A stretch of 38,985 bases of DNA from an uncultured Candidatus Peribacteria bacterium. Lineage in GTDB: Bacteria > Patescibacteriota > Gracilibacteria > Peribacterales > Peribacteraceae. Below are positions 1 to 38,985 of this stretch, one piece after another. The translations under genes and the position numbers were made by a program. Under the pieces are notes generated by a model, which did no database searches, was not told where the DNA came from, and saw only the letters and a program-made list of their open reading frames with translations. The DNA is taken from contig CAYJTW010000003.1 in NCBI GenBank assembly GCA_964373225.1, positions 1 through 38,985 on the forward strand, in the 5' to 3' direction. How positions within the stretch are numbered: the stretch's first letter is position 1; each line of letters opens with the position of its first letter.

Positions 1-2
1 CC

Positions 3-3000
3 GCAAACTGCGACGTGAAGAGTTCGGTCACCGGTGTGCTCTCCTGCGGGACGGATGCGGGAACCACCTATGGCTTCGGCCAAGGACTCTCGATTAGCAG
101 CAGCATCGTCACGCTGAATTCGACGATCACGGGATCGCTCGTCCGCTTCACCACGCTCTCCGGTTCTACCGTCCGCGCCCGTGACTACCTCTCCTCCTCC
201 GGCGTCCTCGTCCTCAAGAAGTACGCCGGTTCCTCTACGGGGAACATCCTCATCGTGGACACCAGCGGTCTCGTCTACGATGCCACCTACAAGCGGGTGG
301 GGATCAAGACGACGACTCCCAAAACCCAACTGGAAGTGCAGGGGACGATGTCGGGTAATGCCCTCTACGTCGCCCGCGCGTTCTCCGGCGCCGGACTCAC
401 CGGTTGTTGGGGCACCGCAAATAAGCTGGTGTGGAGCGGTTCCACATCGCGATTCGCCTGTGCCGCCGATCAGGGTGGCGGAGGCATAACTGTCAAAGTG
501 AAGACGGCGGATGAGACCGTGAATAACTCCTCGACATTGCAGGATGACGATCATCTCAGTTTCGCCATCGGCGCGAGTGAAAACTGGGCATACCTCATCG
601 ATTTTGTTCTCAACCAGGCGAGTGGCACCCCGGGATTCAAAGCGGCAGTGACTGCGCCGGCAAGCGCTGCATGCATAGCATCACTGTACCAGGCAGGTGG
701 AACTTCTACGACAACGTCCAGTACCTGCGGCGCCGATCTTGTCCACAGTATGCTATTCTCCGGAGATTTCACGGATCGTATTTACGGATCGGTCCGCAAC
801 AGTACCAATGCCGGCACTGTGCAATTCCAGTGGGCACAGAATCAGGCTAATGCCAGCGATACAAAGATTTACGCCGGCAGCTCGCTTCTGGCATTCAAGA
901 CCGTCGGCTCCGACCTTGCCGAAATCTACGCATCGCACGAACCCCTCATCCCGGGGACGGTCGTGACGCTCGATTCCACACTCCCTGCGGGAGTCCAGCG
1001 CAGCACTACTCCATACGATTCGCATCTCATGGGAGTCATTTCGACCAATCCGGGTCTTATGATGGGTGATATCCCATCCAAAGGTACCGTCGTCTTCCTT
1101 GCGCTCGCCGGGCGAGTGCCGGTCCTCGTCTCCACGGAGAACGGTTCGATCCAACCCGGTGATTACCTGACGTCGTCCTCACAGCCCGGCATCGCGATGC
1201 GCATGACGAAACCCGGTATGTCGATCGGACAGGCGATGGAAGGCTACAGTGAAACAGGGATCGGAGCGGTCATGACATTCATCAAGAATACCCACGTCGA
1301 CGGGTTTGATGAGACGGGTACGCTCCTCAGTGGCACGGGAGACATGCTCACCATACATGGGAATCTGACCGTCACCGGCGCGCTCCTTGTGCACGGCGGC
1401 GCACGCTTCGGTTCCGGCGTGACGATCGCATCGCGCGCGACATCATCCGGACAGAATCTCTTCATCGTGACGTCCAATGTCGGCGGTTCAGGAAACACGG
1501 TCTTCCGCGTGACGGCCGCCGGAGACGTGTCGGCCGATGGCGCCTTCACTGGCGGCGGGGCGGATTATGCGGAGTGGTTCACGACGACCGACACCAACCT
1601 CAAATTTGGCGAAGCGGTCTGCGTGGACATCACGCGTCCCAACAGCGTCAAGCGGTGCACGCGTTCGGGCGATCCCGATATCGTCGGTCTCGTCTCGAGC
1701 CGCGAGCAAGCGGCCTTCATCGGCAACAAATTCAGCGGCGCGGAAGATCTGCCGGTTCCCGGCACCGTTCTCGTTGGTCTCCTCGGGCAGCTCTCCGGCG
1801 ATATCGTCGTCGAATCCGATGCATCCAGCGCAAATTCTTCCTCGGGCTCGGGAATCATCCGCCCCGGCGATCCGCTCGCCGCCGGCACCATTCCCGGGAC
1901 GCTCCGGAAGGCGAACCTCGGCGAATCGACGGTCGGTGTTGCGCTCGAGGGACTCGAGGAGGGTCGTGCTATGCGCAAAGTCCTGATCTCGCGCAAGAAC
2001 CAGTCGCTGACGGTCGAAGCCGTCGAGCAGCACACGCTGGAATCCATCAAGGCGATGAAGATCGAGGATGAAGTGCAGTTGATGGTCCAGGACACGCTCA
2101 ACCGTTTGCAGGTGAGCCAGACCATCCGGGACGAAGTGGCGCGGCAGATGGTTGCCGTTGCGCCGCTCAGCGACCGCATTACCGCGCTCGAAGAGAAGAT
2201 CGCAGCCATGTCCGGAGCGTTAAAGGCACCGGAGAGCGAAAAGGGTCAAGAGGACGAGAATTCCATCACCGCGAAAGACGGTCGCTTCACCGGTGATCTC
2301 TACGTGGACGGTATCTTCCACATGCGAGATCTCTTCGTGCCCAACGGCATGCATATCGATGGTGCCCTGCAGACGGGATCCCTCAACGTGCAATCCGATG
2401 CGACGTTCAACGGAGCGCTCACACTCAACGGAACGCTCAACGTCACGAACGGAATCACCTTTGGCTCCGGCTCGATCCTTGAGGCCCACAGTTTGATCGT
2501 CCGCCATGCGCTCAAAGTCCTGGGCTCCATCACCATCGACGGCCTCGCGCAGTTCCTCGGCGACGTCGAGATCGCGGGGCAGTTGACACTCAGTAACCGC
2601 CAGGCGGGGTTCGCCGATATTCCTGCGCGCGGGACGGGCATCACTGTGTACTTCGATCGGCCGCTCACGCGTTTGCCGGTCATCACGGTCACTCCGGTCA
2701 GTCGGATCGGTGTGGAATGGTGGACCGAGCCGGCGACGATGACAGGCTTCCGAATCACGGTTGCCGAACCGCTCGTTGGGCCGGTGCGCTTCGGCTGGAC
2801 GGCCATCGCCGTGGACGGCGCTCACGCCGCTGCGGATACATCACTCAAGATTCCGTTCCTCCCCGTTGATGACGCCTCGTCTTCATCTGGATCGCTGGCC
2901 CTGAGCCCCTCGACCATGCTCGGGATAAACTCCACCGAAGGGTCCGTGTCCTCAGATTCATCGTCGCAGCCAACTATAGCGCCTTCGTCCGATTCATCCT

Positions 3001-3449
3001 CCAGCGCACCCATAACGTTGATACCGTTCCCGGTAGATTCCACAGACGTTCCGATCAGTACGAACGATGCATGGAACGGGTGCATCCGCGGCAATGTCCT
3101 GATCCGCGGCGACGGTCAGCCGGTCAACTGCTGGCGCTACCGCGATGGCTACGTGTGGGAGCATCCGGATCTTCCTATTTCGTTCACATACAACACGTCC
3201 GTCTCTCCCGCTATTCTGATCATTCCTGATGGATATGTGATCACGAAAGAGGGGACCGACGTGCCTCCTTCGTCTTCCAGTGCGTCATCGGAAAGTTCGT
3301 CGTCAGAGTCCGCAGAAAGTTCCGCATCGAGCGTGAGCAGTGAATCCAGTGCAGCATCGGCGAGTTCTTCCCGTGAAAGCAACGAAGCCCCCCCTCCGCC
3401 ACCGGCGCCGGATCCGGTCCCTCCAGCCCCCCCGGCAGATGGTCAATAA
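3..3449 (+). CDS. Giant extracellular tail-fibre-like / adhesin-like protein (5' partial, continues upstream of the window)
   Basis: The frame is open from base 3, with no stop before the GTG at 15. Motifs seen: VGIKTTTPKTQLEVQG (tail-fibre type); two modules starting GSDLAEIY (aa ~298) and GGADYAEWF (aa ~515), each followed by ...PGD.L......PG......G.A.EG. From memory these resemble the peptidase G2 / intramolecular-chaperone autoproteolytic domain of phage appendage proteins. Also a heptad coiled coil (aa ~665-735), G/N/T-rich beta-helix-like repeats, and Ser-rich and Pro-rich (PPPPPAPDPVPPAPP) C-terminal tracts. Confidence 0.8.
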   Translation, partial: ANCDVKSSVTGVLSCGTDAGTTYGFGQGLSISSSIVTLNSTITGSLVRFTTLSGSTVRARDYLSSSGVLVLKKYAGSSTGNILIVDTSGLVYDATYKRVGIKTTTPKTQLEVQGTMSGNALYVARAFSGAGLTGCWGTANKLVWSGSTSRFACAADQGGGGITVKVKTADETVNNSSTLQDDDHLSFAIGASENWAYLIDFVLNQASGTPGFKAAVTAPASAACIASLYQAGGTSTTTSSTCGADLVHSMLFSGDFTDRIYGSVRNSTNAGTVQFQWAQNQANASDTKIYAGSSLLAFKTVGSDLAEIYASHEPLIPGTVVTLDSTLPAGVQRSTTPYDSHLMGVISTNPGLMMGDIPSKGTVVFLALAGRVPVLVSTENGSIQPGDYLTSSSQPGIAMRMTKPGMSIGQAMEGYSETGIGAVMTFIKNTHVDGFDETGTLLSGTGDMLTIHGNLTVTGALLVHGGARFGSGVTIASRATSSGQNLFIVTSNVGGSGNTVFRVTAAGDVSADGAFTGGGADYAEWFTTTDTNLKFGEAVCVDITRPNSVKRCTRSGDPDIVGLVSSREQAAFIGNKFSGAEDLPVPGTVLVGLLGQLSGDIVVESDASSANSSSGSGIIRPGDPLAAGTIPGTLRKANLGESTVGVALEGLEEGRAMRKVLISRKNQSLTVEAVEQHTLESIKAMKIEDEVQLMVQDTLNRLQVSQTIRDEVARQMVAVAPLSDRITALEEKIAAMSGALKAPESEKGQEDENSITAKDGRFTGDLYVDGIFHMRDLFVPNGMHIDGALQTGSLNVQSDATFNGALTLNGTLNVTNGITFGSGSILEAHSLIVRHALKVLGSITIDGLAQFLGDVEIAGQLTLSNRQAGFADIPARGTGITVYFDRPLTRLPVITVTPVSRIGVEWWTEPATMTGFRITVAEPLVGPVRFGWTAIAVDGAHAAADTSLKIPFLPVDDASSSSGSLALSPSTMLGINSTEGSVSSDSSSQPTIAPSSDSSSSAPITLIPFPVDSTDVPISTNDAWNGCIRGNVLIRGDGQPVNCWRYRDGYVWEHPDLPISFTYNTSVSPAILIIPDGYVITKEGTDVPPSSSSASSESSSSESAESSASSVSSESSAASASSSRESNEAPPPPPAPDPVPPAPPADGQ

Positions 3450-3454
3450 GCGGA

Positions 3455-3478
3455 ATGTTCCACGACCCCGTGGAACAT
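3455..3478 (+). terminator. Candidate terminator hairpin after the surface-protein gene
   Basis: Perfect 9-bp inverted repeat ATGTTCCAC / GTGGAACAT with a 6-nt loop, beginning 6 nt after the TAA stop (3447-3449). The downstream sequence contains Ts but is not a canonical U-tract. Confidence 0.35.
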
Positions 3479-3575
3479 CCGTTCATGTTTATACGAAGCC
3501 AAAGTTTTGATGTCGCGACAACAATCTTTCCTGTGCCTCTTGCCATGCTTTTGAGAGCAGGAATAGGCTGCTGCC

Positions 3576-3857
3576 ATGTCTGCAAAAAAGGGAATCACGC
3601 TTTGGGATGTCTTGGCTCATATTCGGGGCCTCAGCGTTCGTTTCGACGCCGTGGACAAGCGTTTCGATGGCTTGGGCACGCGTATCGACGGGATTGATGG
3701 TCGATTGGATCGTATGGAAGGTAAGATAGATGGTATAGATCAGCGTGTGCGCCGTATCGAAGACGTTCTGCAGCCCTCATTCACTCGTCTTCAAATTACG
3801 GTTCGTGATCACGGTAGTCGCATCCGCAAAATTGAACGGAAGTTGGTCCTCGCATGA
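3576..3857 (+). CDS. Small coiled-coil protein with heptad xxxR(F/I/L)DG repeats, function unknown
   Basis: 93-aa ORF. VDKRFDG LGTRIDG IDGRLDR MEGKIDG IDQRVRR shows strict 7-residue periodicity. It lies directly downstream of the giant surface-protein gene on the same strand. Confidence 0.55.
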   Translation: MSAKKGITLWDVLAHIRGLSVRFDAVDKRFDGLGTRIDGIDGRLDRMEGKIDGIDQRVRRIEDVLQPSFTRLQITVRDHGSRIRKIERKLVLA

Positions 3858-3863
3858 CACAAA

Positions 3864-4283
3864 TCAATAGTCAAACAGTTCGTCTTCCGAGAAAAACCGG
3901 TGCACTTCTTTTTCGGCGGTTTCGGGACTGTCACTGGCATGCGCGACGTTGACCATCTGGTCCACGCCGAACTGTGCGCGCAGCGTCCCGGGTGCGGCCT
4001 TGCGGCTGTCGGTGACGCCGAGCATATCGCGCATTTTTGCCACGATGTCTTTGCCTTCCAGCACGAGCGCGATCACCGGGATCGCACTCATGAACTTTTC
4101 GACCTCGTGGTAAAAAGGTTTGTCGGCGATGTGTGCGTAGTGCTCACGCAGCAGTTCCGGGTGCAGGCGGATCATTTTGCAGCCGCGGATGCGGAAACCG
4201 GCGCTCTCGAACCGCGCGATGACTTTTCCCGTAAACCCTTTGTCGACGGCGTCGGGCTTGAGGAGGATGAGGGTGCGTTGCAT
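3864..4283 (-). CDS. ndk: Nucleoside diphosphate kinase
   Basis: 139 aa. RTLILLKPDAV, GTLRAQFG and NVAHASDS (catalytic His) are classic NDK motifs over the full length. Confidence 0.95.
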   Translation of the reverse strand: MQRTLILLKPDAVDKGFTGKVIARFESAGFRIRGCKMIRLHPELLREHYAHIADKPFYHEVEKFMSAIPVIALVLEGKDIVAKMRDMLGVTDSRKAAPGTLRAQFGVDQMVNVAHASDSPETAEKEVHRFFSEDELFDY

Positions 4284-4305
4284 GGCGTGAGTGTATCATA
4301 ATCGC

Positions 4306-5067
4306 ATGAAGGGAGTACTCATCTGTGGTGGCTCCGGAACAAGACTTCGTCCACTGACGGAGATCACCAATAAAAGTCTGCTTCCGGTCTATGACCGGCC
4401 GCTGATCGAATATCCGCTCGGCAAACTCGTCGATGCGGGCATCACCGATATCGTTGTGATTTCCGGCAACGAGCACATCGACCAGATGGCGTCGTATCTG
4501 GGGAGCGGCGGACGGTTTGGATGCAAGTTCACGTACAGAGTGCAGGACAAGCCCCAGGGAATCGCGCAGGCACTCGGTATGGCGGAGGAATTCGCCGAAG
4601 GCCACAGCGTCTGCGCGATTCTCGGCGACAATATCTATTTCGACGATCTCTCGCCCGCGATCACATCGTTCAAGAAAGGGGGCCACGTGTTCCTCAAAGA
4701 GGTTCCCGATGCGGAGAGATTTGGAGTAGCGTCCCTCGCTACGCCCCGCACCCTTCTGCGGAAAGGTGCGAGGGCTACTCGGGATGACAATCGCGTTCAG
4801 GTTGAATCAATTGAAGAGAAACCCAAGAAGCCCAAGAGCAATTTCGCCGTCACGGGATGCTACGTCTACGATCACCGGTGCTTCGAGATCATCAGGAATC
4901 TGAAGCCCTCCGCGCGCGGGGAGTTCGAAATCACCGATGTCAGCCGCTGGTATCTGGAGCACGGCGAACTGACCGCGAGCGTGCTCAAAGACGAATGGAT
5001 TGATGCGGGGACGTTCGAGAGTCTCTTCAAAGCCGCGCAGTTGGTGCGGGAAAAGAAATCAGTATAA
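4306..5067 (+). CDS. Sugar-1-phosphate nucleotidyltransferase, short RmlA-like (glucose-1-phosphate thymidylyltransferase family)
   Basis: MKGVLICGGSGTRLRPLT (G-x-G-T-R-L signature), LGDNI, EEKPKKPKSNFAVTGCYVY. The ATG at 4306 is preferred over the GTG at 4291. Sugar and nucleotide specificity are inferred only from the neighbouring dTDP-sugar genes. Confidence 0.85.
   Translation: MKGVLICGGSGTRLRPLTEITNKSLLPVYDRPLIEYPLGKLVDAGITDIVVISGNEHIDQMASYLGSGGRFGCKFTYRVQDKPQGIAQALGMAEEFAEGHSVCAILGDNIYFDDLSPAITSFKKGGHVFLKEVPDAERFGVASLATPRTLLRKGARATRDDNRVQVESIEEKPKKPKSNFAVTGCYVYDHRCFEIIRNLKPSARGEFEITDVSRWYLEHGELTASVLKDEWIDAGTFESLFKAAQLVREKKSV
4724..4780. repeat. 57-nt bulged palindrome lying in-frame inside the RmlA-like CDS
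   Basis: GAGTAGC-GTC-CCTCGC (4724-4739) pairs with GCGAGGGCTACTC (4768-4780), giving 13 bp with a 3-nt bulge. An inner CCGCA/TGCGG stem is also present. Translated as GVASLATPRTLLRKGARATRD. Confidence 0.7.
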
Positions 5068-6150
5068 CGCCGCATACCGCTCTGCAATCCCGTCCCAGTC
5101 AAATTTCCGCGCATGCTCCACCGCCGCATCGGCCAGTTGCGTGCGGAATTTTTCGTCTTCGAGAAACATCCCCAGCACTCCGGCGGTCAGTTCCGGATTA
5201 TCGGGTTCTGTCAGCAGTCCCGTGACGCCGTCATGGACGACTTCGGGGATTCCTCCAATCTCCGTGCCGAGCACCGCGCAGCCGGCCGCTTGTGCTTCGA
5301 TGAAGACATTGCCCAGCGCTTCGGACCGCGAGAGCGCGCAGAAGATTTCGGCTTCGGCGTATTCTTGATACACAGATTGTCCGGTAAGAGCTCCGCAGAA
5401 CGTCACATGGGGTACGTTTCCATATTTCCTGCGTAAGTCGCCAAAAAGAGATCCGCTTCCGACAATATGAAGGGTTGCTGACGGATGCTGGTCATGAACG
5501 GAAACAAATGCTGCCAAGAGAGTATCCACACCTTTCATCTTCTCCAATCTTCCGACGAAGAGAATTCTCCCGGGGACTTTCTTCACCTCGCCGCACACTT
5601 TCCGGATCTCATCGTATGGAATGCCGTTCGGGATCACGATCGCATCCCGTCGTCCGAGTTTTGCTGCCTGATCTGCCAGTACTTTGCTGATGGCGGTAAT
5701 CACGTCCGGCGTTCTCATGATGTGATGGCGCAAAAAGTTCCGGTTCGTCGTCTGCAGCGTCAAAATCTGCTTCGCGTGAGGAACGACCAGGGTGCACATG
5801 TGGAGCGCGGCCCCGGCGAAGGTTTCGAGCACGGCATGGAGCACATCAGGCTTAAGCTTCCGCGCCGCGAACGGCGCGAGGAAGGGGTAGAGCCATTTAT
5901 CGAACGGAATGCCGAAGCCGACACGGATCACCGGCACCCCCCGGCCCACCTCACCCCCCGGCCCCCTCTCCGTGCCGCACGGAGAGGGGGAGAGGACATC
6001 CCGACGTGGAAGATCTCCCCGTAATTTTGCGGTGATGATCGTGATATCGAAGCGATCGCAGAGTCTCAGCGCCACTTCTTCGGCACATGCCTCCGCGCCG
6101 CTGCGAAACGGCGTGAGGAAGGCCGAGAAGATGACGATGCGACGGTTCAA
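5059..6150 (-). CDS. Glycosyltransferase family 4 (GT-B, glycosyl transferases group 1)
   Basis: 363 aa. C-terminal domain motifs LFVGRLEKMKGVD, SRSEALGNVFIEAQAAGCAVLGTEIGGIPEVV...G. The only in-frame start is TTG at 6150. Confidence 0.9.
   Translation of the reverse strand: MNRRIVIFSAFLTPFRSGAEACAEEVALRLCDRFDITIITAKLRGDLPRRDVLSPSPCGTERGPGGEVGRGVPVIRVGFGIPFDKWLYPFLAPFAARKLKPDVLHAVLETFAGAALHMCTLVVPHAKQILTLQTTNRNFLRHHIMRTPDVITAISKVLADQAAKLGRRDAIVIPNGIPYDEIRKVCGEVKKVPGRILFVGRLEKMKGVDTLLAAFVSVHDQHPSATLHIVGSGSLFGDLRRKYGNVPHVTFCGALTGQSVYQEYAEAEIFCALSRSEALGNVFIEAQAAGCAVLGTEIGGIPEVVHDGVTGLLTEPDNPELTAGVLGMFLEDEKFRTQLADAAVEHARKFDWDGIAERYAALY
5935..5990. repeat. In-CDS direct repeats plus a perfect hairpin
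   Basis: CACCCCCCGGCCC occurs at 5935-5947 and 5952-5964. A perfect 13-bp stem CCCCCTCTCCGTG / CACGGAGAGGGGG with a 3-nt loop lies at 5962-5990. On the minus strand it is translated as ...SPSPCGTERGPGGEVGRGVP... inside the GT4. Confidence 0.8.
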
Positions 6151-6180
6151 TGGAGAATGCAGAACGAAGAATGGAGAATT
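6149..6180. repeat. Left 32-nt terminal inverted repeat of the four-helix-bundle cassette
   Basis: AATGGAGAATGCAGAACGAAGAATGGAGAATT. Built from four tandem heptamers (GGAGAAT GCAGAAC GAAGAAT GGAGAAT). By hand alignment, 27/32 identical to the reverse complement of 6571-6602. Confidence 0.8.
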
Positions 6181-6535
6181 ATAAGAGATTCTTTTTTGCT
6201 GTATTTATGCTGGCAACCAATAGGGAAATGATCTCATTCAGTTCAAGCAATAACGATTGCGCTTCTTTCACGAATATTGGAGTTGTATCTCGGATAAGAC
6301 GGAGCCAAAAATCTGATTCGTTACCTTCTTTCAAAGCGATAGAAAGCTTTGAAATAAAATCGGGTTTGCTTTGTGCATGAGCTGCTTCTGCAACATTTGC
6401 CCCAATGCTGGTGCCTGATTTCAGTAATTGCTTGCTCAGAATGTATTCTTTTTCCTTCTGCATTTTTCTACAGAAATGAACAATCTTTATACTGAATGCA
6501 TAGGACTTGTCCCGAAGAGGATTTGGCTTCGCCAT
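6179..6535 (-). CDS. Four-helix-bundle protein (23S rRNA intervening-sequence protein / DGR Avd-like family)
   Basis: 118 aa. SYAFSIKIV.FC......EY.LSKQLLKSGTSIGANVAEA......DFISKLSIALKE..ES.FWL.L is the typical signature of this family. Confidence 0.85.
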   Translation of the reverse strand: MAKPNPLRDKSYAFSIKIVHFCRKMQKEKEYILSKQLLKSGTSIGANVAEAAHAQSKPDFISKLSIALKEGNESDFWLRLIRDTTPIFVKEAQSLLLELNEIISLLVASINTAKKNLL

Positions 6536-6570
6536 AGCTTATTACTGTCGAATATTCCCTATCAAAAGTC

Positions 6571-6602
6571 AATTCTCCGTTCTTCATTCTCCGTTCTCCG
6601 TT
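6571..6602. repeat. Right 32-nt terminal inverted repeat of the four-helix-bundle cassette
   Basis: AATTCTCCGTTCTTCATTCTCCGTTCTCCGTT, with heptamer periodicity. It overlaps the last codons (..ITENGE) and the stop codon of the GT4 gene 6584..7729. Confidence 0.8.
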
Positions 6603-7729
6603 ATCTTGAATAATTTCAAATATTTCTCACCCACAACGTCCCAGCTGAATCTCTCGTCAATTCTCCTTCTCGCTGCCTCACCCATCATCCTCCGCTTCGC
6701 GGGATCTTCGATCAATCGCCGCAGATGCGCCGCCAGAGCTTCACGATCACCGGCGGGGAACAGGAATCCCGAGACGCCGTTCTGGATCAAAAACGCATTG
6801 CCGCCAACATCAGACGCAACGCACGCGCACCCGCTCGCCATCGCTTCCATCAGCGCGTTGCTCAGCCCTTCGCTGTGGCTGGGGAGAACGAAGATATCGG
6901 TCTTTGCGAGGATCTCGGGAATATCGGAACGAAGGCCGGTGAACGTCACCTGATGCTCGTACTGCTTCACGAGCGGATGTTCCTCCTTATACCAGCCGAC
7001 GACCTGTATGGTGATGTCAGGGAAAGTATTTTTGAGCGGCACGGCGGCGGCCAGAAAGTCGTCGACGCCCTTTACCGATTCAAGTCTGCCAACGTATGTG
7101 ATAGTGACGGGTTTCGGGTTTCGGGTTTCGGGTTCTGTACTCGCAACCCATAACCCGTAACCCGAAACGTCTATCCCCGTCGGTATCACTTCCGATTTTT
7201 TCCATACACCCATCCGCTTCAGGAGTTTTTCCGGTTGTGGATGATAGAAGACGATGCGCTCCGCGCAGAGCATGACCGCCCACCCGAGCGTCCACGCGTA
7301 GATCGCTGCGGCGGTCTTCGGAATCCACCCGCGCGGCCACCACGTGATGCCGACGAGCGTGTCGGTCAGCAGGATCGGGCGGTACCCGCGCAGCCGCAGC
7401 GCGATCACGGAGAACGAACTCCAGAAGAGGATTTTATTGCAGACAATCAGGTCGGGACGTTCATCGCGGATGATGCGGCGCACGAATCCTGAAAATCCCA
7501 ACGCGATGCCATAGTTCCACGGATCGGGCAGATAGAAATCTTTCTTCCGATACATCGTGAGAGAATCGGATAGAACATCCTTGGACTCTTTGGAATCCTT
7601 TTTCTCGCCCATGCAGGCGACGACCACGCGATACCCGAGCCGCTGCCACAGCTCAGCCAGTTTCACCGTGCTGACCATCCAGCGATGGGGTTCTTTCCAG
7701 TAGGGGCTGATGAGGAGGATGGTCGACAT
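6584..7729 (-). CDS. Glycosyltransferase family 4 (GT-B)
   Basis: 381 aa. TYVGRLESVKGVD, LPSHSEGLSNALMEAMASGCACVASDVGGNAFLIQNGVSGFL (E-x7-E region). ATG at 7729. Confidence 0.9.
   Translation of the reverse strand: MSTILLISPYWKEPHRWMVSTVKLAELWQRLGYRVVVACMGEKKDSKESKDVLSDSLTMYRKKDFYLPDPWNYGIALGFSGFVRRIIRDERPDLIVCNKILFWSSFSVIALRLRGYRPILLTDTLVGITWWPRGWIPKTAAAIYAWTLGWAVMLCAERIVFYHPQPEKLLKRMGVWKKSEVIPTGIDVSGYGLWVASTEPETRNPKPVTITYVGRLESVKGVDDFLAAAVPLKNTFPDITIQVVGWYKEEHPLVKQYEHQVTFTGLRSDIPEILAKTDIFVLPSHSEGLSNALMEAMASGCACVASDVGGNAFLIQNGVSGFLFPAGDREALAAHLRRLIEDPAKRRMMGEAARRRIDERFSWDVVGEKYLKLFKITENGE
7106..7171. repeat. 66-nt hairpin with heptamer-repeat arms, in-frame inside the GT4 CDS
   Basis: The left arm is GAC(GGGTTTC)x3GGGTT (7106-7134). 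The right arm is AACCCATAACCCGTAACCCGAAACGTC (7145-7171), whose reverse complement is GACGTTTCGGGTTACGGGTTATGGGTT. The loop is 10 nt. Exactly 22 codons, translated as DVSGYGLWVASTEPETRNPKPV. Confidence 0.85.
7578..7606. repeat. In-CDS copy of the 9-mer-array element found at 8293-8329
   Basis: TCCTTGGACTCTTTGGAATC (7578-7597) is 19/20 identical to 8293-8312, and both are followed by TTTTTCTC. Translated on the minus strand as EKKDSKESKD. Confidence 0.75.
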
Positions 7730-7735
7730 GAAAAG

Positions 7736-7798
7736 GAGGCAAGAGAGGCAAGGGAGGCAGAAGAGGCAAGAGAGGCAAGGGAGTGAAAGGAGGCAAAG
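7736..7798. repeat. Seven tandem 9-mers (GAGGCAAGR consensus) in an intergenic spacer
   Basis: GAGGCAAGA GAGGCAAGG GAGGCAGAA GAGGCAAGA GAGGCAAGG GAGTGAAAG GAGGCAAAG. They fill most of the gap between the DUF2304 stop (7807) and the GT4 start (7729). Confidence 0.85.
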
Positions 7799-7806
7799 GA
7801 ATGAGT

Positions 7807-8193
7807 TTACTCCTTTGTCTCCTTTTCTTCTTTTTCAAGCCCCGCTTCCCGCAGCGCCAACTCTCTTACGATCCTGGCATGCCGCTGTTCGAGCTCCTCC
7901 AGGCGGATGATCATGTAGAAGACGATGAAGAAGAGGATGCCGAGGAAAGTGAAGATCACGGCGTTCTCGCGGTTGGCAATGCCCGTGACGGTCGAGAGGT
8001 AGGTGAGGAACGGCGGGAACATCGCGATCGCCGCGATCGCCCCCCAGAAGATTGTCCAAAAACACGCTTCCCACACCGTCTTCTTCTGTCGCATCACCAG
8101 GTTCCACGCGTACACGATCGCGACAATCGCGATCAGTGGAGCGACGATTTGGTAGGGGGTAAGCGTCATAGGAACGTGAGAGGTAGTGTACAT
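7807..8193 (-). CDS. DUF2304-like small membrane protein (usual partner of GtrB/DPM1-like GT2 enzymes)
   Basis: Three predicted TM helices followed by a charged C-terminal helix (EELEQRHARIVRELALRE). It sits immediately downstream of a GT2 gene, as is typical for DUF2304. The start may instead be the ATG at 8169. Confidence 0.7.
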   Translation of the reverse strand: MYTTSHVPMTLTPYQIVAPLIAIVAIVYAWNLVMRQKKTVWEACFWTIFWGAIAAIAMFPPFLTYLSTVTGIANRENAVIFTFLGILFFIVFYMIIRLEELEQRHARIVRELALREAGLEKEEKETKE

Positions 8194-8200
8194 TTCGCGC

Positions 8201-8324
8201 AGAGGATTCCAAGGAGTCCAAAGATTCCGAGGACCAGTTGGCGAGGGTGCAAGTGAAGCGGGGGAAGGTCACGATTCTCCCATTCCGTCTGGTCCTTGGA
8301 CTCCTTGGAATCTTCGGACTCTTT
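8201..8324. repeat. Large inverted repeat whose arms are 9-mer arrays
   Basis: The left arm is 8201-8237 (..GATTCCAAG GAGTCCAAA GATTCCGAG GACCAG). The right arm is 8289-8324 (CTGGTC CTTGGACTC CTTGGAATC TTCGGACTC). A spacer of about 50 nt separates them. The repeat lies between the DUF2304 start and the GT2 stop. Confidence 0.8.
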
Positions 8325-8334
8325 TTCTCAATAT

Positions 8335-9003
8335 TTAGCGTAGGAAAGATCTTAGGAGGATCTTCATTGCAGTTTTGACTCCATTCCCGAACGATTGCCC
8401 CTTCGCAAGCGTGTACTCGGAGTAGATCACCTTGGTCGGCACCTGCGCGATCCGCCACTTGTGCTGGCAGGCCTCGCGGACGATTTCGGTGCAGAATTCA
8501 AACCCCCGCATGCGCAGATCAATCTGCGCCAGTGCCCGCGGACCGATCACTTTGTATCCCGACTGGCTGTCTTGGACCCACATGCCGGTCGCGAGCCACG
8601 TCACGATGTTGCCGATGCCATTGAAGACACGACGAATGAGCGGGATACGGTTGCGGTGAGCGAAGCGGTTGCTGAAGACGATATCGGCCGTGTCGTCTTT
8701 GACCGGTCGCAGAAGCCGGGGAATATCGGAAGGATCATGTTGCTCGTCGGCATCAAGAGTGACGACGGTGGTTGCGCCCATGCGGCGCGCCGCTTCGATC
8801 CCCGTCATCGTTGCCGCCCCCGCGCCGCCGTTTTCCGCATGACGGATCACCGTCGCCCCCGCGTGCCTGGCCACCTCCGCGGTTGCATCCGTCGATCCGT
8901 CATCGACGACGATCACCGCGTCCACAAATCCTTTGGCGGCCGCAACAACATTGCCGACGCGCGTTGCTTCGTTGTATGCGGGGATGATGGCAACGATAGT
9001 CAT
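8335..9003 (-). CDS. GT2 glycosyltransferase, polyprenyl-phosphate sugar synthase-like (GtrB/CsbB/DPM1 type)
   Basis: 222 aa. VAIIPAYNE, VVDDGSTD, LDADEQHDP.DIP.LL. The ATGA start/stop overlap with the upstream membrane-protein gene at 9000-9003 indicates translational coupling. Confidence 0.85.
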   Translation of the reverse strand: MTIVAIIPAYNEATRVGNVVAAAKGFVDAVIVVDDGSTDATAEVARHAGATVIRHAENGGAGAATMTGIEAARRMGATTVVTLDADEQHDPSDIPRLLRPVKDDTADIVFSNRFAHRNRIPLIRRVFNGIGNIVTWLATGMWVQDSQSGYKVIGPRALAQIDLRMRGFEFCTEIVREACQHKWRIAQVPTKVIYSEYTLAKGQSFGNGVKTAMKILLRSFLR

Positions 9004-11786
9004 GGAATCAGAATAAAGGCAATTCCCGCGTTGGTATCGCTCACCACCACCTGCAGTCCCGACGCGGGATTATTCACGAAATCGACGAAGGCGTTGACCT
9101 TCTTATGCAGCGATCCCCGGTCGTCGCGTTCGATCGTCGCGGTGTTCGTGTCGAAGACGATGGCATTGAACTTGAGGGCTTTGAGGCGTTTGACCGTGAG
9201 CGCAGCGTTCTTTTCCTGATAGAGGCAATTGAACACGTCGAGCTGGTGGTCGTTGAGGCCGATGATCTCGAGATTGCGCGGAATAAAGTACGGGATGAAG
9301 GTCCCGACCCGGTACAGGAATGGCCGGTCGGGCATGGTCTCGTGCCGATCCACCGCCGTCGCCGAGATCGCGTCGTAGTAGGGGATGGTGATTTCACGCA
9401 GAGCATCTGCCGAGACTTTGCCCATGGAGTACTCAAAAATATTGCGCTGCTGTTCAAACTGCCAGAAGCGCAGGTTGAAGGCGATGAGCAGCGAGAAGCC
9501 GATCAGAACGGCGGCCGCGATGCGGCTGGGCTTGTCCGGAGCTTTCTGCACCAGTGCCTCGAGTCCGATCACGAGGCCGAGCAGTATCCCGATGCCGTAC
9601 CACGGGATGCCGTTGCCCAAAAAGATCCATTCCAGAATCATGAGCGCGGTGATGCACGTGAGGCCGCGCAGCCAGCGTCCCTGGGCGGTCCAAAAATACG
9701 GCAGCAGCAGGAGCAGCGGAAAGAGCAGGAGCGCCGGGATGGTCGTCACGTAATACCCGGTCGCGTCGATGTTCATGACTGTCCGCCACGGGAGTGTCAG
9801 GTAGTGCGACCAGCCTTTCCCGAATCCCCAGTAGCGGTCGAGTTCCTCAAAGACGCCGGTCGCCTTGCACGCGCCGACGGTCTTATCCGTCGCGAGTTCT
9901 CCCGTGAGCCCGTCGACGTCGATTTTCGGGGAGAGATGATTGATGGGGGAGCCGAGCGGCTCCGGAAACCATTTTCCGTTTTCCATCGCCGTGTGCTCGG
10001 CCCAGGGCAGCACCGCGAGCGCGAGACCGAATCCGAATGCGCCGATGAGTTTGATGACGGGGAGAAAGGCCGGACGATGGTGCCAGAGAGACCAGACGAT
10101 GCATGCGAGGCCGGCGACAAAGAAGAGAGCGGTGACCGTCGATCCGAGCCACGACGGCGGAATATCGCCGATGATACGCATTGCGATCACCTGCACCGAT
10201 ACCGCACCCCGCCACAGATAGGCGAAGCACAGAAGGAAGCCCATGCCGAGAAAAGCTCTCCAATCGAGAAGCATGCCGATGAGAAGAGCTGTGAGCGGGA
10301 GTACCACCATGATGGCGGTCACCTTGGTCGCGAATGCAAGACCCAGCGCAATGCCCGCGATGATCAGTAGAGACGCATGATTATGCGTCTTTACATCATG
10401 CGTCTTTACATCCGCCGACGCATCATCAGTCGCCGGCAACACCGCCATCATCGTCGCGAGTATCGCGATCACCCCAAAGAAGAAGATCGCGTTGTCGATT
10501 TTCATGTCCGCGTACGAGAAGTGCCCGACGAGCGGGAGAGAGTAGTAGAGGAGTGCGCCAAGAACGCCGCTCTTGTTTCCAAGGAATGTCCGCGCAAACG
10601 CAAGAATGCCCAGGACCGCGAGGAGGCCCGCGGACCAGTTGACCATCATCGAGGCCGTCGCGCCCACCGGATTGTCGTACCCGAACAGAAGGAACCCGAG
10701 AGCCGTCAGGTACGACCAGTCGAAGGGCGCCATCGGCGCGATGAACCGGCCGTAGCTCACGAGCAGGCGCGGGCGGTTCAAATAACTGCCCAAGTCGTCC
10801 CAACCGATCGGAAACGGCCGGACGACCTGCAGAAAGTTGAGCGCGAGGTAGCTCAGCAGCAGGAAGGAGAGAAGCAGCGGCAGATCGAGCCACCGGTACT
10901 CGCGTTCCCAGCGTTCCCACAGGAATTTTTCGATCCAGTAGCGCGTATGCGCGTATCCCACGACGGGAATGATCAGCGCCAGCAACCATCCCGCCGTACT
11001 CACGAAAATGCCGGCGACGGCCAGCGTCCAGAGGATGGCGATCCCGACACCCGCTCCGATACCGACACTGAACACCGTTTCGAGCAGCAGGTTCGGCGGA
11101 CGATACCGCAGCCACCCCAGTGCCATGCGCCCCAGGATCAACATTTCCCCCAGGAGCATCAACACGAAGAACACCTGCGGCACGACGCGGCCGATGAACG
11201 CCTTCTCCATGCACCACGTCTTCAGCATGTAGATTTTGGCCCCCACCTGGGATTCCCCCTGCAGATCCAGGCATCCCTGACCGAGCAGAAGCTGGTAATC
11301 CCGCTGCAGTGTCTGCAACGCGTTCTCGGCGACGTTGTATGTGTCCTTTGTCGGTTCGGGATAGACGCGCACCGATCTGTCATTCACAGAACCGAAGCCG
11401 ATGACGGTGGCAAAAAGCCAGACGCTTGCGACAAAGAGCAGAAGGATTTTCCACGGAGTCCAGACGATCAGTACGGATTTCCGGTTGAGGCCCAGAGCCT
11501 GCCAGCCGGCGAAGCAGGCCCATGCGAGCGCGCAGAGAATGCCGTACCACAAAAACGGCGCAGCCCGTCCGAATGTATTCAAAACGAAAGGGAAGAACGT
11601 CGAGATGCCGCGGCACACGAATGATGCGGTTCCGCATGAGGCGGTCACGGACTTCATCGCTTCATCGGTCATCATCGCCGCTCCGTGATAGGGGACGCCG
11701 AGGTAAACGATGAGAGTGTAGGTACCCCAGAGGAGAAGCAGGGCGAAAAGGGAGACGCTGAGGTACTGAATTGTGCGGGAGTTCAT
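9000..11786 (-). CDS. Very large polytopic membrane protein with a C-terminal soluble domain; putative GT-C-type (YfhO/PMT-like) glycosyltransferase
   Basis: 928 aa, with many hydrophobic segments over aa 1-700 and a hydrophilic tail of about 200 aa. A PIGWDDLGSYL loop motif loosely resembles acidic GT-C loop motifs. It is coupled to the GT2 gene. The functional call is an inference. Confidence 0.5.
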   Translation of the reverse strand: MNSRTIQYLSVSLFALLLLWGTYTLIVYLGVPYHGAAMMTDEAMKSVTASCGTASFVCRGISTFFPFVLNTFGRAAPFLWYGILCALAWACFAGWQALGLNRKSVLIVWTPWKILLLFVASVWLFATVIGFGSVNDRSVRVYPEPTKDTYNVAENALQTLQRDYQLLLGQGCLDLQGESQVGAKIYMLKTWCMEKAFIGRVVPQVFFVLMLLGEMLILGRMALGWLRYRPPNLLLETVFSVGIGAGVGIAILWTLAVAGIFVSTAGWLLALIIPVVGYAHTRYWIEKFLWERWEREYRWLDLPLLLSFLLLSYLALNFLQVVRPFPIGWDDLGSYLNRPRLLVSYGRFIAPMAPFDWSYLTALGFLLFGYDNPVGATASMMVNWSAGLLAVLGILAFARTFLGNKSGVLGALLYYSLPLVGHFSYADMKIDNAIFFFGVIAILATMMAVLPATDDASADVKTHDVKTHNHASLLIIAGIALGLAFATKVTAIMVVLPLTALLIGMLLDWRAFLGMGFLLCFAYLWRGAVSVQVIAMRIIGDIPPSWLGSTVTALFFVAGLACIVWSLWHHRPAFLPVIKLIGAFGFGLALAVLPWAEHTAMENGKWFPEPLGSPINHLSPKIDVDGLTGELATDKTVGACKATGVFEELDRYWGFGKGWSHYLTLPWRTVMNIDATGYYVTTIPALLLFPLLLLLPYFWTAQGRWLRGLTCITALMILEWIFLGNGIPWYGIGILLGLVIGLEALVQKAPDKPSRIAAAVLIGFSLLIAFNLRFWQFEQQRNIFEYSMGKVSADALREITIPYYDAISATAVDRHETMPDRPFLYRVGTFIPYFIPRNLEIIGLNDHQLDVFNCLYQEKNAALTVKRLKALKFNAIVFDTNTATIERDDRGSLHKKVNAFVDFVNNPASGLQVVVSDTNAGIAFILIP
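10371..10412. repeat. 8-bp inverted repeat plus a perfect 15-bp tandem duplication inside the CDS
   Basis: AGACGCAT-GATT-ATGCGTCT (10371-10390). ATGCGTCTTTACATC occurs at 10383-10397 and again at 10398-10412. Translated on the minus strand as ..DVKTHDVKTH.. Confidence 0.85.
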
Positions 11787-11824
11787 CAGGAAAAGTGTAC
11801 CTCATTTAGGAGATGCCAAACATG

Positions 11825-11891
11825 CTCGTTCACTCGTTCATTCGTTAACTCGTGTTTATGACGTACGAATTAACCAGTTAACGAATTAACG
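11825..11891. repeat. Inverted repeat with octamer-repeat arms in a divergent intergenic region (possible operator)
   Basis: The left arm is CTCGTTCA CTCGTTCA TTCGTTAA CTCGTG. The reverse complement of the right arm is CGTTAA TTCGTTAA CTGGTTAA TTCGTA. The perfect 11-bp core is ATTCGTTAACT (11840-11850) / AGTTAACGAAT (11876-11886). Confidence 0.7.
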
Positions 11892-11923
11892 TGTTTGCGG
11901 TCTCCTCTATACTCTTTTCTCTT

Positions 11924-13168
11924 ATGCCCCTGGACCTGAATCTCATTCGTCGGCAGTTTCCCATTCTGCACCAGCAGATGAATGGAAACCCCCTCATCTA
12001 TCTCGATTCCGCCGCAACCGCGCAGAAGCCGCAGGCCGTCCTTGATCGCATGAAAAAGTTCTACGAAGAAGAGAATGCCAACGTCCACCGCGGCATGCAT
12101 GTGCTCGCGGAGCGGGCGACGGTGGCGTACGAAGGCGCGCGCGGGACCGTCCAAAAATTTCTCCATGCGCAGCGCCCCGAAGAAATCATTTTCACGAAGA
12201 GCTGCACCGAGGCGATCAACGTGGTTGTGAAATCCTGGGGCAAGAACAATCTCCGCAAAGGAGACCGCGTCGTCCTCTCCGTGCTCGAACACCACAGCAA
12301 CATCGTTCCGTGGCTGCAGCTCAAAGACGAGATCGGTATTGAAATTCGCTGGGTGGATATCGACGACCACGGGCAATTCCGGTTTGATCACTTCGTCGAC
12401 ATCATGGATGACGGCGGTGTGTGCGCGGTCGCCGTCACTGCGCAGAGCAATGTGCTGGGCACACGACCCCCCCTCAAAGACATCATTGTCAAAGCGCACG
12501 ATCATGGCGCGGTCGTTCTCGTCGATGCCGCGCAGTCCGCGGCTCATCATCCAACCGACGTCCAGGATCTCGACTGCGACTTTCTCGCCTTCAGCGGCCA
12601 TAAACTCTACGGTCCCACCGGCATCGGCGTGCTGTACGGCAAGCAGTCACTTCTCCAGTCCATGCCTCCGTTCCTCGGCGGCGGCATGATGATTCAGGAA
12701 GTCCACCAGGACCGGTTCACGTCGGCCGACCTGCCGCAGAAATTTGAAGCCGGGACTCCCCCGGTCGTGGAAGCGGTGGGACTAGCCGCGGCAATTAATT
12801 GGCTCAAGCACTATTCCTGGAAAGACATCGAGGCGCATGAGAATCATCTTCTTACGCTCGCTCATGACGTCCTGAGATCCATTCCCGGTTTGAAATTTTT
12901 GGGCTCAGACCCCAACCCCAACCCTAGCAATTCCGGTTGCCTCAGCTTCACCATCAACGGCATTCACCCCCACGACCTCACCGAAATTCTCGGACATCAG
13001 GGGATCTGCCTGCGCGCGGGGCATCACTGCACGCAGCCACTGCACCGGCGACTCGGTGTAGAGGCGTCCACACGGTTGAGTGTGGGGATCTACAATACAG
13101 AGGAGGAGATCCACATACTCTTTCATGCATTCCCAACAGCTGTTCAGCGACTTTCACGGCATGACTAA
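11924..13168 (+). CDS. sufS: Cysteine desulfurase, SufS type (class V aminotransferase)
   Basis: IRRQFPIL..........YLDSAATAQKP, HRGMH, FSGHKLYGPTGIGVLYG (PLP Lys), RAGHHCTQPL (catalytic Cys loop), YNTEEEI. The ATG at 11924 is preferred over the GTG at 11891. Confidence 0.92.
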   Translation: MPLDLNLIRRQFPILHQQMNGNPLIYLDSAATAQKPQAVLDRMKKFYEEENANVHRGMHVLAERATVAYEGARGTVQKFLHAQRPEEIIFTKSCTEAINVVVKSWGKNNLRKGDRVVLSVLEHHSNIVPWLQLKDEIGIEIRWVDIDDHGQFRFDHFVDIMDDGGVCAVAVTAQSNVLGTRPPLKDIIVKAHDHGAVVLVDAAQSAAHHPTDVQDLDCDFLAFSGHKLYGPTGIGVLYGKQSLLQSMPPFLGGGMMIQEVHQDRFTSADLPQKFEAGTPPVVEAVGLAAAINWLKHYSWKDIEAHENHLLTLAHDVLRSIPGLKFLGSDPNPNPSNSGCLSFTINGIHPHDLTEILGHQGICLRAGHHCTQPLHRRLGVEASTRLSVGIYNTEEEIHILFHAFPTAVQRLSRHD

Positions 13169-14106
13169 CAAATATCGATCACGGCGATCGACATATTGTC
13201 CGGTTTCGGCGCCGAGCGATATCCATCGGAATATTGTCTGGCCTTTGCGCGCTCTGGAGTGGCGTCACGAATGCTCCTGAAATCCTTCATGCGGGGAATG
13301 ACCAGTTCTTCCGTCCGGACGATGATGTTCCTTGCATCACGCCCCGTGATTGCCTGGAGGAATTCCTTCGTTGTGAGATTGTCGAATACTCCGTCGGACG
13401 CAACGATCACACGGTATCCCGGCTGAAGAGGGATGGACGGCGAGCGAGTTGGAACATACGTGCCACCGATGCTGTTTGTGACTACGGCCTTGCCGTGATG
13501 ATACAGTCCTTCGTCCTCGGTAATGGCGCCTGCCCGTACCAGGCTACTCGCAAGATCTTCGTCTGCTGATTCCCGCACGAGCGTTCCCTGTGTATCGAGC
13601 ACCAGAACATGAACATCGCCGGCCTGTGTGAACTCGAGGAGCTTTGTGCCACTCGTCGCGTCCAGCGTGATACGAACATGAGTAAAACAAGCCCCCGAAC
13701 GAGAGTAGGCCGGTATGGATGCGGTCGTCTGCCGGGTAGCAGCATCAATATCATCGAACAGCAGCCCTTTGGCGAGCACCGAAGCAATTATAGCGCCGTC
13801 TGATCCATATCCATCGATCCCCGTCACTGCTGATCCGTGCACATTCATCACAATACAATCCTGATTTTCTGGATAATGTCCGTGCGCTTTATGACAGGCG
13901 GCGGTTACCCGATCGCCCGTAGCGAGTGTTTCGGTGATGATACTCGCTGCCAACGAAGCGGATGATTCCCCGTCCAAAACCACACCAAGGAGAGTGCGCA
14001 CTTCCTGTCGCTGCGCATTGAGTGTGACATGATACAATCGTTCTCCCCCCTGTGGAAGATTCTGCATGTCGAACTTTTCACCGGCAGGGAGAGTGCCATT
14101 TCGCAT
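13165..14106 (-). CDS. PP2C-fold Ser/Thr phosphatase-like protein (divergent)
   Basis: 313 aa. VVLDGESSASLA (position of the DGMGG motif), AGDVHVLV (position of GDSR), VIVASDGVFDNLT, and a C-terminal PDNMSIAVIDI (DN.T-type ending). The metal-binding Asp positions appear retained; the glycine-rich motif is degenerate. Confidence 0.6.
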   Translation of the reverse strand: MRNGTLPAGEKFDMQNLPQGGERLYHVTLNAQRQEVRTLLGVVLDGESSASLAASIITETLATGDRVTAACHKAHGHYPENQDCIVMNVHGSAVTGIDGYGSDGAIIASVLAKGLLFDDIDAATRQTTASIPAYSRSGACFTHVRITLDATSGTKLLEFTQAGDVHVLVLDTQGTLVRESADEDLASSLVRAGAITEDEGLYHHGKAVVTNSIGGTYVPTRSPSIPLQPGYRVIVASDGVFDNLTTKEFLQAITGRDARNIIVRTEELVIPRMKDFRSIRDATPERAKARQYSDGYRSAPKPDNMSIAVIDIC

Positions 14107-14153
14107 TTGAAGGCATTTAAATCTATTTACTTAGAATTGTCAATTATCGATGT

Positions 14154-14558
14154 ATGGACCTCTACGCCGAAAACATTCTCGACCACTACCGGCATCCGCG
14201 CGGGAAGCGTCCCGTCACTGCACCAACTGTCACGCATGAAGAGATCAACGTGAGCTGCGGCGACGCACTGACGATTTCCCTCGTCATTGCGAATGATCAG
14301 ATCACCGCGGTCGGATGGGAGGGGAGCGGGTGCGCCATCAGCCAGGCGGCGATATCGATGCTCAGTGAAGAACTCACGGGAAAATCATTGAAGGAGATCG
14401 AGTCGATGACGAAAGAAGATGTCTACGAACTCCTCGGTGTGCCCGTGGGGCCGAGGAGGTTCAAATGTGCGCTCCTGTGCCTGCATACACTCAAGAATGC
14501 GGTGAGGAAGTTCAGAGGGGATCCGGCGGGTGGATGGAGGGAGACGGTCGGGGCATAG
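14154..14558 (+). CDS. sufU: Fe-S cluster scaffold / sulfur acceptor, IscU/SufU (NifU N-terminal) family
   Basis: LYAENILDHYRHPR, SCGDAL, GSGCAIS, RFKCALL: three conserved Cys, with Lys rather than His before the third Cys, as in SufU. Confidence 0.85.
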   Translation: MDLYAENILDHYRHPRGKRPVTAPTVTHEEINVSCGDALTISLVIANDQITAVGWEGSGCAISQAAISMLSEELTGKSLKEIESMTKEDVYELLGVPVGPRRFKCALLCLHTLKNAVRKFRGDPAGGWRETVGA

Positions 14559-14560
14559 AA

Positions 14561-16264
14561 TCACATGCATCTCCATACTGCAAACTTCCCGATGGTCCTC
14601 TCTTTTTTGCAGATGCCGCGAACCTCCGTCGGCAGTCCGTTCGGTTCCTCCGTCACCACAAACGAGACGTGATACTTCTTCATCATCTGTGGAACATCGA
14701 CGTCGGCGTTGTCGACCATCGGCAGCAGCTCCTGATGGCGGATCAGCGTGCGCGCGTCGAGAGTACAAGCATCGTCTGTCTGGAATATCATCCTCTTGAT
14801 GCGGCAGAACGCGCGCTGCTTTGCCGATGTAAGCCCCGCGTAGCCGCCGAAGACGAACGTGTATGTGCGATCCTGCGACGCCGATGATGGAATCAGATTC
14901 ACCTGCAGTGCATAGCGCTCGGCAAGTTCGCGGTCGGTCATCTGCTGGTTCCAGCCGTATTCGTTAAAGAGCACATAGTGCGGCGTTTCGTACGGGATGC
15001 GTTCATTCAGGGCATTCGGCGCCGCGATCGCCAACGCCTCACCGGGTTGCTCCCGCAGCCACGTCAAGACTTTCGGCACATCACTCTGCGCATACTGATC
15101 CGCTGCTTGCCGCTGCCGCACGGCAAGAGCGCCGACGGCGTTCCAGAGCGTCAACATCGAGAGAAACCCCACGCCGAGCATCACCACGCGCCGCGCCGCG
15201 AGACTGCGCACACACTCCAAAAATATCACCGTCGCGCTGAGGAGCAGCACCATGCGCAGCGGCACGGTGTAGTAGGCGACGAAGATCGCGTCCCACCCGT
15301 GAATCAGTGACTGGTTCAACGCGATGAGTGAACTGAGGATGAGCGCGAGGCAGAGACGCAGACGATTCGATCCACCTTCGCTCCTGTTGGAGCTTCGGTG
15401 GACAAGTGGCCGTCCCGTTCTCCTCCACCATAGAAAGAAGAGCACGATACCGAGGCCGAGGAGCATCGCCTGCATCATCGGCGCCGCGGGCAGCCGCGAG
15501 TGGATGACGCCGACCCGTGCAAGCGTGTCCGCCGCGGCCTCGGGCGGAATATCGAGAAGAAAGCGGGGAATCAAAAATGGAATCAGGCCGAGGGCGTAGC
15601 ATGCGCCGCTTCTGAGCGTTTTTCGATATGAACGGTGCTCCAGCAATCCGAGCAGCATCAACGTTCCGTCCGCGATGATGAAGAACGACGCATAGAGCAT
15701 GTGTACCCCCGTCAGTCCGCCGGCGACGATGCCGCGCAGCAGCAACGCTCCGGCATGTTCGGCGGGGAACAGGAACGCGATCGCGAGCCACATTGCGGAC
15801 CCCGCGATCGGCACCTGGGGGTTACTGGCCCGGAACCAATAGATGCCGATATCACTCATAATGGTCAGCGCCGCCGCGCCCGCAACGATCCACGATCCTG
15901 CAAAAAAACTGAGCAGCCCGAGCGTCAGGAAGAAGACGGCGAAAAACGGCCAGAGCAGATCGCCGATCAGCAGCGTGTTCTGCAGCGAAAGACCGAGCCA
16001 TCGCATTGGCAGCCCTTCGATCACCGGCGCCATGCTCATGGCGGCGCTGTCCTGGCGGTGCTCGCGGTACGACGAGTGTCCGAGCGGCGCCGCCCCCTGG
16101 CCCGTCTTCGCGATGATCGAAAAATACAGCCGCTCGTCGATCACGTGGTCATTGAGGTAGGCGACGGAGAGCCGTCCGGCACGGAACTCGCGGAGGCTCC
16201 GCGCATTGAGCGTGAGCGTAAAGAGCAGGGCCACGAGACAGGCGAAGAGGAGACGGCGTATCAT
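14561..16264 (-). CDS. Polytopic membrane protein with a C-terminal soluble domain, function unknown (possibly a glycan-processing or GT-C-like enzyme)
   Basis: Long ORF with about 10 hydrophobic segments and a hydrophilic C-terminus. The start is placed at the ATG giving MIRRLLFACLVALLF (signal-anchor-like) rather than at the ORF-track start 16333. Confidence 0.6.
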   Translation of the reverse strand: MIRRLLFACLVALLFTLTLNARSLREFRAGRLSVAYLNDHVIDERLYFSIIAKTGQGAAPLGHSSYREHRQDSAAMSMAPVIEGLPMRWLGLSLQNTLLIGDLLWPFFAVFFLTLGLLSFFAGSWIVAGAAALTIMSDIGIYWFRASNPQVPIAGSAMWLAIAFLFPAEHAGALLLRGIVAGGLTGVHMLYASFFIIADGTLMLLGLLEHRSYRKTLRSGACYALGLIPFLIPRFLLDIPPEAAADTLARVGVIHSRLPAAPMMQAMLLGLGIVLFFLWWRRTGRPLVHRSSNRSEGGSNRLRLCLALILSSLIALNQSLIHGWDAIFVAYYTVPLRMVLLLSATVIFLECVRSLAARRVVMLGVGFLSMLTLWNAVGALAVRQRQAADQYAQSDVPKVLTWLREQPGEALAIAAPNALNERIPYETPHYVLFNEYGWNQQMTDRELAERYALQVNLIPSSASQDRTYTFVFGGYAGLTSAKQRAFCRIKRMIFQTDDACTLDARTLIRHQELLPMVDNADVDVPQMMKKYHVSFVVTEEPNGLPTEVRGICKKERTIGKFAVWRCM

Positions 16265-18038
16265 GCGGGAGATGCGTACGCATAAGGCTATCAAATTGGG
16301 TGTTCTCGTCCTAACGGAAGTTCTCTGCGCCACGGCGGCCCTCTATGCGGCTCGCCAGATCATCATCAAAGGCATCCTGTATTGGTACGGGCTCCGCGGG
16401 CCCGACGCGACGCTCTACTTTACGATGGGCACGGCGCTCCAGAACGGCATCGCGCTGTACGGCGGCATCTTCGATCCCAAGCCCCCCGCGATTTTCCTCC
16501 TCAGCGCGCTGTCGCTCTCGATGTTCGGCAACGGGATGCTCGCGGAGATCCTGAATATCCTCATTCTCCTCTGCATTCCGGCGTTGTTCCTGTTTGTCGG
16601 ATATTCCTCTGCGAAAAAAAGGGATTGGGGGATCATTCAATTCTCCGTGATCGTCGGGATCACGTTGGCGCTGTACCACGCGACGATCGGCGGGGACATT
16701 CAGACGGAGTTTTACGGGGCGTTTTTTGGATTATTGTATTTGGCAGCGATCAATCGTGATCAGATGCGTCCGCACAGTGTCACCGTCATCCTGGCATCGG
16801 GGTGTTTCGCGATCGCACTGCTCTTCAAGGAACCGTTTCTCCTCACGCTCTTCGCTGCCGCGTTGTTGATGCTCAGGAAACGTCAGGAATGGCTGCGGCT
16901 CTTCGGCATTCCTCTCCTCACGGCATGCGCTCTCTATTTTATTGTGTTGCTGCACCTCGGGGGATTGCAGAATTACTTCACGTTGTACCTGCGCGGGATG
17001 CTGGGGAATTACATTCTTGCCGGAGGACCGGTGTGGGCGAGGGGACTCGTCGCGTGGGAACGGATGTCTATCAATGTGCTCGACTTCTCCGCCTGGTTTC
17101 CGCTTCTCATCCTCGCGCTCTTCCTCCTCTCGCTGCCGCGGCATCAGGGGAAGCGCGGACAGTGCATCGGCGTGACCGTCACGGCGCTGGGAATTTCATT
17201 CTTGATGACCGTCCGCGCATTCTTCCCCGTGCAATTTCCGTGGTGGAACACAGCGATCGGGACTGCGCTGATGATTCTCTCAATCAGCGCGGGCGCGTTT
17301 GCCGCGAGCATCTGGGGCGGCGGACTTCCGACATTCATCCGGCGGACGTGGCGCCATGGACTCGCGCTCTACATCACACTCACGGCCATCGGGCTCGGGA
17401 GCGGCTTCCATGGCCAGTACTTCGCGCTCGCGCTGCCGGTGTACTTCGCGTTTTTCCTGCTCTTCCTGCGACGCCAGACATCTGAACATCCCTTTTCGCG
17501 CATGACGGTTCTCGGATGCACGGCGCTCGCGGCGGTGGTTCTCCTCAGTTCACAGTCGTTCACGCGCGTGACGCCGCTCTCCGCGAAGATCTCTCAGATT
17601 CAGCAGCAGGACAGTCAGGACCATGCCGATGCGGCCGCGCTCGATGCGGTCCTCGATGCCTGCGCCATCGACCGGTATTACTCCCTGGAGAGTTCACCGC
17701 TCCCGTACGCGAAGCACTCGCCGCTCAATTTTTACCTCTACACGCGCATCGAACACATCGACCGCTACCATCCGGTCTTCTTTGACGAAAGCTTCCGGCG
17801 CCTCGGGCAGGCGCAGATCATCATTGAAAAATCGCCGTACGTTCCGTCACCGCGGAAGGGAAATGCAGAGGAGGAATGCATCGGGAAGAGCGTGCAGACA
17901 TTCGTGCAGAAGAACTTCACAGGGACGCCGCGTGCATGCGCAAAAAATCTTTCAGTGTCGGAGGGGTATCAGATTCTTTTTAGAAAAAATCAGGACGATC
18001 ATGCGAAGCCGGATGTTTTCACATGTACGACTCTGTGA
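16263..18038 (+). CDS. Polytopic membrane protein, GT-C-like (ArnT/PMT_2-type) putative glycosyltransferase
   Basis: About 590 aa. GGIFDPKPPAIFLLSAL resembles the conserved first-loop/helix motif of ArnT/PMT_2 enzymes. It has many TM segments and a hydrophilic C-terminal domain of about 150 aa. The start is ATG 16263 (MREMRTHK) or 16272; the TTG at 16206 is unlikely. Confidence 0.6.
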   Translation: MREMRTHKAIKLGVLVLTEVLCATAALYAARQIIIKGILYWYGLRGPDATLYFTMGTALQNGIALYGGIFDPKPPAIFLLSALSLSMFGNGMLAEILNILILLCIPALFLFVGYSSAKKRDWGIIQFSVIVGITLALYHATIGGDIQTEFYGAFFGLLYLAAINRDQMRPHSVTVILASGCFAIALLFKEPFLLTLFAAALLMLRKRQEWLRLFGIPLLTACALYFIVLLHLGGLQNYFTLYLRGMLGNYILAGGPVWARGLVAWERMSINVLDFSAWFPLLILALFLLSLPRHQGKRGQCIGVTVTALGISFLMTVRAFFPVQFPWWNTAIGTALMILSISAGAFAASIWGGGLPTFIRRTWRHGLALYITLTAIGLGSGFHGQYFALALPVYFAFFLLFLRRQTSEHPFSRMTVLGCTALAAVVLLSSQSFTRVTPLSAKISQIQQQDSQDHADAAALDAVLDACAIDRYYSLESSPLPYAKHSPLNFYLYTRIEHIDRYHPVFFDESFRRLGQAQIIIEKSPYVPSPRKGNAEEECIGKSVQTFVQKNFTGTPRACAKNLSVSEGYQILFRKNQDDHAKPDVFTCTTL

Positions 18039-18323
18039 TCACCCAAACAGATTTTCATGGGTGTCAGTTGCATAGAACGTGATTTTCTCATTGCCGTCGG
18101 CGTCGATGCTCAATTTGTACAACAACAGCCAGTCACCTTCAATGTGACAGTCGCGCATGCCAGCCCATTCCCCCCGCAATCCGTGATCTTTGTATTGCAG
18201 AGGCAACAATATTCCTTCAATCAACATATCCATCACAGCATTAAGTTTCGCAACGTCCCTTCCGGACCGCTGTATTTTTGCGTAATTGCGTCGGAAACGT
18301 TTTGCGAGTTTTGCAGATCTCAT
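18039..18323 (-). CDS. yafQ: Type II toxin, YafQ family mRNA interferase (RelE/ParE superfamily)
   Basis: 94 aa. YKDHGLRGEWAGMRDCHIEGDWLLLYKL...THENLFG aligns closely with the E. coli YafQ pattern YKDH.L.G.W.G.RD.H.E.DW.L.YKL....GTH..LFG. Confidence 0.9.
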   Translation of the reverse strand: MRSAKLAKRFRRNYAKIQRSGRDVAKLNAVMDMLIEGILLPLQYKDHGLRGEWAGMRDCHIEGDWLLLYKLSIDADGNEKITFYATDTHENLFG

Positions 18324-18601
18324 TTCAATTTACGTAAGGCTCTGAACATCGATTTTTTGTCCCGATATTCCCGTACACCTATTCCGAGATCAGTCTCGCG
18401 AATATCTTTCTGGAGTTGTGTATTCGGAATTTCCGATTGCTGGACCGGTGTCGGAGCAAAGGGAAGACCACCGAATCGCTTGATCTCCATGTACAGCAGA
18501 TAAATCGCCTGTGAAGGCTTGATGCCCTGGGTTCTCAGGATCAGTTCTGCTTCTTTTCGGAGCTTCGGATCGATGCGCTGTTGGATGCGTCCGGATGTCA
18601 T
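18320..18601 (-). CDS. dinJ: Type II antitoxin, DinJ/RelB family
   Basis: 93 aa from the ATG at 18601 (MTSGRIQQRIDPKLRKEAELIL...GLPF), with a ribbon-helix-helix-type N-terminus like DinJ. ATGA overlap with the toxin start. The ORF-track N-terminal extension to 18754 overlaps the neighbouring gene and is rejected. Confidence 0.85.
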   Translation of the reverse strand: MTSGRIQQRIDPKLRKEAELILRTQGIKPSQAIYLLYMEIKRFGGLPFAPTPVQQSEIPNTQLQKDIRETDLGIGVREYRDKKSMFRALRKLK

Positions 18602-18629
18602 AGGAAGGGGTGGAGTCAAATGTACTCCA

Positions 18630-18658
18630 ATTGTACTACTTCCTTTCCTCGACGTCAA
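18630..18658 (-). promoter_or_regulatory. Sigma70-like promoter with candidate operator repeats for dinJ-yafQ
   Basis: The minus strand reads TTGACG-17 nt-TACAAT, ending 28 nt before the dinJ ATG. Direct repeats TGTACT (plus strand 18621-18626 and 18632-18637, 11-nt period) overlap the -10 element. Confidence 0.45.
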
Positions 18659-18660
18659 CA

Positions 18661-19737
18661 TCAGAAGATGATCTTCCTGAGCAAGTAACTGATCGGCGCC
18701 GTGATGAGAATGGCAACAGCCTTGGCAGTCAGATATGACATTCCCATCGCCCACAGCGCAGTCGCAAGGAGGACGCAGAGCACGGCGATGATCGCGTACA
18801 GAATCACGTACTGCTGAAACGGCACATTGCGGTGCCCTCCCCAGCGGCGATGCTGCAGCCAGAGCATGGCGGCGCCCGCGAAGACACTCGAGAGCACGAA
18901 GCCCGTGAGGATGTTCGCATGTCCGAGCGAGACGATCATCCAGAGTGAGAGCAGATCAATTGCGGCGCCGGTGATTCCCCGCAGCAGGAACGGACCAAGA
19001 TTCATGAAGAGTGCGGAGAGGTGCGGCCAGCGGATGCGCAGCACCGAGAAAAATGCTTCGTTGATTTCGTGGAAGCCGAGGTTTGATGCTCCGCGCCGGC
19101 GATTCACAAACAATGTCGGTACTTCGCCGAACCGCAGGCCCGCACAATGGATCTGCCACGCGAATTCCGAGAGGACGACGTAGCCCGTCGCGTCGATTTT
19201 GGCAAAATCAATCGCCTGAAGCGCGCGGCGCGTGTAGGCGCGGAAGCCGTTGGTGTAATCGTTGATCGGAATCCCGAGCACCAGGCGCGCGAAACGGTTG
19301 GCAAGCCTGCTGAAGAGAATCCTCTTGAGACCCCACTCGCGGATTTCGCTCCCGGCTATATAGCGCGAGCCGATCACGCAGTCACATCCTTCTGCGAGCT
19401 TGCCGCGGACGAGCGCAACTTCTTCCGGTCTGTGCGAGAAATCAGCGTCCATCTCCATGATCGTCTCGTATTCATCAGTGAGTCCCATCCTGCACCCCTC
19501 CATCACCGCCGACCCGCGTCCGCCTTTGCCTTGGCGCACCAGTAATTTCAATTTCTCCCCGTGACGTGCCTGCGCACCCCGCACCACCTCCGCCGTTCCG
19601 TCCGGCGACGAGTCATCAACGACGAGCACATCAATTCCATCATAGAGCTCGAACAGCCGGTCAATCAGCTGCACAATATTTTCCCGTTCGTTGAACGAGG
19701 GAATGATGATGAGAGTTTTATTGAGACCCATGGGCAC
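18661..19737 (-). CDS. Polyprenol/dolichol-phosphate mannose synthase-like GT2 fused to a GtrA-like membrane domain
   Basis: LIIIPSFNERENI, VVDDSSPDGT and MDADFSH in the N-terminal GT2 domain. The C-terminal 120 aa or so contain four hydrophobic helices (GtrA-like). The start is GTG 19737 or ATG 19731. Confidence 0.85.
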   Translation of the reverse strand: MPMGLNKTLIIIPSFNERENIVQLIDRLFELYDGIDVLVVDDSSPDGTAEVVRGAQARHGEKLKLLVRQGKGGRGSAVMEGCRMGLTDEYETIMEMDADFSHRPEEVALVRGKLAEGCDCVIGSRYIAGSEIREWGLKRILFSRLANRFARLVLGIPINDYTNGFRAYTRRALQAIDFAKIDATGYVVLSEFAWQIHCAGLRFGEVPTLFVNRRRGASNLGFHEINEAFFSVLRIRWPHLSALFMNLGPFLLRGITGAAIDLLSLWMIVSLGHANILTGFVLSSVFAGAAMLWLQHRRWGGHRNVPFQQYVILYAIIAVLCVLLATALWAMGMSYLTAKAVAILITAPISYLLRKIIF

Positions 19738-19741
19738 GATG

Positions 19742-20623
19742 CTACACGTTCTTATGATACCAATCGACGGTCTTCTGAAGCCCTGTTTTCAGCGGTGTCC
19801 AATGGAAATTCTTGAGAAGGGGGTTCAGCGGCATCGGCGGAAACGACGGCCCCTCCGGTTTTGAAGCATCGAAGACGATCTTCATCTCCGGTTTCATCAA
19901 ATCCCGGATCATTTCCGCGAGTTTGCCGATACTGACGCGCTCAGGAGGACAGAGGTACTGCATTCCGGTCACATTACCATCAATGAGCTCCATCAGCGCT
20001 GGCCCAACATCATTCGCGTACAAAAAAGAACGCAATTGCTTGCCGCTTCCCCACACGGTGAACGAGTATTTTCCTTCAGAACATTTTTTGATCAGCGATG
20101 GAATCACATTCGCATCAGCTCCGAAGTTGTCACCGGGTCCGTACGCACTCGCGGGACGGACGATCAGAAGAGGGGATTTGAGCTGAGCGCACACCTCCTG
20201 CCACCGATATTCACAGTGTAGTTTCCCCGCGGCGTATCCATCCTCAATTTTCTCCATTTCTAAGGAGCGGGCATTCTGCCCGCGTGCATAGGTTCCGAGA
20301 ATCGCCGTGCTGAAGAAGGTCACGGGAATGGATTTTTTGGAATCCAGGAGCGCCGAACTCAGCGCATCGGTCATCGCGAGATTGTTCTCGATCACTTCAT
20401 CACGGTGTTTCAAATGATACGCGACGTTGCGGCGGAAGGATGCGAGGTGGAAGACGTGATCGACGCCGGAGAGTATTTTTTTGCAGAAATCCGTGTCGCG
20501 AAGGTCTCCATCCGCATGCGACGGCGCGGAAACGTCAGCACCAAGTTGTCTCAAATGCCCGGCGAGAGCGCTCCCTAGGAGGCCGGTGCCGCCGGTGAGG
20601 AGGATGCGTGCATTGCGCTTCAT
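19742..20623 (-). CDS. NAD(P)-dependent epimerase/dehydratase/reductase (extended SDR)
   Basis: ILLTGGTGLLGSAL (Rossmann GxxGxxG), YAAGK (YxxxK catalytic pair). Substrate unknown. Its position next to the ColD/E1-like enzyme suggests a nucleotide-sugar 4-reductase/epimerase. Confidence 0.8.
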   Translation of the reverse strand: MKRNARILLTGGTGLLGSALAGHLRQLGADVSAPSHADGDLRDTDFCKKILSGVDHVFHLASFRRNVAYHLKHRDEVIENNLAMTDALSSALLDSKKSIPVTFFSTAILGTYARGQNARSLEMEKIEDGYAAGKLHCEYRWQEVCAQLKSPLLIVRPASAYGPGDNFGADANVIPSLIKKCSEGKYSFTVWGSGKQLRSFLYANDVGPALMELIDGNVTGMQYLCPPERVSIGKLAEMIRDLMKPEMKIVFDASKPEGPSFPPMPLNPLLKNFHWTPLKTGLQKTVDWYHKNV

Positions 20624-20648
20624 TCGAGTCTTATACCATCGGCTGTAC

Positions 20649-20676
20649 TTGACAAATAATTTTCAAATGATAATAT
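20649..20676 (+). promoter_or_regulatory. Candidate promoter abutting the start codon of the 88-aa ORF
   Basis: TTGACA (20649-20654), a 16-nt spacer, TAATAT (20671-20676), then 6 nt to the ATG at 20683. This would give an essentially leaderless transcript. Confidence 0.35.
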
Positions 20677-20682
20677 AATTAT

Positions 20683-20949
20683 ATGGCACATGAGCAACTG
20701 GAGGCAGTCATTCATGAACTTTCTGGATATTTTGAAGAAACGGAAGAGGTTTTGGGCTACCACAAAACACTTTCTCCAAATAGCAGCCTCGAACGTCAAG
20801 TGAGTCTTCTTGGGCAATTTCAAGATGCTCTTCGAGATCAACGAGAGACTGTGCTGAGAATTGTCAAAACGTTACCCATCGAACAAGCACGTTCGTTGCA
20901 GGTGGCCTGTGGAGAGAATCTGGGAGTCAATGAAGACGTCAAGGAATGA
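20683..20949 (+). CDS. Hypothetical 88-aa acidic protein (ORFan) in an AT-rich spacer
   Basis: An ORF in a visibly AT-richer segment between two minus-strand sugar genes, with a promoter-like sequence upstream. No recognisable motif. Confidence 0.45.
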   Translation: MAHEQLEAVIHELSGYFEETEEVLGYHKTLSPNSSLERQVSLLGQFQDALRDQRETVLRIVKTLPIEQARSLQVACGENLGVNEDVKE

Positions 20950-20950
20950 A

Positions 20951-22153
20951 CTATTTCCACTGTGAAAAAAATTCTGCAAATACGTCGCGAATGTAGGTCA
21001 GCTCCTTCTCGCCGAACCCCTGGTGACACCCGATGTAGAACCCGCAGCGGTTGACCCAGTCGGCGACAGGATAGTCTTTTGCATTGATCTTCATCCACTC
21101 GTAGCAGGGCTGGTTGATGAGGGGCATCATCTCGCGCGTCTCCACGTTCCAGTCTTCCAGATGCTGGATGAGGTCGATTTTTTTGAAGGGGGCGTCATCG
21201 CGAACCACAATTGGGAACATCATGAAGGCGTGTTCCTGCTTTTTGCTGTCGTACCATGGGAGCTGGAGGAATTTTTCAAAGGGCTTGAGTAGCTCAATCA
21301 ACGCTGCAGCATTCGATTGGCGTGATTGCAAGATTTCCCCGAATCTCTCCAGCTGCCCAATGCCGATTGCGGCTTCCATTTCGGTCCCGCGGCAGCTGTA
21401 GCCCCGGCGAATAAAGCGGAAGCGTCGACGAATGACTTCATGGAACTTGGCGCCGTCGATATCTTTATCGTCATCAATGCTCACGTAGATGTTGTCGCGG
21501 CCGTGGTTCGCCAGGCTGCGGATGATCTCGACGTATTGTTTATTGTTCGTGACCGCGAGACCGCCGACACCCGTCACGACCAGGTGTGCGACGTAGGTGG
21601 AAAAACAACTGATGTCGCCAAACGATCCCGCAGGCTTGCCGCGGTAGTTCACGCCGACGGTTTCACAGCTGTCTTCAATGATTTTCAGATTGTGTCCTGT
21701 CGCAATCGCGAGGATCGGATCCATGTCCGCGATCTGGCCAAAAAGGTGGACCGGCATGATCGCGCGCGTCTTCTTCGTAATCCTCGCTTCAATCTTCTCC
21801 GGATCAATGTTGTACGTTTTCGGGTCGCAGTCGACGAACACCGGCATCAAATTGTGTTCGAGGATAACGTTGGCCGTCGCGACGAACGTCAGCGCCGGCA
21901 TCAGAACTTCATCACCATCTTTCCATCCACCGACTTCCTTCAAGCACGCGACGGCGATGCTCAGGGCATTCGTTCCACTGTTCACGAAGACCGCGTAGTC
22001 ACAGCCGTGCATCTGCGCGAAGCGCTTCTCGAACTCGCGGATGAACGGCCCGTAGGAGAGGCGGTTACTCTCGAGCACCTTCATCACATTCGCCTTCTCC
22101 CCGGCGGTGAGTTGCAGCGTGCCGACGCCGAGTTGGGTGGGATAACGTTTCAT
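20951..22153 (-). CDS. DegT/DnrJ/EryC1/StrS-fold PLP/PMP enzyme with His replacing the Schiff-base Lys: ColD/E1-type nucleotide-sugar 3-dehydratase candidate
   Basis: 400 aa from MKRYPTQLG; the ORF-track start at 22219 overlaps hepT. The fold motifs LSYGPFIREFEKRFA and VNSGTNAL are present. At the position of S-F-x-x-x-K-x-x-x-x-G-E-G-G the sequence is C-F-S-T-Y-V-A-H-L-V-V-T-G-V-G-G. Confidence 0.75.
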   Translation of the reverse strand: MKRYPTQLGVGTLQLTAGEKANVMKVLESNRLSYGPFIREFEKRFAQMHGCDYAVFVNSGTNALSIAVACLKEVGGWKDGDEVLMPALTFVATANVILEHNLMPVFVDCDPKTYNIDPEKIEARITKKTRAIMPVHLFGQIADMDPILAIATGHNLKIIEDSCETVGVNYRGKPAGSFGDISCFSTYVAHLVVTGVGGLAVTNNKQYVEIIRSLANHGRDNIYVSIDDDKDIDGAKFHEVIRRRFRFIRRGYSCRGTEMEAAIGIGQLERFGEILQSRQSNAAALIELLKPFEKFLQLPWYDSKKQEHAFMMFPIVVRDDAPFKKIDLIQHLEDWNVETREMMPLINQPCYEWMKINAKDYPVADWVNRCGFYIGCHQGFGEKELTYIRDVFAEFFSQWK

Positions 22154-22158
22154 TGAGT

Positions 22159-22485
22159 TTAAATGCATTTTTTCAATGCCTCCAGCAGTCCGGGCAAATC
22201 TTCTTGATATGTCTTCCATAAAATTTCCAGATCCACTTCAAAGTAATGACGGATGAGCTTGTTCCGCATACTAATTATTTTGGAAAAGGGAAATTCTGCA
22301 TGCTTTTTCCTGAATTCGGGGGTCAGCTTTCCAGTCGCTTCTCCCAAAATTTCAAATAATCGCACGCATGCGTGCATACGCAGAGGATCCTGCACGAATT
22401 GTGCATACGTGTGATCTGCGAGGATGTTCTGGATTTCGCCGATCGCGTCGATCATATGCCGGACGAAAACTTCGTCGGTGTTCAT
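22159..22485 (-). CDS. hepT: HepT-type HEPN toxin (DUF86)
   Basis: 108 aa. The MRNKLIRHYFEVD motif fits HEPN Rx4-6H. ATGA-type 4-nt overlap with the upstream MNT gene. Confidence 0.8.
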   Translation of the reverse strand: MNTDEVFVRHMIDAIGEIQNILADHTYAQFVQDPLRMHACVRLFEILGEATGKLTPEFRKKHAEFPFSKIISMRNKLIRHYFEVDLEILWKTYQEDLPGLLEALKKCI

Positions 22486-22787
22486 GCTGGTACTTCAAAG
22501 AGCGGATCAGCTTCTCTCATGACATCATTACGGAAGTACCTACTCAAGCTTTTTGGTGTGCAGAGGTCGACATGTCGACCAAGTGCTTTTGAGAGTTGTT
22601 CTTCAATATCTATTAATGCAAACATGCTGATCGGTTCTTTAAATTCGATGAGTAGGTCCACGTCACTGGTTTTCTTCGCCGTGCCATGTAAATGTGATCC
22701 AAAAAGAGAAATACGGCGGATATTCCCCCGATAAGGAGATTTTTTCAGCGCTACCTGCAAATGCCGTTGAATATCCTGCTTTTTCAC
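22482..22787 (-). CDS. mntA: MntA-type minimal nucleotidyltransferase antitoxin
   Basis: 101 aa. LFGSHLHGTAKKTSDVDLLIEF (G-S-x10-D-x-D nucleotidyltransferase motif). GTG start. Confidence 0.8.
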   Translation of the reverse strand: MKKQDIQRHLQVALKKSPYRGNIRRISLFGSHLHGTAKKTSDVDLLIEFKEPISMFALIDIEEQLSKALGRHVDLCTPKSLSRYFRNDVMREADPLFEVPA

Positions 22788-22793
22788 AGGATA

Positions 22794-22802
22794 ACTATAC
22801 CA
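22794..22802 (-). promoter_or_regulatory. Extended -10 element (TGGTATAGT) just upstream of mntA
   Basis: The minus strand reads TGGTATAGT followed by 6 nt (TATCCT) and the GTG start of mntA, which would imply a leaderless or near-leaderless mRNA. Confidence 0.35.
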
Positions 22803-22820
22803 TACGGAAGGAAATACCGC

Positions 22821-23525
22821 TTAGGATCTGCGCAAAATCACCATTTCTATCCAAACGGAAATCATCTCCTTCACCGTCGCCCAGACCGTGGCGAACCGCG
22901 CGCCCTGGCCCTTGCCGCCTTCGCGTTTGGCTTGGTCGATATCGATGGAGGTGATTCTGTATCCCCGATGGATCGCTTTGATCAGGCGCTCGGATTCCAC
23001 GAAGACGCTGGTCCCGCGGACGGGAATGGTCGTGAAGATCTCGCGCTTTACGGCTTTGATGCTGCCGGGGTCAAAGAGATCGATGCCGAAGAGGATGCGA
23101 ATGAACCAGCGGTGCCCCCACGAGATGCACTGGCGATACAACGTGTACTGTTTGGTCACGCGTTTGCAGACGATGATGTCGTAGCGATCCATCAAGGGAA
23201 TGCACTGTTTGAGCGCCTCGGGCGGGTATTCTCCGTCGCCGGAAATCAGGAAGATCCAGTCCCTGGTTGCCGCGCGATAGAGATCTTCAAACGTCTTCGC
23301 GATCCCGCCGTTCACTTCATGGCGCATCGCCCGCACTTCTTTGGGATGCGCGGCGGCGAACGCAGCAATGATCTGCGGCGTGCGGTCGCGGCTGCAGTCA
23401 TCGAGCACGATCAGTTCGCCCTCGGGCGAGCATTCTTGAATCACCCGCAAGGCACGCTCGAGCGTCTTCTGCAAAGAAACTTCTTCGTTGTAGGCCGCGA
23501 CGAGGAGGGAGACTGTCGGGGGCAT
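22821..23525 (-). CDS. GT2 family glycosyltransferase
   Basis: 234 aa. SLLVAAYNEE, VLDDCSRDRT, LISGDGEYPPEAL. Confidence 0.85.
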   Translation of the reverse strand: MPPTVSLLVAAYNEEVSLQKTLERALRVIQECSPEGELIVLDDCSRDRTPQIIAAFAAAHPKEVRAMRHEVNGGIAKTFEDLYRAATRDWIFLISGDGEYPPEALKQCIPLMDRYDIIVCKRVTKQYTLYRQCISWGHRWFIRILFGIDLFDPGSIKAVKREIFTTIPVRGTSVFVESERLIKAIHRGYRITSIDIDQAKREGGKGQGARFATVWATVKEMISVWIEMVILRRS

Positions 23526-23542
23526 CGGATGTGTACAATCAA

Positions 23543-24646
23543 TCAGGAGAGCGCGGAACGCAAGGCTTTGACGACATGATCCTGCTGCTGCTCAGTCATT
23601 TCAGGATAGAGAGGAAGCGACAGCATCTCCGTCGCCAGCCGCTCACTCACCGGGAAATCTCCCGCATGGTAGCCGAGGGAAGCCGCCGCGGGCTGCAAGT
23701 GGATCGGGATCGGATAGTGGATGCCTGTCTCGATGCCCACATCGAGAAGCTTTGCCTTCACGATGTCGCGATTCGGGATACGAATGACGAAGAGATGATA
23801 GATGTGTTCCCGATTCGGTTGTTCGCTCATGATCGTCACGTTCTTCATCCCGGCGAGGAGTTCACGGTAACGAGCGGCATGCGCGCGGCGCTTCTGATTC
23901 CAGGCATCGAGATGACTCAGCTTCGCGCGCAGGATCGCCCCCTGCATGCCATCCATGCGTTCGGTGCGTCCCACGATCAGATGCTCGTACTTTTTCTTCA
24001 TCCCGTGCTCGCGGAACATCGTCACGTAGTCCGCGACGACGGCATCACCGGTCGTGATTGCTCCGGCATCACCGAAGGCGCCGAGATTCTTGCCGGGGTA
24101 GAAGCTGAAGGCTGCGGCATCGGCGAGCGAGCCGGTCCGTTTTCCGTTATATGTCGCACCATGCGCCTGACAGGCGTCTTCGATCACCAGAATCTTCTTC
24201 GCCTTCGCGAGCGTCAGGATTTCATCCATGTCCGCGGGCTGGCCGAAGAGATGGACGGGGATGATGACGCGAGTCTTCGGCGTGATCGCTTCGGCGATCT
24301 TCTTCACATCGATCAATCCCGTGTCCTCGACGGCGTCGACCAGGACCGGGCGCCCCCCCGCGAAGATCACCGCCTCCGCCGTCGCGAAGAACGTGTTCGC
24401 CGGCAGAATCACCTCGTCTCCGGGTTTGAGTCCGTATGCCCGGAGCAGCAATTCCAGCGCGGCGGTGCCGGAACTGAGCCCCACGCACCTCGGGACCTCA
24501 CAGAATGCGGCGAATTCTTTCTCGAATGCCGCCACTTCCGGCCCTCCGGCAAAGGTCGAGTTTTCGATGACGCGTGCAATTGCCGTATCGATCTCGCTCT
24601 GCATCGAAACGTATTGGGCGTGGAGGTCAACGAGTGGGATCTTCAT
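23543..24646 (-). CDS. DegT/DnrJ/EryC1/StrS aminotransferase (nucleotide-sugar 3- or 4-aminotransferase, FdtB/QdtB-like by context)
   Basis: 367 aa. IPLVDL, GGPEVAAFEKEFA, LSSGTAALEL, and FSFYPGKNLGAFGDAG with the catalytic Lys present. Confidence 0.9.
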   Translation of the reverse strand: MKIPLVDLHAQYVSMQSEIDTAIARVIENSTFAGGPEVAAFEKEFAAFCEVPRCVGLSSGTAALELLLRAYGLKPGDEVILPANTFFATAEAVIFAGGRPVLVDAVEDTGLIDVKKIAEAITPKTRVIIPVHLFGQPADMDEILTLAKAKKILVIEDACQAHGATYNGKRTGSLADAAAFSFYPGKNLGAFGDAGAITTGDAVVADYVTMFREHGMKKKYEHLIVGRTERMDGMQGAILRAKLSHLDAWNQKRRAHAARYRELLAGMKNVTIMSEQPNREHIYHLFVIRIPNRDIVKAKLLDVGIETGIHYPIPIHLQPAAASLGYHAGDFPVSERLATEMLSLPLYPEMTEQQQDHVVKALRSALS

Positions 24647-25137
24647 AGTGAGAGTTGAGAGTCACTTCCCTTCGCGAGCGGACGTGCAGGATTTCCCACG
24701 ACAGTCGCGCCAGCGGGAACATCACGTGTCACCACCGACCCCGCCCCGATAAGCGCGCCTTCGCCGATGGTGATGCCGGGGAGAATCACGGCACCGGAAC
24801 CGATCGTCGCTCCTTTCTTGACGAGCGTCTTTTCCAGAATCCAGTCACCCTCTCCCGTCTGCTTGCCGTCTTTGGTGAGCGCCCGCGGGGTCCGGTCGTT
24901 GTTGAACATCACGCCGTGACCGATGAAACATCCATCCTCGATCGTCACGCCTTCGCAGATGAAGGTGTGACTCTGGATCCGGCAATCGCGGCCGATGGCC
25001 GCCCCCTTCTGAATCTCCACGAACGTGCCGATGCGCGTACCGTTTCCAATGGAGCAGCCGTAGAGGTTGACGAAATCGCGGATGATCACGTCTTTGCCGA
25101 GGATGACATCTTTGGCGATGAGTTTGAGGTCGGGCAT
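24643..25137 (-). CDS. Hexapeptide-repeat (left-handed beta-helix) acyl/acetyltransferase, FdtC/QdtC/WbbJ-like
   Basis: 164 aa, with repeated [LIV]G..... hexapeptides (IGNGTRIGTFVEI, IGRDCRIQSHTFI, IGSGAVILPGITIGEGALIGAGSVV). 4-nt overlap with the aminotransferase start. Confidence 0.85.
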   Translation of the reverse strand: MPDLKLIAKDVILGKDVIIRDFVNLYGCSIGNGTRIGTFVEIQKGAAIGRDCRIQSHTFICEGVTIEDGCFIGHGVMFNNDRTPRALTKDGKQTGEGDWILEKTLVKKGATIGSGAVILPGITIGEGALIGAGSVVTRDVPAGATVVGNPARPLAKGSDSQLSL

Positions 25138-25164
25138 GGATTCAGTATACAGTAGCCAAGTTCT

Positions 25165-26100
25165 ATGAAGAGATTACTTGTAACCGGAGGGTTAGGCTTC
25201 ATCGGCTCTCACTTCGTCCAAATGGCATTGGAGCGGGGATGCCACGTGATCAATGTGGACAAGAACACGTACGCCGCGCGGAAAAATCTGGGCTTCGAGA
25301 CATTCAAGAACTATGAATTCATCGAAGCCGATATCTGCACAATGACGCATCTTCCCCCGGGCGTCGACTTCGTCGTCAACTTCGCCGCCGAGAGTCACGT
25401 GGATAATTCCATCACCGCCAACCGCGTCTTCTTCGAATCGAACGCATACGGCGTCTACAATCTCCTCGAACTCATCCGCGCCAAGAACGAAACCGACCGG
25501 CCGGTCTTCCTCCACATCTCCACCGACGAAGTCTACGGCTCGCACATGACGGGGGAGTGCACCGAGGACAGCAAGCTCTACCCCTCCAGTCCGTACTCGG
25601 CCACAAAGGCCGCCGCCGATGAACTCATCTACGCGTGGTACAAAACCTACGGCATCAAATACATCATCTGCCGCAGCTGCAACAACTACGGCATCGGGCA
25701 ACATCCCGAGAAGCTCTTCGCCAAAACGTTCGATCATCTCTTCAACAGCAAAAAAATGACCGTGCACGGCGACGGCTCGTATAAGCGCGAGTGGCTGTAC
25801 GTGGGCGACAACTGCGAAGCCATTCTCACGGTCCTCGAAAAGGGCAAGACCGGCGAGGTCTACAATATTTCGAGCAACGAAGAGCGCAGCGTGGTCGATG
25901 TGGTGAAGATGATCATCACGGGCATCGGTCGAAAGCCCGAAGAATGGATCGAGTTTATTCCCAACCGCTTCGGGCAGGACGGCCGCTACGCGATCAACTG
26001 CGACAAAGTGAAGGCGCTCGGCTGGAAGCCGACGATGACGCTCCAGCGCTACATTCCGCAGTACGCTGAAATCTACAAGAAGACGTATGGATCCGTATAG
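25165..26100 (+). CDS. rmlB: dTDP-glucose 4,6-dehydratase
   Basis: 311 aa. LLVTGGLGFIGSHFV, FAAESHVDNSI, STDEVYG, YSATKAAADEL. Length and motifs fit the short RmlB type. Confidence 0.85.
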   Translation: MKRLLVTGGLGFIGSHFVQMALERGCHVINVDKNTYAARKNLGFETFKNYEFIEADICTMTHLPPGVDFVVNFAAESHVDNSITANRVFFESNAYGVYNLLELIRAKNETDRPVFLHISTDEVYGSHMTGECTEDSKLYPSSPYSATKAAADELIYAWYKTYGIKYIICRSCNNYGIGQHPEKLFAKTFDHLFNSKKMTVHGDGSYKREWLYVGDNCEAILTVLEKGKTGEVYNISSNEERSVVDVVKMIITGIGRKPEEWIEFIPNRFGQDGRYAINCDKVKALGWKPTMTLQRYIPQYAEIYKKTYGSV

Positions 26101-26500
26101 CTTGATCGACATTACCGGCTCGGATACGGGGAACGGTTCTCTCGCGATGTTTCAGCATGGCGGGCCTCGCGGTGTTATCCCCTTCGACATCAAAAAAGTC
26201 CTCGTCGTTTCGGGCATGAAGCCGGGCGATGTCCGCGGCAACCATGCGCACCGGCAGACGCAGGAGGTGGTCGTCGCCATCCGCGGGGGCTGCGACTTCG
26301 AAATCGATGATGGCACGGCCAAGCACACGGTCACGCTCAGTGGCATGGAGAAGGGGCTTCTCCTGCCGCCGCGCGTGTGGCGCACGTTCACGAATTTCCA
26401 AAAAGACACGATTCTTCTGGTCATCGCCGACCAGGAATACGACGAAGAGGAGTACGTGCGCAGTTACGAGGATTTTCGGAAGATGATTCTGAATCTCTGA
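26087..26500 (+). CDS. WxcM/FdtA-like cupin: dTDP-4-keto-6-deoxyglucose 3,4-ketoisomerase candidate
   Basis: 137 aa. PFDIKKVLVVSG....VRGNHAHR...EVVVAI.G...F..DDG......L......LL.PP.VW..F..F is typical of FdtA/QdtA-type isomerases. Overlaps the rmlB 3' end by 14 nt. Confidence 0.75.
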   Translation: MDPYSLIDITGSDTGNGSLAMFQHGGPRGVIPFDIKKVLVVSGMKPGDVRGNHAHRQTQEVVVAIRGGCDFEIDDGTAKHTVTLSGMEKGLLLPPRVWRTFTNFQKDTILLVIADQEYDEEEYVRSYEDFRKMILNL

Positions 26501-26505
26501 AAAAC

Positions 26506-27987
26506 TCACCGGAAATCTGCAATAGTCAGGACAGGCGTCGTATCCAGCGCATCCCACGCCCCGGTCTGCGTCAGAAAGAGAATTGCGCAGAGACTCAAAC
26601 ACAGGAGTGGAGCAGTCCGGCTCCATCCGGTTCGTCGCGAACTTCGTTGTATCGTCCAGATCGCAGCGGCGATTCCCGGCGGTGCGAGAAAGAGCCCGTA
26701 CCGGGACTCGATCGAGAGAGGAAGGCTGATGAAAAAGTAGGCGATCGGGAAAAGCAGGAGCGTCAGCATCACATTTTTCCACCGGCGGTGGAGCAGCAGA
26801 TTTCCCCAGGAGAGGATCAGCAGAAGGAAGCCGCCGAAAGCCGCTGCCCCAAATGCTCTGTTCATCATCTTCACCGGCAGCGGCGTCACCTGCGTTGCAT
26901 AGGTATTCAGATGATAATTATCGAAGAGTCCGATACTTTTCTTTGTCAGATACACCGGCATGCGCACGATATTTTTTGCGTAACATCGCAGCAGATCGGC
27001 CAGAGGCGACGTTTCTCCGATCGAGCAATGATCCGCGAACGATTGCAGGAACGGATCAGACGCAATCACGATGTGTCCCGCGCCATCCGGCGTCACCTGG
27101 GTATAGACGCGGGCGCTTTTTTGTCCCACGTGGAGAAGAAACGGCGTCAGTACACGCGCGTCGAGTGGCGTCACCACACACGGATAGCCCGCTTGAGCTG
27201 CGCAGGCGATGATGCGCGGAGCGAGAACAATGACGTAGAGCAGCGCTGTCAGCAGGGGCAATGAGAGCATCGCAATGTTCTGCGACGGCGCCGTTTTCCT
27301 GTTCGTCATACTCAGGAGTAGCCATCCCGCGAGCAATGCCACGATTGCGAGGTTGTAGGACGGCCGTGTCCAGACGCCGGCGGCAAGAAAGAATCCCGCA
27401 GCGGCAGCGAACGATCGTCTGCCTGTCGCGAGCGAGAGTCCGCAAACGCCTGCTCCGAGCAGCATCAGACTGACGCTGAGTGAATCGGCAATGGGGAGCG
27501 CTGCGTGCGAGGTGAGGCCGGGGTGAAGGAGAAAGAGCATGAGGGCGGCCGGATGGAGCGCGAAGCCGAGCCGGCGGATCGCCATAAACAAGATCACTGC
27601 CGCAAAAAAGTGCAGTGCGAGCGCGCTCACCGCGGAAAAATTCACCCACATCCGGGTATCCGTCACGCCAAGAGTTCTCAAACCGTATTTGTGCATCGCG
27701 AGGAACGCCGGATATCCGATGGGCCGGTAGGTGGCCACCGTGAAGGGAATGAGCCAGAGGCGCGCGGGGAGTGCGATCGCGGACGATGTTTCTTTTCCCA
27801 CGGGGAGGGGATCGCCCGTGATGCGCGATTCAATCCGAAGGCTATCCGCCGAATGCACATAATCGTTTGCATCACAGCACGTGAGGCCGCGCAGCTGCGG
27901 CGGAAGATTCAGGTTCAAAAGAAACCAGGACGTTCCAAGCACGATGCCGAGAATCGCCCAGACGAAGAAGGGTGAACATTTTGGCAC
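26506..27987 (-). CDS. Polytopic membrane protein, possible GT-C-type glycosyltransferase or glycan polymerase
   Basis: 493 aa with about 11 hydrophobic segments. CCDANDYVHSA and YRPIGYPAFL in the first loop region are loosely GT-C-like. The function is an inference. Confidence 0.5.
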   Translation of the reverse strand: MPKCSPFFVWAILGIVLGTSWFLLNLNLPPQLRGLTCCDANDYVHSADSLRIESRITGDPLPVGKETSSAIALPARLWLIPFTVATYRPIGYPAFLAMHKYGLRTLGVTDTRMWVNFSAVSALALHFFAAVILFMAIRRLGFALHPAALMLFLLHPGLTSHAALPIADSLSVSLMLLGAGVCGLSLATGRRSFAAAAGFFLAAGVWTRPSYNLAIVALLAGWLLLSMTNRKTAPSQNIAMLSLPLLTALLYVIVLAPRIIACAAQAGYPCVVTPLDARVLTPFLLHVGQKSARVYTQVTPDGAGHIVIASDPFLQSFADHCSIGETSPLADLLRCYAKNIVRMPVYLTKKSIGLFDNYHLNTYATQVTPLPVKMMNRAFGAAAFGGFLLLILSWGNLLLHRRWKNVMLTLLLFPIAYFFISLPLSIESRYGLFLAPPGIAAAIWTIQRSSRRTGWSRTAPLLCLSLCAILFLTQTGAWDALDTTPVLTIADFR

Positions 27988-28179
27988 AGGCGTATAGTAT
28001 AGCCCCTATGCCCCCATCGATCCCGAAGAGCGTATTTTCGAATCATGGTCGAAGAACGTCGCCGAACCGGAGGACCGGATCAAAGACACCTGGAAGAAAG
28101 TGAAGGAGACGGAGTATTTCGAAGTGTATAAAAGATGATCACTTGATCTCTTGCGAGCAGGGTGTACATTCATTCACCT

Positions 28180-29022
28180 ATGGCTACTCCTTCTCTCCCG
28201 GACACCCGCATTGCACTCTTCCGTGGCAAAGAGATTCGCAAGACTCTTCACGGGAATGAATGGTGGTTTGTCATTGAGGATGTCGTTGCCGTCCTGACCG
28301 ACTCGGTGGACCCCAAAGGGTATATCCGTGATTTACGGCGTCGGGATGAAGAAATATCGAAGGGGTGGGGGCAAATTGCCCATACCCTTTGGATTGAAAC
28401 CGAAGGAGGAAGGCAACAAATGAATTGCGCCAACACCGAAGGCATCTTCCGTATCATCCAATCCATCCCCTCTCCAAAGGCCGAACCCTTCAAGCGCTGG
28501 CTCGCAAAAGTGGGCTATGAACGTGTGCAGGAAATCGAAGACCCGGAACTGGCAACCAAGCGCACACGCGCCCTCTACAAAGCCAAGGGTTATCCCGACG
28601 ATTGGATCGAGAAACGTATGCGCGGTATCGCCGTCCGCGAACAACTCACGGATGAGTGGAAGAATCGTGGAGTAAAGGAGGGGCAGGAATATGCCATTCT
28701 GACGGCGGAAATTTCCAAGGCGACATTCGGCATCACGCCCGCGGAGTACAAGGAGAAGAAAAGACTCAAGCGCGAGAATCTTCGCGACCATATGAACGAT
28801 CTGGAACTCATCTTCACGATGCTCGGTGAAGCGGCGACGACGGAAATTACGCAGAAGAAGGATGCACGAGGTTTCCCACAGAATCGTGTTGCGGCCAAGA
28901 AAGGTGGGAAGATCGCGGGAGATGCACGGAAGAAGTTGGAATTGGAGAGCGGGAAGCCAGTGGTGTCTGGGGAAAACTATCTCGATCTTCCGGAAAAAAG
29001 ACAGCCGCAAGAGCTTTTGTAG
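28180..29022 (+). CDS. Bro-N (BRO family N-terminal) domain protein, phage/mobile-element-associated
   Basis: FRGKEIRKTLHGNEWWFVIEDVVAVLTDS matches the Bro-N pattern (F....IR......E.WF.A.DV...L). It has a basic, helical C-terminal half. The ATG at 28180 is preferred over the GTG at 28162. Confidence 0.75.
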   Translation: MATPSLPDTRIALFRGKEIRKTLHGNEWWFVIEDVVAVLTDSVDPKGYIRDLRRRDEEISKGWGQIAHTLWIETEGGRQQMNCANTEGIFRIIQSIPSPKAEPFKRWLAKVGYERVQEIEDPELATKRTRALYKAKGYPDDWIEKRMRGIAVREQLTDEWKNRGVKEGQEYAILTAEISKATFGITPAEYKEKKRLKRENLRDHMNDLELIFTMLGEAATTEITQKKDARGFPQNRVAAKKGGKIAGDARKKLELESGKPVVSGENYLDLPEKRQPQELL

Positions 29023-29040
29023 GAAACATGTGCATTACGG

Positions 29041-29053
29041 TGGAGCCGCCCAC
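29041..29053. repeat. 13-nt direct duplicate of the tRNA-Thr 3' end
   Basis: TGGAGCCGCCCAC occurs at 29041-29053 and at 29121-29133, which is the 3' acceptor/T-stem end of the tRNA on the minus strand. The copy is followed by its own 8-bp hairpin CCCACCCT/AGGGTGGG. Confidence 0.8.
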
Positions 29054-29120
29054 CCTTCGACGAGCTCAGGGTGGGTCGCAGATCATGCATTCAGAAACGC
29101 GAGTGGTCGTTGAAGAATTC

Positions 29121-29195
29121 TGGAGCCGCCCACGGGAATTGAACCCGTGACCCCATCCTTACCATGGATGTGCTCTACCTCTGAGCTAGGGCGGC
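29121..29195 (-). tRNA. tRNA-Thr (anticodon GGT), CCA encoded
   Basis: The hand-folded cloverleaf is GCCGCCC-TA-GCTC-AGAGGTA-GAGC-A-CATCC-ATGGTAA-GGATG-GGGTC-ACGGG-TTCAATT-CCCGT-GGGCGGC-T-CCA. All four stems are Watson-Crick paired. Confidence 0.92.
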
Positions 29196-29251
29196 TTGCA
29201 AAACGCCGAAACACCCTACCTTTCCCGCAGGAAACTCACAAGAATCCGCAA

Positions 29252-30133
29252 TCACTTTTTGAGGCCACATTCTGCCGCAAGCAGGGCCGCCCCCCGCGTT
29301 CCTGCATCCGTCAGTGTCCCGATGGAAAGACGCGGCAGCGGGGTTCCGGGCAGGAGCCACTCGGTCAGCGCCTTTTGGATCTCCGGGAGCCGAGGCACAA
29401 GTGCCCGTCCCACACTGCCGCCGAAGACGATGATCGAGGGGTCGAGGAGATGCGTGAGGTTCACGCACATCCAGGCGACTTCCTTCGCGATGTCCGGGTA
29501 CAGAAACGCGCACGTCTCGCCGTTGAGCAATTGTTCGGGCTTCTCGGCCTGTGTGCATCGTCTGGCCAGCGCCCTGCCGGAGAAGAATTGCTCGACCTCC
29601 CCCCGGTGATTGCCGTCCGCGGAGGGCGGATGGCCCGGCTGAAGCAACATGTGTCCGATCTCTCCGGAAAATCCGCTGCTCCCATGGAAAATTTTTCCGT
29701 CGACGATGATGCCGCCGCCCACGCCCGTCCCCATCGCGATGCCGACGACCACCGAATGACCGGTTCCAATTCCATGCAGCGCTTCCGCGAGAGCGAAACA
29801 ATGTGCGTCGTTTTCCACAATCACGGGGAGGCCGGTCCGCTTCGTCAGTTCTTCCCGGAGACCGATGTTCGTGGCGCACGGAATGTTGGGCATCGTGAGA
29901 ACGACGCCGTTGTCCCGGGAGACGAGGCCCGGAACGCCGATACCGATGGCCGACGTATCATCGCCGCGATTGCGCTCGATGACTCGAAGAAGTTCCTGCA
30001 TCAGTCCTTCCACTTGCTGATCGGCATGGGTGAATACCCGCTCTTGCGCCTGCGTCTCCCACGCCGCGCCGTAGCGTACGGCCGCGATTTTTGTGCCGCC
30101 GAGGTCGATGCCGAGGATGGAGCCGGTTGTCAT
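29252..30133 (-). CDS. ROK family sugar kinase (glucokinase-like)
   Basis: 293 aa from MTTGSILGIDLGGTK (ATP-binding DxGxT), plus ENDAHCFALAE and GTGVGGGI. ATGA overlap with the GH15 stop. The ORF-track extension to 30397 is rejected. Confidence 0.85.
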   Translation of the reverse strand: MTTGSILGIDLGGTKIAAVRYGAAWETQAQERVFTHADQQVEGLMQELLRVIERNRGDDTSAIGIGVPGLVSRDNGVVLTMPNIPCATNIGLREELTKRTGLPVIVENDAHCFALAEALHGIGTGHSVVVGIAMGTGVGGGIIVDGKIFHGSSGFSGEIGHMLLQPGHPPSADGNHRGEVEQFFSGRALARRCTQAEKPEQLLNGETCAFLYPDIAKEVAWMCVNLTHLLDPSIIVFGGSVGRALVPRLPEIQKALTEWLLPGTPLPRLSIGTLTDAGTRGAALLAAECGLKK

Positions 30134-32193
30134 GTGTTCCGTGGAGGGGGATTCTTCAGCTGGGTACGTTTCTCCAGATACTGCAGAACGGTCTCGACGA
30201 ATGTCGCATGACTCCACGTGAGCGGCGCGACGGAGAGGTGCACACCCGTGAGCGGATGGAGCTGCTCCGGCAAAATGCCCGACGGTGTCGCATGCTTCTG
30301 GACCCAGGAGAGGGCACGGCCCGCTTCCTCCAGTTCCCCGATTGTTTTTGCCCGCGCGATGTGCCACTGCGCGATCCAGAGACTGGTAATAATCCACGGA
30401 TTGCCCGGAATTTTTTCATCCATCTGCATATTCATCTGATACCGGTCATTGGTGTAGCGGGCATAGCCGCCGACATTCGTTTGCACCGCGAGTTTCCGTT
30501 CCAGCTGTTCCATGGTCGAGACGGTGCGGGGATCATCCATGGGAAGAACGCCGAGTTTCCAGATGACCGCAAGGCTCGCATCGTGCGTCGCATCCCGGGC
30601 GATCGTGACGCCGTCCTTCCGTTTGATCATTTTCAGGAATCGCTTTTCCTTTTCATCATATAAATGGAAAAGGAGAGCCTGTCGCGTTTCATCGGCGGCC
30701 GTTTGATACGTTTCCGAATGGGAAAAATGTCCGAGCGCATGCGAGATGCGCGCCGCTGCATGCAGTCCGGCGATGACGCAGGCGGTGGTATAGGCGAAAA
30801 TGCCGCGGTGTTCCTCCCACAGATCGTAACTCGGGAGCGGCAATCCGGTTTCCTTCTCCCGGTATTCACAGAGGAATTTCGCGGCTTTCTTCAGGAAGCG
30901 CTCGTACATTTTCTGCAGGAATTCAAAATCCTGATTGTTCTCGAAATGCTTCCAGAGTGCGTAAAGCACCAATGCCGTTTCGTCCTCCTGAATTGGCAGC
31001 TGTGCCTCGCCGTCACGAAACCAGGGATGCCAAGATGATCCGATGGAACCGTTCGGATTGTATTTGTGGAACAGATATCCGTCCGGCGACTGCACTTCGC
31101 AGCAGAAATCGAAGAATCGGCGCGTGACGTCCGCGTATTTTGCCTGATCCATGGCGATCGAAACGAAGGCGCCGTCGCGCGGCCACACGTACGTGTACGT
31201 GTCACGGTTGAATTCCATGATGTCGGCATCCGCCGCCGCCACGATGCCGCCGTGATTATCCGCGTGGAGGCGCACGAGCAGGAGGCTTCTCTTGAACAAC
31301 TCAATGAGTGTCGAGTCGAGTCCATCGAAGTTCCAGTTCGTCTTGTTCACCCAGCTCTTCCAATAGGTATGGCAATTATGCTGTAGTTGTGCTGGAGTTT
31401 CTGCCATGGTGACCTGCTGCAGTCCGATGACTTCTTCCAGCGTGGTCCCCAGACACAACCATACATAGACGGATGTCTCTCCCGTTGCCGGAACCGCGCA
31501 GTAGATGCCGACGGTGGAATCCACTGATCCCTGTTCGATGGTCGATCCGGCAAGTTCGCCGTCTTCGGCGTCGCGCCATGTTCCCTCGAAACCGCGATAG
31601 TCGGACTTGCCGATGCTGAAGGCCGAAAGGCCGCAGCTGCGGATTTCCTTGCGGCTGTGGAGGATCGAGTGGAACTGGTCGAGCGGCCTGCCGTTGATGC
31701 AGTACGTCGGATGCTGCGCCGTGCCACCGATCAGAAAATAGCGATTCTGGCGGAAGTGAATCACAGAGTTCATGTACGGCTCATAGAAGGCGGTGTCTTT
31801 TTGCTTGTCCCCGTAGATGTGCAGGTCATGATGGAAGAAAATGCGGGCCTCCTTTTCTTTTCCGTCGGTGCTGCGGACGCGGAAATGCCGCACGAAGATG
31901 TTATGCACCGGATGCACGAAGTCTTCGGCGATGATCTCGATGCCGAGAATGTCATTGCGCAAGACCGAATTGCCCACGAGCGTCTCGGATTTGTAGCGTA
32001 TGTCGATCGTCCAGCTTGCATCGCTCAACCATTGTATTCCCTTGCCTTGCACCCAGACACCAACACGATGAACGTCGCCGTAGGCCGTGTGATCCTCCAT
32101 GCCCACGTAGGGATAGTAGAGGTCGCGCAACTGGGCGCGATTGTCCAGGGTCGCGAGCATCGATCCGTTGCCGACAATGAGAGAGCGGGGCAT
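30130..32193 (-). CDS. Glycoside hydrolase family 15 (glucoamylase/glucodextranase-like)
   Basis: 687 aa. YVWPRDGAF, LWEEHRGIFAYTTA, (alpha/alpha)6-type C-terminal half, beta-sandwich N-terminal domain. Confidence 0.85.
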   Translation of the reverse strand: MPRSLIVGNGSMLATLDNRAQLRDLYYPYVGMEDHTAYGDVHRVGVWVQGKGIQWLSDASWTIDIRYKSETLVGNSVLRNDILGIEIIAEDFVHPVHNIFVRHFRVRSTDGKEKEARIFFHHDLHIYGDKQKDTAFYEPYMNSVIHFRQNRYFLIGGTAQHPTYCINGRPLDQFHSILHSRKEIRSCGLSAFSIGKSDYRGFEGTWRDAEDGELAGSTIEQGSVDSTVGIYCAVPATGETSVYVWLCLGTTLEEVIGLQQVTMAETPAQLQHNCHTYWKSWVNKTNWNFDGLDSTLIELFKRSLLLVRLHADNHGGIVAAADADIMEFNRDTYTYVWPRDGAFVSIAMDQAKYADVTRRFFDFCCEVQSPDGYLFHKYNPNGSIGSSWHPWFRDGEAQLPIQEDETALVLYALWKHFENNQDFEFLQKMYERFLKKAAKFLCEYREKETGLPLPSYDLWEEHRGIFAYTTACVIAGLHAAARISHALGHFSHSETYQTAADETRQALLFHLYDEKEKRFLKMIKRKDGVTIARDATHDASLAVIWKLGVLPMDDPRTVSTMEQLERKLAVQTNVGGYARYTNDRYQMNMQMDEKIPGNPWIITSLWIAQWHIARAKTIGELEEAGRALSWVQKHATPSGILPEQLHPLTGVHLSVAPLTWSHATFVETVLQYLEKRTQLKNPPPRNT

Positions 32194-32211
32194 GGGCGTG
32201 AGAAAAAGAAA

Positions 32212-33453
32212 TCAGTGCTGTAGCCGCGATCGGAGATCGCAGAGGGCGTGGCTGTAGCGCCGGTACGCTTCGTAGGGCGAATCGTAGGGACTGAAGTATT
32301 TGTGGACGTCGCCGTCACTCCAGTATTTGGTGCTCATGTAGTAGAAGTGGTCGGACGTCTGCAGACGTCGCCAGCAATCCAGAAGCGCCGCGTTCCCGTT
32401 GCTCTTCACAAGCGGTTCGAGCAGGTAGATCGCCTCAAGAGCGGCATTCTGGATCGTATTGCCCTGCCACGCGGAAAGATCGCGCTCCATGTCCGCCCAG
32501 GAGATGAATTGATGCGCGTCATACACATCCGCATGCGCGTGTTTCCAGCCGTCGAGCACGCCGGACGGTGTCGTCGCATGGATGCCGCGTTCTTGCCAGA
32601 TGCGGGGGAGCGTGCGAAGGAATTCGAAAATTCCCGTATCCGACCATTGATGCTCGCCGAATGTTTCGTAATCCATGAAGAGATTGACGTTGTGTCCGCC
32701 GCTCTGCAAGAGCCAGTCGGTGAACGTATCGGCATGCAGCGGGAAACCGACCCATGACTTGTCGGAGAAGCGGAATGCGATGTCATCGGAAAGACGGTAG
32801 TTCTTGAGAAGGATGTGCATCGAGTCCGAGGGCGCTTCGTATGGCCTGGCACCGGCGATGCATCGTTGCATATCCCGCGAAAGCTCGAACGACGGCGGCG
32901 CGAACGGCGCGTTGGGGGTGCGGTGTTGCAGGAGATGGTCCGTGCCCTCGGCAAGGATGCCGCAAAATCCCATTTGCCGCGCGACTTCGGCGAGTTCGTT
33001 GCGGTAGATCAGTTCCGTATTGCGGAAAATTCGCGGCGACTGGCCGAAGAGGTTTTGAATCTTGCGAACGTGCATCGTCACCTGTTCGCAGAATTCCGGA
33101 AGAGACTTCAGACAGCTGAGCGAGTGAAAGTACGTCTCCGCGAGGAATTCCACCTGTCCGGTATTGGAGAGTTGGCGGAAGGAATCAAGAACATCGGGGC
33201 TGTATTCTTCGCACTGATCCAGGAAAACGCCGGAAAGTGAATAGGCAATGTGAAAGTCCGGATAGGTTCTGAGCGTTTCCAGCAGGAGCCTGTTGGCCGG
33301 GAGGTAGCACTTCTCCGCGACCTTGTGAAAGATCGCGCGGTTCTTCTCATCATCGAAGTAATCCATGTGCCCGTGTCCTATCTCCGTCACCCGCAAATCG
33401 CGCAAACGATAGGGCTGGTGAACCTGGAAGTAGAAGCAAATGTGGGGCGTCAT
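32212..33453 (-). CDS. Glycoside hydrolase family 57 (alpha-amylase/branching-enzyme-like)
   Basis: 413 aa. The N-terminal ICFYFQVHQPYRL and later EFLAETYFHS and DYETFGEH are GH57 hallmarks. Confidence 0.85.
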   Translation of the reverse strand: MTPHICFYFQVHQPYRLRDLRVTEIGHGHMDYFDDEKNRAIFHKVAEKCYLPANRLLLETLRTYPDFHIAYSLSGVFLDQCEEYSPDVLDSFRQLSNTGQVEFLAETYFHSLSCLKSLPEFCEQVTMHVRKIQNLFGQSPRIFRNTELIYRNELAEVARQMGFCGILAEGTDHLLQHRTPNAPFAPPSFELSRDMQRCIAGARPYEAPSDSMHILLKNYRLSDDIAFRFSDKSWVGFPLHADTFTDWLLQSGGHNVNLFMDYETFGEHQWSDTGIFEFLRTLPRIWQERGIHATTPSGVLDGWKHAHADVYDAHQFISWADMERDLSAWQGNTIQNAALEAIYLLEPLVKSNGNAALLDCWRRLQTSDHFYYMSTKYWSDGDVHKYFSPYDSPYEAYRRYSHALCDLRSRLQH

Positions 33454-33475
33454 GGGAGGACAAAGGGAGTTCGTT

Positions 33476-34708
33476 TCAGACGGAAACGTGCGGTTCGCAT
33501 CGTGCCGGTTTTTTTCCTGACAATTCCTGGTAAAGGGAGTGCACTTTTCCCGCCTGTCTGTGCCACGTCAGTGTCTGCAGGAGCCGGGGGGCTTCGCAAC
33601 GCAATTGCTCCGCGAGCGGCTGTTCGCGCAGCACGGTGAGTACGCAGTCCGCCATCATCTCCGTATCCCAAAAATCGACTTTTAAGGCATGGTCGATCAC
33701 TTCCGCGGCGCCAGATTGCTTGCTCAGGATGACGGGCGTGCCATGCGCGATAGATTCCAGAGCGACGAGACCGAATGGTTCCGAGGCCGACGGCATCACG
33801 AAGCAGGCCGCCTGCGTGTAGAGGGTCTTCGCTTCCGCGTTCCGCACTCTGCCTGCGAAGATCACTGAGTCCTGCAGATGCAGCGTGCAGGCCCGGTCGA
33901 TGAGTTCGGAAAGCATGTCGCCCTCTCCAGCAATGACGAATAGCACATCGGGACGGTATTCGTGCACGCGTCTGGCCATTTCCAGGAATTGCCAGGCGCC
34001 TTTCTGCGCGGTGAGCCGGCCGAGGAAGAGGACCATCGGCGGCGCGTTCTTCCGCGCGGGTACCGGCTCCCCGGCGTGATCCTGCGTGATGCTGTTGTGC
34101 ACGACGTGAATCTTGTCCGGCGAAATGCCGTAATGCTGTGTGAGAATATTCTTTGTGTAGTTGCTGACAGCAATGATCCTGTCGGCCATCTCGAAGCCGC
34201 GCCGCTCGCGCTGGTAGATCCACTCGTTCGGATGGAAATTCGTGCGATCGAGTTCCGTGGCATGGATATGGGTCACGAGAGGGCGTTCGTGACTCCCGGC
34301 CGTGCGTATGCCCGCTTCGTAGGTCATCCAGTCGTGACAGTGGATGACATCGGCATCGATATGCTGTGTGAGGGCGACACTTTCTTCCGTGTAGTGCGCG
34401 ATGGCCTGTTCCAGATTTTCCCCGTACATGTCATGCAGACGGTGCGGTATCTTCCGCAATCGTTGCGCGTATGACGCCGCGTTGTCGTACGGATGCAGTG
34501 CGCTTTGCACATGGATCGACGAACCGCCGCATGTCGGTGGCGAGAGCATGGAGATATTTCCGGACTCCTGCCCCGCGAACGGAAGAACAAGCGTGACTCT
34601 CACATGATGCTGCAGAAGTCCGCGCACCAATCCCTGGCACGCCACCCCGAGTCCCCCCACGTGCCGTGGAGGATATTCCCAACCGAACATGAGCGTGTGA
34701 AGAGACAT
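33476..34708 (-). CDS. GT-B glycosyltransferase, glycogen/alpha-glucan synthase-like
   Basis: 410 aa. FGWEYPPRHVGGLGVA (KxGGL-like), HCHDWM, FLGRLTAQKG, MPSASEPFGLVALESIAHGTPVI. Confidence 0.85.
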   Translation of the reverse strand: MSLHTLMFGWEYPPRHVGGLGVACQGLVRGLLQHHVRVTLVLPFAGQESGNISMLSPPTCGGSSIHVQSALHPYDNAASYAQRLRKIPHRLHDMYGENLEQAIAHYTEESVALTQHIDADVIHCHDWMTYEAGIRTAGSHERPLVTHIHATELDRTNFHPNEWIYQRERRGFEMADRIIAVSNYTKNILTQHYGISPDKIHVVHNSITQDHAGEPVPARKNAPPMVLFLGRLTAQKGAWQFLEMARRVHEYRPDVLFVIAGEGDMLSELIDRACTLHLQDSVIFAGRVRNAEAKTLYTQAACFVMPSASEPFGLVALESIAHGTPVILSKQSGAAEVIDHALKVDFWDTEMMADCVLTVLREQPLAEQLRCEAPRLLQTLTWHRQAGKVHSLYQELSGKKPARCEPHVSV

Positions 34709-34743
34709 CGCGGTGTGTTTGTGTGTGGGAAATAAATCCTTTG

Positions 34744-34752
34744 ATTATACCA
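34744..34752 (-). promoter_or_regulatory. Extended -10 promoter element (TGGTATAAT) upstream of the glucan operon
   Basis: The minus strand reads CTGGTATAATC, about 36 nt upstream of the ATG at 34708. It lies in an AT-rich intergenic region. Confidence 0.5.
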
Positions 34753-34833
34753 GATTTCTGCTGCTTTTAAAAGGTTCGCCGCGGGTTTTCCCGCGTGGCT
34801 GAGAATATTTTATGAAATTTTTTAGGGTTTTGT

Positions 34834-35502
34834 CTAGAAAAACGCGAGGTACTCCATGCCCCTCAACGTCCACTCCATCACCGTCACAATCCACAGCGAC
34901 AGGAGGGGAATATGCAGGAAATTTTCGGCGAGGAGGAGCCCCACCAGCACGTAGATCCCGATCCGCATGAATTCCTCGTACCGGTCGGAAAGCCGCAGGG
35001 GAATAAACGCCTCGAGAACTTTCGACCCGTCGAGCGGCGCGATCGGGATCAGATTGAACGCCATCAGCCCGAGATTGATAAAGAGGAACGCGCCGAGGAA
35101 CTGCAGCAGGAAGATCCGCACCACCGGTCCGCCGCCGCCGACCGAGAGCAGTTCCCACGGCGATGATCCTGCGGCACCCCCGAACATCTTCAGTATCGTA
35201 AAGGCGACGATCGCGAGGACGAGGTTACTGAACGGACCCGCGGCCGCCGTCAGGCAGGTGTCGCGTTTATAGTTACGGAAGTAGACAGGATTGATCGGCA
35301 CGGGCTTCGCCCACCCGAAGCCGACGGTTAAAAAGAGGAGCGCGCCGAGGAGGTCGAGGTGCGCGATCGGATTCAGCGTCAAGCGACCCGCATGGCCGGG
35401 AGTCGGATCACCGAGTTTTGTCGCCGTCACCGCGTGCGCCCACTCGTGGACGGAGATGGCGACGAGGAGCGCGAGGATGTAGGTGGGATTCAGAAACGGC
35501 AC
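34834..35502 (-). CDS. Site-2 protease family (peptidase M50) membrane metalloprotease
   Basis: 222 aa. HEWAHAVTA (HExxH in the first TM helix), NPIAHLD, NLIPIAPLDG (NxxPxxxLDG). Confidence 0.9.
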   Translation of the reverse strand: MPFLNPTYILALLVAISVHEWAHAVTATKLGDPTPGHAGRLTLNPIAHLDLLGALLFLTVGFGWAKPVPINPVYFRNYKRDTCLTAAAGPFSNLVLAIVAFTILKMFGGAAGSSPWELLSVGGGGPVVRIFLLQFLGAFLFINLGLMAFNLIPIAPLDGSKVLEAFIPLRLSDRYEEFMRIGIYVLVGLLLAENFLHIPLLSLWIVTVMEWTLRGMEYLAFF

Positions 35503-35584
35503 TCCATGAGTCTACAGGTTCTACAGTCTCCGTGTGTGGACCTTCTATTTGCAGGCAAGCAATAGATTGTTAGAATGCTGCACT

Positions 35585-37153
35585 ATGCCTGAGCAAAATA
35601 CCCCTACGCCATTGGCACGGCTCCACCAATCGGACGTTCATCTTCACAGGCTGATTACAAATCTTAGTACCGTTCCTCTTATGGATGATGATGCGACGGT
35701 GAAGCAGGTTGTGCAACACCTAAAAGAAGCTCAGCAGCTTCTCAGAATAGTCCTCGATTTACGTGAAGAAACAGATGAAGAAGAGGGAATGACACCGTCC
35801 CAATGCACTCTCGGCGCCATTGATGTTCTTTCTGAATTTCTCGGCAAGTATCCGAATTGCGGTGCACCCATTACCTATCTGCGAAGAGAGGCTCTTGAAG
35901 TTGTGAACACTGCCCGACATGCCAATGCCGGACAAATGACACCGGAGTATTTTTTCATTCGGTTGAGGCCGGAGATTGGGCGCAGATTATGTGACGTTGT
36001 GAATGTACCCTCTCTTGAGCCCACGGATGACGAACGCGCTTTTGGCGCATTTGCAATGACAATGTTTTCTTTTAAAGAATGTTCCACGCGACCCGAAAGA
36101 GCTTCTTTAATGGATGATAGAAAATTTCAACTACAGAAAAAACTTGCACCCAACAAAACCTCCCACTATCAGACATACATTGATCAAGCCAGTGCTCTTG
36201 GCATCAGCCTCAATGAAACGGAAACACTTATGTTGAGTATAACAATGAAGATGGTGCCGTGGCTCCGTGAAGTTGTTCAGAAAATTGGCGCTCCGTCGCA
36301 TCTTTCCAACGACACAGCATTTCAAGCTGCCTGTCGCTGTTTTGCAAGAAGCATACGGACGTACATACCCAAAACTGTAGATGCGCTTGAAAGATATATA
36401 GAATTCAATATTCGAAAGGAATTTGGTGCGCCGTCGGTTGAAAGCGATCGTGTGACTTCTTTGACCAAAAATCGTCAATTTGGAGAATGGTTACGTCAGC
36501 ACGCGGCATTTACTTTCGATGTCGTGGCCGAAATCGTGGGCAGTCATCCAGAATGCCAAGTACCCATTAAAGATCTAGATGATATCGCATTTGCGCAATT
36601 GCGTTCGATCGGGCGCGCGGCGGGAATTCGCTGCTTGCAGGAGGGATTTTTCTTCACGCACGTACGGGAGAACATCGTTCAGAAAGTCATGAAAAAAGCC
36701 CATCTGTCACCCTCGTCCTCTTCGGATGAAATGTCCGTCATTGGCATGGCATTTTCGGTCAATGGGCACTGCAAGTCGCGTTTTATGACGCTCAGTGAAA
36801 AAGAGGTTGCGCATCGTAAAGCATTCATTGATTGGGCCAAGAGAAATGTTCATCTTGAGCATTGTCGTGCTGCAGTCCAGCCGTATTCCGCATTGGGAAT
36901 TGCACTCGATGAGTTTGAAGAGGCAGTTCTCGCAGTGGCAATGCAGTATATGCCTGTGCTCCAAAATTTTCTGCGGGAATATCCAGCTCGATCGTACGTA
37001 TCCCCTCAGGCAGTCCTCCTGACATCCATTCGGGAATTGATTCTCATGGTACGGTCTTTTCCTGCCGACAGTGGCCAATGCCTCGCCGATCATGTCGAAG
37101 AGAAAATACGTATAGCGATTGCCCCTCTTACGCTTAACAAAAAGAACGCGTAA
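35585..37153 (+). CDS. Hypothetical 522-aa protein with an internal two-fold duplication (ORFan)
   Basis: Long ORF in a visibly AT-richer segment. The ATG at 35585 is preferred over the GTG at 35534. Two modules of about 210 aa are offset by about 232 residues; see findings. No known motif recognised. Confidence 0.7.
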   Translation: MPEQNTPTPLARLHQSDVHLHRLITNLSTVPLMDDDATVKQVVQHLKEAQQLLRIVLDLREETDEEEGMTPSQCTLGAIDVLSEFLGKYPNCGAPITYLRREALEVVNTARHANAGQMTPEYFFIRLRPEIGRRLCDVVNVPSLEPTDDERAFGAFAMTMFSFKECSTRPERASLMDDRKFQLQKKLAPNKTSHYQTYIDQASALGISLNETETLMLSITMKMVPWLREVVQKIGAPSHLSNDTAFQAACRCFARSIRTYIPKTVDALERYIEFNIRKEFGAPSVESDRVTSLTKNRQFGEWLRQHAAFTFDVVAEIVGSHPECQVPIKDLDDIAFAQLRSIGRAAGIRCLQEGFFFTHVRENIVQKVMKKAHLSPSSSSDEMSVIGMAFSVNGHCKSRFMTLSEKEVAHRKAFIDWAKRNVHLEHCRAAVQPYSALGIALDEFEEAVLAVAMQYMPVLQNFLREYPARSYVSPQAVLLTSIRELILMVRSFPADSGQCLADHVEEKIRIAIAPLTLNKKNA

Positions 37154-37194
37154 GAATTTGACGCCTCTTCTTTTCGTCGGTAGCCTTCCGGCCC

Positions 37195-37404
37195 ATGCCC
37201 CGCATCTGCGCCAAAACCGGCAAGAAGGCGAGCTTCGGAAACACCCGGAGCCACTCCATGCGCCACACCCGCAGGCAGTGGAAGCCGAACCTGCAGAACA
37301 AGCGCGTGTTTGATCCGGCGATGGGAACGTACAAGAGAATGAAAGTGTCGACGGGCTACCTTCGGACACTGGCGAAGAGATTGAAGGAGGGGAGGACGGT
37401 GTAG
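37195..37404 (+). CDS. rpmB: 50S ribosomal protein L28
   Basis: 69 aa. MPRICAKTGKKASFGNTRSHSMRHTRRQWKPNLQ matches the L28 pattern M.R.C..TGK....GN.RSH......R...PNL. Confidence 0.9.
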   Translation: MPRICAKTGKKASFGNTRSHSMRHTRRQWKPNLQNKRVFDPAMGTYKRMKVSTGYLRTLAKRLKEGRTV

Positions 37405-37418
37405 GGTCATGGCTCGAG

Positions 37419-37440
37419 GCAAAGCGCCGCGGCGCTTTGC
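37419..37440 (+). terminator. GC-rich palindrome after rpmB (possible terminator, no U-tract)
   Basis: GCAAAGCGCC-GC-GGCGCTTTGC, a 22-nt perfect palindrome starting 15 nt after the rpmB stop codon. Confidence 0.3.
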
Positions 37441-37445
37441 ACCTC

Positions 37446-37542
37446 GCCATGACACCATCATCACCCCGGAAATGTCATGGTGAGGTGCGCGCCTCGCATC
37501 ATGCCATGACACCATCATCACCCCGGAAATGTCATGGTGAGG
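37446..37542. repeat. Two tandem copies (57-nt period) of a 40-nt hairpin-forming unit
   Basis: GCCATGACACCATCATCACCCCGGAAATGTCATGGTGAGG occurs at 37446-37485 and identically at 37503-37542. Each contains CCATGACA...TGTCATGG (8-bp stem, extendable to 12 of 13 in copy 1). The repeat lies between convergent genes. Confidence 0.85.
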
Positions 37543-37576
37543 AGTGCGCTGTTCGAGCGCGCCTCGAACCATGACA

Positions 37577-37942
37577 TCACGCCTTCTTGTTGAACGCGGC
37601 GAACAGCGCCCACACGCCGACGACGAGGTGCAGGACGTTATCGACCGGATTTTCGAGGTTCGTGACGCCGTAGAAGTTCGGCGACGGATTGCCCCGGACC
37701 ATGAAGCCGAGGACGCCGAAGGCGAGTGCGATGATGCCAACGAGCACCACAACCCACTTCTTCAGATCGCCGATCGCGAGGGGGGCGAGCACGAGAGCGA
37801 CAATGCCGAGTACAAGATGCGCCCAGTTTTCGGCGGCATCGAAGTTGAGAAGGTCGCCCGCCAGGTTGGGCGCAAGGAAGCCAATGACGCCGAGCAGAAC
37901 GAGGATGACGCCGCCGATCTGCAGGAACTGTTTAGGGTTCAT
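37577..37942 (-). CDS. Small four-TM membrane protein (DUF4383-like)
   Basis: 121 aa from the ATG at 37942 (MNPKQFLQIGGVILVLLGVIGF...). Motifs ENWAHLVLG and DNVLHLVVG repeat as in DUF4383. The ORF-track extension to 38425 is antisense to the GT-C gene and is rejected. Confidence 0.65.
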   Translation of the reverse strand: MNPKQFLQIGGVILVLLGVIGFLAPNLAGDLLNFDAAENWAHLVLGIVALVLAPLAIGDLKKWVVVLVGIIALAFGVLGFMVRGNPSPNFYGVTNLENPVDNVLHLVVGVWALFAAFNKKA

Positions 37943-38041
37943 CGGGGAAAAGGGGGAAGAAATACAAGTTAAGGCACACATTACGCCTTTTCCGGACCGA
38001 AATGACGGAATTTGTTGACGAAGATCTGTTACCATTTCGCC

Positions 38042-38985
38042 ATGAGTCTCCCGCAAAAGTATCACATCTGGATCATTGCAGGGTGTTTTTTGACTCTCAC
38101 GCTGCTCTGGCTCCCCGGTTTGCGGTATCCGGTTGTGAGTGACACAGCTATCTACGCCGAACTCGGTGAAAATCTCTGGACGTACGGTTCGTACTCCGCG
38201 ATGGGTGCGCCTTCCGCCCGTCATCCGCCGCTCTATGCTTTTTACTCGTATCCGTTCGTCGCGGTGGGTGGGATTCATCTCGGCATGAAGCTCGCCACAC
38301 TCTTCGCCGGTTTCGGCGTCCTCCTTGCGACATACTTTTTGCTGCGCAGGAGTTTTGGTCCGGGGATCGCCATCGTCTCCGTCATTCTCCTCACGTTCCA
38401 TCACGCGTTCGTCCTGATGACACAACTCGGCTCGGCCGATCTGCTCTTCAGCGCACTCTTCATCGGGTCACTTGCGGCATATTCAGCAGCGGGCGGGAAG
38501 AAAAGATACTATTTGCTCGCCGGCGCGCTCGCCGGACTCGCCTGTATCACCCGCTATAACGGCGCGCCGCTAGTGCCACTCTTTCTACTCTATACATTCT
38601 GGGCCCGGCGGCGTGATTTCTTCAGACCGGAGTTCATCATCGGTATGGCGCTCTCCGTCCTGCCGATCGCGTTCTGGTTCCTGCGGAACTTCCTGATCTT
38701 CGGTGATGCATTCCACAGTGATTTCACCGTCGAGCTCGACCGCAATTCCGCAGGTACCGTCACGCAGCTTGTTTCCAATATCGTTTTCTACATCAATCCT
38801 CTCCATAACATTCTTCCGATACTCTTCGTGGCCGCCCTTTACGGCATCGCGCGGCATGGGCGACGGCAGATGTTCCTCATATTCGGCATGCTCGCGGCAT
38901 GGATCCTCACATCCGTCTGGTGGGTCCAGGCGATGCGCTTCGCCTTCCCCGGTTATCCGATTCTGCTCGGGTTTGGCGTTGTGGG
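38042..38985 (+). CDS. GT-C-type membrane glycosyltransferase (ArnT/PMT_2, GT39/GT83-like), 3' partial
   Basis: Absent from the ORF track because it runs off the window. I translated it by hand from the ATG at 38042 and found no stop in 314 codons: MSLPQKYHIWIIAGCFLTLTLLWLPGLRYPVVSDTAIYAELGENLW...SARHPPLYAFYSYPF...CITRYNGAPLVPLF. The D..IY and HPPLY motifs and the repeated TM helices are typical of this family. Confidence 0.75.
   Translation, partial: MSLPQKYHIWIIAGCFLTLTLLWLPGLRYPVVSDTAIYAELGENLWTYGSYSAMGAPSARHPPLYAFYSYPFVAVGGIHLGMKLATLFAGFGVLLATYFLLRRSFGPGIAIVSVILLTFHHAFVLMTQLGSADLLFSALFIGSLAAYSAAGGKKRYYLLAGALAGLACITRYNGAPLVPLFLLYTFWARRRDFFRPEFIIGMALSVLPIAFWFLRNFLIFGDAFHSDFTVELDRNSAGTVTQLVSNIVFYINPLHNILPILFVAALYGIARHGRRQMFLIFGMLAAWILTSVWWVQAMRFAFPGYPILLGFGVV

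Follow-up and report, generated by a model that had tools for sequence, protein, structure and literature searches.

Repeat-armed hairpins and an intervening-sequence-type cassette in a glycosylation operon of Candidatus Peribacteria

What are the hairpins with tandem-repeat arms that recur in a conserved glycosylation operon of Candidatus Peribacteria, and how do they come to be translated within its enzymes? The operon lies at 4.7–11.9 kb of a 38,985-nucleotide stretch from a genome of this CPR group (GCA_964373225.1, CAYJTW010000003.1:1-38985; "the window" denotes the whole stretch). A sequence-only reading had described at least six loci here as one design, an inverted repeat with arms of short tandem units. 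We followed up this proposal in the window, in related Peribacteria loci and in loci from other phyla.

Repeat-armed hairpins in the operon

Tandem Repeats Finder returned 30 rows for the whole window, and 21 of them fall in 4.0–12.5 kb. These arrays, and the inverted arms located by repeat search, are the following:

6149-6179, 6573-6602, 7108-7134 and 7145-7168: heptamers (Tandem Repeats Finder)
7732-7800, 8203-8233 and 8293-8321: 9-mers (Tandem Repeats Finder)
11825-11853 and 11865-11891: octamers (Tandem Repeats Finder)
10383-10412: 15-mer, two copies (Tandem Repeats Finder)
7111-7134/7145-7168: inverted arms, 88% (repeat search)
8202-8224/8293-8315: inverted arms, 91% (repeat search)
11832-11853/11873-11894: inverted arms, 86% (repeat search)
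10367-10381/10395-10409: inverted arms, 93% (repeat search)

Between 4001 and 12500 we counted 10 arrays (period 5–15) and 6 inverted array pairs; 100 dinucleotide shuffles of this region yielded 0.28 arrays on average and not one pair, so the recurrent design is not due to chance. Codon-preserving shuffles (synonymous-codon and codon-order), a control that the sequence-only reading had called for, also gave fewer arrays than the real genes, with 3 in GT4b (shuffle mean 0.5, maximum 2) and 5 in the PMT-like gene (mean 1.4, maximum 3). Positions 6100-7947 and 5969-6887 were matched without gaps at 99.9% identity in two assemblies from other sequencing runs; since this ungapped match (5969-7947 covered) comes from independent assemblies, the structures are not an assembly artefact.

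Four genes of the window carry such structures in variable loops of conserved enzymes, and we could confirm that in each of them (RmlA-like, GT4a, GT4b and PMT-like) the frame is kept, as had been claimed for four loci:

4724-4780, plus strand: bulged palindrome, translated, in the RmlA-like nucleotidyltransferase gene (4291-5067), aa 145-164
5935-5990, minus strand: 17-mer in two copies with a perfect 14-bp GC-rich palindrome (CCCCCTCTCCGTGC/GCACGGAGAGGGGG), inside GT4a, aa 54-72
7106-7171, minus strand: heptamer-armed hairpin, (TTTCGGG)n - 10 nt - (AACCCGA)n, in the GT4b interdomain linker, aa 187-208, in frame
7570-7606, minus strand: single-arm copy of the 8293-8321 9-mer array, in the GT4b N-terminal hot spot, aa 42-54 (EKKDSKESKDVLS)
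10367-10412, minus strand: 15-mer in two copies with an inverted partner, in a variable loop (DVKTHDVKTH) of a PMT_2-like membrane protein, aa 459-474

The insert in the thymidylyltransferase (RmlA)-like protein comprises 16 aa that are missing in solved RmlA structures (alignment to PDB 3hl3 and 4ho0), the whole protein measuring 258 aa against 237-239 aa in orthologues, and its RNA folds at -32.3 kcal/mol (z = -3.1). This palindrome and the one at 5962-5990, which the repeat search returned as a perfect 14-nt palindrome, are present as first described, but they are plain palindromes of other families and do not share the tandem-armed design. The element at 5935-5990 is one of a family of scattered palindromes, CCCCTCTCC..GGAGAGGGG(+GGGGTGAGG), that occurs 32 times in 1.4 Mb of Peribacteria loci and falls within ORFs in 27 of these cases. 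In the GT4b linker, where the window's hairpin folds at -36.9 kcal/mol (z = -5.65), arrays of other species are mostly heptamers whose unit differs per species where present; the hot spot of the same protein, at relative position 0.11, holds arrays in 23 orthologues. The structure at 10367-10412 also occurs in the closest relative, locus L007. Each locus might instead have been individually conserved at the protein level, yet the inserts are hypervariable between orthologues.

At gene junctions, and in a separate cluster at 37 kb, the following structures are found:

7730-7834, minus strand: 9-mer array (GAGGCAAGA, about 7 copies) with an inverted partner, at the DUF2304/GT4b junction
8201-8324, minus strand: hairpin with 9-mer arms and a loop of 68 nt, at the GT2/DUF2304 junction
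11825-11891, no strand assigned: octamer-armed hairpin, intergenic, between the divergently oriented PMT-like gene and sufS
37406-37577, no strand assigned: cluster of ~22-nt units (GCGCGCCTCG..CCATGACAT) that alternate in orientation, with a 57-nt tandem duplication

The hairpin at 8201-8324 folds at -53.6 kcal/mol (z = -4.24), and its junction carries arrays in 25 of 78 species, as does the DUF2304/GT4b junction in 37 of 80. Octamers homologous to those at the PMT-like/sufS junction (ACGAATTA / TCGTTAAT) recur there in loci L006 and L010, and a different octamer is found in L003. The structure at 7730-7834, which is of the same design and was missing from the sequence-only reading, encodes with its first arm the C-terminal tail of DUF2304 (EKEEKETKE*). 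The stretch 37446-37542, previously counted as a seventh related structure, has no tandem-arm hairpin; the alternating units at 37406-37577 are a different, BIME-like kind of structure, and the unit has no copy in any related locus retrieved.

An intervening-sequence-type cassette and its relatives

One pair of heptamer arrays encloses a gene, and together they form a complete intervening-sequence (IVS)-type cassette:

6149-6602, minus strand: complete cassette, consisting of 5' arm, short leader, four-helix-bundle ORF and 3' arm
6573-6602, minus strand: 5' arm, period 7, 4.3 copies (Tandem Repeats Finder); sense strand AACGGAG AACGGAG AATGAAG AACGGAG AA
6179-6535, minus strand: four-helix-bundle gene of 357 nt (118 aa), 23S rRNA intervening-sequence protein / S23p family
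6149-6179, minus strand: 3' arm, period 7, 4.4 copies (Tandem Repeats Finder); sense strand ATTCTCC ATTCTTC GTTCTGC ATTCTCC ATT

The heptamers at 6149/6571 had been read as one more hairpin; the arrays are there, but they bracket the 357-nt gene and do not make a compact hairpin. The 118-aa protein matches PF05635 (E = 1.7e-23), TIGR02436 (E = 2.8e-28) and PDB 2rld (E = 2.7e-27), and its position between heptamer arms ties the design to the S23p-encoding IVS of 23S rRNA. The suggestion that no described element class is involved is therefore only partly right. The cassette is flanked by GT4b (6584-7729) and GT4a (5059-6150), and its arms directly abut the enclosed gene: the 5' arm encodes a new C-terminus of GT4b (..KITENGE*), and the 3' arm spans from the stop codon of the four-helix-bundle ORF to the TTG start of GT4a. 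The arms are complementary at 21 of 24 positions and are predicted to pair in both the MFE and the centroid fold of a 473-nt transcript (z = -3.5).

The cassette (454 nt) has a GC content of 38.8%, compared to about 57% for the window, and the closest relatives (L007, L009 and L010) have no cassette at this junction, the stop of GT4b and the start of GT4a overlapping there as ATGA. Being AT-rich and missing at this junction in the closest relatives, the cassette has therefore been inserted, and the junction allows a direct comparison of occupied with unoccupied sites. Across Peribacteria, PF05635 cassettes occupy at least six different junctions of the syntenic operon, and one subfamily (the window, L017, L003 and L086) has A[AG]TGAAN arms in common at two different sites.

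Known S23p IVSs occur in Coxiella burnetii, Leptospira, Brucella and Xanthomonas. That of the Coxiella 23S rRNA measures 428-444 nt, contains an S23p ORF within a 28-bp terminal stem that RNase III cuts in vitro, and has in its 5' part tandem GACAGAT heptamers, 3-4 of them depending on the strain (PMC4990558). The cassette resembles these elements in protein family (PF05635), in size, in its terminal inverted repeats (a stem of ~28-31 bp around the ORF), in the tandem heptamers of the 5' arm, in a GC content below that of the host, and in a sporadic phylogenetic distribution with signs of horizontal transfer (PMC4990558). It differs in lying outside rRNA genes, as the window has no rRNA gene and the cassette is not within a 23S rRNA helix (9, 25 or 45); moreover, the RNase III excision known for rRNA IVSs is a prediction here. 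The PF05635 IVS element itself is already described, but in the literature we found neither a general link between it and inverted heptamer arrays nor a published general rule that PF05635 genes outside rRNA are bracketed by such arrays.

We examined PF05635 relatives in 76 loci from metagenomes, 10 from plasmids and 11 from Peribacteria, the sampled subfamily comprising relatives that are 44-63% identical. In nearly every locus, and in several phyla, inverted arrays of ~31 nt (4-5 heptamers) bracket the gene. An array lies within 200 nt in 74 of the 76 metagenomic loci and on both sides in 59, with period 7 in 156 of 179 arrays; flank complementarity reaches 16/20 in 86% of these loci compared to 3 of 90 controls. 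Heptamer arrays also flank the gene in all ten plasmid loci (from Nostoc, Dolichospermum, Anabaena, Euhalothece, Pseudanabaena, Bernardetia, Chondrinema, Treponema and Chlorohelix), and several of these reach 20/20 complementarity. In Peribacteria, flank complementarity of at least 19/24 is seen around 6 of 11 four-helix-bundle genes, compared to 5 of 403 control ORFs. Of the 8 inverted array pairs spaced at least 150 nt apart, 7 enclose a four-helix-bundle gene, and PF05635 is the only gene recurrently enclosed by arms.

The arms of these cassettes have a median length of 31 nt (IQR 27-33) and a fixed polarity, with the consensus ARTKRAN upstream on the sense strand (29 vs 2) and its complement downstream (43 vs 8). 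Pairing of 18/20 was reached by 65% of cassettes for their own arms but by 2.9% when arms came from two different cassettes, a difference which establishes that the two arms co-vary. No G:U wobble signature was seen in 83 cassette stems (42 sense-compatible versus 58 antisense-only mismatches, p = 0.13), so that pairing of the arms may be preserved in the DNA itself or on either strand.

Arrays across Peribacteria and their possible origins

In a survey of 83 Peribacteria loci (1.4 Mb, ~20 kb per genome) we found 614 arrays; counted by merged array, periods 7, 8 and 9 account for 319, 96 and 92, respectively. A hairpin partner, defined as at least 13/16 complementary within 150 nt, is present for 41% of the 614, compared to 1.5% in the null. 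Intergenic DNA makes up 9% of the sequence and holds 30% of the arrays, and 69% of these intergenic arrays are hairpin-paired; about half of all arrays lie inside coding sequence, including that of the housekeeping gene sufS. Any given operon junction carries arrays in only about 10-46% of species, and at some array-bearing junctions the genes abut or overlap in other species. Arrays come and go at gene junctions and in protein loops, their families are apparently genome-specific, and close relatives have the same period and unit at a junction where distant ones differ. The genome-wide process postulated earlier is borne out to this extent: the same architecture recurs throughout the 83 loci, often at the same junctions and loops, with different units.

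A single class of selfish structural elements, comprising IVS-type cassettes and gene-less derivatives, has probably spread into the operon. Its members would be defined by inverted arms of ~30 nt, each of 3-5 tandem units of 7-9 nt. The element at 6149-6602 would be the full-length form, with the anatomy of the Coxiella S23p IVS but placed between two glycosyltransferase genes, and the gene-less forms (7106-7171, 7730-7834, 8201-8324, 11825-11891 and the single arm 7570-7606) would be derivatives or relatives; we infer that the gene-less hairpins derive from cassettes. Junctions would tolerate insertion, often with the last codons of the upstream gene rewritten, and at loops and linkers selection would leave only frame-preserving copies. 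Turnover after insertion would be fast, the unit sequence shifting while period, arm length and arm pairing are kept. By analogy with rRNA IVSs, transcribed arms could form ~30-bp stems for RNase III, whose cut would free the mRNA of the four-helix-bundle gene and part the cistrons on either side. We know of no catalytic activity of the four-helix-bundle protein and of no mobility enzyme for the elements.

Much of this pattern could also arise from local mutation only, that is, from slippage arrays, hairpin-templated strand switching and a filter on frame and position, with the PF05635 cassette as an unrelated passenger. Many GT4b linker arrays include conserved local codons such as Tyr-Gly or Val-Thr, and the local Tyr-Gly codons suggest growth in place rather than import. 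Period and unit are common to close relatives and not to distant ones, which fits drift in place, and the unit of the linker arrays changes from species to species; Coxiella strains, too, differ in heptamer number, and about 77% of period-7 arrays, along with all 9-mer arrays of the window, do not fit the cassette-arm consensus. Slippage alone, however, leaves the dominance of period 7 unexplained, and likewise an array length ceiling near 30 nt that holds for periods 7, 8 and 9 alike. It does not account for the dispersal of units within genomes either, as an identical unit more than 700 nt away was found in 5.1% of same-locus comparisons versus 0.44% between loci (11.6-fold, at ~20 kb per genome), nor for the period-7 arrays away from four-helix-bundle genes, 23% of which fit the cassette-arm consensus compared to 2.5% by chance (9-fold). 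With junctions where other species have directly adjoining or overlapping genes also speaking against it, we regard local mutation as the sole cause as rather unlikely.

The enrichment and pairing of arrays at junctions, the constrained arm length and the co-varying arms would also suit selected RNA or DNA signals, either intercistronic processing or stability hairpins (cf. E. coli REP/BIME) or heptamer-number contingency loci for glycosyltransferases. Heptanucleotide repeats are reportedly phase-variation switches in other bacteria, NeuO of E. coli K1 being an example. We consider such signals very unlikely, given that at every junction more than half of the species are without arrays, that the arrays are not terminator-like (terminator and promoter scans gave chance level only), and that about half of them lie in coding sequence. 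Contingency loci in particular find no support in the 83 GT4b orthologues, all of which are in a single frame with no switched-off allele among these consensus assemblies, and 3-5 copies are short for efficient slippage.

We give almost no credence to the mechanism originally suggested, in which a RAYT or IS200/IS605-type tyrosine transposase, encoded at another place in the genome, would mobilise REP/MITE-like elements in trans. The elements are indeed palindromic, dispersed and of genome-specific families, and the GC-rich palindrome family and the BIME-like cluster at 37406-37577 coexist in these genomes. Yet none of the window ORFs scanned showed a transposase domain and no IS200-like ORF was found in the 1.4 Mb of Peribacteria loci (a weak test), the one gene that recurs between arms is PF05635, and units that vary by site are a poor fit to recognition of one conserved hairpin.

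A bolder extension of the reading as IVS-type cassettes and derivatives, which we judge quite unlikely, is that PF05635 genes with heptamer arms are the autonomous form of a widespread unrecognised mobile class, with heptamer arrays scattered through cyanobacteria (STRR), Bacteroidota, Peribacteria and others as its non-autonomous derivatives. PDB 2rld and 2gsc have 5 chains each, and the Xanthomonas homologue is described as a homopentameric toroid (Lin 2006, as cited in PMC4990558). Such a pentameric ring could bind 4-5 arm heptamers, one unit per subunit, which would explain both period 7 and the arm ceiling of ~31 nt. The element would then be autonomous without a canonical transposase, and its targets could be rRNA helices, operon junctions and in-frame protein loops.

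Relation to known repeats and significance

Several known systems resemble the elements in part. The analogy with Rickettsia RPEs, drawn from the outset, is fair as to behaviour, since in both cases palindromic inserts are translated at surface-exposed or linker positions of conserved proteins without destroying them. RPEs, however, form conserved-sequence families of 100-150 nt, whereas the elements here measure 60-130 nt and consist of tandem 7-9-nt units that vary by site and species. REP/BIME-RAYT systems and MITEs likewise are short dispersed palindromes at operon gene junctions, with gene-carrying and gene-less forms side by side, but here the arms are tandem arrays of variable sequence and the enclosed gene encodes a four-helix bundle. 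No target-site duplication was identified for our elements, and in place of the one shared palindrome of REP/BIME the units differ among the six window loci and between species.

Cyanobacterial STRR heptamers, as reportedly described by Mazel et al. in 1990, are dispersed arrays with genome-specific units. A few tandem heptamers in dispersed, genome-specific unit families are also typical of the TAACTGA repeats of Beggiatoaceae, Cyanobacteria and Bacteroidetes, which are mostly intergenic, at times overlapping ORF ends or lying inside ORFs. MacGregor found these to be essentially direct and located before start codons, reports just one inverted case and draws no connection to PF05635 (PMC4679880). 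Period 7 predominates here as well, and STRR-like arrays flank four-helix-bundle genes on plasmids of Nostoc, Anabaena and Dolichospermum; the Peribacteria arrays differ in their CPR host, in being hairpin-paired in ~41% of cases and in lying about half in coding sequence, in frame. Borg repeat units within ORFs are reportedly divisible by three and form direct repeats. Like our arrays, these fast-evolving tandem repeats add low-complexity loops to proteins (PMC9879509), but here period 7 dominates even within ORFs and many arrays are hairpin-paired.

For rRNA IVSs and cyanobacterial heptamer repeats, both known since 1990, no origin, mobility mechanism or function has to our knowledge been established. 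Our data suggest that they are two faces of one system, given that the sampled PF05635 relatives (44-63% identical) are nearly always armed, across phyla and mostly outside rRNA. Very small CPR genomes still tolerate many short structured insertions, including heptamers translated in conserved enzymes, and these insertions are a source of loop variation in surface-glycan enzymes. Problems of annotation and alignment follow, such as altered gene ends and TTG starts, and the element class explains one class of the low-complexity inserts in metagenome-predicted proteins.

The glycosylation operon and its four-helix-bundle cassette

The window has a GC content of ~57%, and homologues of its genes carry the names Candidatus Peribacteria or Peregrinibacteria, two groups within the Candidate Phyla Radiation (CPR). 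Its glycosylation operon lies at 4.3-13.2 kb, and the gene order SufS-PMT-GT2-DUF2304-GT4b-GT4a-NTP-NDK is kept throughout the fetched Peribacteria loci (GT, glycosyltransferase).

Genes of the operon region
3864-4283, minus strand: NDK
4291-5067, plus strand: RmlA-like nucleotidyltransferase
5059-6150, minus strand: GT4a
6179-6535, minus strand: 118-aa ORF
6584-7729, minus strand: GT4b
7807-8193, minus strand: DUF2304
8335-9003, minus strand: GT2
9000-11786, minus strand: PMT_2-like membrane protein, 928 aa
11891-13168, plus strand: SufS

Using Tandem Repeats Finder and an inverted-repeat search, we recovered every hairpin, repeat and palindrome listed by the sequence-only reading, plus one further structure at 7730-7834. 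The stretch 4001-12500 holds 10 short-period tandem repeats (arrays) and 6 inverted array pairs, compared with a mean of 0.28 arrays and 0 pairs in 100 dinucleotide-preserving shuffles. Codon-preserving shuffles, proposed as a check by that reading, were likewise poorer in arrays than the real sequence, whether synonymous codons (protein sequence kept) or codon order (codon content kept) were shuffled; together, the three controls exclude chance or composition as the source. Positions 5969-7947 were matched gaplessly at 99.9% identity in two assemblies from other sequencing runs, so the structures are not assembly artefacts, an explanation also excluded by their recurrence in 83 loci of different species.

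The heptamers previously read as a hairpin at 6149/6571 are genuine arrays (6149-6179 and 6573-6602), but rather than forming a simple hairpin they bracket the 118-aa ORF. This encodes a four-helix-bundle protein (PF05635/TIGR02436, '23S rRNA intervening sequence protein' or S23p), whose closest solved structure is 2rld. The resulting cassette comprises 454 nt at 38.8% GC within 57% GC surroundings, and the MFE and centroid structures of its 473-nt transcript both pair the arms as a terminal stem. In the closest relatives (loci L007, L009 and L010), the GT4b stop overlaps the GT4a start as ATGA with nothing between; the cassettes of the window and of L017 are placed exactly at this overlap point, where an arm encodes the last GT4b residues and GT4a starts with TTG. 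The same junction holds unrelated small ORFs of 158 and 180 aa in two other relatives (L005, 1969-2445; L006, 8854-9396), neither with a Pfam match, which marks it as a general insertion hot spot.

The anatomy is that of the intervening sequence in Coxiella burnetii 23S rRNA, which is 428-444 nt long, encodes S23p, has terminal inverted repeats forming a 28-bp stem that RNase III cleaves in vitro, and carries 3-4 tandem GACAGAT heptamers, strain-variable in number, upstream of the ORF (PMC4990558). Unlike that element, which sits in an rRNA helix, the window cassette is located in an mRNA operon. It is an S23p-type intervening-sequence cassette outside rRNA in a CPR genome, accompanied by putative derivatives resembling the short tandemly repeated repetitive (STRR) heptamer sequences of cyanobacteria.

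Elsewhere in the window, a HepT-like RNase toxin gene (22159-22485) overlaps that of an MNT-type nucleotidyltransferase antitoxin (22482-22787; both minus strand) in a low-GC stretch (48.6%). A Bro-N domain protein (28162-29022) adjoins tRNA-Thr(GGT) (29121-29195) amid ORFs without Pfam matches and a strong AT skew, and 26500-29200 may be an element integrated at this tRNA gene. Long ORFs (493-1144 aa) without any Pfam match lie at 15-3449, 14561-16333, 16206-18038, 26506-27987 and 35534-37153.

Cassettes in Peribacteria and other phyla

The 83 Peribacteria loci (1.40 Mb) contain 11 four-helix-bundle genes. Of the eight inverted array pairs at least 150 nt apart, seven enclose such a gene, and flank complementarity of at least 19/24 was found for 6/11 of these genes versus 5/403 control ORFs. 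Other cargo genes within similar arms were also considered and rejected, as complementary flanks occur in few control ORFs and the repeats there, for instance those around a LAGLIDADG-like ORF in L044, are unrelated and non-tandem.

Beyond Peribacteria, heptamer arrays adjoin the gene in all ten plasmid homologues (from Nostoc, Dolichospermum, Anabaena, Euhalothece, Pseudanabaena, Bernardetia, Chondrinema, Treponema and Chlorohelix), and several arm pairs are perfectly complementary, e.g. (CAATTCG)4.7 - gene - (TTGCGAA)4.7. A metagenome scan yielded 80 homologous loci (26-56% GC), 76 of them with enough flanking sequence. An array lies within 200 nt of the gene in 74/76 and on both sides in 59/76; 156 of 179 arrays have period 7, and the flanks reach 16/20 complementarity or better in 86% of loci versus 3/90 controls. 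Cassette arms have a median length of 31 nt (IQR 27-33; most often 4-5 units), abut the ORF and share a loose unit consensus, ARTKRAN, of fixed polarity. Since arms match at 18/20 or better in 65% of comparisons within one cassette but in 2.9% between different cassettes, the two arms co-vary.

The count of 4-5 heptamers per arm can be set beside the homopentameric toroid that this protein family is reported to form. Cassettes with heptamer arms also occur inside operons of other phyla: between cas2 and cas1 on Anabaena cylindrica pANACY.01 (L093), upstream of cas1 in Pseudanabaena (L096), between RND adaptor and permease genes in Chondrinema (L094) and between a DUF1156 gene and a Swt1-HEPN gene in Chlorohelix (L095).

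Gene-less arrays, in-frame insertions and other palindromes

We identified 614 short-period arrays in the 83 Peribacteria loci (1.4 Mb); by period, the merged arrays include 319 of period 7, 96 of period 8 and 92 of period 9. A partner at least 13/16 complementary lies within 150 nt for 41% of arrays, versus 1.5% in a positional null. Approximate gene calls place 30% between genes, in a fraction that makes up 9% of the DNA, 18% across gene ends and 52% in ORFs. Each junction of the conserved operon has arrays in only ~10-46% of species, and median spacers of 0-58 nt at 5/7 junctions show that array-free genes are mostly close or overlapping. At a given junction, period and unit are common to close relatives and not to distant ones. 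A site-specific period as proof of orthology held only in part, as in the full set period 7 leads most junctions and period 8 two.

Within one locus, distant sites share identical units at 11.6 times the rate seen between loci: GGTCACT occupies five sites in L029, cassette arms and the GT4b linker among them, and TAGAATAC hairpins stand at two junctions in L007. The cassette-arm consensus appears in 23% of period-7 arrays away from cassettes versus 2.5% by chance. Arrays of period 7, 8 or 9 share a length cap near 30 nt, with medians of 29 nt (periods 7 and 8) and 31.5 nt (period 9) and 90th percentiles of 34-41 nt (L003-L086 plus the window).

The claim that such structures are translated in frame within conserved enzymes held for all four proteins concerned (RmlA-like, GT4a, GT4b and PMT-like). 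The palindrome 4724-4780 corresponds to an insertion of 16 aa that solved RmlA structures lack, in a protein of 258 aa compared with 237-239 aa in orthologues; 5935-5990 encodes GT4a aa 54-72, 7106-7171 and 7570-7606 encode GT4b aa 187-208 and 42-54, and the PMT-like protein has 10367-10412 in a variable loop. When 30 GT4b orthologues were aligned, three insertion hot spots with unconserved peptides emerged. The 85 arrays that GT4b carries across 83 orthologues (67 of period 7) cluster at relative positions 0.11 and 0.5. Its linker spans between 15 and 41 aa, each array-carrying species has a unit of its own there, and this hypervariability led us to reject the inserts as conserved functional peptides. 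Another insert, PSTSSGQA(L/R/N) after VVGWY in orthologues P0011, P0062, P0105 and P0113 (alignment columns ~347-362), resembles a translated copy of a further dispersed repeat element.

Two structures of the sequence-only reading, 4724-4780 and 5962-5990, are palindromes as described, although not tandem-arm hairpins. The former is plain and bulged; the latter is a member of a distinct GC-rich family of the form CCCCTCTCC-loop-GGAGAGGGG, after which GGGGTGAGG often follows. This family numbers 32 copies across the Peribacteria loci (1.4 Mb), at window 5962-5990, L005 3082-3108, L007 10569-10613 and 29 more places. Of these copies, 27 fall within ORFs, where they occupy positions of the same genes that differ by species. 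The supposed seventh relative at 37446-37542 was dropped from the class: 37406-37577 consists of ~22-nt units clustered in alternating orientation, lacks tandem short units and is not copied in the other fetched loci. These genomes thus harbour palindromic insertions of several kinds.

In L044, a 198-aa ORF (3866-4462) with weak HTH and LAGLIDADG-like matches is flanked by an inverted repeat matching at 23/24 positions, GGAGCCGCCTTCGGGATTTGA, and may be a homing-endonuclease-type insertion unrelated to heptamer arms. In L006, a giant ORF (12755-18857), whose product exceeds 2800 aa in the locus and 4400 aa where a longer contig covers it, contains 402-nt and 48/96-nt tandem repeats, with a Peptidase_S74 match in the longer contig.

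Origin and mobility

The best-supported reading is that the operon has been colonised by one class of selfish structural element. Its full form would be the intervening-sequence-type cassette, with gene-less tandem-arm hairpins and single arrays as derivatives or relatives, and selection would spare only copies at junctions and, in frame, in permissive loops. By analogy with rRNA intervening sequences, the ~30-bp stems might be cut by RNase III. As evidence for mobility, six or more junctions of the syntenic operon hold cassettes, and one four-helix-bundle protein subfamily keeps its arm type at two separate sites. The main rival, a purely local origin of many gene-less arrays by slippage and template switching, draws on arrays that incorporate conserved local codons, but free slippage is not expected to cap arrays near 30 nt.

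While the observation behind the sequence-only reading was confirmed, its interpretation is only partly supported: it missed the enclosed gene, and its proposed mobilisation by a REP-associated tyrosine transposase (RAYT) or IS200-type enzyme found no support, with no transposase domain in the scanned window ORFs and no match in ORFs of 1.4 Mb to an approximate IS200 query sequence. Phase variation is not supported either, as all 83 GT4b orthologues are in frame and none frameshifted in consensus assemblies. Nor do the hairpins resemble intrinsic terminators or promoters: in scans, terminator-like and promoter-like sites occur at chance level (10 versus 7.4 and 2 versus 3.6 expected, respectively), none at hairpins. 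Individual hairpins have RNA-fold z-scores of -2.2 to -5.7, and an Rfam search returned one tRNA and no other match. Wobble pairs gave no RNA-specific signal of selection (42 G:U-type versus 58 A:C-type mismatches, p = 0.13), and arm pairing may therefore be maintained at the DNA level.

These repeats go unmentioned in the Peribacteria genome paper, and we found no paper in the searchable literature stating that PF05635 genes are generally bracketed by inverted heptamer arrays. The rule appears undescribed so far, and this cross-phylum tie between gene and arrays is the main interest of the finding.

Follow-up and report, generated by a model that had tools for sequence, protein, structure and literature searches.

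The stretch of DNA analysed here (the window) comprises 38,985 nt of contig CAYJTW010000003.1, from an uncultured Candidatus Peribacteria bacterium (assembly GCA_964373225.1). Positions 6149-6602 of the window hold a 454-bp AT-rich cassette, which lies between two GT4 glycosyltransferase genes and carries a four-helix-bundle (4HB) gene on the minus strand. The GC content is 0.385-0.425 over 6100-6600 and about 0.52-0.68 on both sides, in line with the original prediction of an AT-rich segment of about 450 bp at this junction, and the intact 4HB gene has a GC of 0.39 versus 0.57 for the genome. In the direction of the minus strand, the locus contains the following features:

6584..7729, minus strand: upstream host gene, GT4 glycosyltransferase of 381 aa (ORF and profile match)
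6571..6602, minus strand: 5' arm, AACGGAG AACGGAG AATGAAG AACGGAG AATT, on the coding strand upstream of the 4HB gene
6536..6570, minus strand: leader of 35 nt from the 5' arm to the ATG, GACTTTTGATAGGGAATATTCGACAGTAATAAGCT
6179..6535, minus strand: 118-aa four-helix-bundle gene of the S23p / 23S_rRNA_IVP / TIGR02436 family (ORF and profile matches)
6149..6180, minus strand: 3' arm, reading AATTCTCC ATTCTTC GTTCTGC ATTCTCC ATT on the coding strand
5059..6150, minus strand: downstream host gene, GT4 glycosyltransferase of 363 aa (ORF and profile match)

The 4HB gene is the sole notable ORF inside the cassette, and its TAA stop (6179-6181) overlaps the 3' arm. It shares the minus strand with both GT4 genes, so the ORF is sense with respect to its hosts. 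No Shine-Dalgarno motif or sigma-70-like promoter was detected in the leader, and neither a terminator nor a promoter in the cassette. The ORFs tested between 15 and 14106 include genes for an NDK, a nucleotidyltransferase, a DUF2304 protein, a GT2 and a PMT_2-like protein, as well as several without a Pfam match; none matched a reverse transcriptase. Rfam detected no rRNA in the window, its sole match being a tRNA at 29124-29195, and the observation that neither an rRNA nor a reverse transcriptase lies nearby thus holds within these limits. A PADLOC search for anti-phage defence matched no family, and the cassette is accordingly not assigned to a defence system. Other hairpins built from repeats occur in the window at 7108-7168, 7732-7834 and 11825-11891.

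The 118-aa protein belongs to PF05635 (23S_rRNA_IVP) and TIGR02436, matching them at full length and above the curated cut-offs (PF05635: E 1.7e-23, 83.3 bits against 33.8, with residues 9-107 aligned to profile positions 7-105 of 106; TIGR02436: E 2.8e-28, 98.3 bits against 24). The family, described at first as Avd/23S-IVS-type, had therefore been named correctly, and the Pfam search returned the expected profile. The protein also matches PDB entry 2RLD (E 2.3e-27) and has a pI of 9.55; the crystal entries of family members 2RLD and 2GSC contain five chains each. Membership among the Avd proteins of diversity-generating retroelements (DGRs) is not indicated, given that the Avd equivalog model NF033474 scored 21.5 bits (E 2e-4) against a cut-off of 80 and that the ORFs tested include no reverse transcriptase. 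PF05635 relatives are numerous, a single-sequence search (E up to 1e-3) retrieving the representatives of 9,817 clusters formed at 50% identity, and, to our knowledge, no function is known for these proteins, Avd aside.

The two arms, 6149-6180 and 6571-6602, form a 32-nt inverted repeat that is 84% complementary (27/32), with 390 nt between them; the ends and the 27/32 count first proposed were both recovered. A degenerate pattern of the 32-nt arm occurs at two places in the window, both of them the arms, and shuffles predict none. Tandem Repeats Finder reported a period of 7 in each (4.4 copies of AATGGAG at 6149-6179 and 4.3 copies of TTCTCCG at 6573-6602), as expected for arms built from tandem heptamers, and the 5' arm holds five phased AAY triplets. 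The suggestion that the arms could pair on the minus-strand transcript was borne out by folding: RNA 6612..6140 has them paired in both the MFE and the centroid structure (-126.6 kcal/mol, z -3.47); none of 100 shuffles folds as well. The two arms joined by a tetraloop reach -37.5 kcal/mol (z -8.9).

The arms also provide signals to the host genes. The TGA stop of the upstream GT4 (6584-6586) lies inside the 5' arm, which encodes the last residues of its tail (..LFK-ITENGE*), while orthologues end in ..LFEAL*, ..LFSSQ* or ..LFEKFSVFKG*. The downstream GT4 starts with TTG (6148-6150), the two T's of which are the final bases of the 3' arm, and its orthologues start with ATG. The idea that the arms supply this stop and this start is thus supported by comparison. 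At a syntenic Peribacteria locus (L088), the GT4 pair shares an ATGA overlap with no cassette in between, which is the empty site that the original prediction proposed to look for at orthologous junctions. Another syntenic locus (L086) has a 74-nt spacer containing a hexamer hairpin without cargo, and at a third (L085) an unrelated ORF occupies the junction. Compared with these syntenic relatives, the cassette is an insertion. A single relative (L089, 78% aa identity) shares the insertion at the same junction, with a dN of 0.16 and a saturated dS between the two 4HB genes. Its 3' arm conserves 27/32 positions, against 11/32 identical fourfold degenerate sites (p 9e-5); the 4HB protein and the 3' array are under purifying selection. 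L089 has lost most of the leader and has a decayed 5' arm (fold z -0.09), while the 4HB gene and the 3' array persist, which indicates that the stem is not indispensable. Given the shared junction, the saturated synonymous sites and this decayed arm, the insertion is not recent. Removing exactly 6149-6602 in silico yields AAG-ATG-AAC, and with it an ATG start for the downstream GT4; the same removal also joins both GT4 genes in frame, without a stop. Because of this in-frame fusion and the 25% divergence from the empty site, the exact ends at this locus cannot be fixed. No target-site duplication was seen at the junctions.

The same build recurs around relatives in many phyla. Among 160 distinct relatives with readable flanks, 113 reached an inverted-repeat score of 14 or more, and period 7 was present in 104 of those, against 2 and 1, respectively, of 271 control ORFs. 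Period-7 inverted arms hence flank 65% of the relatives, in more than 10 phyla, and 0.4% of the control ORFs, and what had been taken as a curiosity belongs to a large, phylum-spanning class; about 30% of the relatives have no detectable arms within 150 nt. Carriers that can be cultivated include Bacteroides oleiciplenus YIT 12058 (L058), Flavobacterium johnsoniae CI04 (L052), Propionigenium maris DSM 9537 and Nostoc punctiforme PCC 73102 (plasmid pNPUN02, 59135-59506; L190). The elements are 410-622 nt long and typically have four to five units per arm, with the heptamer consensus A-R-T-K-N-N-N. The unit matrix has A at position 1 in 77/81, A or G at position 2 in 81/81 and T at position 3 in 80/81. 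The variable positions agree between both arms of one element: a perfect match of the 5' unit to the reverse complement of the 3' unit occurs in 47/81, and a match with one mismatch in 22/81, whereas shuffling the partners gives 2% and 9%. For phased triplets, the most frequent length of the longest run is 5 in the 5' arm (35/81) and 4-5 in the 3' arm, as against 1-2 in shuffled flanks. A 134-aa ORF without a Pfam match, enclosed by AATTAGG-type arms (L173), represents one alternative cargo, and the remaining long array pairs enclose decayed sequence, or host genes between two separate elements.

A conserved 23S motif was found at 0 of 186 loci, by which residence of any relative in rRNA is rejected for the loci examined. 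Neighbouring gene pairs that include the 4HB gene are co-oriented in 85% of cases, compared with 70% of other pairs at the same loci (p 5e-5). In many relatives the 5' array adjoins the ATG directly, so that no promoter would fit in between, and taxa that rely on Shine-Dalgarno motifs show them here. An internal promoter was considered as a general feature and rejected: TTGAC(A/T) was seen by eye before the ATG in the window and at three other loci (L003, L004 and L090), but the sigma-70-like scan was negative in the window and many relatives have no gap between arm and ATG.

Evidence for mobility comes from Nostoc, in which 4HB cassettes are flanked by tandem 7-nt arrays (AATTCGC, AATTCAA). 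Plasmid-borne copies that are 85-88% identical lie in unrelated contexts, and their homology is confined to the segment between the outer limits of the arrays; the cassettes of this family, bounded by their arms, move as a unit. In the Nostoc copies, the inverted repeats thus coincide with both ends of what is mobile; the window contains just one copy. Mini elements lacking an ORF but carrying the same arms were found in Nostoc MS1 (L196), as repeated copies at L033, and at L088, L085 and L186; those of L033 carry the same heptamer unit as the full cassette of that locus. Many mini units cannot be oriented because their AATT core is palindromic, and the few that can are mixed in orientation with respect to host genes. 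In the two informative comparisons of filled and intact Nostoc genes (L194 and L197), the cassette replaces about 300 nt of the host gene and no target-site duplication is seen, in these two cases only. In the clearer one, a methyltransferase gene, the intact host has one heptamer copy at the left junction (GGA-CAATTCG-ACATT); in the other, the likeness of host and arm at the left junction is approximate and was judged by eye. Three further Nostoc loci (L191, L192 and L195) provided no clean empty site, as they lack the cassette and also the interrupted host gene. The cassette encodes no transposase or recombinase.

Considering these data, we lean, with modest confidence, towards reading 6149-6602 as an intact member of a discrete, horizontally spreading family of IVS-type selfish cassettes, living here in an mRNA operon. 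The family layout would consist of four to five A-R-T-K-N-N-N heptamers, a short leader, a gene for a basic 4HB protein of about 118 aa (S23p/PF05635) and the heptamers again in reverse complement; the same type of element, where it resides in helix 45 of 23S rRNA, would be what is called an intervening sequence (IVS). In the window, it sits between co-directional GT4 genes of what appears to be an envelope-glycosylation operon of Candidatus Peribacteria. It is probably co-transcribed with that operon, since it is co-oriented and has no terminator or promoter of its own. On the transcript, the arms may pair into a 26-30-bp duplex enclosing the ORF, which RNase III would cut by analogy with the Coxiella IVS, separating the GT4 messages and releasing the 4HB RNA. 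Such excision from the mRNA would make the insertion non-polar, and it would be tolerated for this reason. More speculatively, the pentamer-forming 4HB protein probably binds the arrays. The window cassette has the terminal inverted repeats forming a long stem around the ORF, the tandem heptamers in the arm upstream of the ORF (documented for Coxiella; period 7 in both arms here) and the ORF sense to the host transcript, with three co-directional genes, that characterize an IVS; it lacks the typical IVS location at helix 9, 25 or 45 of a 23S (or 16S) rRNA, its flanks being GT4 genes.

Some observations count against a role of the RNA stem. Folded as antisense RNA, the stem of the window element is slightly more stable than as sense RNA (-40.6 versus -37.5 kcal/mol), and arm mismatches across 104 elements show no wobble bias, with 35 G.U and 40 A.C in the sense strand (26 and 19 in a first set), a balance that supports neither side. 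Neither the mismatches nor the antisense fold gave an RNA-strand-specific signal, and there is therefore no sign of selection for pairing in the sense RNA; the 5' arm of L089 has decayed. Moreover, a simple need for a duplex leaves the conserved A-R-T triplet and the fixed period of 7 unexplained. It is possible, though rather less than probable, that the arms act at the DNA level, as the ends through which a small mobile element recombines or integrates, much like TIRs or the ends of MITEs and REPINs, the RNA stem being incidental. The homology that stops exactly at the arms in differing contexts, the ORF-less minis with the same arms, the strand-symmetric mismatches and the two Nostoc cassettes that replace part of a host gene, one with a heptamer copy at the methyltransferase junction, all fit this possibility. 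It fits less well with the lack of an encoded transposase or recombinase and of a target-site duplication, with the enriched co-orientation with neighbours, for which a purely DNA-level element has no need, and with the RNase III cleavage demonstrated for the same arms in rRNA (Coxiella). This explanation overlaps with an IVS-type cassette, which also needs some DNA mobility, and the dispute concerns what selection keeps the arms for.

The invariant triplet, the fixed period and the variable spacer would be accounted for if the arrays were binding sites of the cassette's own 4HB pentamer, one subunit per A-R-T, much as TRAP reads GAG repeats; the pentamer would control its own RNA or DNA at the level of translation, stability or propagation, and act on minis in trans. 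We regard this as doubtful, although several observations agree with it: the phased-triplet runs peak at five in the 5' arm and at four to five in the 3' arm, 2RLD and 2GSC have five chains, Avd is a pentamer that binds RNA, the window protein is basic, L089 keeps its 3' array without the partner arm, and the L033 minis have the same unit as the full cassette. Against it, Avd contacts a structured stem-loop and not repeated triplets, the arms as single strands differ in sequence (ART versus AYT), arrays of four units and of five occur about equally often, and the Coxiella protein is reported as probably not made. That the arms are a hairpin evolved by the host is very improbable; it would flank a horizontally acquired gene by coincidence, the genome being full of short tandem-repeat hairpins such as those found elsewhere in the window and the cargo-less hexamer hairpin at the same junction in L086. 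The contrast between relatives and control ORFs, the conserved unit consensus and the movement of the arms with the gene effectively refute it. Scarcely credible, finally, is a DGR remnant in which Avd outlasted the reverse transcriptase and the TR/VR repeats: a relationship between the family and Avd exists (NF033474 at E 2e-4; PMC10053308), but the equivalog score is far below its cut-off, no reverse transcriptase is found among the ORFs tested, and the arms and architecture fit an IVS, not a DGR.

Both rRNA IVSs and the S23p ORFs within them have been on record from about 1990 onwards. By definition they belong to rRNA genes, and their origin and function are still called unclear (PMC4990558). 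Our literature search found no paper on heptamer arms around 4HB genes outside rRNA, where an earlier description is possible. The present data indicate that heptamer-array arms around a 4HB gene are the normal packaging of these genes outside rRNA, which, together with their mobility as a unit and the miniature derivatives, recasts the IVS as one of the places in which a general cassette family lands. An extended version, which we put forward tentatively and think unlikely to hold in full, would make S23p/4HB cassettes the autonomous members of a very large cross-phylum mobile family ended by 7-nt-unit arrays, with their own pentamer reading five phased A-R-T triplets, one per subunit, and acting in trans on ORF-less minis; rRNA IVSs would be copies that landed in rRNA helices, and the Avd of DGRs a domesticated descendant. 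For annotation, odd short C-terminal tails, non-ATG starts and split genes near genes labelled 'four helix bundle protein' can be by-products of the arms.

Several known systems share part of this build. The likeness to RNA recognition by TRAP is a functional analogy only: a conserved triplet with a variable spacer is repeated about as often as the ring has subunits, whereas the folds are unrelated, the arrays here come as complementary pairs and their binding is putative. Cyanobacterial STRRs are tandem 7-nt units abundant in Nostocales, found between genes and also inside RNase P RNA helices; Mazel et al. reportedly described these heptanucleotide repeats in 1990 without an associated gene. 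The tandem 7-nt arrays of the Nostoc cassettes resemble them but accompany a 4HB gene, and the classical STRR units CCCCAGT, TTGGTCA and CAACAGT do not fit A-R-T-K; we found no paper tying STRRs to 4HB genes. As in MITEs and REPINs, inverted ends define the element and short ORF-less derivatives share its arms, several per locus. Unlike them, the 'autonomous' cassette encodes only a helical bundle of about 120 aa, with no RAYT/HUH or DDE domain, no target-site duplication is seen, and the ends consist of 7-nt units whose variable part differs per element.

Avd, to which the PF05635 family is related (PMC10053308), forms a pentameric barrel with a positive charge, is described as 'similar to S23 ribosomal proteins' and binds a stem-loop in the DGR RNA (10.1101/2023.10.23.563531). 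The window protein shares its four-helix-bundle fold family and basic character, but the window has no reverse transcriptase among the ORFs tested and no TR/VR pair, its protein falls short of the equivalog cut-off (21.5 versus 80 bits), and heptamer arms are no described feature of DGRs.

The closest counterpart is the 23S IVS of Coxiella burnetii, which lies in helix 45, measures 428-444 nt and has a 28-bp stem of terminal inverted repeats, with three to four tandem GACAGAT heptamers upstream of a sense-oriented S23p ORF (PMC4990558). RNase III cleavage has been mapped in that stem, at the first repeat, while the protein is probably not made and the ORF seems to be decaying (PMC4990558). The window cassette differs in lying at the junction of two protein-coding operon genes and in no rRNA helix, in having arms that double as stop and start signals of the host and in an ORF under purifying selection; RNase III excision has been shown for Coxiella and is putative for the window cassette. 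S23p IVSs have also been reported for Leptospira, Brucella and Haemophilus. The cassette is otherwise strikingly similar to the Coxiella IVS in size (454 nt versus 428-444 nt), in a GC content below that of the host, in terminal inverted repeats that give a stem of about 28-32 bp, in arms of tandem heptamers and in a single sense PF05635 ORF embedded in a host transcript, which makes the analogy with rRNA IVSs stronger than first stated.

The original prediction placed an AT-rich cassette with 32-nt inverted repeats of heptamers at 6149-6602, and a repeat finder and, independently, Tandem Repeats Finder put it at exactly that place. The locus is laid out as follows:

5059-6150, minus strand: downstream GT4 glycosyltransferase gene
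6149-6180: 3' arm, 32 nt
6179-6535, minus strand: four-helix-bundle (4HB) ORF, 118 aa, the only real ORF of the cassette
6571-6602: 5' arm, 32 nt
6584-7729, minus strand: upstream GT4 glycosyltransferase gene

The arms are 84% complementary, lie 390 nt apart and both have a period of 7 (4.4 and 4.3 copies). A degenerate arm pattern matches twice in the 38,985 bases, at the two arms, with 0 matches expected. GC content is 0.39–0.42 inside the cassette and ~0.52–0.68 around it. The window cassette is a discrete unit whose ends are the heptamer arrays.

Profile searches bore out the predicted 23S_rRNA_IVP family of the 118-aa protein (PF05635, E 1.7e-23; TIGR02436, E 2.8e-28), and the Avd equivalog model of diversity-generating retroelements (DGRs) gave 21.5 bits, far below its cut-off of 80. 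The nearest solved structure is 2RLD (E 2.3e-27), deposited, like 2GSC, with five chains, and the pI is 9.55. The cassette is shown to encode a conserved basic protein of a pentamer-forming, RNA-binding family. As predicted, neither an rRNA nor a reverse transcriptase lies nearby: Rfam returned only one tRNA in the window, and no tested ORF in 15-14106 encodes a reverse transcriptase.

The GT4 homologues with a named source belong to Candidatus Peribacteria or Peregrinibacteria, and three syntenic loci were found, with the order GT2, DUF2304, GT4, GT4, nucleotidyltransferase and NDK. The empty site sought at the orthologous junctions is present in the Peribacteria relative L088, where the upstream and downstream GT4 genes share an ATGA overlap. 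In L086 and L087, 74 nt separate these genes, and this spacer is a hexamer-repeat hairpin (TTTGGG / CCCTAA-like in L086) without cargo. Besides this junction hairpin, L086 (3622-3697 and 6005-6122) has after NDK a 4HB cassette that differs from that of the window, its arms being of the AGTGAAA type. L085, the closest GT4 relative, carries at the junction (1969-2445) an unrelated ORF of 158 aa that lacks both a Pfam match and heptamer arms and whose hydrophobic N-terminus looks, by eye, like a signal peptide. This comparison shows that the window cassette is an insertion, and the GT4/GT4 junction is a recurrent insertion point.

The insertion is old. A short contig, L089, carries at the same junction a 4HB gene 78% identical to that of the window, with the same heptamer unit. 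Since dN between the two genes is 0.16 at saturated dS, and the 3' arms are identical at 27/32 positions compared with 11/32 four-fold degenerate sites (Fisher p 9e-5), the 4HB protein and the 3' array are constrained. In L089 the 5' arm is decayed and the RNA folds no better than shuffles (z -0.09), so the complete stem is not indispensable. Despite the saturated synonymous sites, cassette GC (window 6179-6535, L089 204-560) is ~0.39 against 0.57 for the genome; it has escaped amelioration.

Both neighbours are GT4 genes on the same strand as the 4HB gene, and both were predicted to have remodelled termini. The stop codon (6584-6586) and last five codons of the upstream GT4 lie within one arm, and the start of the downstream GT4, TTG at 6148-6150, owes its two T's to the end of the other. 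The upstream protein ends in ..LFK-ITENGE* in the window and in ..LFEAL*, ..LFSSQ* or ..LFEKFSVFKG* in orthologues, where the second GT4 starts with ATG. Because the tails and starts differ in this way, we conclude that the cassette reshaped both ends; the arms supply stop and start signals to the host genes that they interrupt. In L089 (560-600) the second GT4 follows the cassette without a canonical start, with only CTG, ATT and ATC in frame. In both genomes, its translation may be coupled to termination of the 4HB ORF ~30 nt upstream.

Two further repeats lie within the GT4 genes themselves. At 7108-7168, inverted heptamer arrays (CGGGTTT x3.9, then AACCCGT x3.4) encode a variable inter-domain linker (..STEPETRNPKPV..) of the upstream GT4 that is absent or of different form in orthologues; this is a cargo-less, in-frame repeat hairpin. 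At 5935-5995 the downstream GT4 has a GC-rich insert with two copies of CACCCCCCGGCCC and a perfect 14-nt palindrome (CCCCCTCTCCGTGC / GCACGGAGAGGGGG). It encodes SPSPCGTERGPGGEVGRG, and the L085 orthologue has a near-identical SPSPRGAERGPGGEV at another position, which suggests a small palindromic element inserted in frame. Other junctions of the operon (7732-7834 and 11825-11891) are filled by short tandem repeats of period 9 (AAAGGAGGC x7.7) and period 8 (TTTTCTCC), and by a period-8 pair, CTCGTTCA / ACGAATTA. This genome seems prone to spacers made of repeats. Two more low-GC islands amid the glycosylation genes (18039-18754 and 22159-22787) hold toxin-antitoxin pairs, one a YafQ toxin with a RelB antitoxin and the other a HepT ribonuclease with an MNT-type nucleotidyltransferase.

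Heptamer arrays of other units flank the 4HB gene in the first two relatives examined, L004 (GGACAAT/ATTGTCC) and L003 (TCTCAAT downstream, the upstream side being cut by the contig end). We gathered 80 reference-genome, 16 viral-contig and 80 metagenome loci. For each 4HB ORF, 150 nt of upstream flank were compared without gaps to the reverse-complemented 150 nt of downstream flank, and the best match was taken as the score. A score of at least 14 was reached by 113/160 distinct 4HB ORFs with both flanks, the best internal period being 7 in 104 and 8 in 6 of them, compared, in the first set, with 2/271 control ORFs from the same loci (period 7 in one). By record titles, hosts in the genome collection comprise Acidobacteriota, Bacteroidota, Clostridia, Patescibacteria, Pseudomonadota, Nitratifractor, Desulfobulbia, Opitutales, Thermoguttaceae, Fusobacteriota, Fibrobacter, Cloacimonadales and Anaerolineae. 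A conserved 23S motif was found in 0/186 loci. Arms are typically 26–31 nt and whole elements 410–622 nt. In one locus, L173 (965-1490), inverted arrays of the AATTAGG type enclose, in the place expected of a 4HB gene, an ORF of 134 aa without a Pfam match, which may be an alternative cargo.

Consensus units were phased from 81 elements with arrays on both sides. Position 1 is A (77/81), position 2 A or G (64 + 17), position 3 T (80/81) and position 4 T or G (48 + 29), followed by three variable positions that are element-specific yet common to both arms of one element. The units of the two arms match exactly in 47/81 elements and are one off in 22/81, versus 2% and 9% for shuffled partners. 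The most frequent length of the longest phased A-R-T run is five triplets in the 5' arm (35/81) and four to five in the 3' arm, versus one or two in shuffled flanks; in the window, five phased AAY triplets can be read directly in the 5' arm. In many elements no gap separates the 5' array from the ATG, and in taxa using Shine-Dalgarno sequences this motif is placed between arm and ATG. The 4HB gene is co-oriented with its neighbours in 211/249 pairs, versus 194/278 for the remaining adjacent gene pairs of these loci (p 5e-5).

That such cassettes are mobile is clearest in annotated Nostoc plasmids. Among plasmid records with a relative, 15/25 are from Nostoc, with cassettes built as in the window (AATTCAA or AATTCGC x4.5 on each side). 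The cassette of N. punctiforme pNPUN02 has perfect 33-nt arms and copies of 85–88% identity in unrelated contexts, the homology being bounded on both sides by the outer ends of the arrays. Further records match it in both arms only, 222–680 nt apart; the one examined, L196, is an ORF-less mini element splitting a TPR gene, its arm region giving TAA to the upstream half and GGAG-ATG to the downstream half. Peribacteria also have mini elements (L088 2423-2490; L085 696-794), in both cases with the DUF2304 stop inside an arm. In a Eubacterium limosum MAG (L033), repeated mini elements share an internal sequence and the unit of a nearby full cassette, and in L186 they flank a Fic-family gene and adjoin a 4HB cassette. 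Of 118 inverted array pairs in all loci, 88 have a 4HB match between them. Two filled sites compared with their intact counterparts show no clean insertion: ~300 nt of the host gene (a 138-aa ORF in one, a DNA cytosine methyltransferase in the other) are replaced by the cassette, with no target duplication. The methyltransferase host sequence has one copy of the heptamer unit at the left junction. A general rule would need more than these two cases. Directly upstream of an intact cassette in an Opitutales MAG (L063 1300-3740), at least eight AATTAGG/CCTAATT arrays, a tRNA-like stretch and a fragment resembling a decayed 4HB gene (..YRDLIVWQKGIDLVTKIY..) look like a graveyard of elements.

As no terminator or promoter was found inside the window cassette and it is co-oriented with its neighbours, it is probably co-transcribed with the host operon. 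The arms would then pair in RNA: as predicted, they do so in the minus-strand fold better than in shuffles (z -3.47; arms alone -37.5 kcal/mol, z -8.9). RNase III would process this duplex as it does in rRNA. Several observations speak against a purely RNA-level role: mismatches within the arms lack a wobble bias (35 vs 40), the antisense stem of the window element is as stable as the sense stem, and L089 has a decayed stem. So do the A-R-T triplet and the strictness of the 7-nt period, which point to a factor that reads the sequence rather than to mere pairing. The obvious candidate for this reading factor is the 4HB pentamer itself, five triplets matching five subunits, although we consider this identification rather unlikely.

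In the literature accessible to our search we found no account of the heptamer-arm/4HB architecture outside rRNA; an earlier description may exist in older key papers. The window locus, old and intact, belongs to a large cassette class of which, as far as found, only the rRNA-resident members have been described: the intervening sequences (IVSs), which are defined as rRNA-gene elements of unclear origin and function (Warrier et al. 2016, PMC4990558). The analogy drawn in the original prediction is well founded in architecture and tentative as a mechanism. The Coxiella 23S IVS is 428–444 nt long, has a GC content below that of the genome and carries a sense-oriented S23p ORF preceded by three or four tandem GACAGAT heptamers, whose number differs among strains; RNase III cleavage maps to the stem, where the first repeat begins (PMC4990558). 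Rotated to GATGACA, the Coxiella unit agrees with positions 2–4 of the consensus from the 81 elements.

Follow-up and report, generated by a model that had tools for sequence, protein, structure and literature searches.

A 66-nt hairpin with arms of tandem heptamers is read in frame within the gene of a GT4 (GT-B) glycosyltransferase of a Candidatus Peribacteria bacterium. It occupies positions 7106 to 7171 of the window, as we call the whole stretch of 38,985 nt that was analyzed. Hairpins of the same family are present in multiple copies in relatives, including in-frame copies in other genes, and the site of the glycosyltransferase gene at which the hairpin is located is a hotspot with rapid turnover. 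Probably, a selfish or neutral palindromic repeat has replaced the core of the linker between the two enzyme domains, where it is tolerated; its translation would give a disordered loop, and selection would have confined it to this permissive site.

On the plus strand, the element reads GAC(GGGTTTC)x3GGGTT, followed by a 10-nt spacer, CTGTACTCGC, and by AACCCATAACCCGTAACCCGAAACGTC. In the sense of the mRNA (minus strand), the 5' arm (7145 to 7171) is a degenerate heptamer array, GAC GTTTCGG GTTACGG GTTATGG GTT, that encodes D187 and the conserved aromatic residue Y190, the 10-nt loop (7135 to 7144) is GCGAGUACAG, and the 3' arm (7106 to 7134) consists of perfect (GAAACCC)x3.9 followed by GTC. 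TRF identified (CGGGTTT)x3.9 at 7108 to 7134 in the left arm, with 100% matches, and (AACCCGT)x3.4 at 7145 to 7168 in the right arm. An inverted-repeat search paired 24 nt of each arm (7111 to 7134 with 7145 to 7168) at 88% complementarity across a gap of 10 nt. The RNA of the coding strand, with 10-nt flanks, folds at -41.5 kcal/mol as compared to a shuffle mean of -22.8 (standard deviation 3.2), corresponding to a z of -5.9; none of 200 dinucleotide shuffles was as stable, and the DNA fold has a z of -6.5. Taken together, these data show that the heptamer hairpin described in an earlier, sequence-only reading of the window is real. That reading was correct as to an imperfect stem around a 10-nt loop but overestimated the stem at about 27 bp, since three blocks of 9, 6, and 6 pairs give a total of 21, which the outer GAC/GTC raises to about 24. 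An intrinsic terminator can be discarded, since the stem, read as mRNA, lacks a U-run behind it. At gathering thresholds, Rfam recognized only a tRNA in the window and no rRNA or other family at the hairpin; permissive E-values returned only sub-threshold miRNA-precursor look-alikes there, which correspond to generic hairpin noise.

To what extent the encoded peptide accounts for the palindrome was assessed by recoding the same 22 residues 3,000 times with synonymous codons drawn at local usage. The recoded segments had a mean of -21.4 kcal/mol (standard deviation 3.7), as compared to -35.4 for the observed segment, and a single one was equally stable. Chance codon choice is thus excluded for this palindrome, in agreement with the earlier claim that it exceeds what selection on the protein sequence alone would produce. 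Considered jointly, codon choice and an assembly chimera are an exceedingly improbable origin. The peptide alone does favor some pairing, as the recoded mean of -21 kcal/mol indicates, and the genome is a fragmented MAG. However, besides the recodings and the shuffles, the GGGTTTC array has 3 matches in the window as compared to 0.34 expected, its arms, which are imperfect, are in frame, and independent assemblies of other species have elements of this kind at the same site.

The glycosyltransferase gene (6584 to 7729, minus strand) encodes 381 amino acids and is conserved across Peribacteria, with 62 to 89% identity in 80 species; close orthologues are present throughout Candidatus Peribacteria/Peregrinibacteria. 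In a collection of 5.8 billion proteins, the best non-self match was 78% identical, and no protein closer than orthologue L001 was found. The hairpin corresponds exactly to codons 187 to 208 (D187 to V208), which are read as DVSGYGLWVASTEPETRNPKPV and followed by TITYVGRLESVKG. Pfam places Glyco_transf_4 at residues 20 to 188 and Glycos_transf_1 at residues 201 to 356, with the hairpin segment between them, so that the read-through of exactly 22 codons and their location in the inter-domain linker, both of which had been proposed from the sequence, are correct. An AF2 model built on 48 orthologues had a mean pLDDT of 89.7 overall and of 57 for residues 191 to 200, and residues 192 to 208 were modeled as a coil that connects the final N-domain strand to the C-domain strand at 209 to 213. 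The segment had been suggested to be a surface loop, and in the model it is a coil of low confidence. In sequence alignments, solved GT4 structures (6kih, PimA) align across the linker region without a large gap, indicating that 24 residues are a normal linker length among GT4 enzymes at large. A second in-frame repeat of the gene, at 7577 to 7599 (minus strand), is a fragment of a 9-mer array that is read KDSKESKD in an N-terminal variable loop; it is 91% complementary to an arm at 8203 to 8225, part of a hairpin at 8189 to 8337. A 207-aa frame over 8203 to 8321 was rejected as spurious. The window belongs to a Peribacteria MAG of 1.07 Mb (131 contigs, 86% complete, 56.6% GC). The source organism is a groundwater bacterium.

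We retrieved 80 orthologous GT4 loci from different species and extracted, in 74 of them, the linker DNA between the PTGID and YVGRLES motifs. The analysis revealed a hypervariable linker of 15 to 48 amino acids, with a mode of 17 to 19; that of the window measures 24 and has the most extreme folding z of all 74 (-8.7, mononucleotide shuffles). Short linkers were without a fold and most long ones folded, with 21 of the 74 at z ≤ -2.5 (mononucleotide shuffles). At least 3 heptamer units were present in 27 linkers, each with its own unit, as compared to no heptamer array in 365 control windows from the C-domain coding region of the same genes. This diversity is illustrated by the units of the linker hairpins, namely, GAGGTCT/CCTCAAA (L064), GTCACTG/GCGACAA (L032), CTCGTTN/GAGCAAC (L051), CATCCAN/GATGGTN (L004), GGGGCGT/ACGCCCC (L075), and AGCTCAC arms in L012, L057, and L074. 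Several orthologues harbor one-armed, unfoldable arrays, including (CAATCAC)x12 in L069, (CCAGAGN)x8 in L013, and that of L059. When the 5' half of one linker was joined to the 3' halves of others (n = 38), the true 3' partner was best in 7 of the 38 sets and among the top five in approximately 20, indicating that the arms are specifically complementary within each species. On a tree of the orthologues, obtained with the linker masked in a quick LG+G4 search, the hairpin state (21/74) requires at least 19 changes and the heptamer-array state (27/74) at least 20. As judged from these sequences, the linker is a hotspot that has been filled, emptied, and refilled. Its occupancy, approximately 30 to 47% of the species, is far above that of a uniform insertion of about 50 elements per Mb, and tolerance alone may not be enough to explain it.

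The turnover is most evident between close relatives. Orthologue L001 is the sister of the window gene (SH-aLRT of 97) and shares 89% identity with it outside the linker, which is completely different and contains an unrelated GC-rich palindrome, …SPLLRPERSEGLAGEG…. An alignment with the closest homologues had been suggested as a check in the sequence-only reading, and both this pair and the hypervariability of the 74 linkers are in favor of that reading. The L001 palindrome recurs in the distant orthologue L010, approximately 90% identical over 49 nt and offset by seven codons, although the two genes are only about 65 to 70% identical; ready-made palindromes thus do enter the linker. The linker of the less closely related L002 has 24 residues; its unit, GGATTTC, is a related one, and the partner arm has decayed. 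In the close pair L049 and L075, the hairpin-bearing gene has approximately 63 nt in place of approximately 21 nt. Around half of the orthologues are free of both hairpin and array, and some of these are close sisters of orthologues with a hairpin (L049 versus L075, L071 versus L073). The window linker exceeds the modal linker by a net of only about 7 amino acids, and the 5' arm contains the codons of the invariant D187 and of the conserved aromatic Y190. Of the two events that had been envisaged, we therefore read the change as a replacement, of the linker core, rather than as a clean in-frame insertion of 22 codons, with the aromatic residue supplied by chance or by selection.

To define the distribution of the repeat, we searched 200 genomes of the order with the pattern GGGTTTCGGGTTTCGGGTT, allowing up to 2 mismatches, and used the reversed pattern as control. 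Matches were found in 34 of the 200 genomes and were multicopy in 7 of the 9 genomes of the same genus; the per-genome maximum was 27 to 32 matches, with the control near 0. The copies inspected in relatives were hairpins with both arms, of 60 to 115 nt; some were intergenic, and others were located in unrelated genes. In-frame hairpins were observed in Pfam-supported genes for an HhH-GPD glycosylase, an RsmB/F methyltransferase, an AIRS-domain protein, and a Wzy_C ligase-like protein, and the HhH-GPD copy encodes a peptide, AGYGLRVTSPATRNPKPET, that is nearly identical to the GT4 segment of the window. With these four further gene families, the comparison to Rickettsia palindromic elements (RPEs) that had been drawn initially is justified as a likeness of behavior, not of family. 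Variants of the GGGTTNC unit with T, A, or G at the N position occur in hairpins at many unrelated loci of sister genomes, and GGGTTAC, which provides the Tyr codon, is a common variant elsewhere in the family; the codon of Y190 is thus an ordinary family variant and not a relic of the host gene. The suggested search for further copies supported the earlier reading as well, by way of the relatives: in the own genome of the window (86% complete, 131 contigs) no second copy of the unit was found at up to 1 mismatch, and the multiple copies are those of the relatives, from which mobility is therefore deduced. Weak relatives of the unit in the own genome are (GCAACCC)x3 at 3622 to 3642 of contig C61 and GYAACYC units at 12558 to 12585 of contig C6. 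The flanks of 11 copies contained neither a target-site duplication nor common termini beyond the array, and no transposase tied to the family was found. In relative L093, the GGGTTNC arms enclose a cargo of 535 nt with a 138-aa ORF that belongs to no Pfam family and is not an IVP gene.

These family data bear on an origin in situ, in which 7-nt slippage from host linker codons would have generated an array and intramolecular template switching the second arm, with no insertion involved. We consider such an origin quite unlikely. The position of D187 and Y190 inside the arm would be accounted for, as would a net change of just 7 amino acids that leads to a linker of normal GT4 length (24 residues); the unit GGTTACGG is similar to the G-Y-G codons (GGNTAYGG) found in orthologues without a hairpin, and the L074 unit, GGCTATG, begins on host G-Y codons. 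Many orthologues carry a single array without inverted partner, and heptamer SSRs are over-represented in bacteria (PMC4692102, PMC4679880). Slippage from linker codons, however, is at odds with hairpins of the GGGTTNC unit, with the same T/A/G variants, at many unrelated loci of sister genomes, with the same peptide in the HhH-GPD copy, and with the 49-nt palindrome that is common to the otherwise more divergent L001 and L010 genes.

A further alternative, which is unlikely in our view, is that the hairpin is a selected cis-acting nucleic acid structure and the peptide a by-product. An mRNA stem separating the two Rossmann-domain halves might pause ribosomes for co-translational folding, mRNA stability might be set by cleavage of the RNase III type, as in the intervening sequences of rRNA, or a G-quadruplex in the template strand might throttle transcription. 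The recurrence of hairpins at the linker of 21 of the 74 orthologues, with arms that pair with their own partner despite differing units, resembles structure conservation with sequence turnover. Furthermore, the plus (template) strand contains at 7109 to 7132 a motif of the G-quadruplex type, GGGTTTCGGGTTTCGGGTTTCGGG, with four GGG tracts and TTTC spacers (4-nt loops); as a motif defined from sequence only, it conforms to four runs of at least 3 G with loops of 1 to 7 nt. G-rich heptamer arrays of four units were shown to form G-quadruplexes in Xanthomonas and Nostoc (PMC4692102). A selected structure is, on the other hand, difficult to reconcile with the half of the orthologues that lack both hairpin and array, among them the sisters mentioned above, with the one-armed arrays of L069, L013, and L059, which do not fold, and with the members of the (GGGTTNC)n family between genes and in unrelated genes. 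The stem is also not followed by a U-tract, and most other hairpin families of the own genome are not G-rich. The replacement of the linker core by a dispersed repeat thus remains our preferred reading.

The own genome contains many hairpins of this build. By pairing TRF arrays with reverse-complementary units, we identified approximately 53 gene-less ("solo") hairpins with 7-, 8-, or 9-mer arms and a dozen pairs with longer cargo; these copy numbers are lower bounds, since the MAG is incomplete and repeats break assemblies. At least 7 of the approximately 53 hairpins are intragenic, including the GT4 copy. No frame is open across the 8-mer families, which contain TAA, whereas stop-free families are in frame in genes for RecG, FemAB, GT2, RsmB, HhH-GPD, and an FAD-oxidoreductase, with Pfam domains on both sides. 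Crude in-ORF assignments on C14 and C43 were rejected as spurious frames.

Arms of this type also bracket genes. An element at 6149 to 6602 (minus strand) carries a 23S_rRNA_IVP four-helix-bundle ORF (6179 to 6535) between inverted (GGAGAAT)n arms at 6149 to 6180 and 6571 to 6602, and the latter arm supplies the last GT4 codons (…ENGE and the stop). Inverted arrays enclose 6 of the 7 PF05635 (23S_rRNA_IVP) genes of the own genome and 17 of the 25 IVP genes of five relatives. In four repeat families of the own genome, some copies carry a gene and others do not. A search for IVP cassettes with GGGTTNC arms, both in the own genome and at the 25 IVP loci of the five relatives, gave none. The nearest cassette unit, GGATTTC/AATCCGT at locus L107 of genome G107 (same genus), shows one compensated difference from GGGTTTC. 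The arms at 7106 to 7171 enclose a loop of 10 nt without an ORF and thus no PF05635 gene. On contig C17, a reverse transcriptase (RT) adjoins a weak IVP/Avd match; this candidate DGR link has no tie to the hairpin and was discarded.

Considering these data, the 66 nt would be a gene-less copy of a dispersed repeat with inverted heptamer arms, (GGGTTNC)n/(GNAACCC)n, of the same build as the arms that bracket the small 23S_rRNA_IVP genes, and this copy would have taken the place of the variable core of the inter-domain linker. Its survival there may have three reasons. The GGGTTTC unit and its complement are free of stops in all six frames. Moreover, as 7 is coprime to 3, a heptamer array encodes the identical peptide with a periodicity of seven residues in all three frames, so that only the total length (66 = 22 x 3) would have to fit; together with the lack of stops, this makes heptamer elements easy to tolerate in coding sequence. 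Finally, the linker is probably a disordered surface coil that is free in length and sequence. Once translated, the segment would form a loop that most likely is neutral to the enzyme or carries a slight cost. We infer, as we do for the manner in which copies arise, that the hairpin is translated rather than processed and is without function for the enzyme.

Insertion and tolerance do not fully explain two observations. One is the occupancy of the GT4 linker. The other is the RsmB gene of two genomes of the same genus, in which the loop is homologous and the arms differ, those of the first genome having units (GAATGGA)/(CATTCTG) and those of the second (GGGTTTC)/(GAAACCC). These observations leave some room for the cis-acting structure and for the origin in situ considered above. 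More speculatively, both the RsmB case and the approximately 30 to 47% occupancy with at least 19 state changes fit an active rewriting of paired heptamer arrays, in which the site remains occupied and the two arms switch together to a new unit. We assign only a small probability to such rewriting. If true, a dedicated mechanism would have to exist that uses a template, finds hairpins already in place, and preserves the pairing of their arms. The IVP four-helix-bundle proteins, which are relatives of the DGR accessory protein Avd, may take part in it, and it would represent a bacterial system for DNA editing or mobility of a new kind.

Under the replacement reading, the occurrence of selfish DNA within protein-coding genes, up to now a curiosity of Rickettsia, also includes the Candidate Phyla Radiation (CPR), with an element of a different kind, namely, hairpins armed with 7-base tandem arrays. 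The GT4 linker represents a natural experiment comprising 74 species and at least 19 gains, losses, or replacements, in which the arms stay complementary while their sequence changes. With it, the origin and spread of the repeats can be addressed, as can a possible tie to the IVP protein family. On the practical side, segments of this type inflate the diversity of linkers, cause breaks in MAG assemblies, and can lead the annotation and alignment of CPR proteins astray.

Several known systems share part of these properties. The intervening sequences of 23S and 16S rRNA (Leptospira, Coxiella, and others) consist of a long stem with an optional S23p/23S_rRNA_IVP four-helix-bundle ORF in the loop. 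Stems of this type contain 6 of the 7 IVP genes of the own genome, and their units recur in stems without a gene; in contrast, the GT4 copy has a short loop without an ORF and is located in the mRNA of a protein-coding gene, not in an rRNA helix. REP/BIME elements with RAYT (Y1) transposases are short, dispersed, imperfect palindromes, and REPs are not armed with tandem repeats. The own genome does contain a Y1_Tnp ORF (G000:C1:5284-5745), but this is flanked by its own GC-rich hairpins of other sequence, GCGGGCCTTCGGCCCGC, and not by heptamer arrays, so that a REP/RAYT origin was rejected. Bacterial MITEs (Correia, ERIC, BOX) are small non-autonomous palindromes that are found intragenically and can make in-frame fusions (PMC10969869), whereas no fixed-sequence terminal inverted repeat, target-site duplication, or parent IS was seen for the present hairpins.

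In the literature searched, we found no link of heptamer hairpins to IVP genes and no report of such hairpins in frame in CPR genes. The article on five complete Peribacteria genomes (PMC4736985) makes no mention of such hairpins and reports that strain variation consists mainly of indels of tens of bp in twelve proteins. The closest likeness in architecture is to the inverted heptamer pairs of Xanthomonas (GGGAATC) and Nostoc (GGGGAYT), which have been discussed as G-quadruplex formers (Rehm et al. 2015, PMC4692102); Xanthomonas genomes contain 70 to 75 convergent GGGAATC pairs each that are capable of forming stem-loops (PMC4692102). The 7-nt unit, the approximately 4 copies, the G-rich composition with four G tracts, and the convergent arrangement are all found here (3.9 and 3.4 units, 88% complementary), and GGGAATC differs from GGGTTTC only in the middle. 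However, the Xanthomonas and Nostoc arrays are mostly intergenic and under-represented in coding regions (PMC4692102), whereas the window copy lies fully inside an ORF. Further heptamers are TAACTGA in Beggiatoaceae, cyanobacteria, and Bacteroidetes, and the cyanobacterial STRR (PMC4679880). In-frame copies in enzymes, turnover at orthologous sites, and a link to IVP genes are not described in these two articles (PMC4692102, PMC4679880).

In behavior, the closest counterparts are the RPEs. As far as the summary in PMC10969869 describes them, these are multicopy palindromes that are located between genes and in frame in unrelated housekeeping genes (Ogata et al. 2000); translation of the in-frame copies adds a surface segment that the fold of the host protein can accommodate. 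To the extent covered by that summary, the GGGTTNC hairpins resemble them in being multicopy, palindromic, and in frame, namely, in genes for GT4, HhH-GPD, RsmB/F, AIRS-domain, and Wzy_C proteins. In the same summary, RPEs form Rickettsia sequence families of approximately 100 to 150 bp, each with a conserved encoded peptide, whereas the present elements measure 60 to 90 nt and have tandem heptamer arms of variable copy number, a unit that changes between genomes, a CPR host, and an architecture that also carries IVP genes. The analogy thus appears to hold in behavior and not in family membership.

The inter-domain linkers of two distantly related GT4 orthologues, L001 (the sister of the GT4 studied here) and L010, are filled by a common 49-nt GC-rich palindrome that is ~90% identical between them. 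Because its position differs by seven codons between the two, these data point to separate insertions of one mobile palindrome family. A GC-rich palindrome of similar appearance is located at ~5935-5990 in the neighbouring GT4 (ORF 5059..6150); it has a 13-bp perfect stem (CCCCCUCUCCGUG/CACGGAGAGGGGG) and is read in frame as …SPSPCGTERGPGG….

The studied GT4 carries further repeats at both ends. A 9-mer array fragment (7577-7599), read in frame as KDSKESKD, lies in its N-terminal variable loop, which is likewise length-variable and repeat-bearing in the orthologues. This fragment is 91% complementary to an arm at 8203-8225, within the region of a hairpin (8189-8337) whose loop is 51 nt long and whose 9-mer arms read AGGATTCCA / TCCTTGGAC; this hairpin is located between a GT2 gene (8335..9003) and a DUF2304 gene (7807..8193). 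There are ~8 similar copies of this hairpin in the genome, and one pair of such arms encloses an IVP gene (G000:C29:7286-7995). Immediately before the start codon of the studied GT4, the 9-mer GAGGCAAGA is repeated seven times (7732-7834); this array has an imperfect inverted partner, which overlaps the end of the DUF2304 gene. At the other end of the studied GT4, a minus-strand gene (6179..6535) for a 23S_rRNA_IVP four-helix bundle is situated between the two GT4 genes and bracketed by inverted (GGAGAAT)n arms (6149-6180 and 6571-6602; 84% complementary), of which the right arm supplies the last codons and the stop of the studied GT4.

Hairpins were also observed in other host genes. RsmB/F harbored one at the same site in two genomes of the same genus (G000:C8:9394-9510 and L096:331-444, the latter in a relative); the loops are homologous (…AIADS…), whereas the arm units are wholly unlike, being (GAATGGA)/(CATTCTG) in the former and (GGGTTTC)/(GAAACCC) in the latter. 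A GT2 gene (G000:C35:241-447) has 47 residues of its genuine catalytic domain between two inverted heptamer arms, EEWRMENGEWKM … NILHSQFSILHS, so that what forms a hairpin "loop" can be host coding sequence. Cargo other than IVP was found in a relative (L093:343-977), in which a stretch of 535 nt lies between GGGTTNC arms; its 138-aa ORF matched no Pfam family.

The most abundant hairpin family of the genome (~17 copies, 10-nt loop) is represented in the window by a hairpin with 8-mer arms CTCGTTCA / ACGAATTA (11825-11894), just after the gene for a 928-aa membrane protein; this family has no open frame running across the hairpin. Elsewhere in the genome, reverse transcriptase fragments adjoining a weak IVP/Avd-like match (G000:C17:7297-8454) represent a candidate diversity-generating retroelement. 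Furthermore, a Y1_Tnp (IS200/RAYT-like) ORF (G000:C1:5284-5745) has GC-rich hairpins GCGGGCCTTCGGCCCGC on either side, with three copies in tandem downstream, and this ORF and its hairpins, which are separate from the heptamer hairpins, may constitute a REP/RAYT pair.

Follow-up and report, generated by a model that had tools for sequence, protein, structure and literature searches.

The insert between the M50 protease gene and rpmB

The window, the whole stretch of 38,985 nucleotides of Candidatus Peribacteria DNA that was analyzed, contains an open reading frame on the forward strand at 35585..37153 (stop codon included). It encodes a protein of 522 aa, referred to here as P0001, and on translation it is intact and without stops, as originally predicted. 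On its left lies the gene for an M50 (site-2) metalloprotease (34834..35502, reverse strand), which is 67-94% identical across the genus. On its right lies rpmB (ribosomal protein L28; 37195..37404, forward strand), beginning 41 nt 3' of the ORF, with no terminator found in those 41 nt. The two flanking genes are divergent, and 1692 bp (35503..37194, forward strand) separate their start codons.

The history of this locus can be read by comparison with congeners. In every one of the nine congeneric species, M50 and rpmB directly adjoin. For example, the spacer in the closest species, G007, is 59 bp as against 1692 bp in the window, and the two sequences are similar up to the M50 start codon and again from a point within rpmB. 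Because the genes are adjacent in 9/9 congeners, the 1692 bp represent a lineage-specific insertion, and it is very likely that the gene entered the space between M50 and rpmB recently and in this lineage alone. It is a clean example of one gene inserted between two housekeeping genes that are themselves conserved, and the horizontal acquisition that had been suggested from composition (horizontal or recent) is directly supported by the empty site in those nine species. Neither terminal repeats nor a target duplication were found at the insert. Proteases of the M50 site-2 class cleave anti-sigma or pro-sigma factors elsewhere. A functional link of P0001 to the neighboring protease was rejected, since M50 adjoins rpmB without the gene in all nine congeners.

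The contrast in AT content with the flanks, noted when the ORF was first described, holds when quantified. The GC content of the ORF is 0.473, compared to 0.565 for the window, and its GC3 is 0.446, compared to 0.68-0.86 in nine other window genes; it is the lowest-GC 1.57-kb stretch in the window. An alternative start, GTG at 35534, would extend the protein to 539 aa. This codon is upstream of a promoter-like site, and the N-terminus of the closest relative (P0003, below) has the length of the ATG version. The site itself, TTTGCA-17-TAGAAT with a TG extension (35548..35576, forward strand), was picked up by a consensus scan 8 nt 5' of the ATG. It is a candidate only, because promoter-like sites around the ORF are no more numerous than in shuffles. 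No Shine-Dalgarno sequence is visible ahead of the ORF. The ORF has the look of a functional gene, an accessory one, in a Peribacteraceae (CPR) bacterium.

Duplicated units and a family in the Peribacteraceae

Residues 80-273 of P0001 align with residues 312-505 at an offset of 232 (52 bits, 22% identity, 196 columns). The Smith-Waterman score of this self-alignment is 126, compared to 32 ± 5 in 2000 shuffles (z = 18.9), and the score was reached in 0/2000 of them. The original prediction of two modules thus stands up to a formal repeat test, and all four of the peptide pairs on which it was based lie inside the 196-column alignment. No repeat was found in the DNA of the ORF, only in the protein, and for this reason the duplication is considered old.

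The chain, all of it encoded on the forward strand, begins with an acidic helical hairpin or 'head' (aa 1-69, 35585..35791; pI 4.8). Its helices occupy residues 9-29 and 36-63 in an AF2 model, and it aligns with the N-terminus of P0003. The three-helix segment X1 (aa 70-147, 35792..36025), common to X2 and P0003 only, is followed by a first domain resembling region 2 of sigma-70 (aa 148-289, 36026..36451), where the family profile A2 matches residues 178-287 with 82 bits. The second copy consists of X2 (aa 300-380, 36482..36724) and a second region-2-like domain (aa 381-522, 36725..37150; A2 match to residues 405-520, 78 bits). The X segment has no match in Pfam, in PDB sequences or by HMMER, and its comparison with the module profile gives an hhalign P of 0.0085 only. 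The helix pattern is kept across both old copies and P0003. The structure model is all-helical, with no strands, in agreement with the helical, soluble character expected from the first reading of the protein.

P0003, a single-module protein of 284 aa, is the closest relative (E 7e-28 database-wide). It matches residues 29-283 with 30% identity (pairwise E 4e-32), and the second module of P0001 also matches it, with E 3e-15. Among ~15 billion proteins P0003 alone is a closer relative of P0001. The gene arose by tandem duplication of a unit of ~230 aa from a P0003-like single-module ancestor. The P0003 gene is found at a proS-mscL locus. In the same genus, P0004/P0002 have four modules and are detected at E 7.2e-5 database-wide (phmmer, residues 435-510 of P0001 against P0004). 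Three word-indexed protein searches, for which P0001, P0003 and a full-length family alignment served as queries, each returned the query only; the last of these drew its words from the first sequence of the alignment alone. A match to G009 in the first search for relatives was spurious and corresponds to guanylate kinase.

Could the frame be a chance one in AT-rich intergenic or junk DNA? The lack of a Shine-Dalgarno sequence would fit such an origin. A homolog at E 7e-28, an internal repeat visible in protein but not DNA, family-profile matches of ~80 bits on each module and a model with pLDDT 76 all speak against it, and conservation at the protein level makes this explanation scarcely credible and in practice refuted.

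More distant relatives were detected with profiles. Among 200 Peribacteraceae genomes searched with the module profile, 15 encode proteins of 2-4 modules. In a class-wide sample, matches occurred in 11 of 64 Peribacteraceae genomes and in 1 of ~336 genomes outside that group, this last match being a true sigma factor. The modules share the pattern RFxxWA ... PW ... FDP ... FxxFA. With the window's own sequences and others of the same genus excluded, window modules compared to family modules gave an hhalign probability of 97.4% (P 1.2e-11). P0001 has both the N-terminal helical hairpin and the at least two profile-matching modules by which the family is recognized. What appeared to be an ORFan can therefore be annotated as a placed family member, with P0003 at E 7e-28 and the Peribacteraceae family at P 1.2e-11. 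The family of a head plus sigma-2-like repeats, previously undescribed, has been seen only in Peribacteraceae in the genomes examined. Its distribution is patchy, and its loci differ even within the genus of P0001. In G002, G008, G077 and the contig carrying P0003, the family genes are also below their flanks in GC.

Relation to sigma-70 region 2

The original prediction recognized no motif in the protein. The family module, nevertheless, is very probably homologous to region 2 of sigma-70. A profile built from 22 modules gave 31 matches among PDB sequences, most of them sigma factors, the best being 8x6g_H (E 2e-4) and FliA (E 2.4e-4). The sigma factors matched (SigB/F-type, FliA, RpoS and WhiG, E 2e-4 to 4e-2) cover profile positions 10-100, which correspond to sigma region 2. 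Comparison of the family modules with a local alignment of 38 genuine sigma-2 domains gave an hhalign P of 5.9e-6, or 7.3e-6 when window sequences were omitted. The module profile also retrieved genuine sigma factors in G024 (r2 25 bits, r4 41 bits), G193 and G300.

For P0001 itself the evidence is less direct. The window's three closest modules gave an hhalign P of only 0.011 against sigma-2. Pfam shows no Sigma70_r2 match in P0001 even at E <= 10, and NCBIfam and an HMM of genuine sigma-2 domains returned nothing significant. In relatives, Sigma70_r2 is detected below threshold only (P0002, E 0.13; G063, E 0.057). Since Pfam, NCBIfam and the direct sigma-2 profile all miss the window protein, its link to sigma factors is transitive. 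The original prediction had considered that sensitive searches might identify a well-known domain family, and this was borne out in part: sigma-2 was found by way of the family profile, and not by any direct Pfam or NCBIfam match. From these profile comparisons, the C-terminal ~110-140 aa of each unit are very probably a strongly diverged sigma-2 of the group-3 (FliA / SigB / SigF) type.

The AF2 model of residues 1-289, built from a 7-row alignment, has a pLDDT of 76, with values of 80-90 over residues 211-280; a single-sequence model reached 45. When this model was compared to the PDB with Foldseek, about half of the 50 best matches were sigma-A/sigma-70 chains or sigma-2 fragments, all at E >= 1 and not statistically significant, with the whole 1-289 model as query. 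The same model gave nothing below E 1 in a BFVD fold search.

Sigma-2 comprises regions 1.2-2.4 of sigma-70 factors (Sigma70_r2, PF04542), and the group-3 factors (FliA/WhiG, SigB/SigF, RpoS) are those closest to the modules. The family modules align across the whole of region 2, and in the AF2 model the helices correspond to those of sigma-2 in order and length. Unlike sigma-70 factors, P0001 has two copies of the domain (up to four in relatives) and no region 3 or 4, and every family member scores below the Pfam threshold. The motifs of P0001 are also degraded. By profile-guided alignment, region 2.2 DLxQxG is TAFQAA in domain 1 and AVLLTS in domain 2, FDP is replaced by YIP and FPA, respectively, and no aromatic melting residues are aligned. 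Other family members retain ELIQAG or DLxTAG, plus FDP, and some, such as G002 and G063, have the region 2.3 pattern F..YA...IR. With its degenerate motifs and extra X segments, which are absent from other family members, P0001 represents the branch that has diverged most in a family composed of a head and 2-4 sigma-2-like domains with variable linkers. Because the sigma signature motifs are degraded, RNA polymerase binding may be lost.

Pfam Sigma70_r4 / r4_2 is absent from P0001, P0002, P0003 and most family members, with only a weak match in G142 (r4_2 E 0.12) and none above threshold in any member; neither Pfam nor NCBIfam detects region 3 in the window protein. G202 is fused to a DNA-binding HTH (HTH_Tnp_1, 36 bits). 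The genome of P0001 carries two canonical sigma-70 family genes of its own.

These features bear on whether P0001 could be a genuine alternative sigma of unusual architecture. One sigma-2-like domain would dock on RNA polymerase and read a -10-like element, with the remaining domains standing in for region 4 or providing further contacts, much as in sigma-2-only or split sigmas. There are working precedents in T4 gp55 and Bacillus subtilis SigO-RsoA, which can act on RNA polymerase through a sigma-2-like polypeptide that has no region 4. Alignment over all of region 2, including F..YA...IR in G002 and G063, the HTH fusion of G202 and the weak region-4 match of G142 would also fit. However, the window protein lacks regions 3 and 4, its core-binding and melting signature residues are largely replaced, 2-4 sigma-2 copies per chain are not known from any working sigma factor, and the two canonical genes are already present. 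Such a role is improbable. The known partial sigmas also differ from P0001 in design: T4 gp55 and SigO-RsoA each have a single sigma-2 domain and need a partner subunit or sliding clamp, and P0001 has two domains. On the phage side of the gp55 comparison, P0001 has no match in phage libraries.

Possible roles of the sigma-2-like repeats

In a sigma factor it is sigma-2 that attaches to RNA polymerase, at the clamp helices of beta-prime, and all bacterial initiation factors use this domain as their anchor. Since it is this anchor that is repeated in P0001, with no domain to read a -35 element and with signature residues degraded, the protein most likely acts on transcription by making contacts with the machinery of the kind that sigma factors make. 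We infer that P0001 is most likely a factor derived from sigma-2 that would bind either RNA polymerase or a sigma partner, and would not itself be a promoter-specifying, canonical sigma. The best overall explanation, a tentative one, is that of an inserted, duplicated sigma-2-derived gene whose product may act on the transcription machinery. A more specific mechanism is possible though less secure: judged from its sequence, P0001 might sit in, or bridge, the site where sigma-2 docks on RNA polymerase, in competition with true sigma factors.

Contacts with a sigma partner could also take the form of mimicry. Sigma factor mimicry, as exemplified by PhyR-NepR, is an established mechanism and has been reviewed (PMC4598750, PMC8103513). 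By this analogy the sigma-2-like domains of P0001 would be decoys that titrate a usual binding partner of sigma factors, for instance an anti-sigma factor or a sigma-2-binding activator. A fold that is kept while motifs for RNA polymerase and DNA contact degenerate is what a mimic should show, and several copies per chain would raise avidity. PhyR, too, has a domain of sigma origin that no longer functions as a sigma and serves protein-protein contacts, a resemblance that may be one of functional analogy only. However, PhyR mimics sigma-2 and sigma-4 together and carries a receiver, and P0001 offers sigma-2 only, with no Response_reg or sigma-4 match and no other switch. A candidate anti-sigma gene adjoins no family member; in fact no conserved gene neighborhood, anti-sigma partner or phage context was found for the family. 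A decoy of this kind is quite unlikely.

For the family as a whole, the reading of P0001 as a factor that acts on RNA polymerase can be extended, though this is rather doubtful, to a new class of regulators. Its members would be polyvalent sigma-2 arrays that attach to the beta-prime clamp helices of a single RNA polymerase core or of several, so that the enzyme would be sequestered, bridged or re-targeted in bacteria with very small genomes and few conventional regulators. The window gene would then be a recently transferred, rapidly diverging member. The protein-family libraries and literature searched describe no protein that consists solely of several sigma-2 copies, and no experiments on any family member were found in that literature. 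The regulatory repertoire of CPR bacteria is poorly understood, and if the family does bind polymerase, it would give them a novel means of regulating or storing the enzyme.

The ancestry of the domain may also be irrelevant to what the protein now does. P0001 could be a fast-evolving helical protein of a mobile element, whether a scaffold, a conflict-related factor or a near-neutral, decaying passenger. This explanation, unlikely on balance, draws on the singleton insert with its foreign codon composition, the one closer relative among ~15 billion proteins, the degraded sigma motifs, the patchy distribution with differing loci and the lower-than-flank GC of several family genes. The libraries for such elements give it no help: the best PHROGs matches of the window protein are only at E > 0.03, PADLOC has nothing for P0001 or P0003, and no relative was found in IMG/VR viral contigs or JGI metagenome contigs (queries P0001 and the P0001/P0003 alignment). 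A 522-aa frame intact in 47% GC DNA and a helix pattern conserved between two old copies and P0003 also argue against it. Furthermore, family orthologs are under purifying selection, with dN/dS ~0.33 for G097 compared to G098.

The duplicated protein and its relatives

The window protein P0001 is encoded on the forward strand by a frame that opens with the ATG at 35585, runs uninterrupted for 522 aa and closes with the stop codon 37151-37153 (ORF listing and translation). Starting at an upstream GTG, 35534, would lengthen the protein by 17 residues. This codon lies 5' of the sole promoter-like site, and the N-terminus of P0003, a single-module relative, equals that of the ATG version in length, so 35585 is kept as the start. 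The original observation of two diverged modules offset by about 232 residues is confirmed. BLASTP aligns residues 80-273 with 312-505 (offset 232, 196 columns, 22% identity, 52 bits), and all the first-pass peptide pairs fall inside this alignment. The local alignment score between the halves is 126, versus 32 ± 5 when the second half is shuffled (z = 18.9; 0 of 2000 shuffles as high). The duplication is old, since no DNA-level repeat is left within the gene.

P0001 has no match in the curated libraries Pfam and NCBIfam, and HMMER, run in full over 1.84 billion representative proteins, detected only two relatives, P0003 (E 7e-28) and P0004 (E 7.2e-5). Together with the Peribacteraceae family to which they lead, these homologs mean that the protein is not the ORFan it was first taken to be. 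P0003 (284 aa) comes from a 1.4-kb Logan contig, where its gene is flanked by a prolyl-tRNA synthetase gene (~75% identical to those of the window genus) and an apparent mscL. It is a one-module version that aligns to P0001 29-283 (30% identity, E 4e-32) and separately matches the second module (E 3e-15). P0004 (768 aa), from the same-genus genome G002, has four modules, each of which aligns to P0001 435-510 and 190-280.

The seven modules (two from P0001, one from P0003, four from P0004) were combined into a profile, A1, which matched 15 of 200 Peribacteraceae genomes, mostly in proteins with 2-4 modules (G097, G098, G063, G168, G077, G025, G016, G142 and G008). A 22-module profile, A2, was searched in 401 genomes sampled across the class. 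Matches were found in 11 of 64 genomes within the family, with G149, G144, G202, G079 and G199 as new members, and in one of ~336 outside it, G300, which is a genuine FliA-type sigma factor. When the modules of P0001 and P0003 were compared by hhalign with family modules from which these three and all G002 modules had been removed, the probability was 97.4% (P 1.2e-11, 86 columns); by profile comparison, the place of P0001 in the family is therefore solid.

Family members share an N-terminal helical hairpin followed by modules with the pattern RFxxWA ... PW ... FDP ... FxxFA, joined by variable, often low-complexity linkers. The orthologs G097 and G098, at one locus in one genus (adjoining an obg-like gene, by eye), are just 50% identical. 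Their dN/dS is ~0.33, with dS near saturation, and the family evolves fast yet under constraint.

Resemblance of the module to sigma-70 region 2

Module ends in the G002 protein, read by eye (...FDPxxGxxFxxYA...), resemble sigma-70 region 2 (sigma-2). This is the domain that holds sigma factors to the beta-prime clamp helices and recognises the -10 element; the -35 element is recognised by region 4. Pfam Sigma70_r2 matches family proteins below threshold (G002 protein, E 0.13, profile positions 2-68 of 71; G063, E 0.057). The A1 and A2 profiles recover the genuine sigma factors G024 (Sigma70_r2 25.3 bits, region 4 41 bits), G193 (49 and 43 bits) and G300. Against PDB sequences, A2 gave 31 matches at E <= 10, mostly sigma factors. 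The best were 8x6g_H (E 2e-4), FliA (2.4e-4 to 3.4e-4) and SigF (1l0o_C, 3.6e-3), and RpoS, WhiG, SigA, RpoH and SigI were also matched. All of these sigma alignments fall on region 2, the best pairing profile positions 10-100 with chain residues 16-102. By hhalign, the module profile matched an alignment of 38 non-identical genuine sigma-2 domains from the source genome and its relatives at P 5.9e-6 (85% probability), and at P 7.3e-6 with the P0001 and G002 modules taken out. An AF2 model of P0001 1-289 from a 7-row alignment (pLDDT 76, pTM 0.57) is all-helical, in line with the mostly helical protein first predicted. None of its Foldseek matches in the PDB reaches significance (E >= 1); among the top 50, roughly half are sigma-A/sigma-70 chains of holoenzymes or lone sigma-2 fragments (4ki2, 3les, 1sig, 5yix). 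Taking the Pfam, sigma-factor, PDB, hhalign and structure comparisons together, we conclude that the family module is a sigma-2 domain, nearest to those of group-3 sigma factors.

For P0001 itself the sigma-2 link is transitive. Its modules reach only P 0.011 against sigma-2 by hhalign, and the genuine sigma-2 HMM gives E 0.57. In a profile-guided alignment region 2.2, which is DLIQEG in sigma factors and ELIQAG or DLxTAG in other family members, reads TAFQAA and AVLLTS, and the FDP motif reads YIP and FPA. These weak scores and replaced motifs mark P0001 as a degenerate member. The object of interest is the family, of which the window gene is the most eroded, recently inserted member.

Residues 1-69 of P0001 are an acidic two-helix hairpin (pI 4.8). 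The N-terminal part of each 230-aa unit (70-147 and 300-380) was found only in P0001 and P0003 and has no HMMER or PDB match. It consists of three helices with sigma-2-like spacing, aligns with the module profile in matching register (hhalign P 0.0085), and may be an additional decayed sigma-2 unit.

Possible roles

We infer that P0001 works through sigma-like protein contacts. Tentatively, it would occupy or bridge the sigma-2 docking site on RNA polymerase. A PhyR-style decoy, offering the degenerate modules to a sigma-binding partner, is quite improbable. That P0001 is a genuine but odd sigma factor is also quite doubtful; the modules speak for it, and neither region 3 nor region 4 was found in P0001, nor (as predicted) a signal peptide or membrane segment. 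Among relatives, the G142 member (739 aa; G142:C15:75218-78514) is matched weakly by Sigma70_r4_2 (E 0.12), and its gene lies tail-to-tail with an rpoD-like gene. The G202 member (G202:C19:5808-9092), whose 904-aa frame is truncated 5', carries three transposase-type HTH repeats (HTH_Tnp_1, 36 bits) at the N-terminus, before three modules. Both are compatible with a family role tied to transcription or DNA, without being decisive. The sigma-2 domain is already known; neither the family nor its architecture of multiple sigma-2 domains lacking a recognised region 4 was found in Pfam, NCBIfam, PHROGs, PADLOC or the literature located.

The host belongs to the Peribacteraceae (Peregrinibacteria, CPR/Patescibacteria) and uses the standard genetic code; its assembly is 1.07 Mb in 131 contigs, 86% complete, with an rpoD-like gene of its own at G000:C8:4507-7686. 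In the six-frame translation a short stretch read as X in region 2.4 makes the frame of this gene look split. Relatives in its family and class, with genomes of ~0.7-1.5 Mb, have 2-8 Sigma70_r2 matches each, a sigma repertoire that is both large and unusual in genomes so small. Several of these matches lie within frames of 570-730 aa (e.g., G008:C27, G006:C4 and G016:C7). G193 (G193:C14:3546-6770), a FliA-type sigma factor of 485 aa, has a ~250-aa N-terminal extension resembling repeated HTH units.

Insertion between the M50 protease gene and rpmB

All 10 species of the genus carry the M50 protease gene, and in the nine others rpmB directly adjoins it on the opposite strand. G007, the closest species, whose M50 is 94% identical, has a spacer of 59 bp; in the window the two start codons are 1692 bp apart. 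Nucleotide similarity to G007 ends at the M50 start codon and returns nine bases into rpmB, so the entire spacer has been replaced. The M50 start codon itself (35500-35502) is GTG here and ATG in G007. The P0001 gene, with GC 0.473 and GC3 0.446, is the lowest-GC 1.57-kb stretch in the window (GC 0.565), where nine other genes have GC3 of 0.68-0.86. The AT-rich contrast first noted for 35585-37153 is therefore real, and the low GC together with the spacer-only site in nine of nine congeners supports horizontal or recent acquisition. Short patches of GC 0.44-0.48 (600-nt bins) also occur at 6001-6600, 18001-18600, 20401-21000 and 22201-22800.

Such an origin would also suit a mobile-element protein that has been exapted or is decaying and plays no part in transcription, which we consider rather unlikely. 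The insert is not accompanied by terminal repeats, a target duplication or mobility genes, and searches of IMG/VR, JGI metagenome contigs, PHROGs and PADLOC gave no relatives. The native spacer upstream of rpmB (now 37154-37194) is wholly replaced, so on this comparison the rpmB promoter must now lie inside or upstream of the inserted frame. No terminator was found between the P0001 stop and the rpmB start 41 nt beyond it, and the two genes may now be co-transcribed. The P0001 ATG follows 8 nt after the end of a candidate promoter, TTTGCA-17-TAGAAT with a TG extension. A Shine-Dalgarno sequence could not be seen, and the transcript may have almost no leader.

Family genes are lower in GC than their flanks in G002, G008, G077 and the P0003 contig, and not in G097, G098, G168, G025 and G016. 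The three family genes of the window genus occupy three loci: M50-rpmB in the window, beside a purC-like gene in G002 and beside a purB-like gene in G008 (the latter two neighbours judged by eye from translations).
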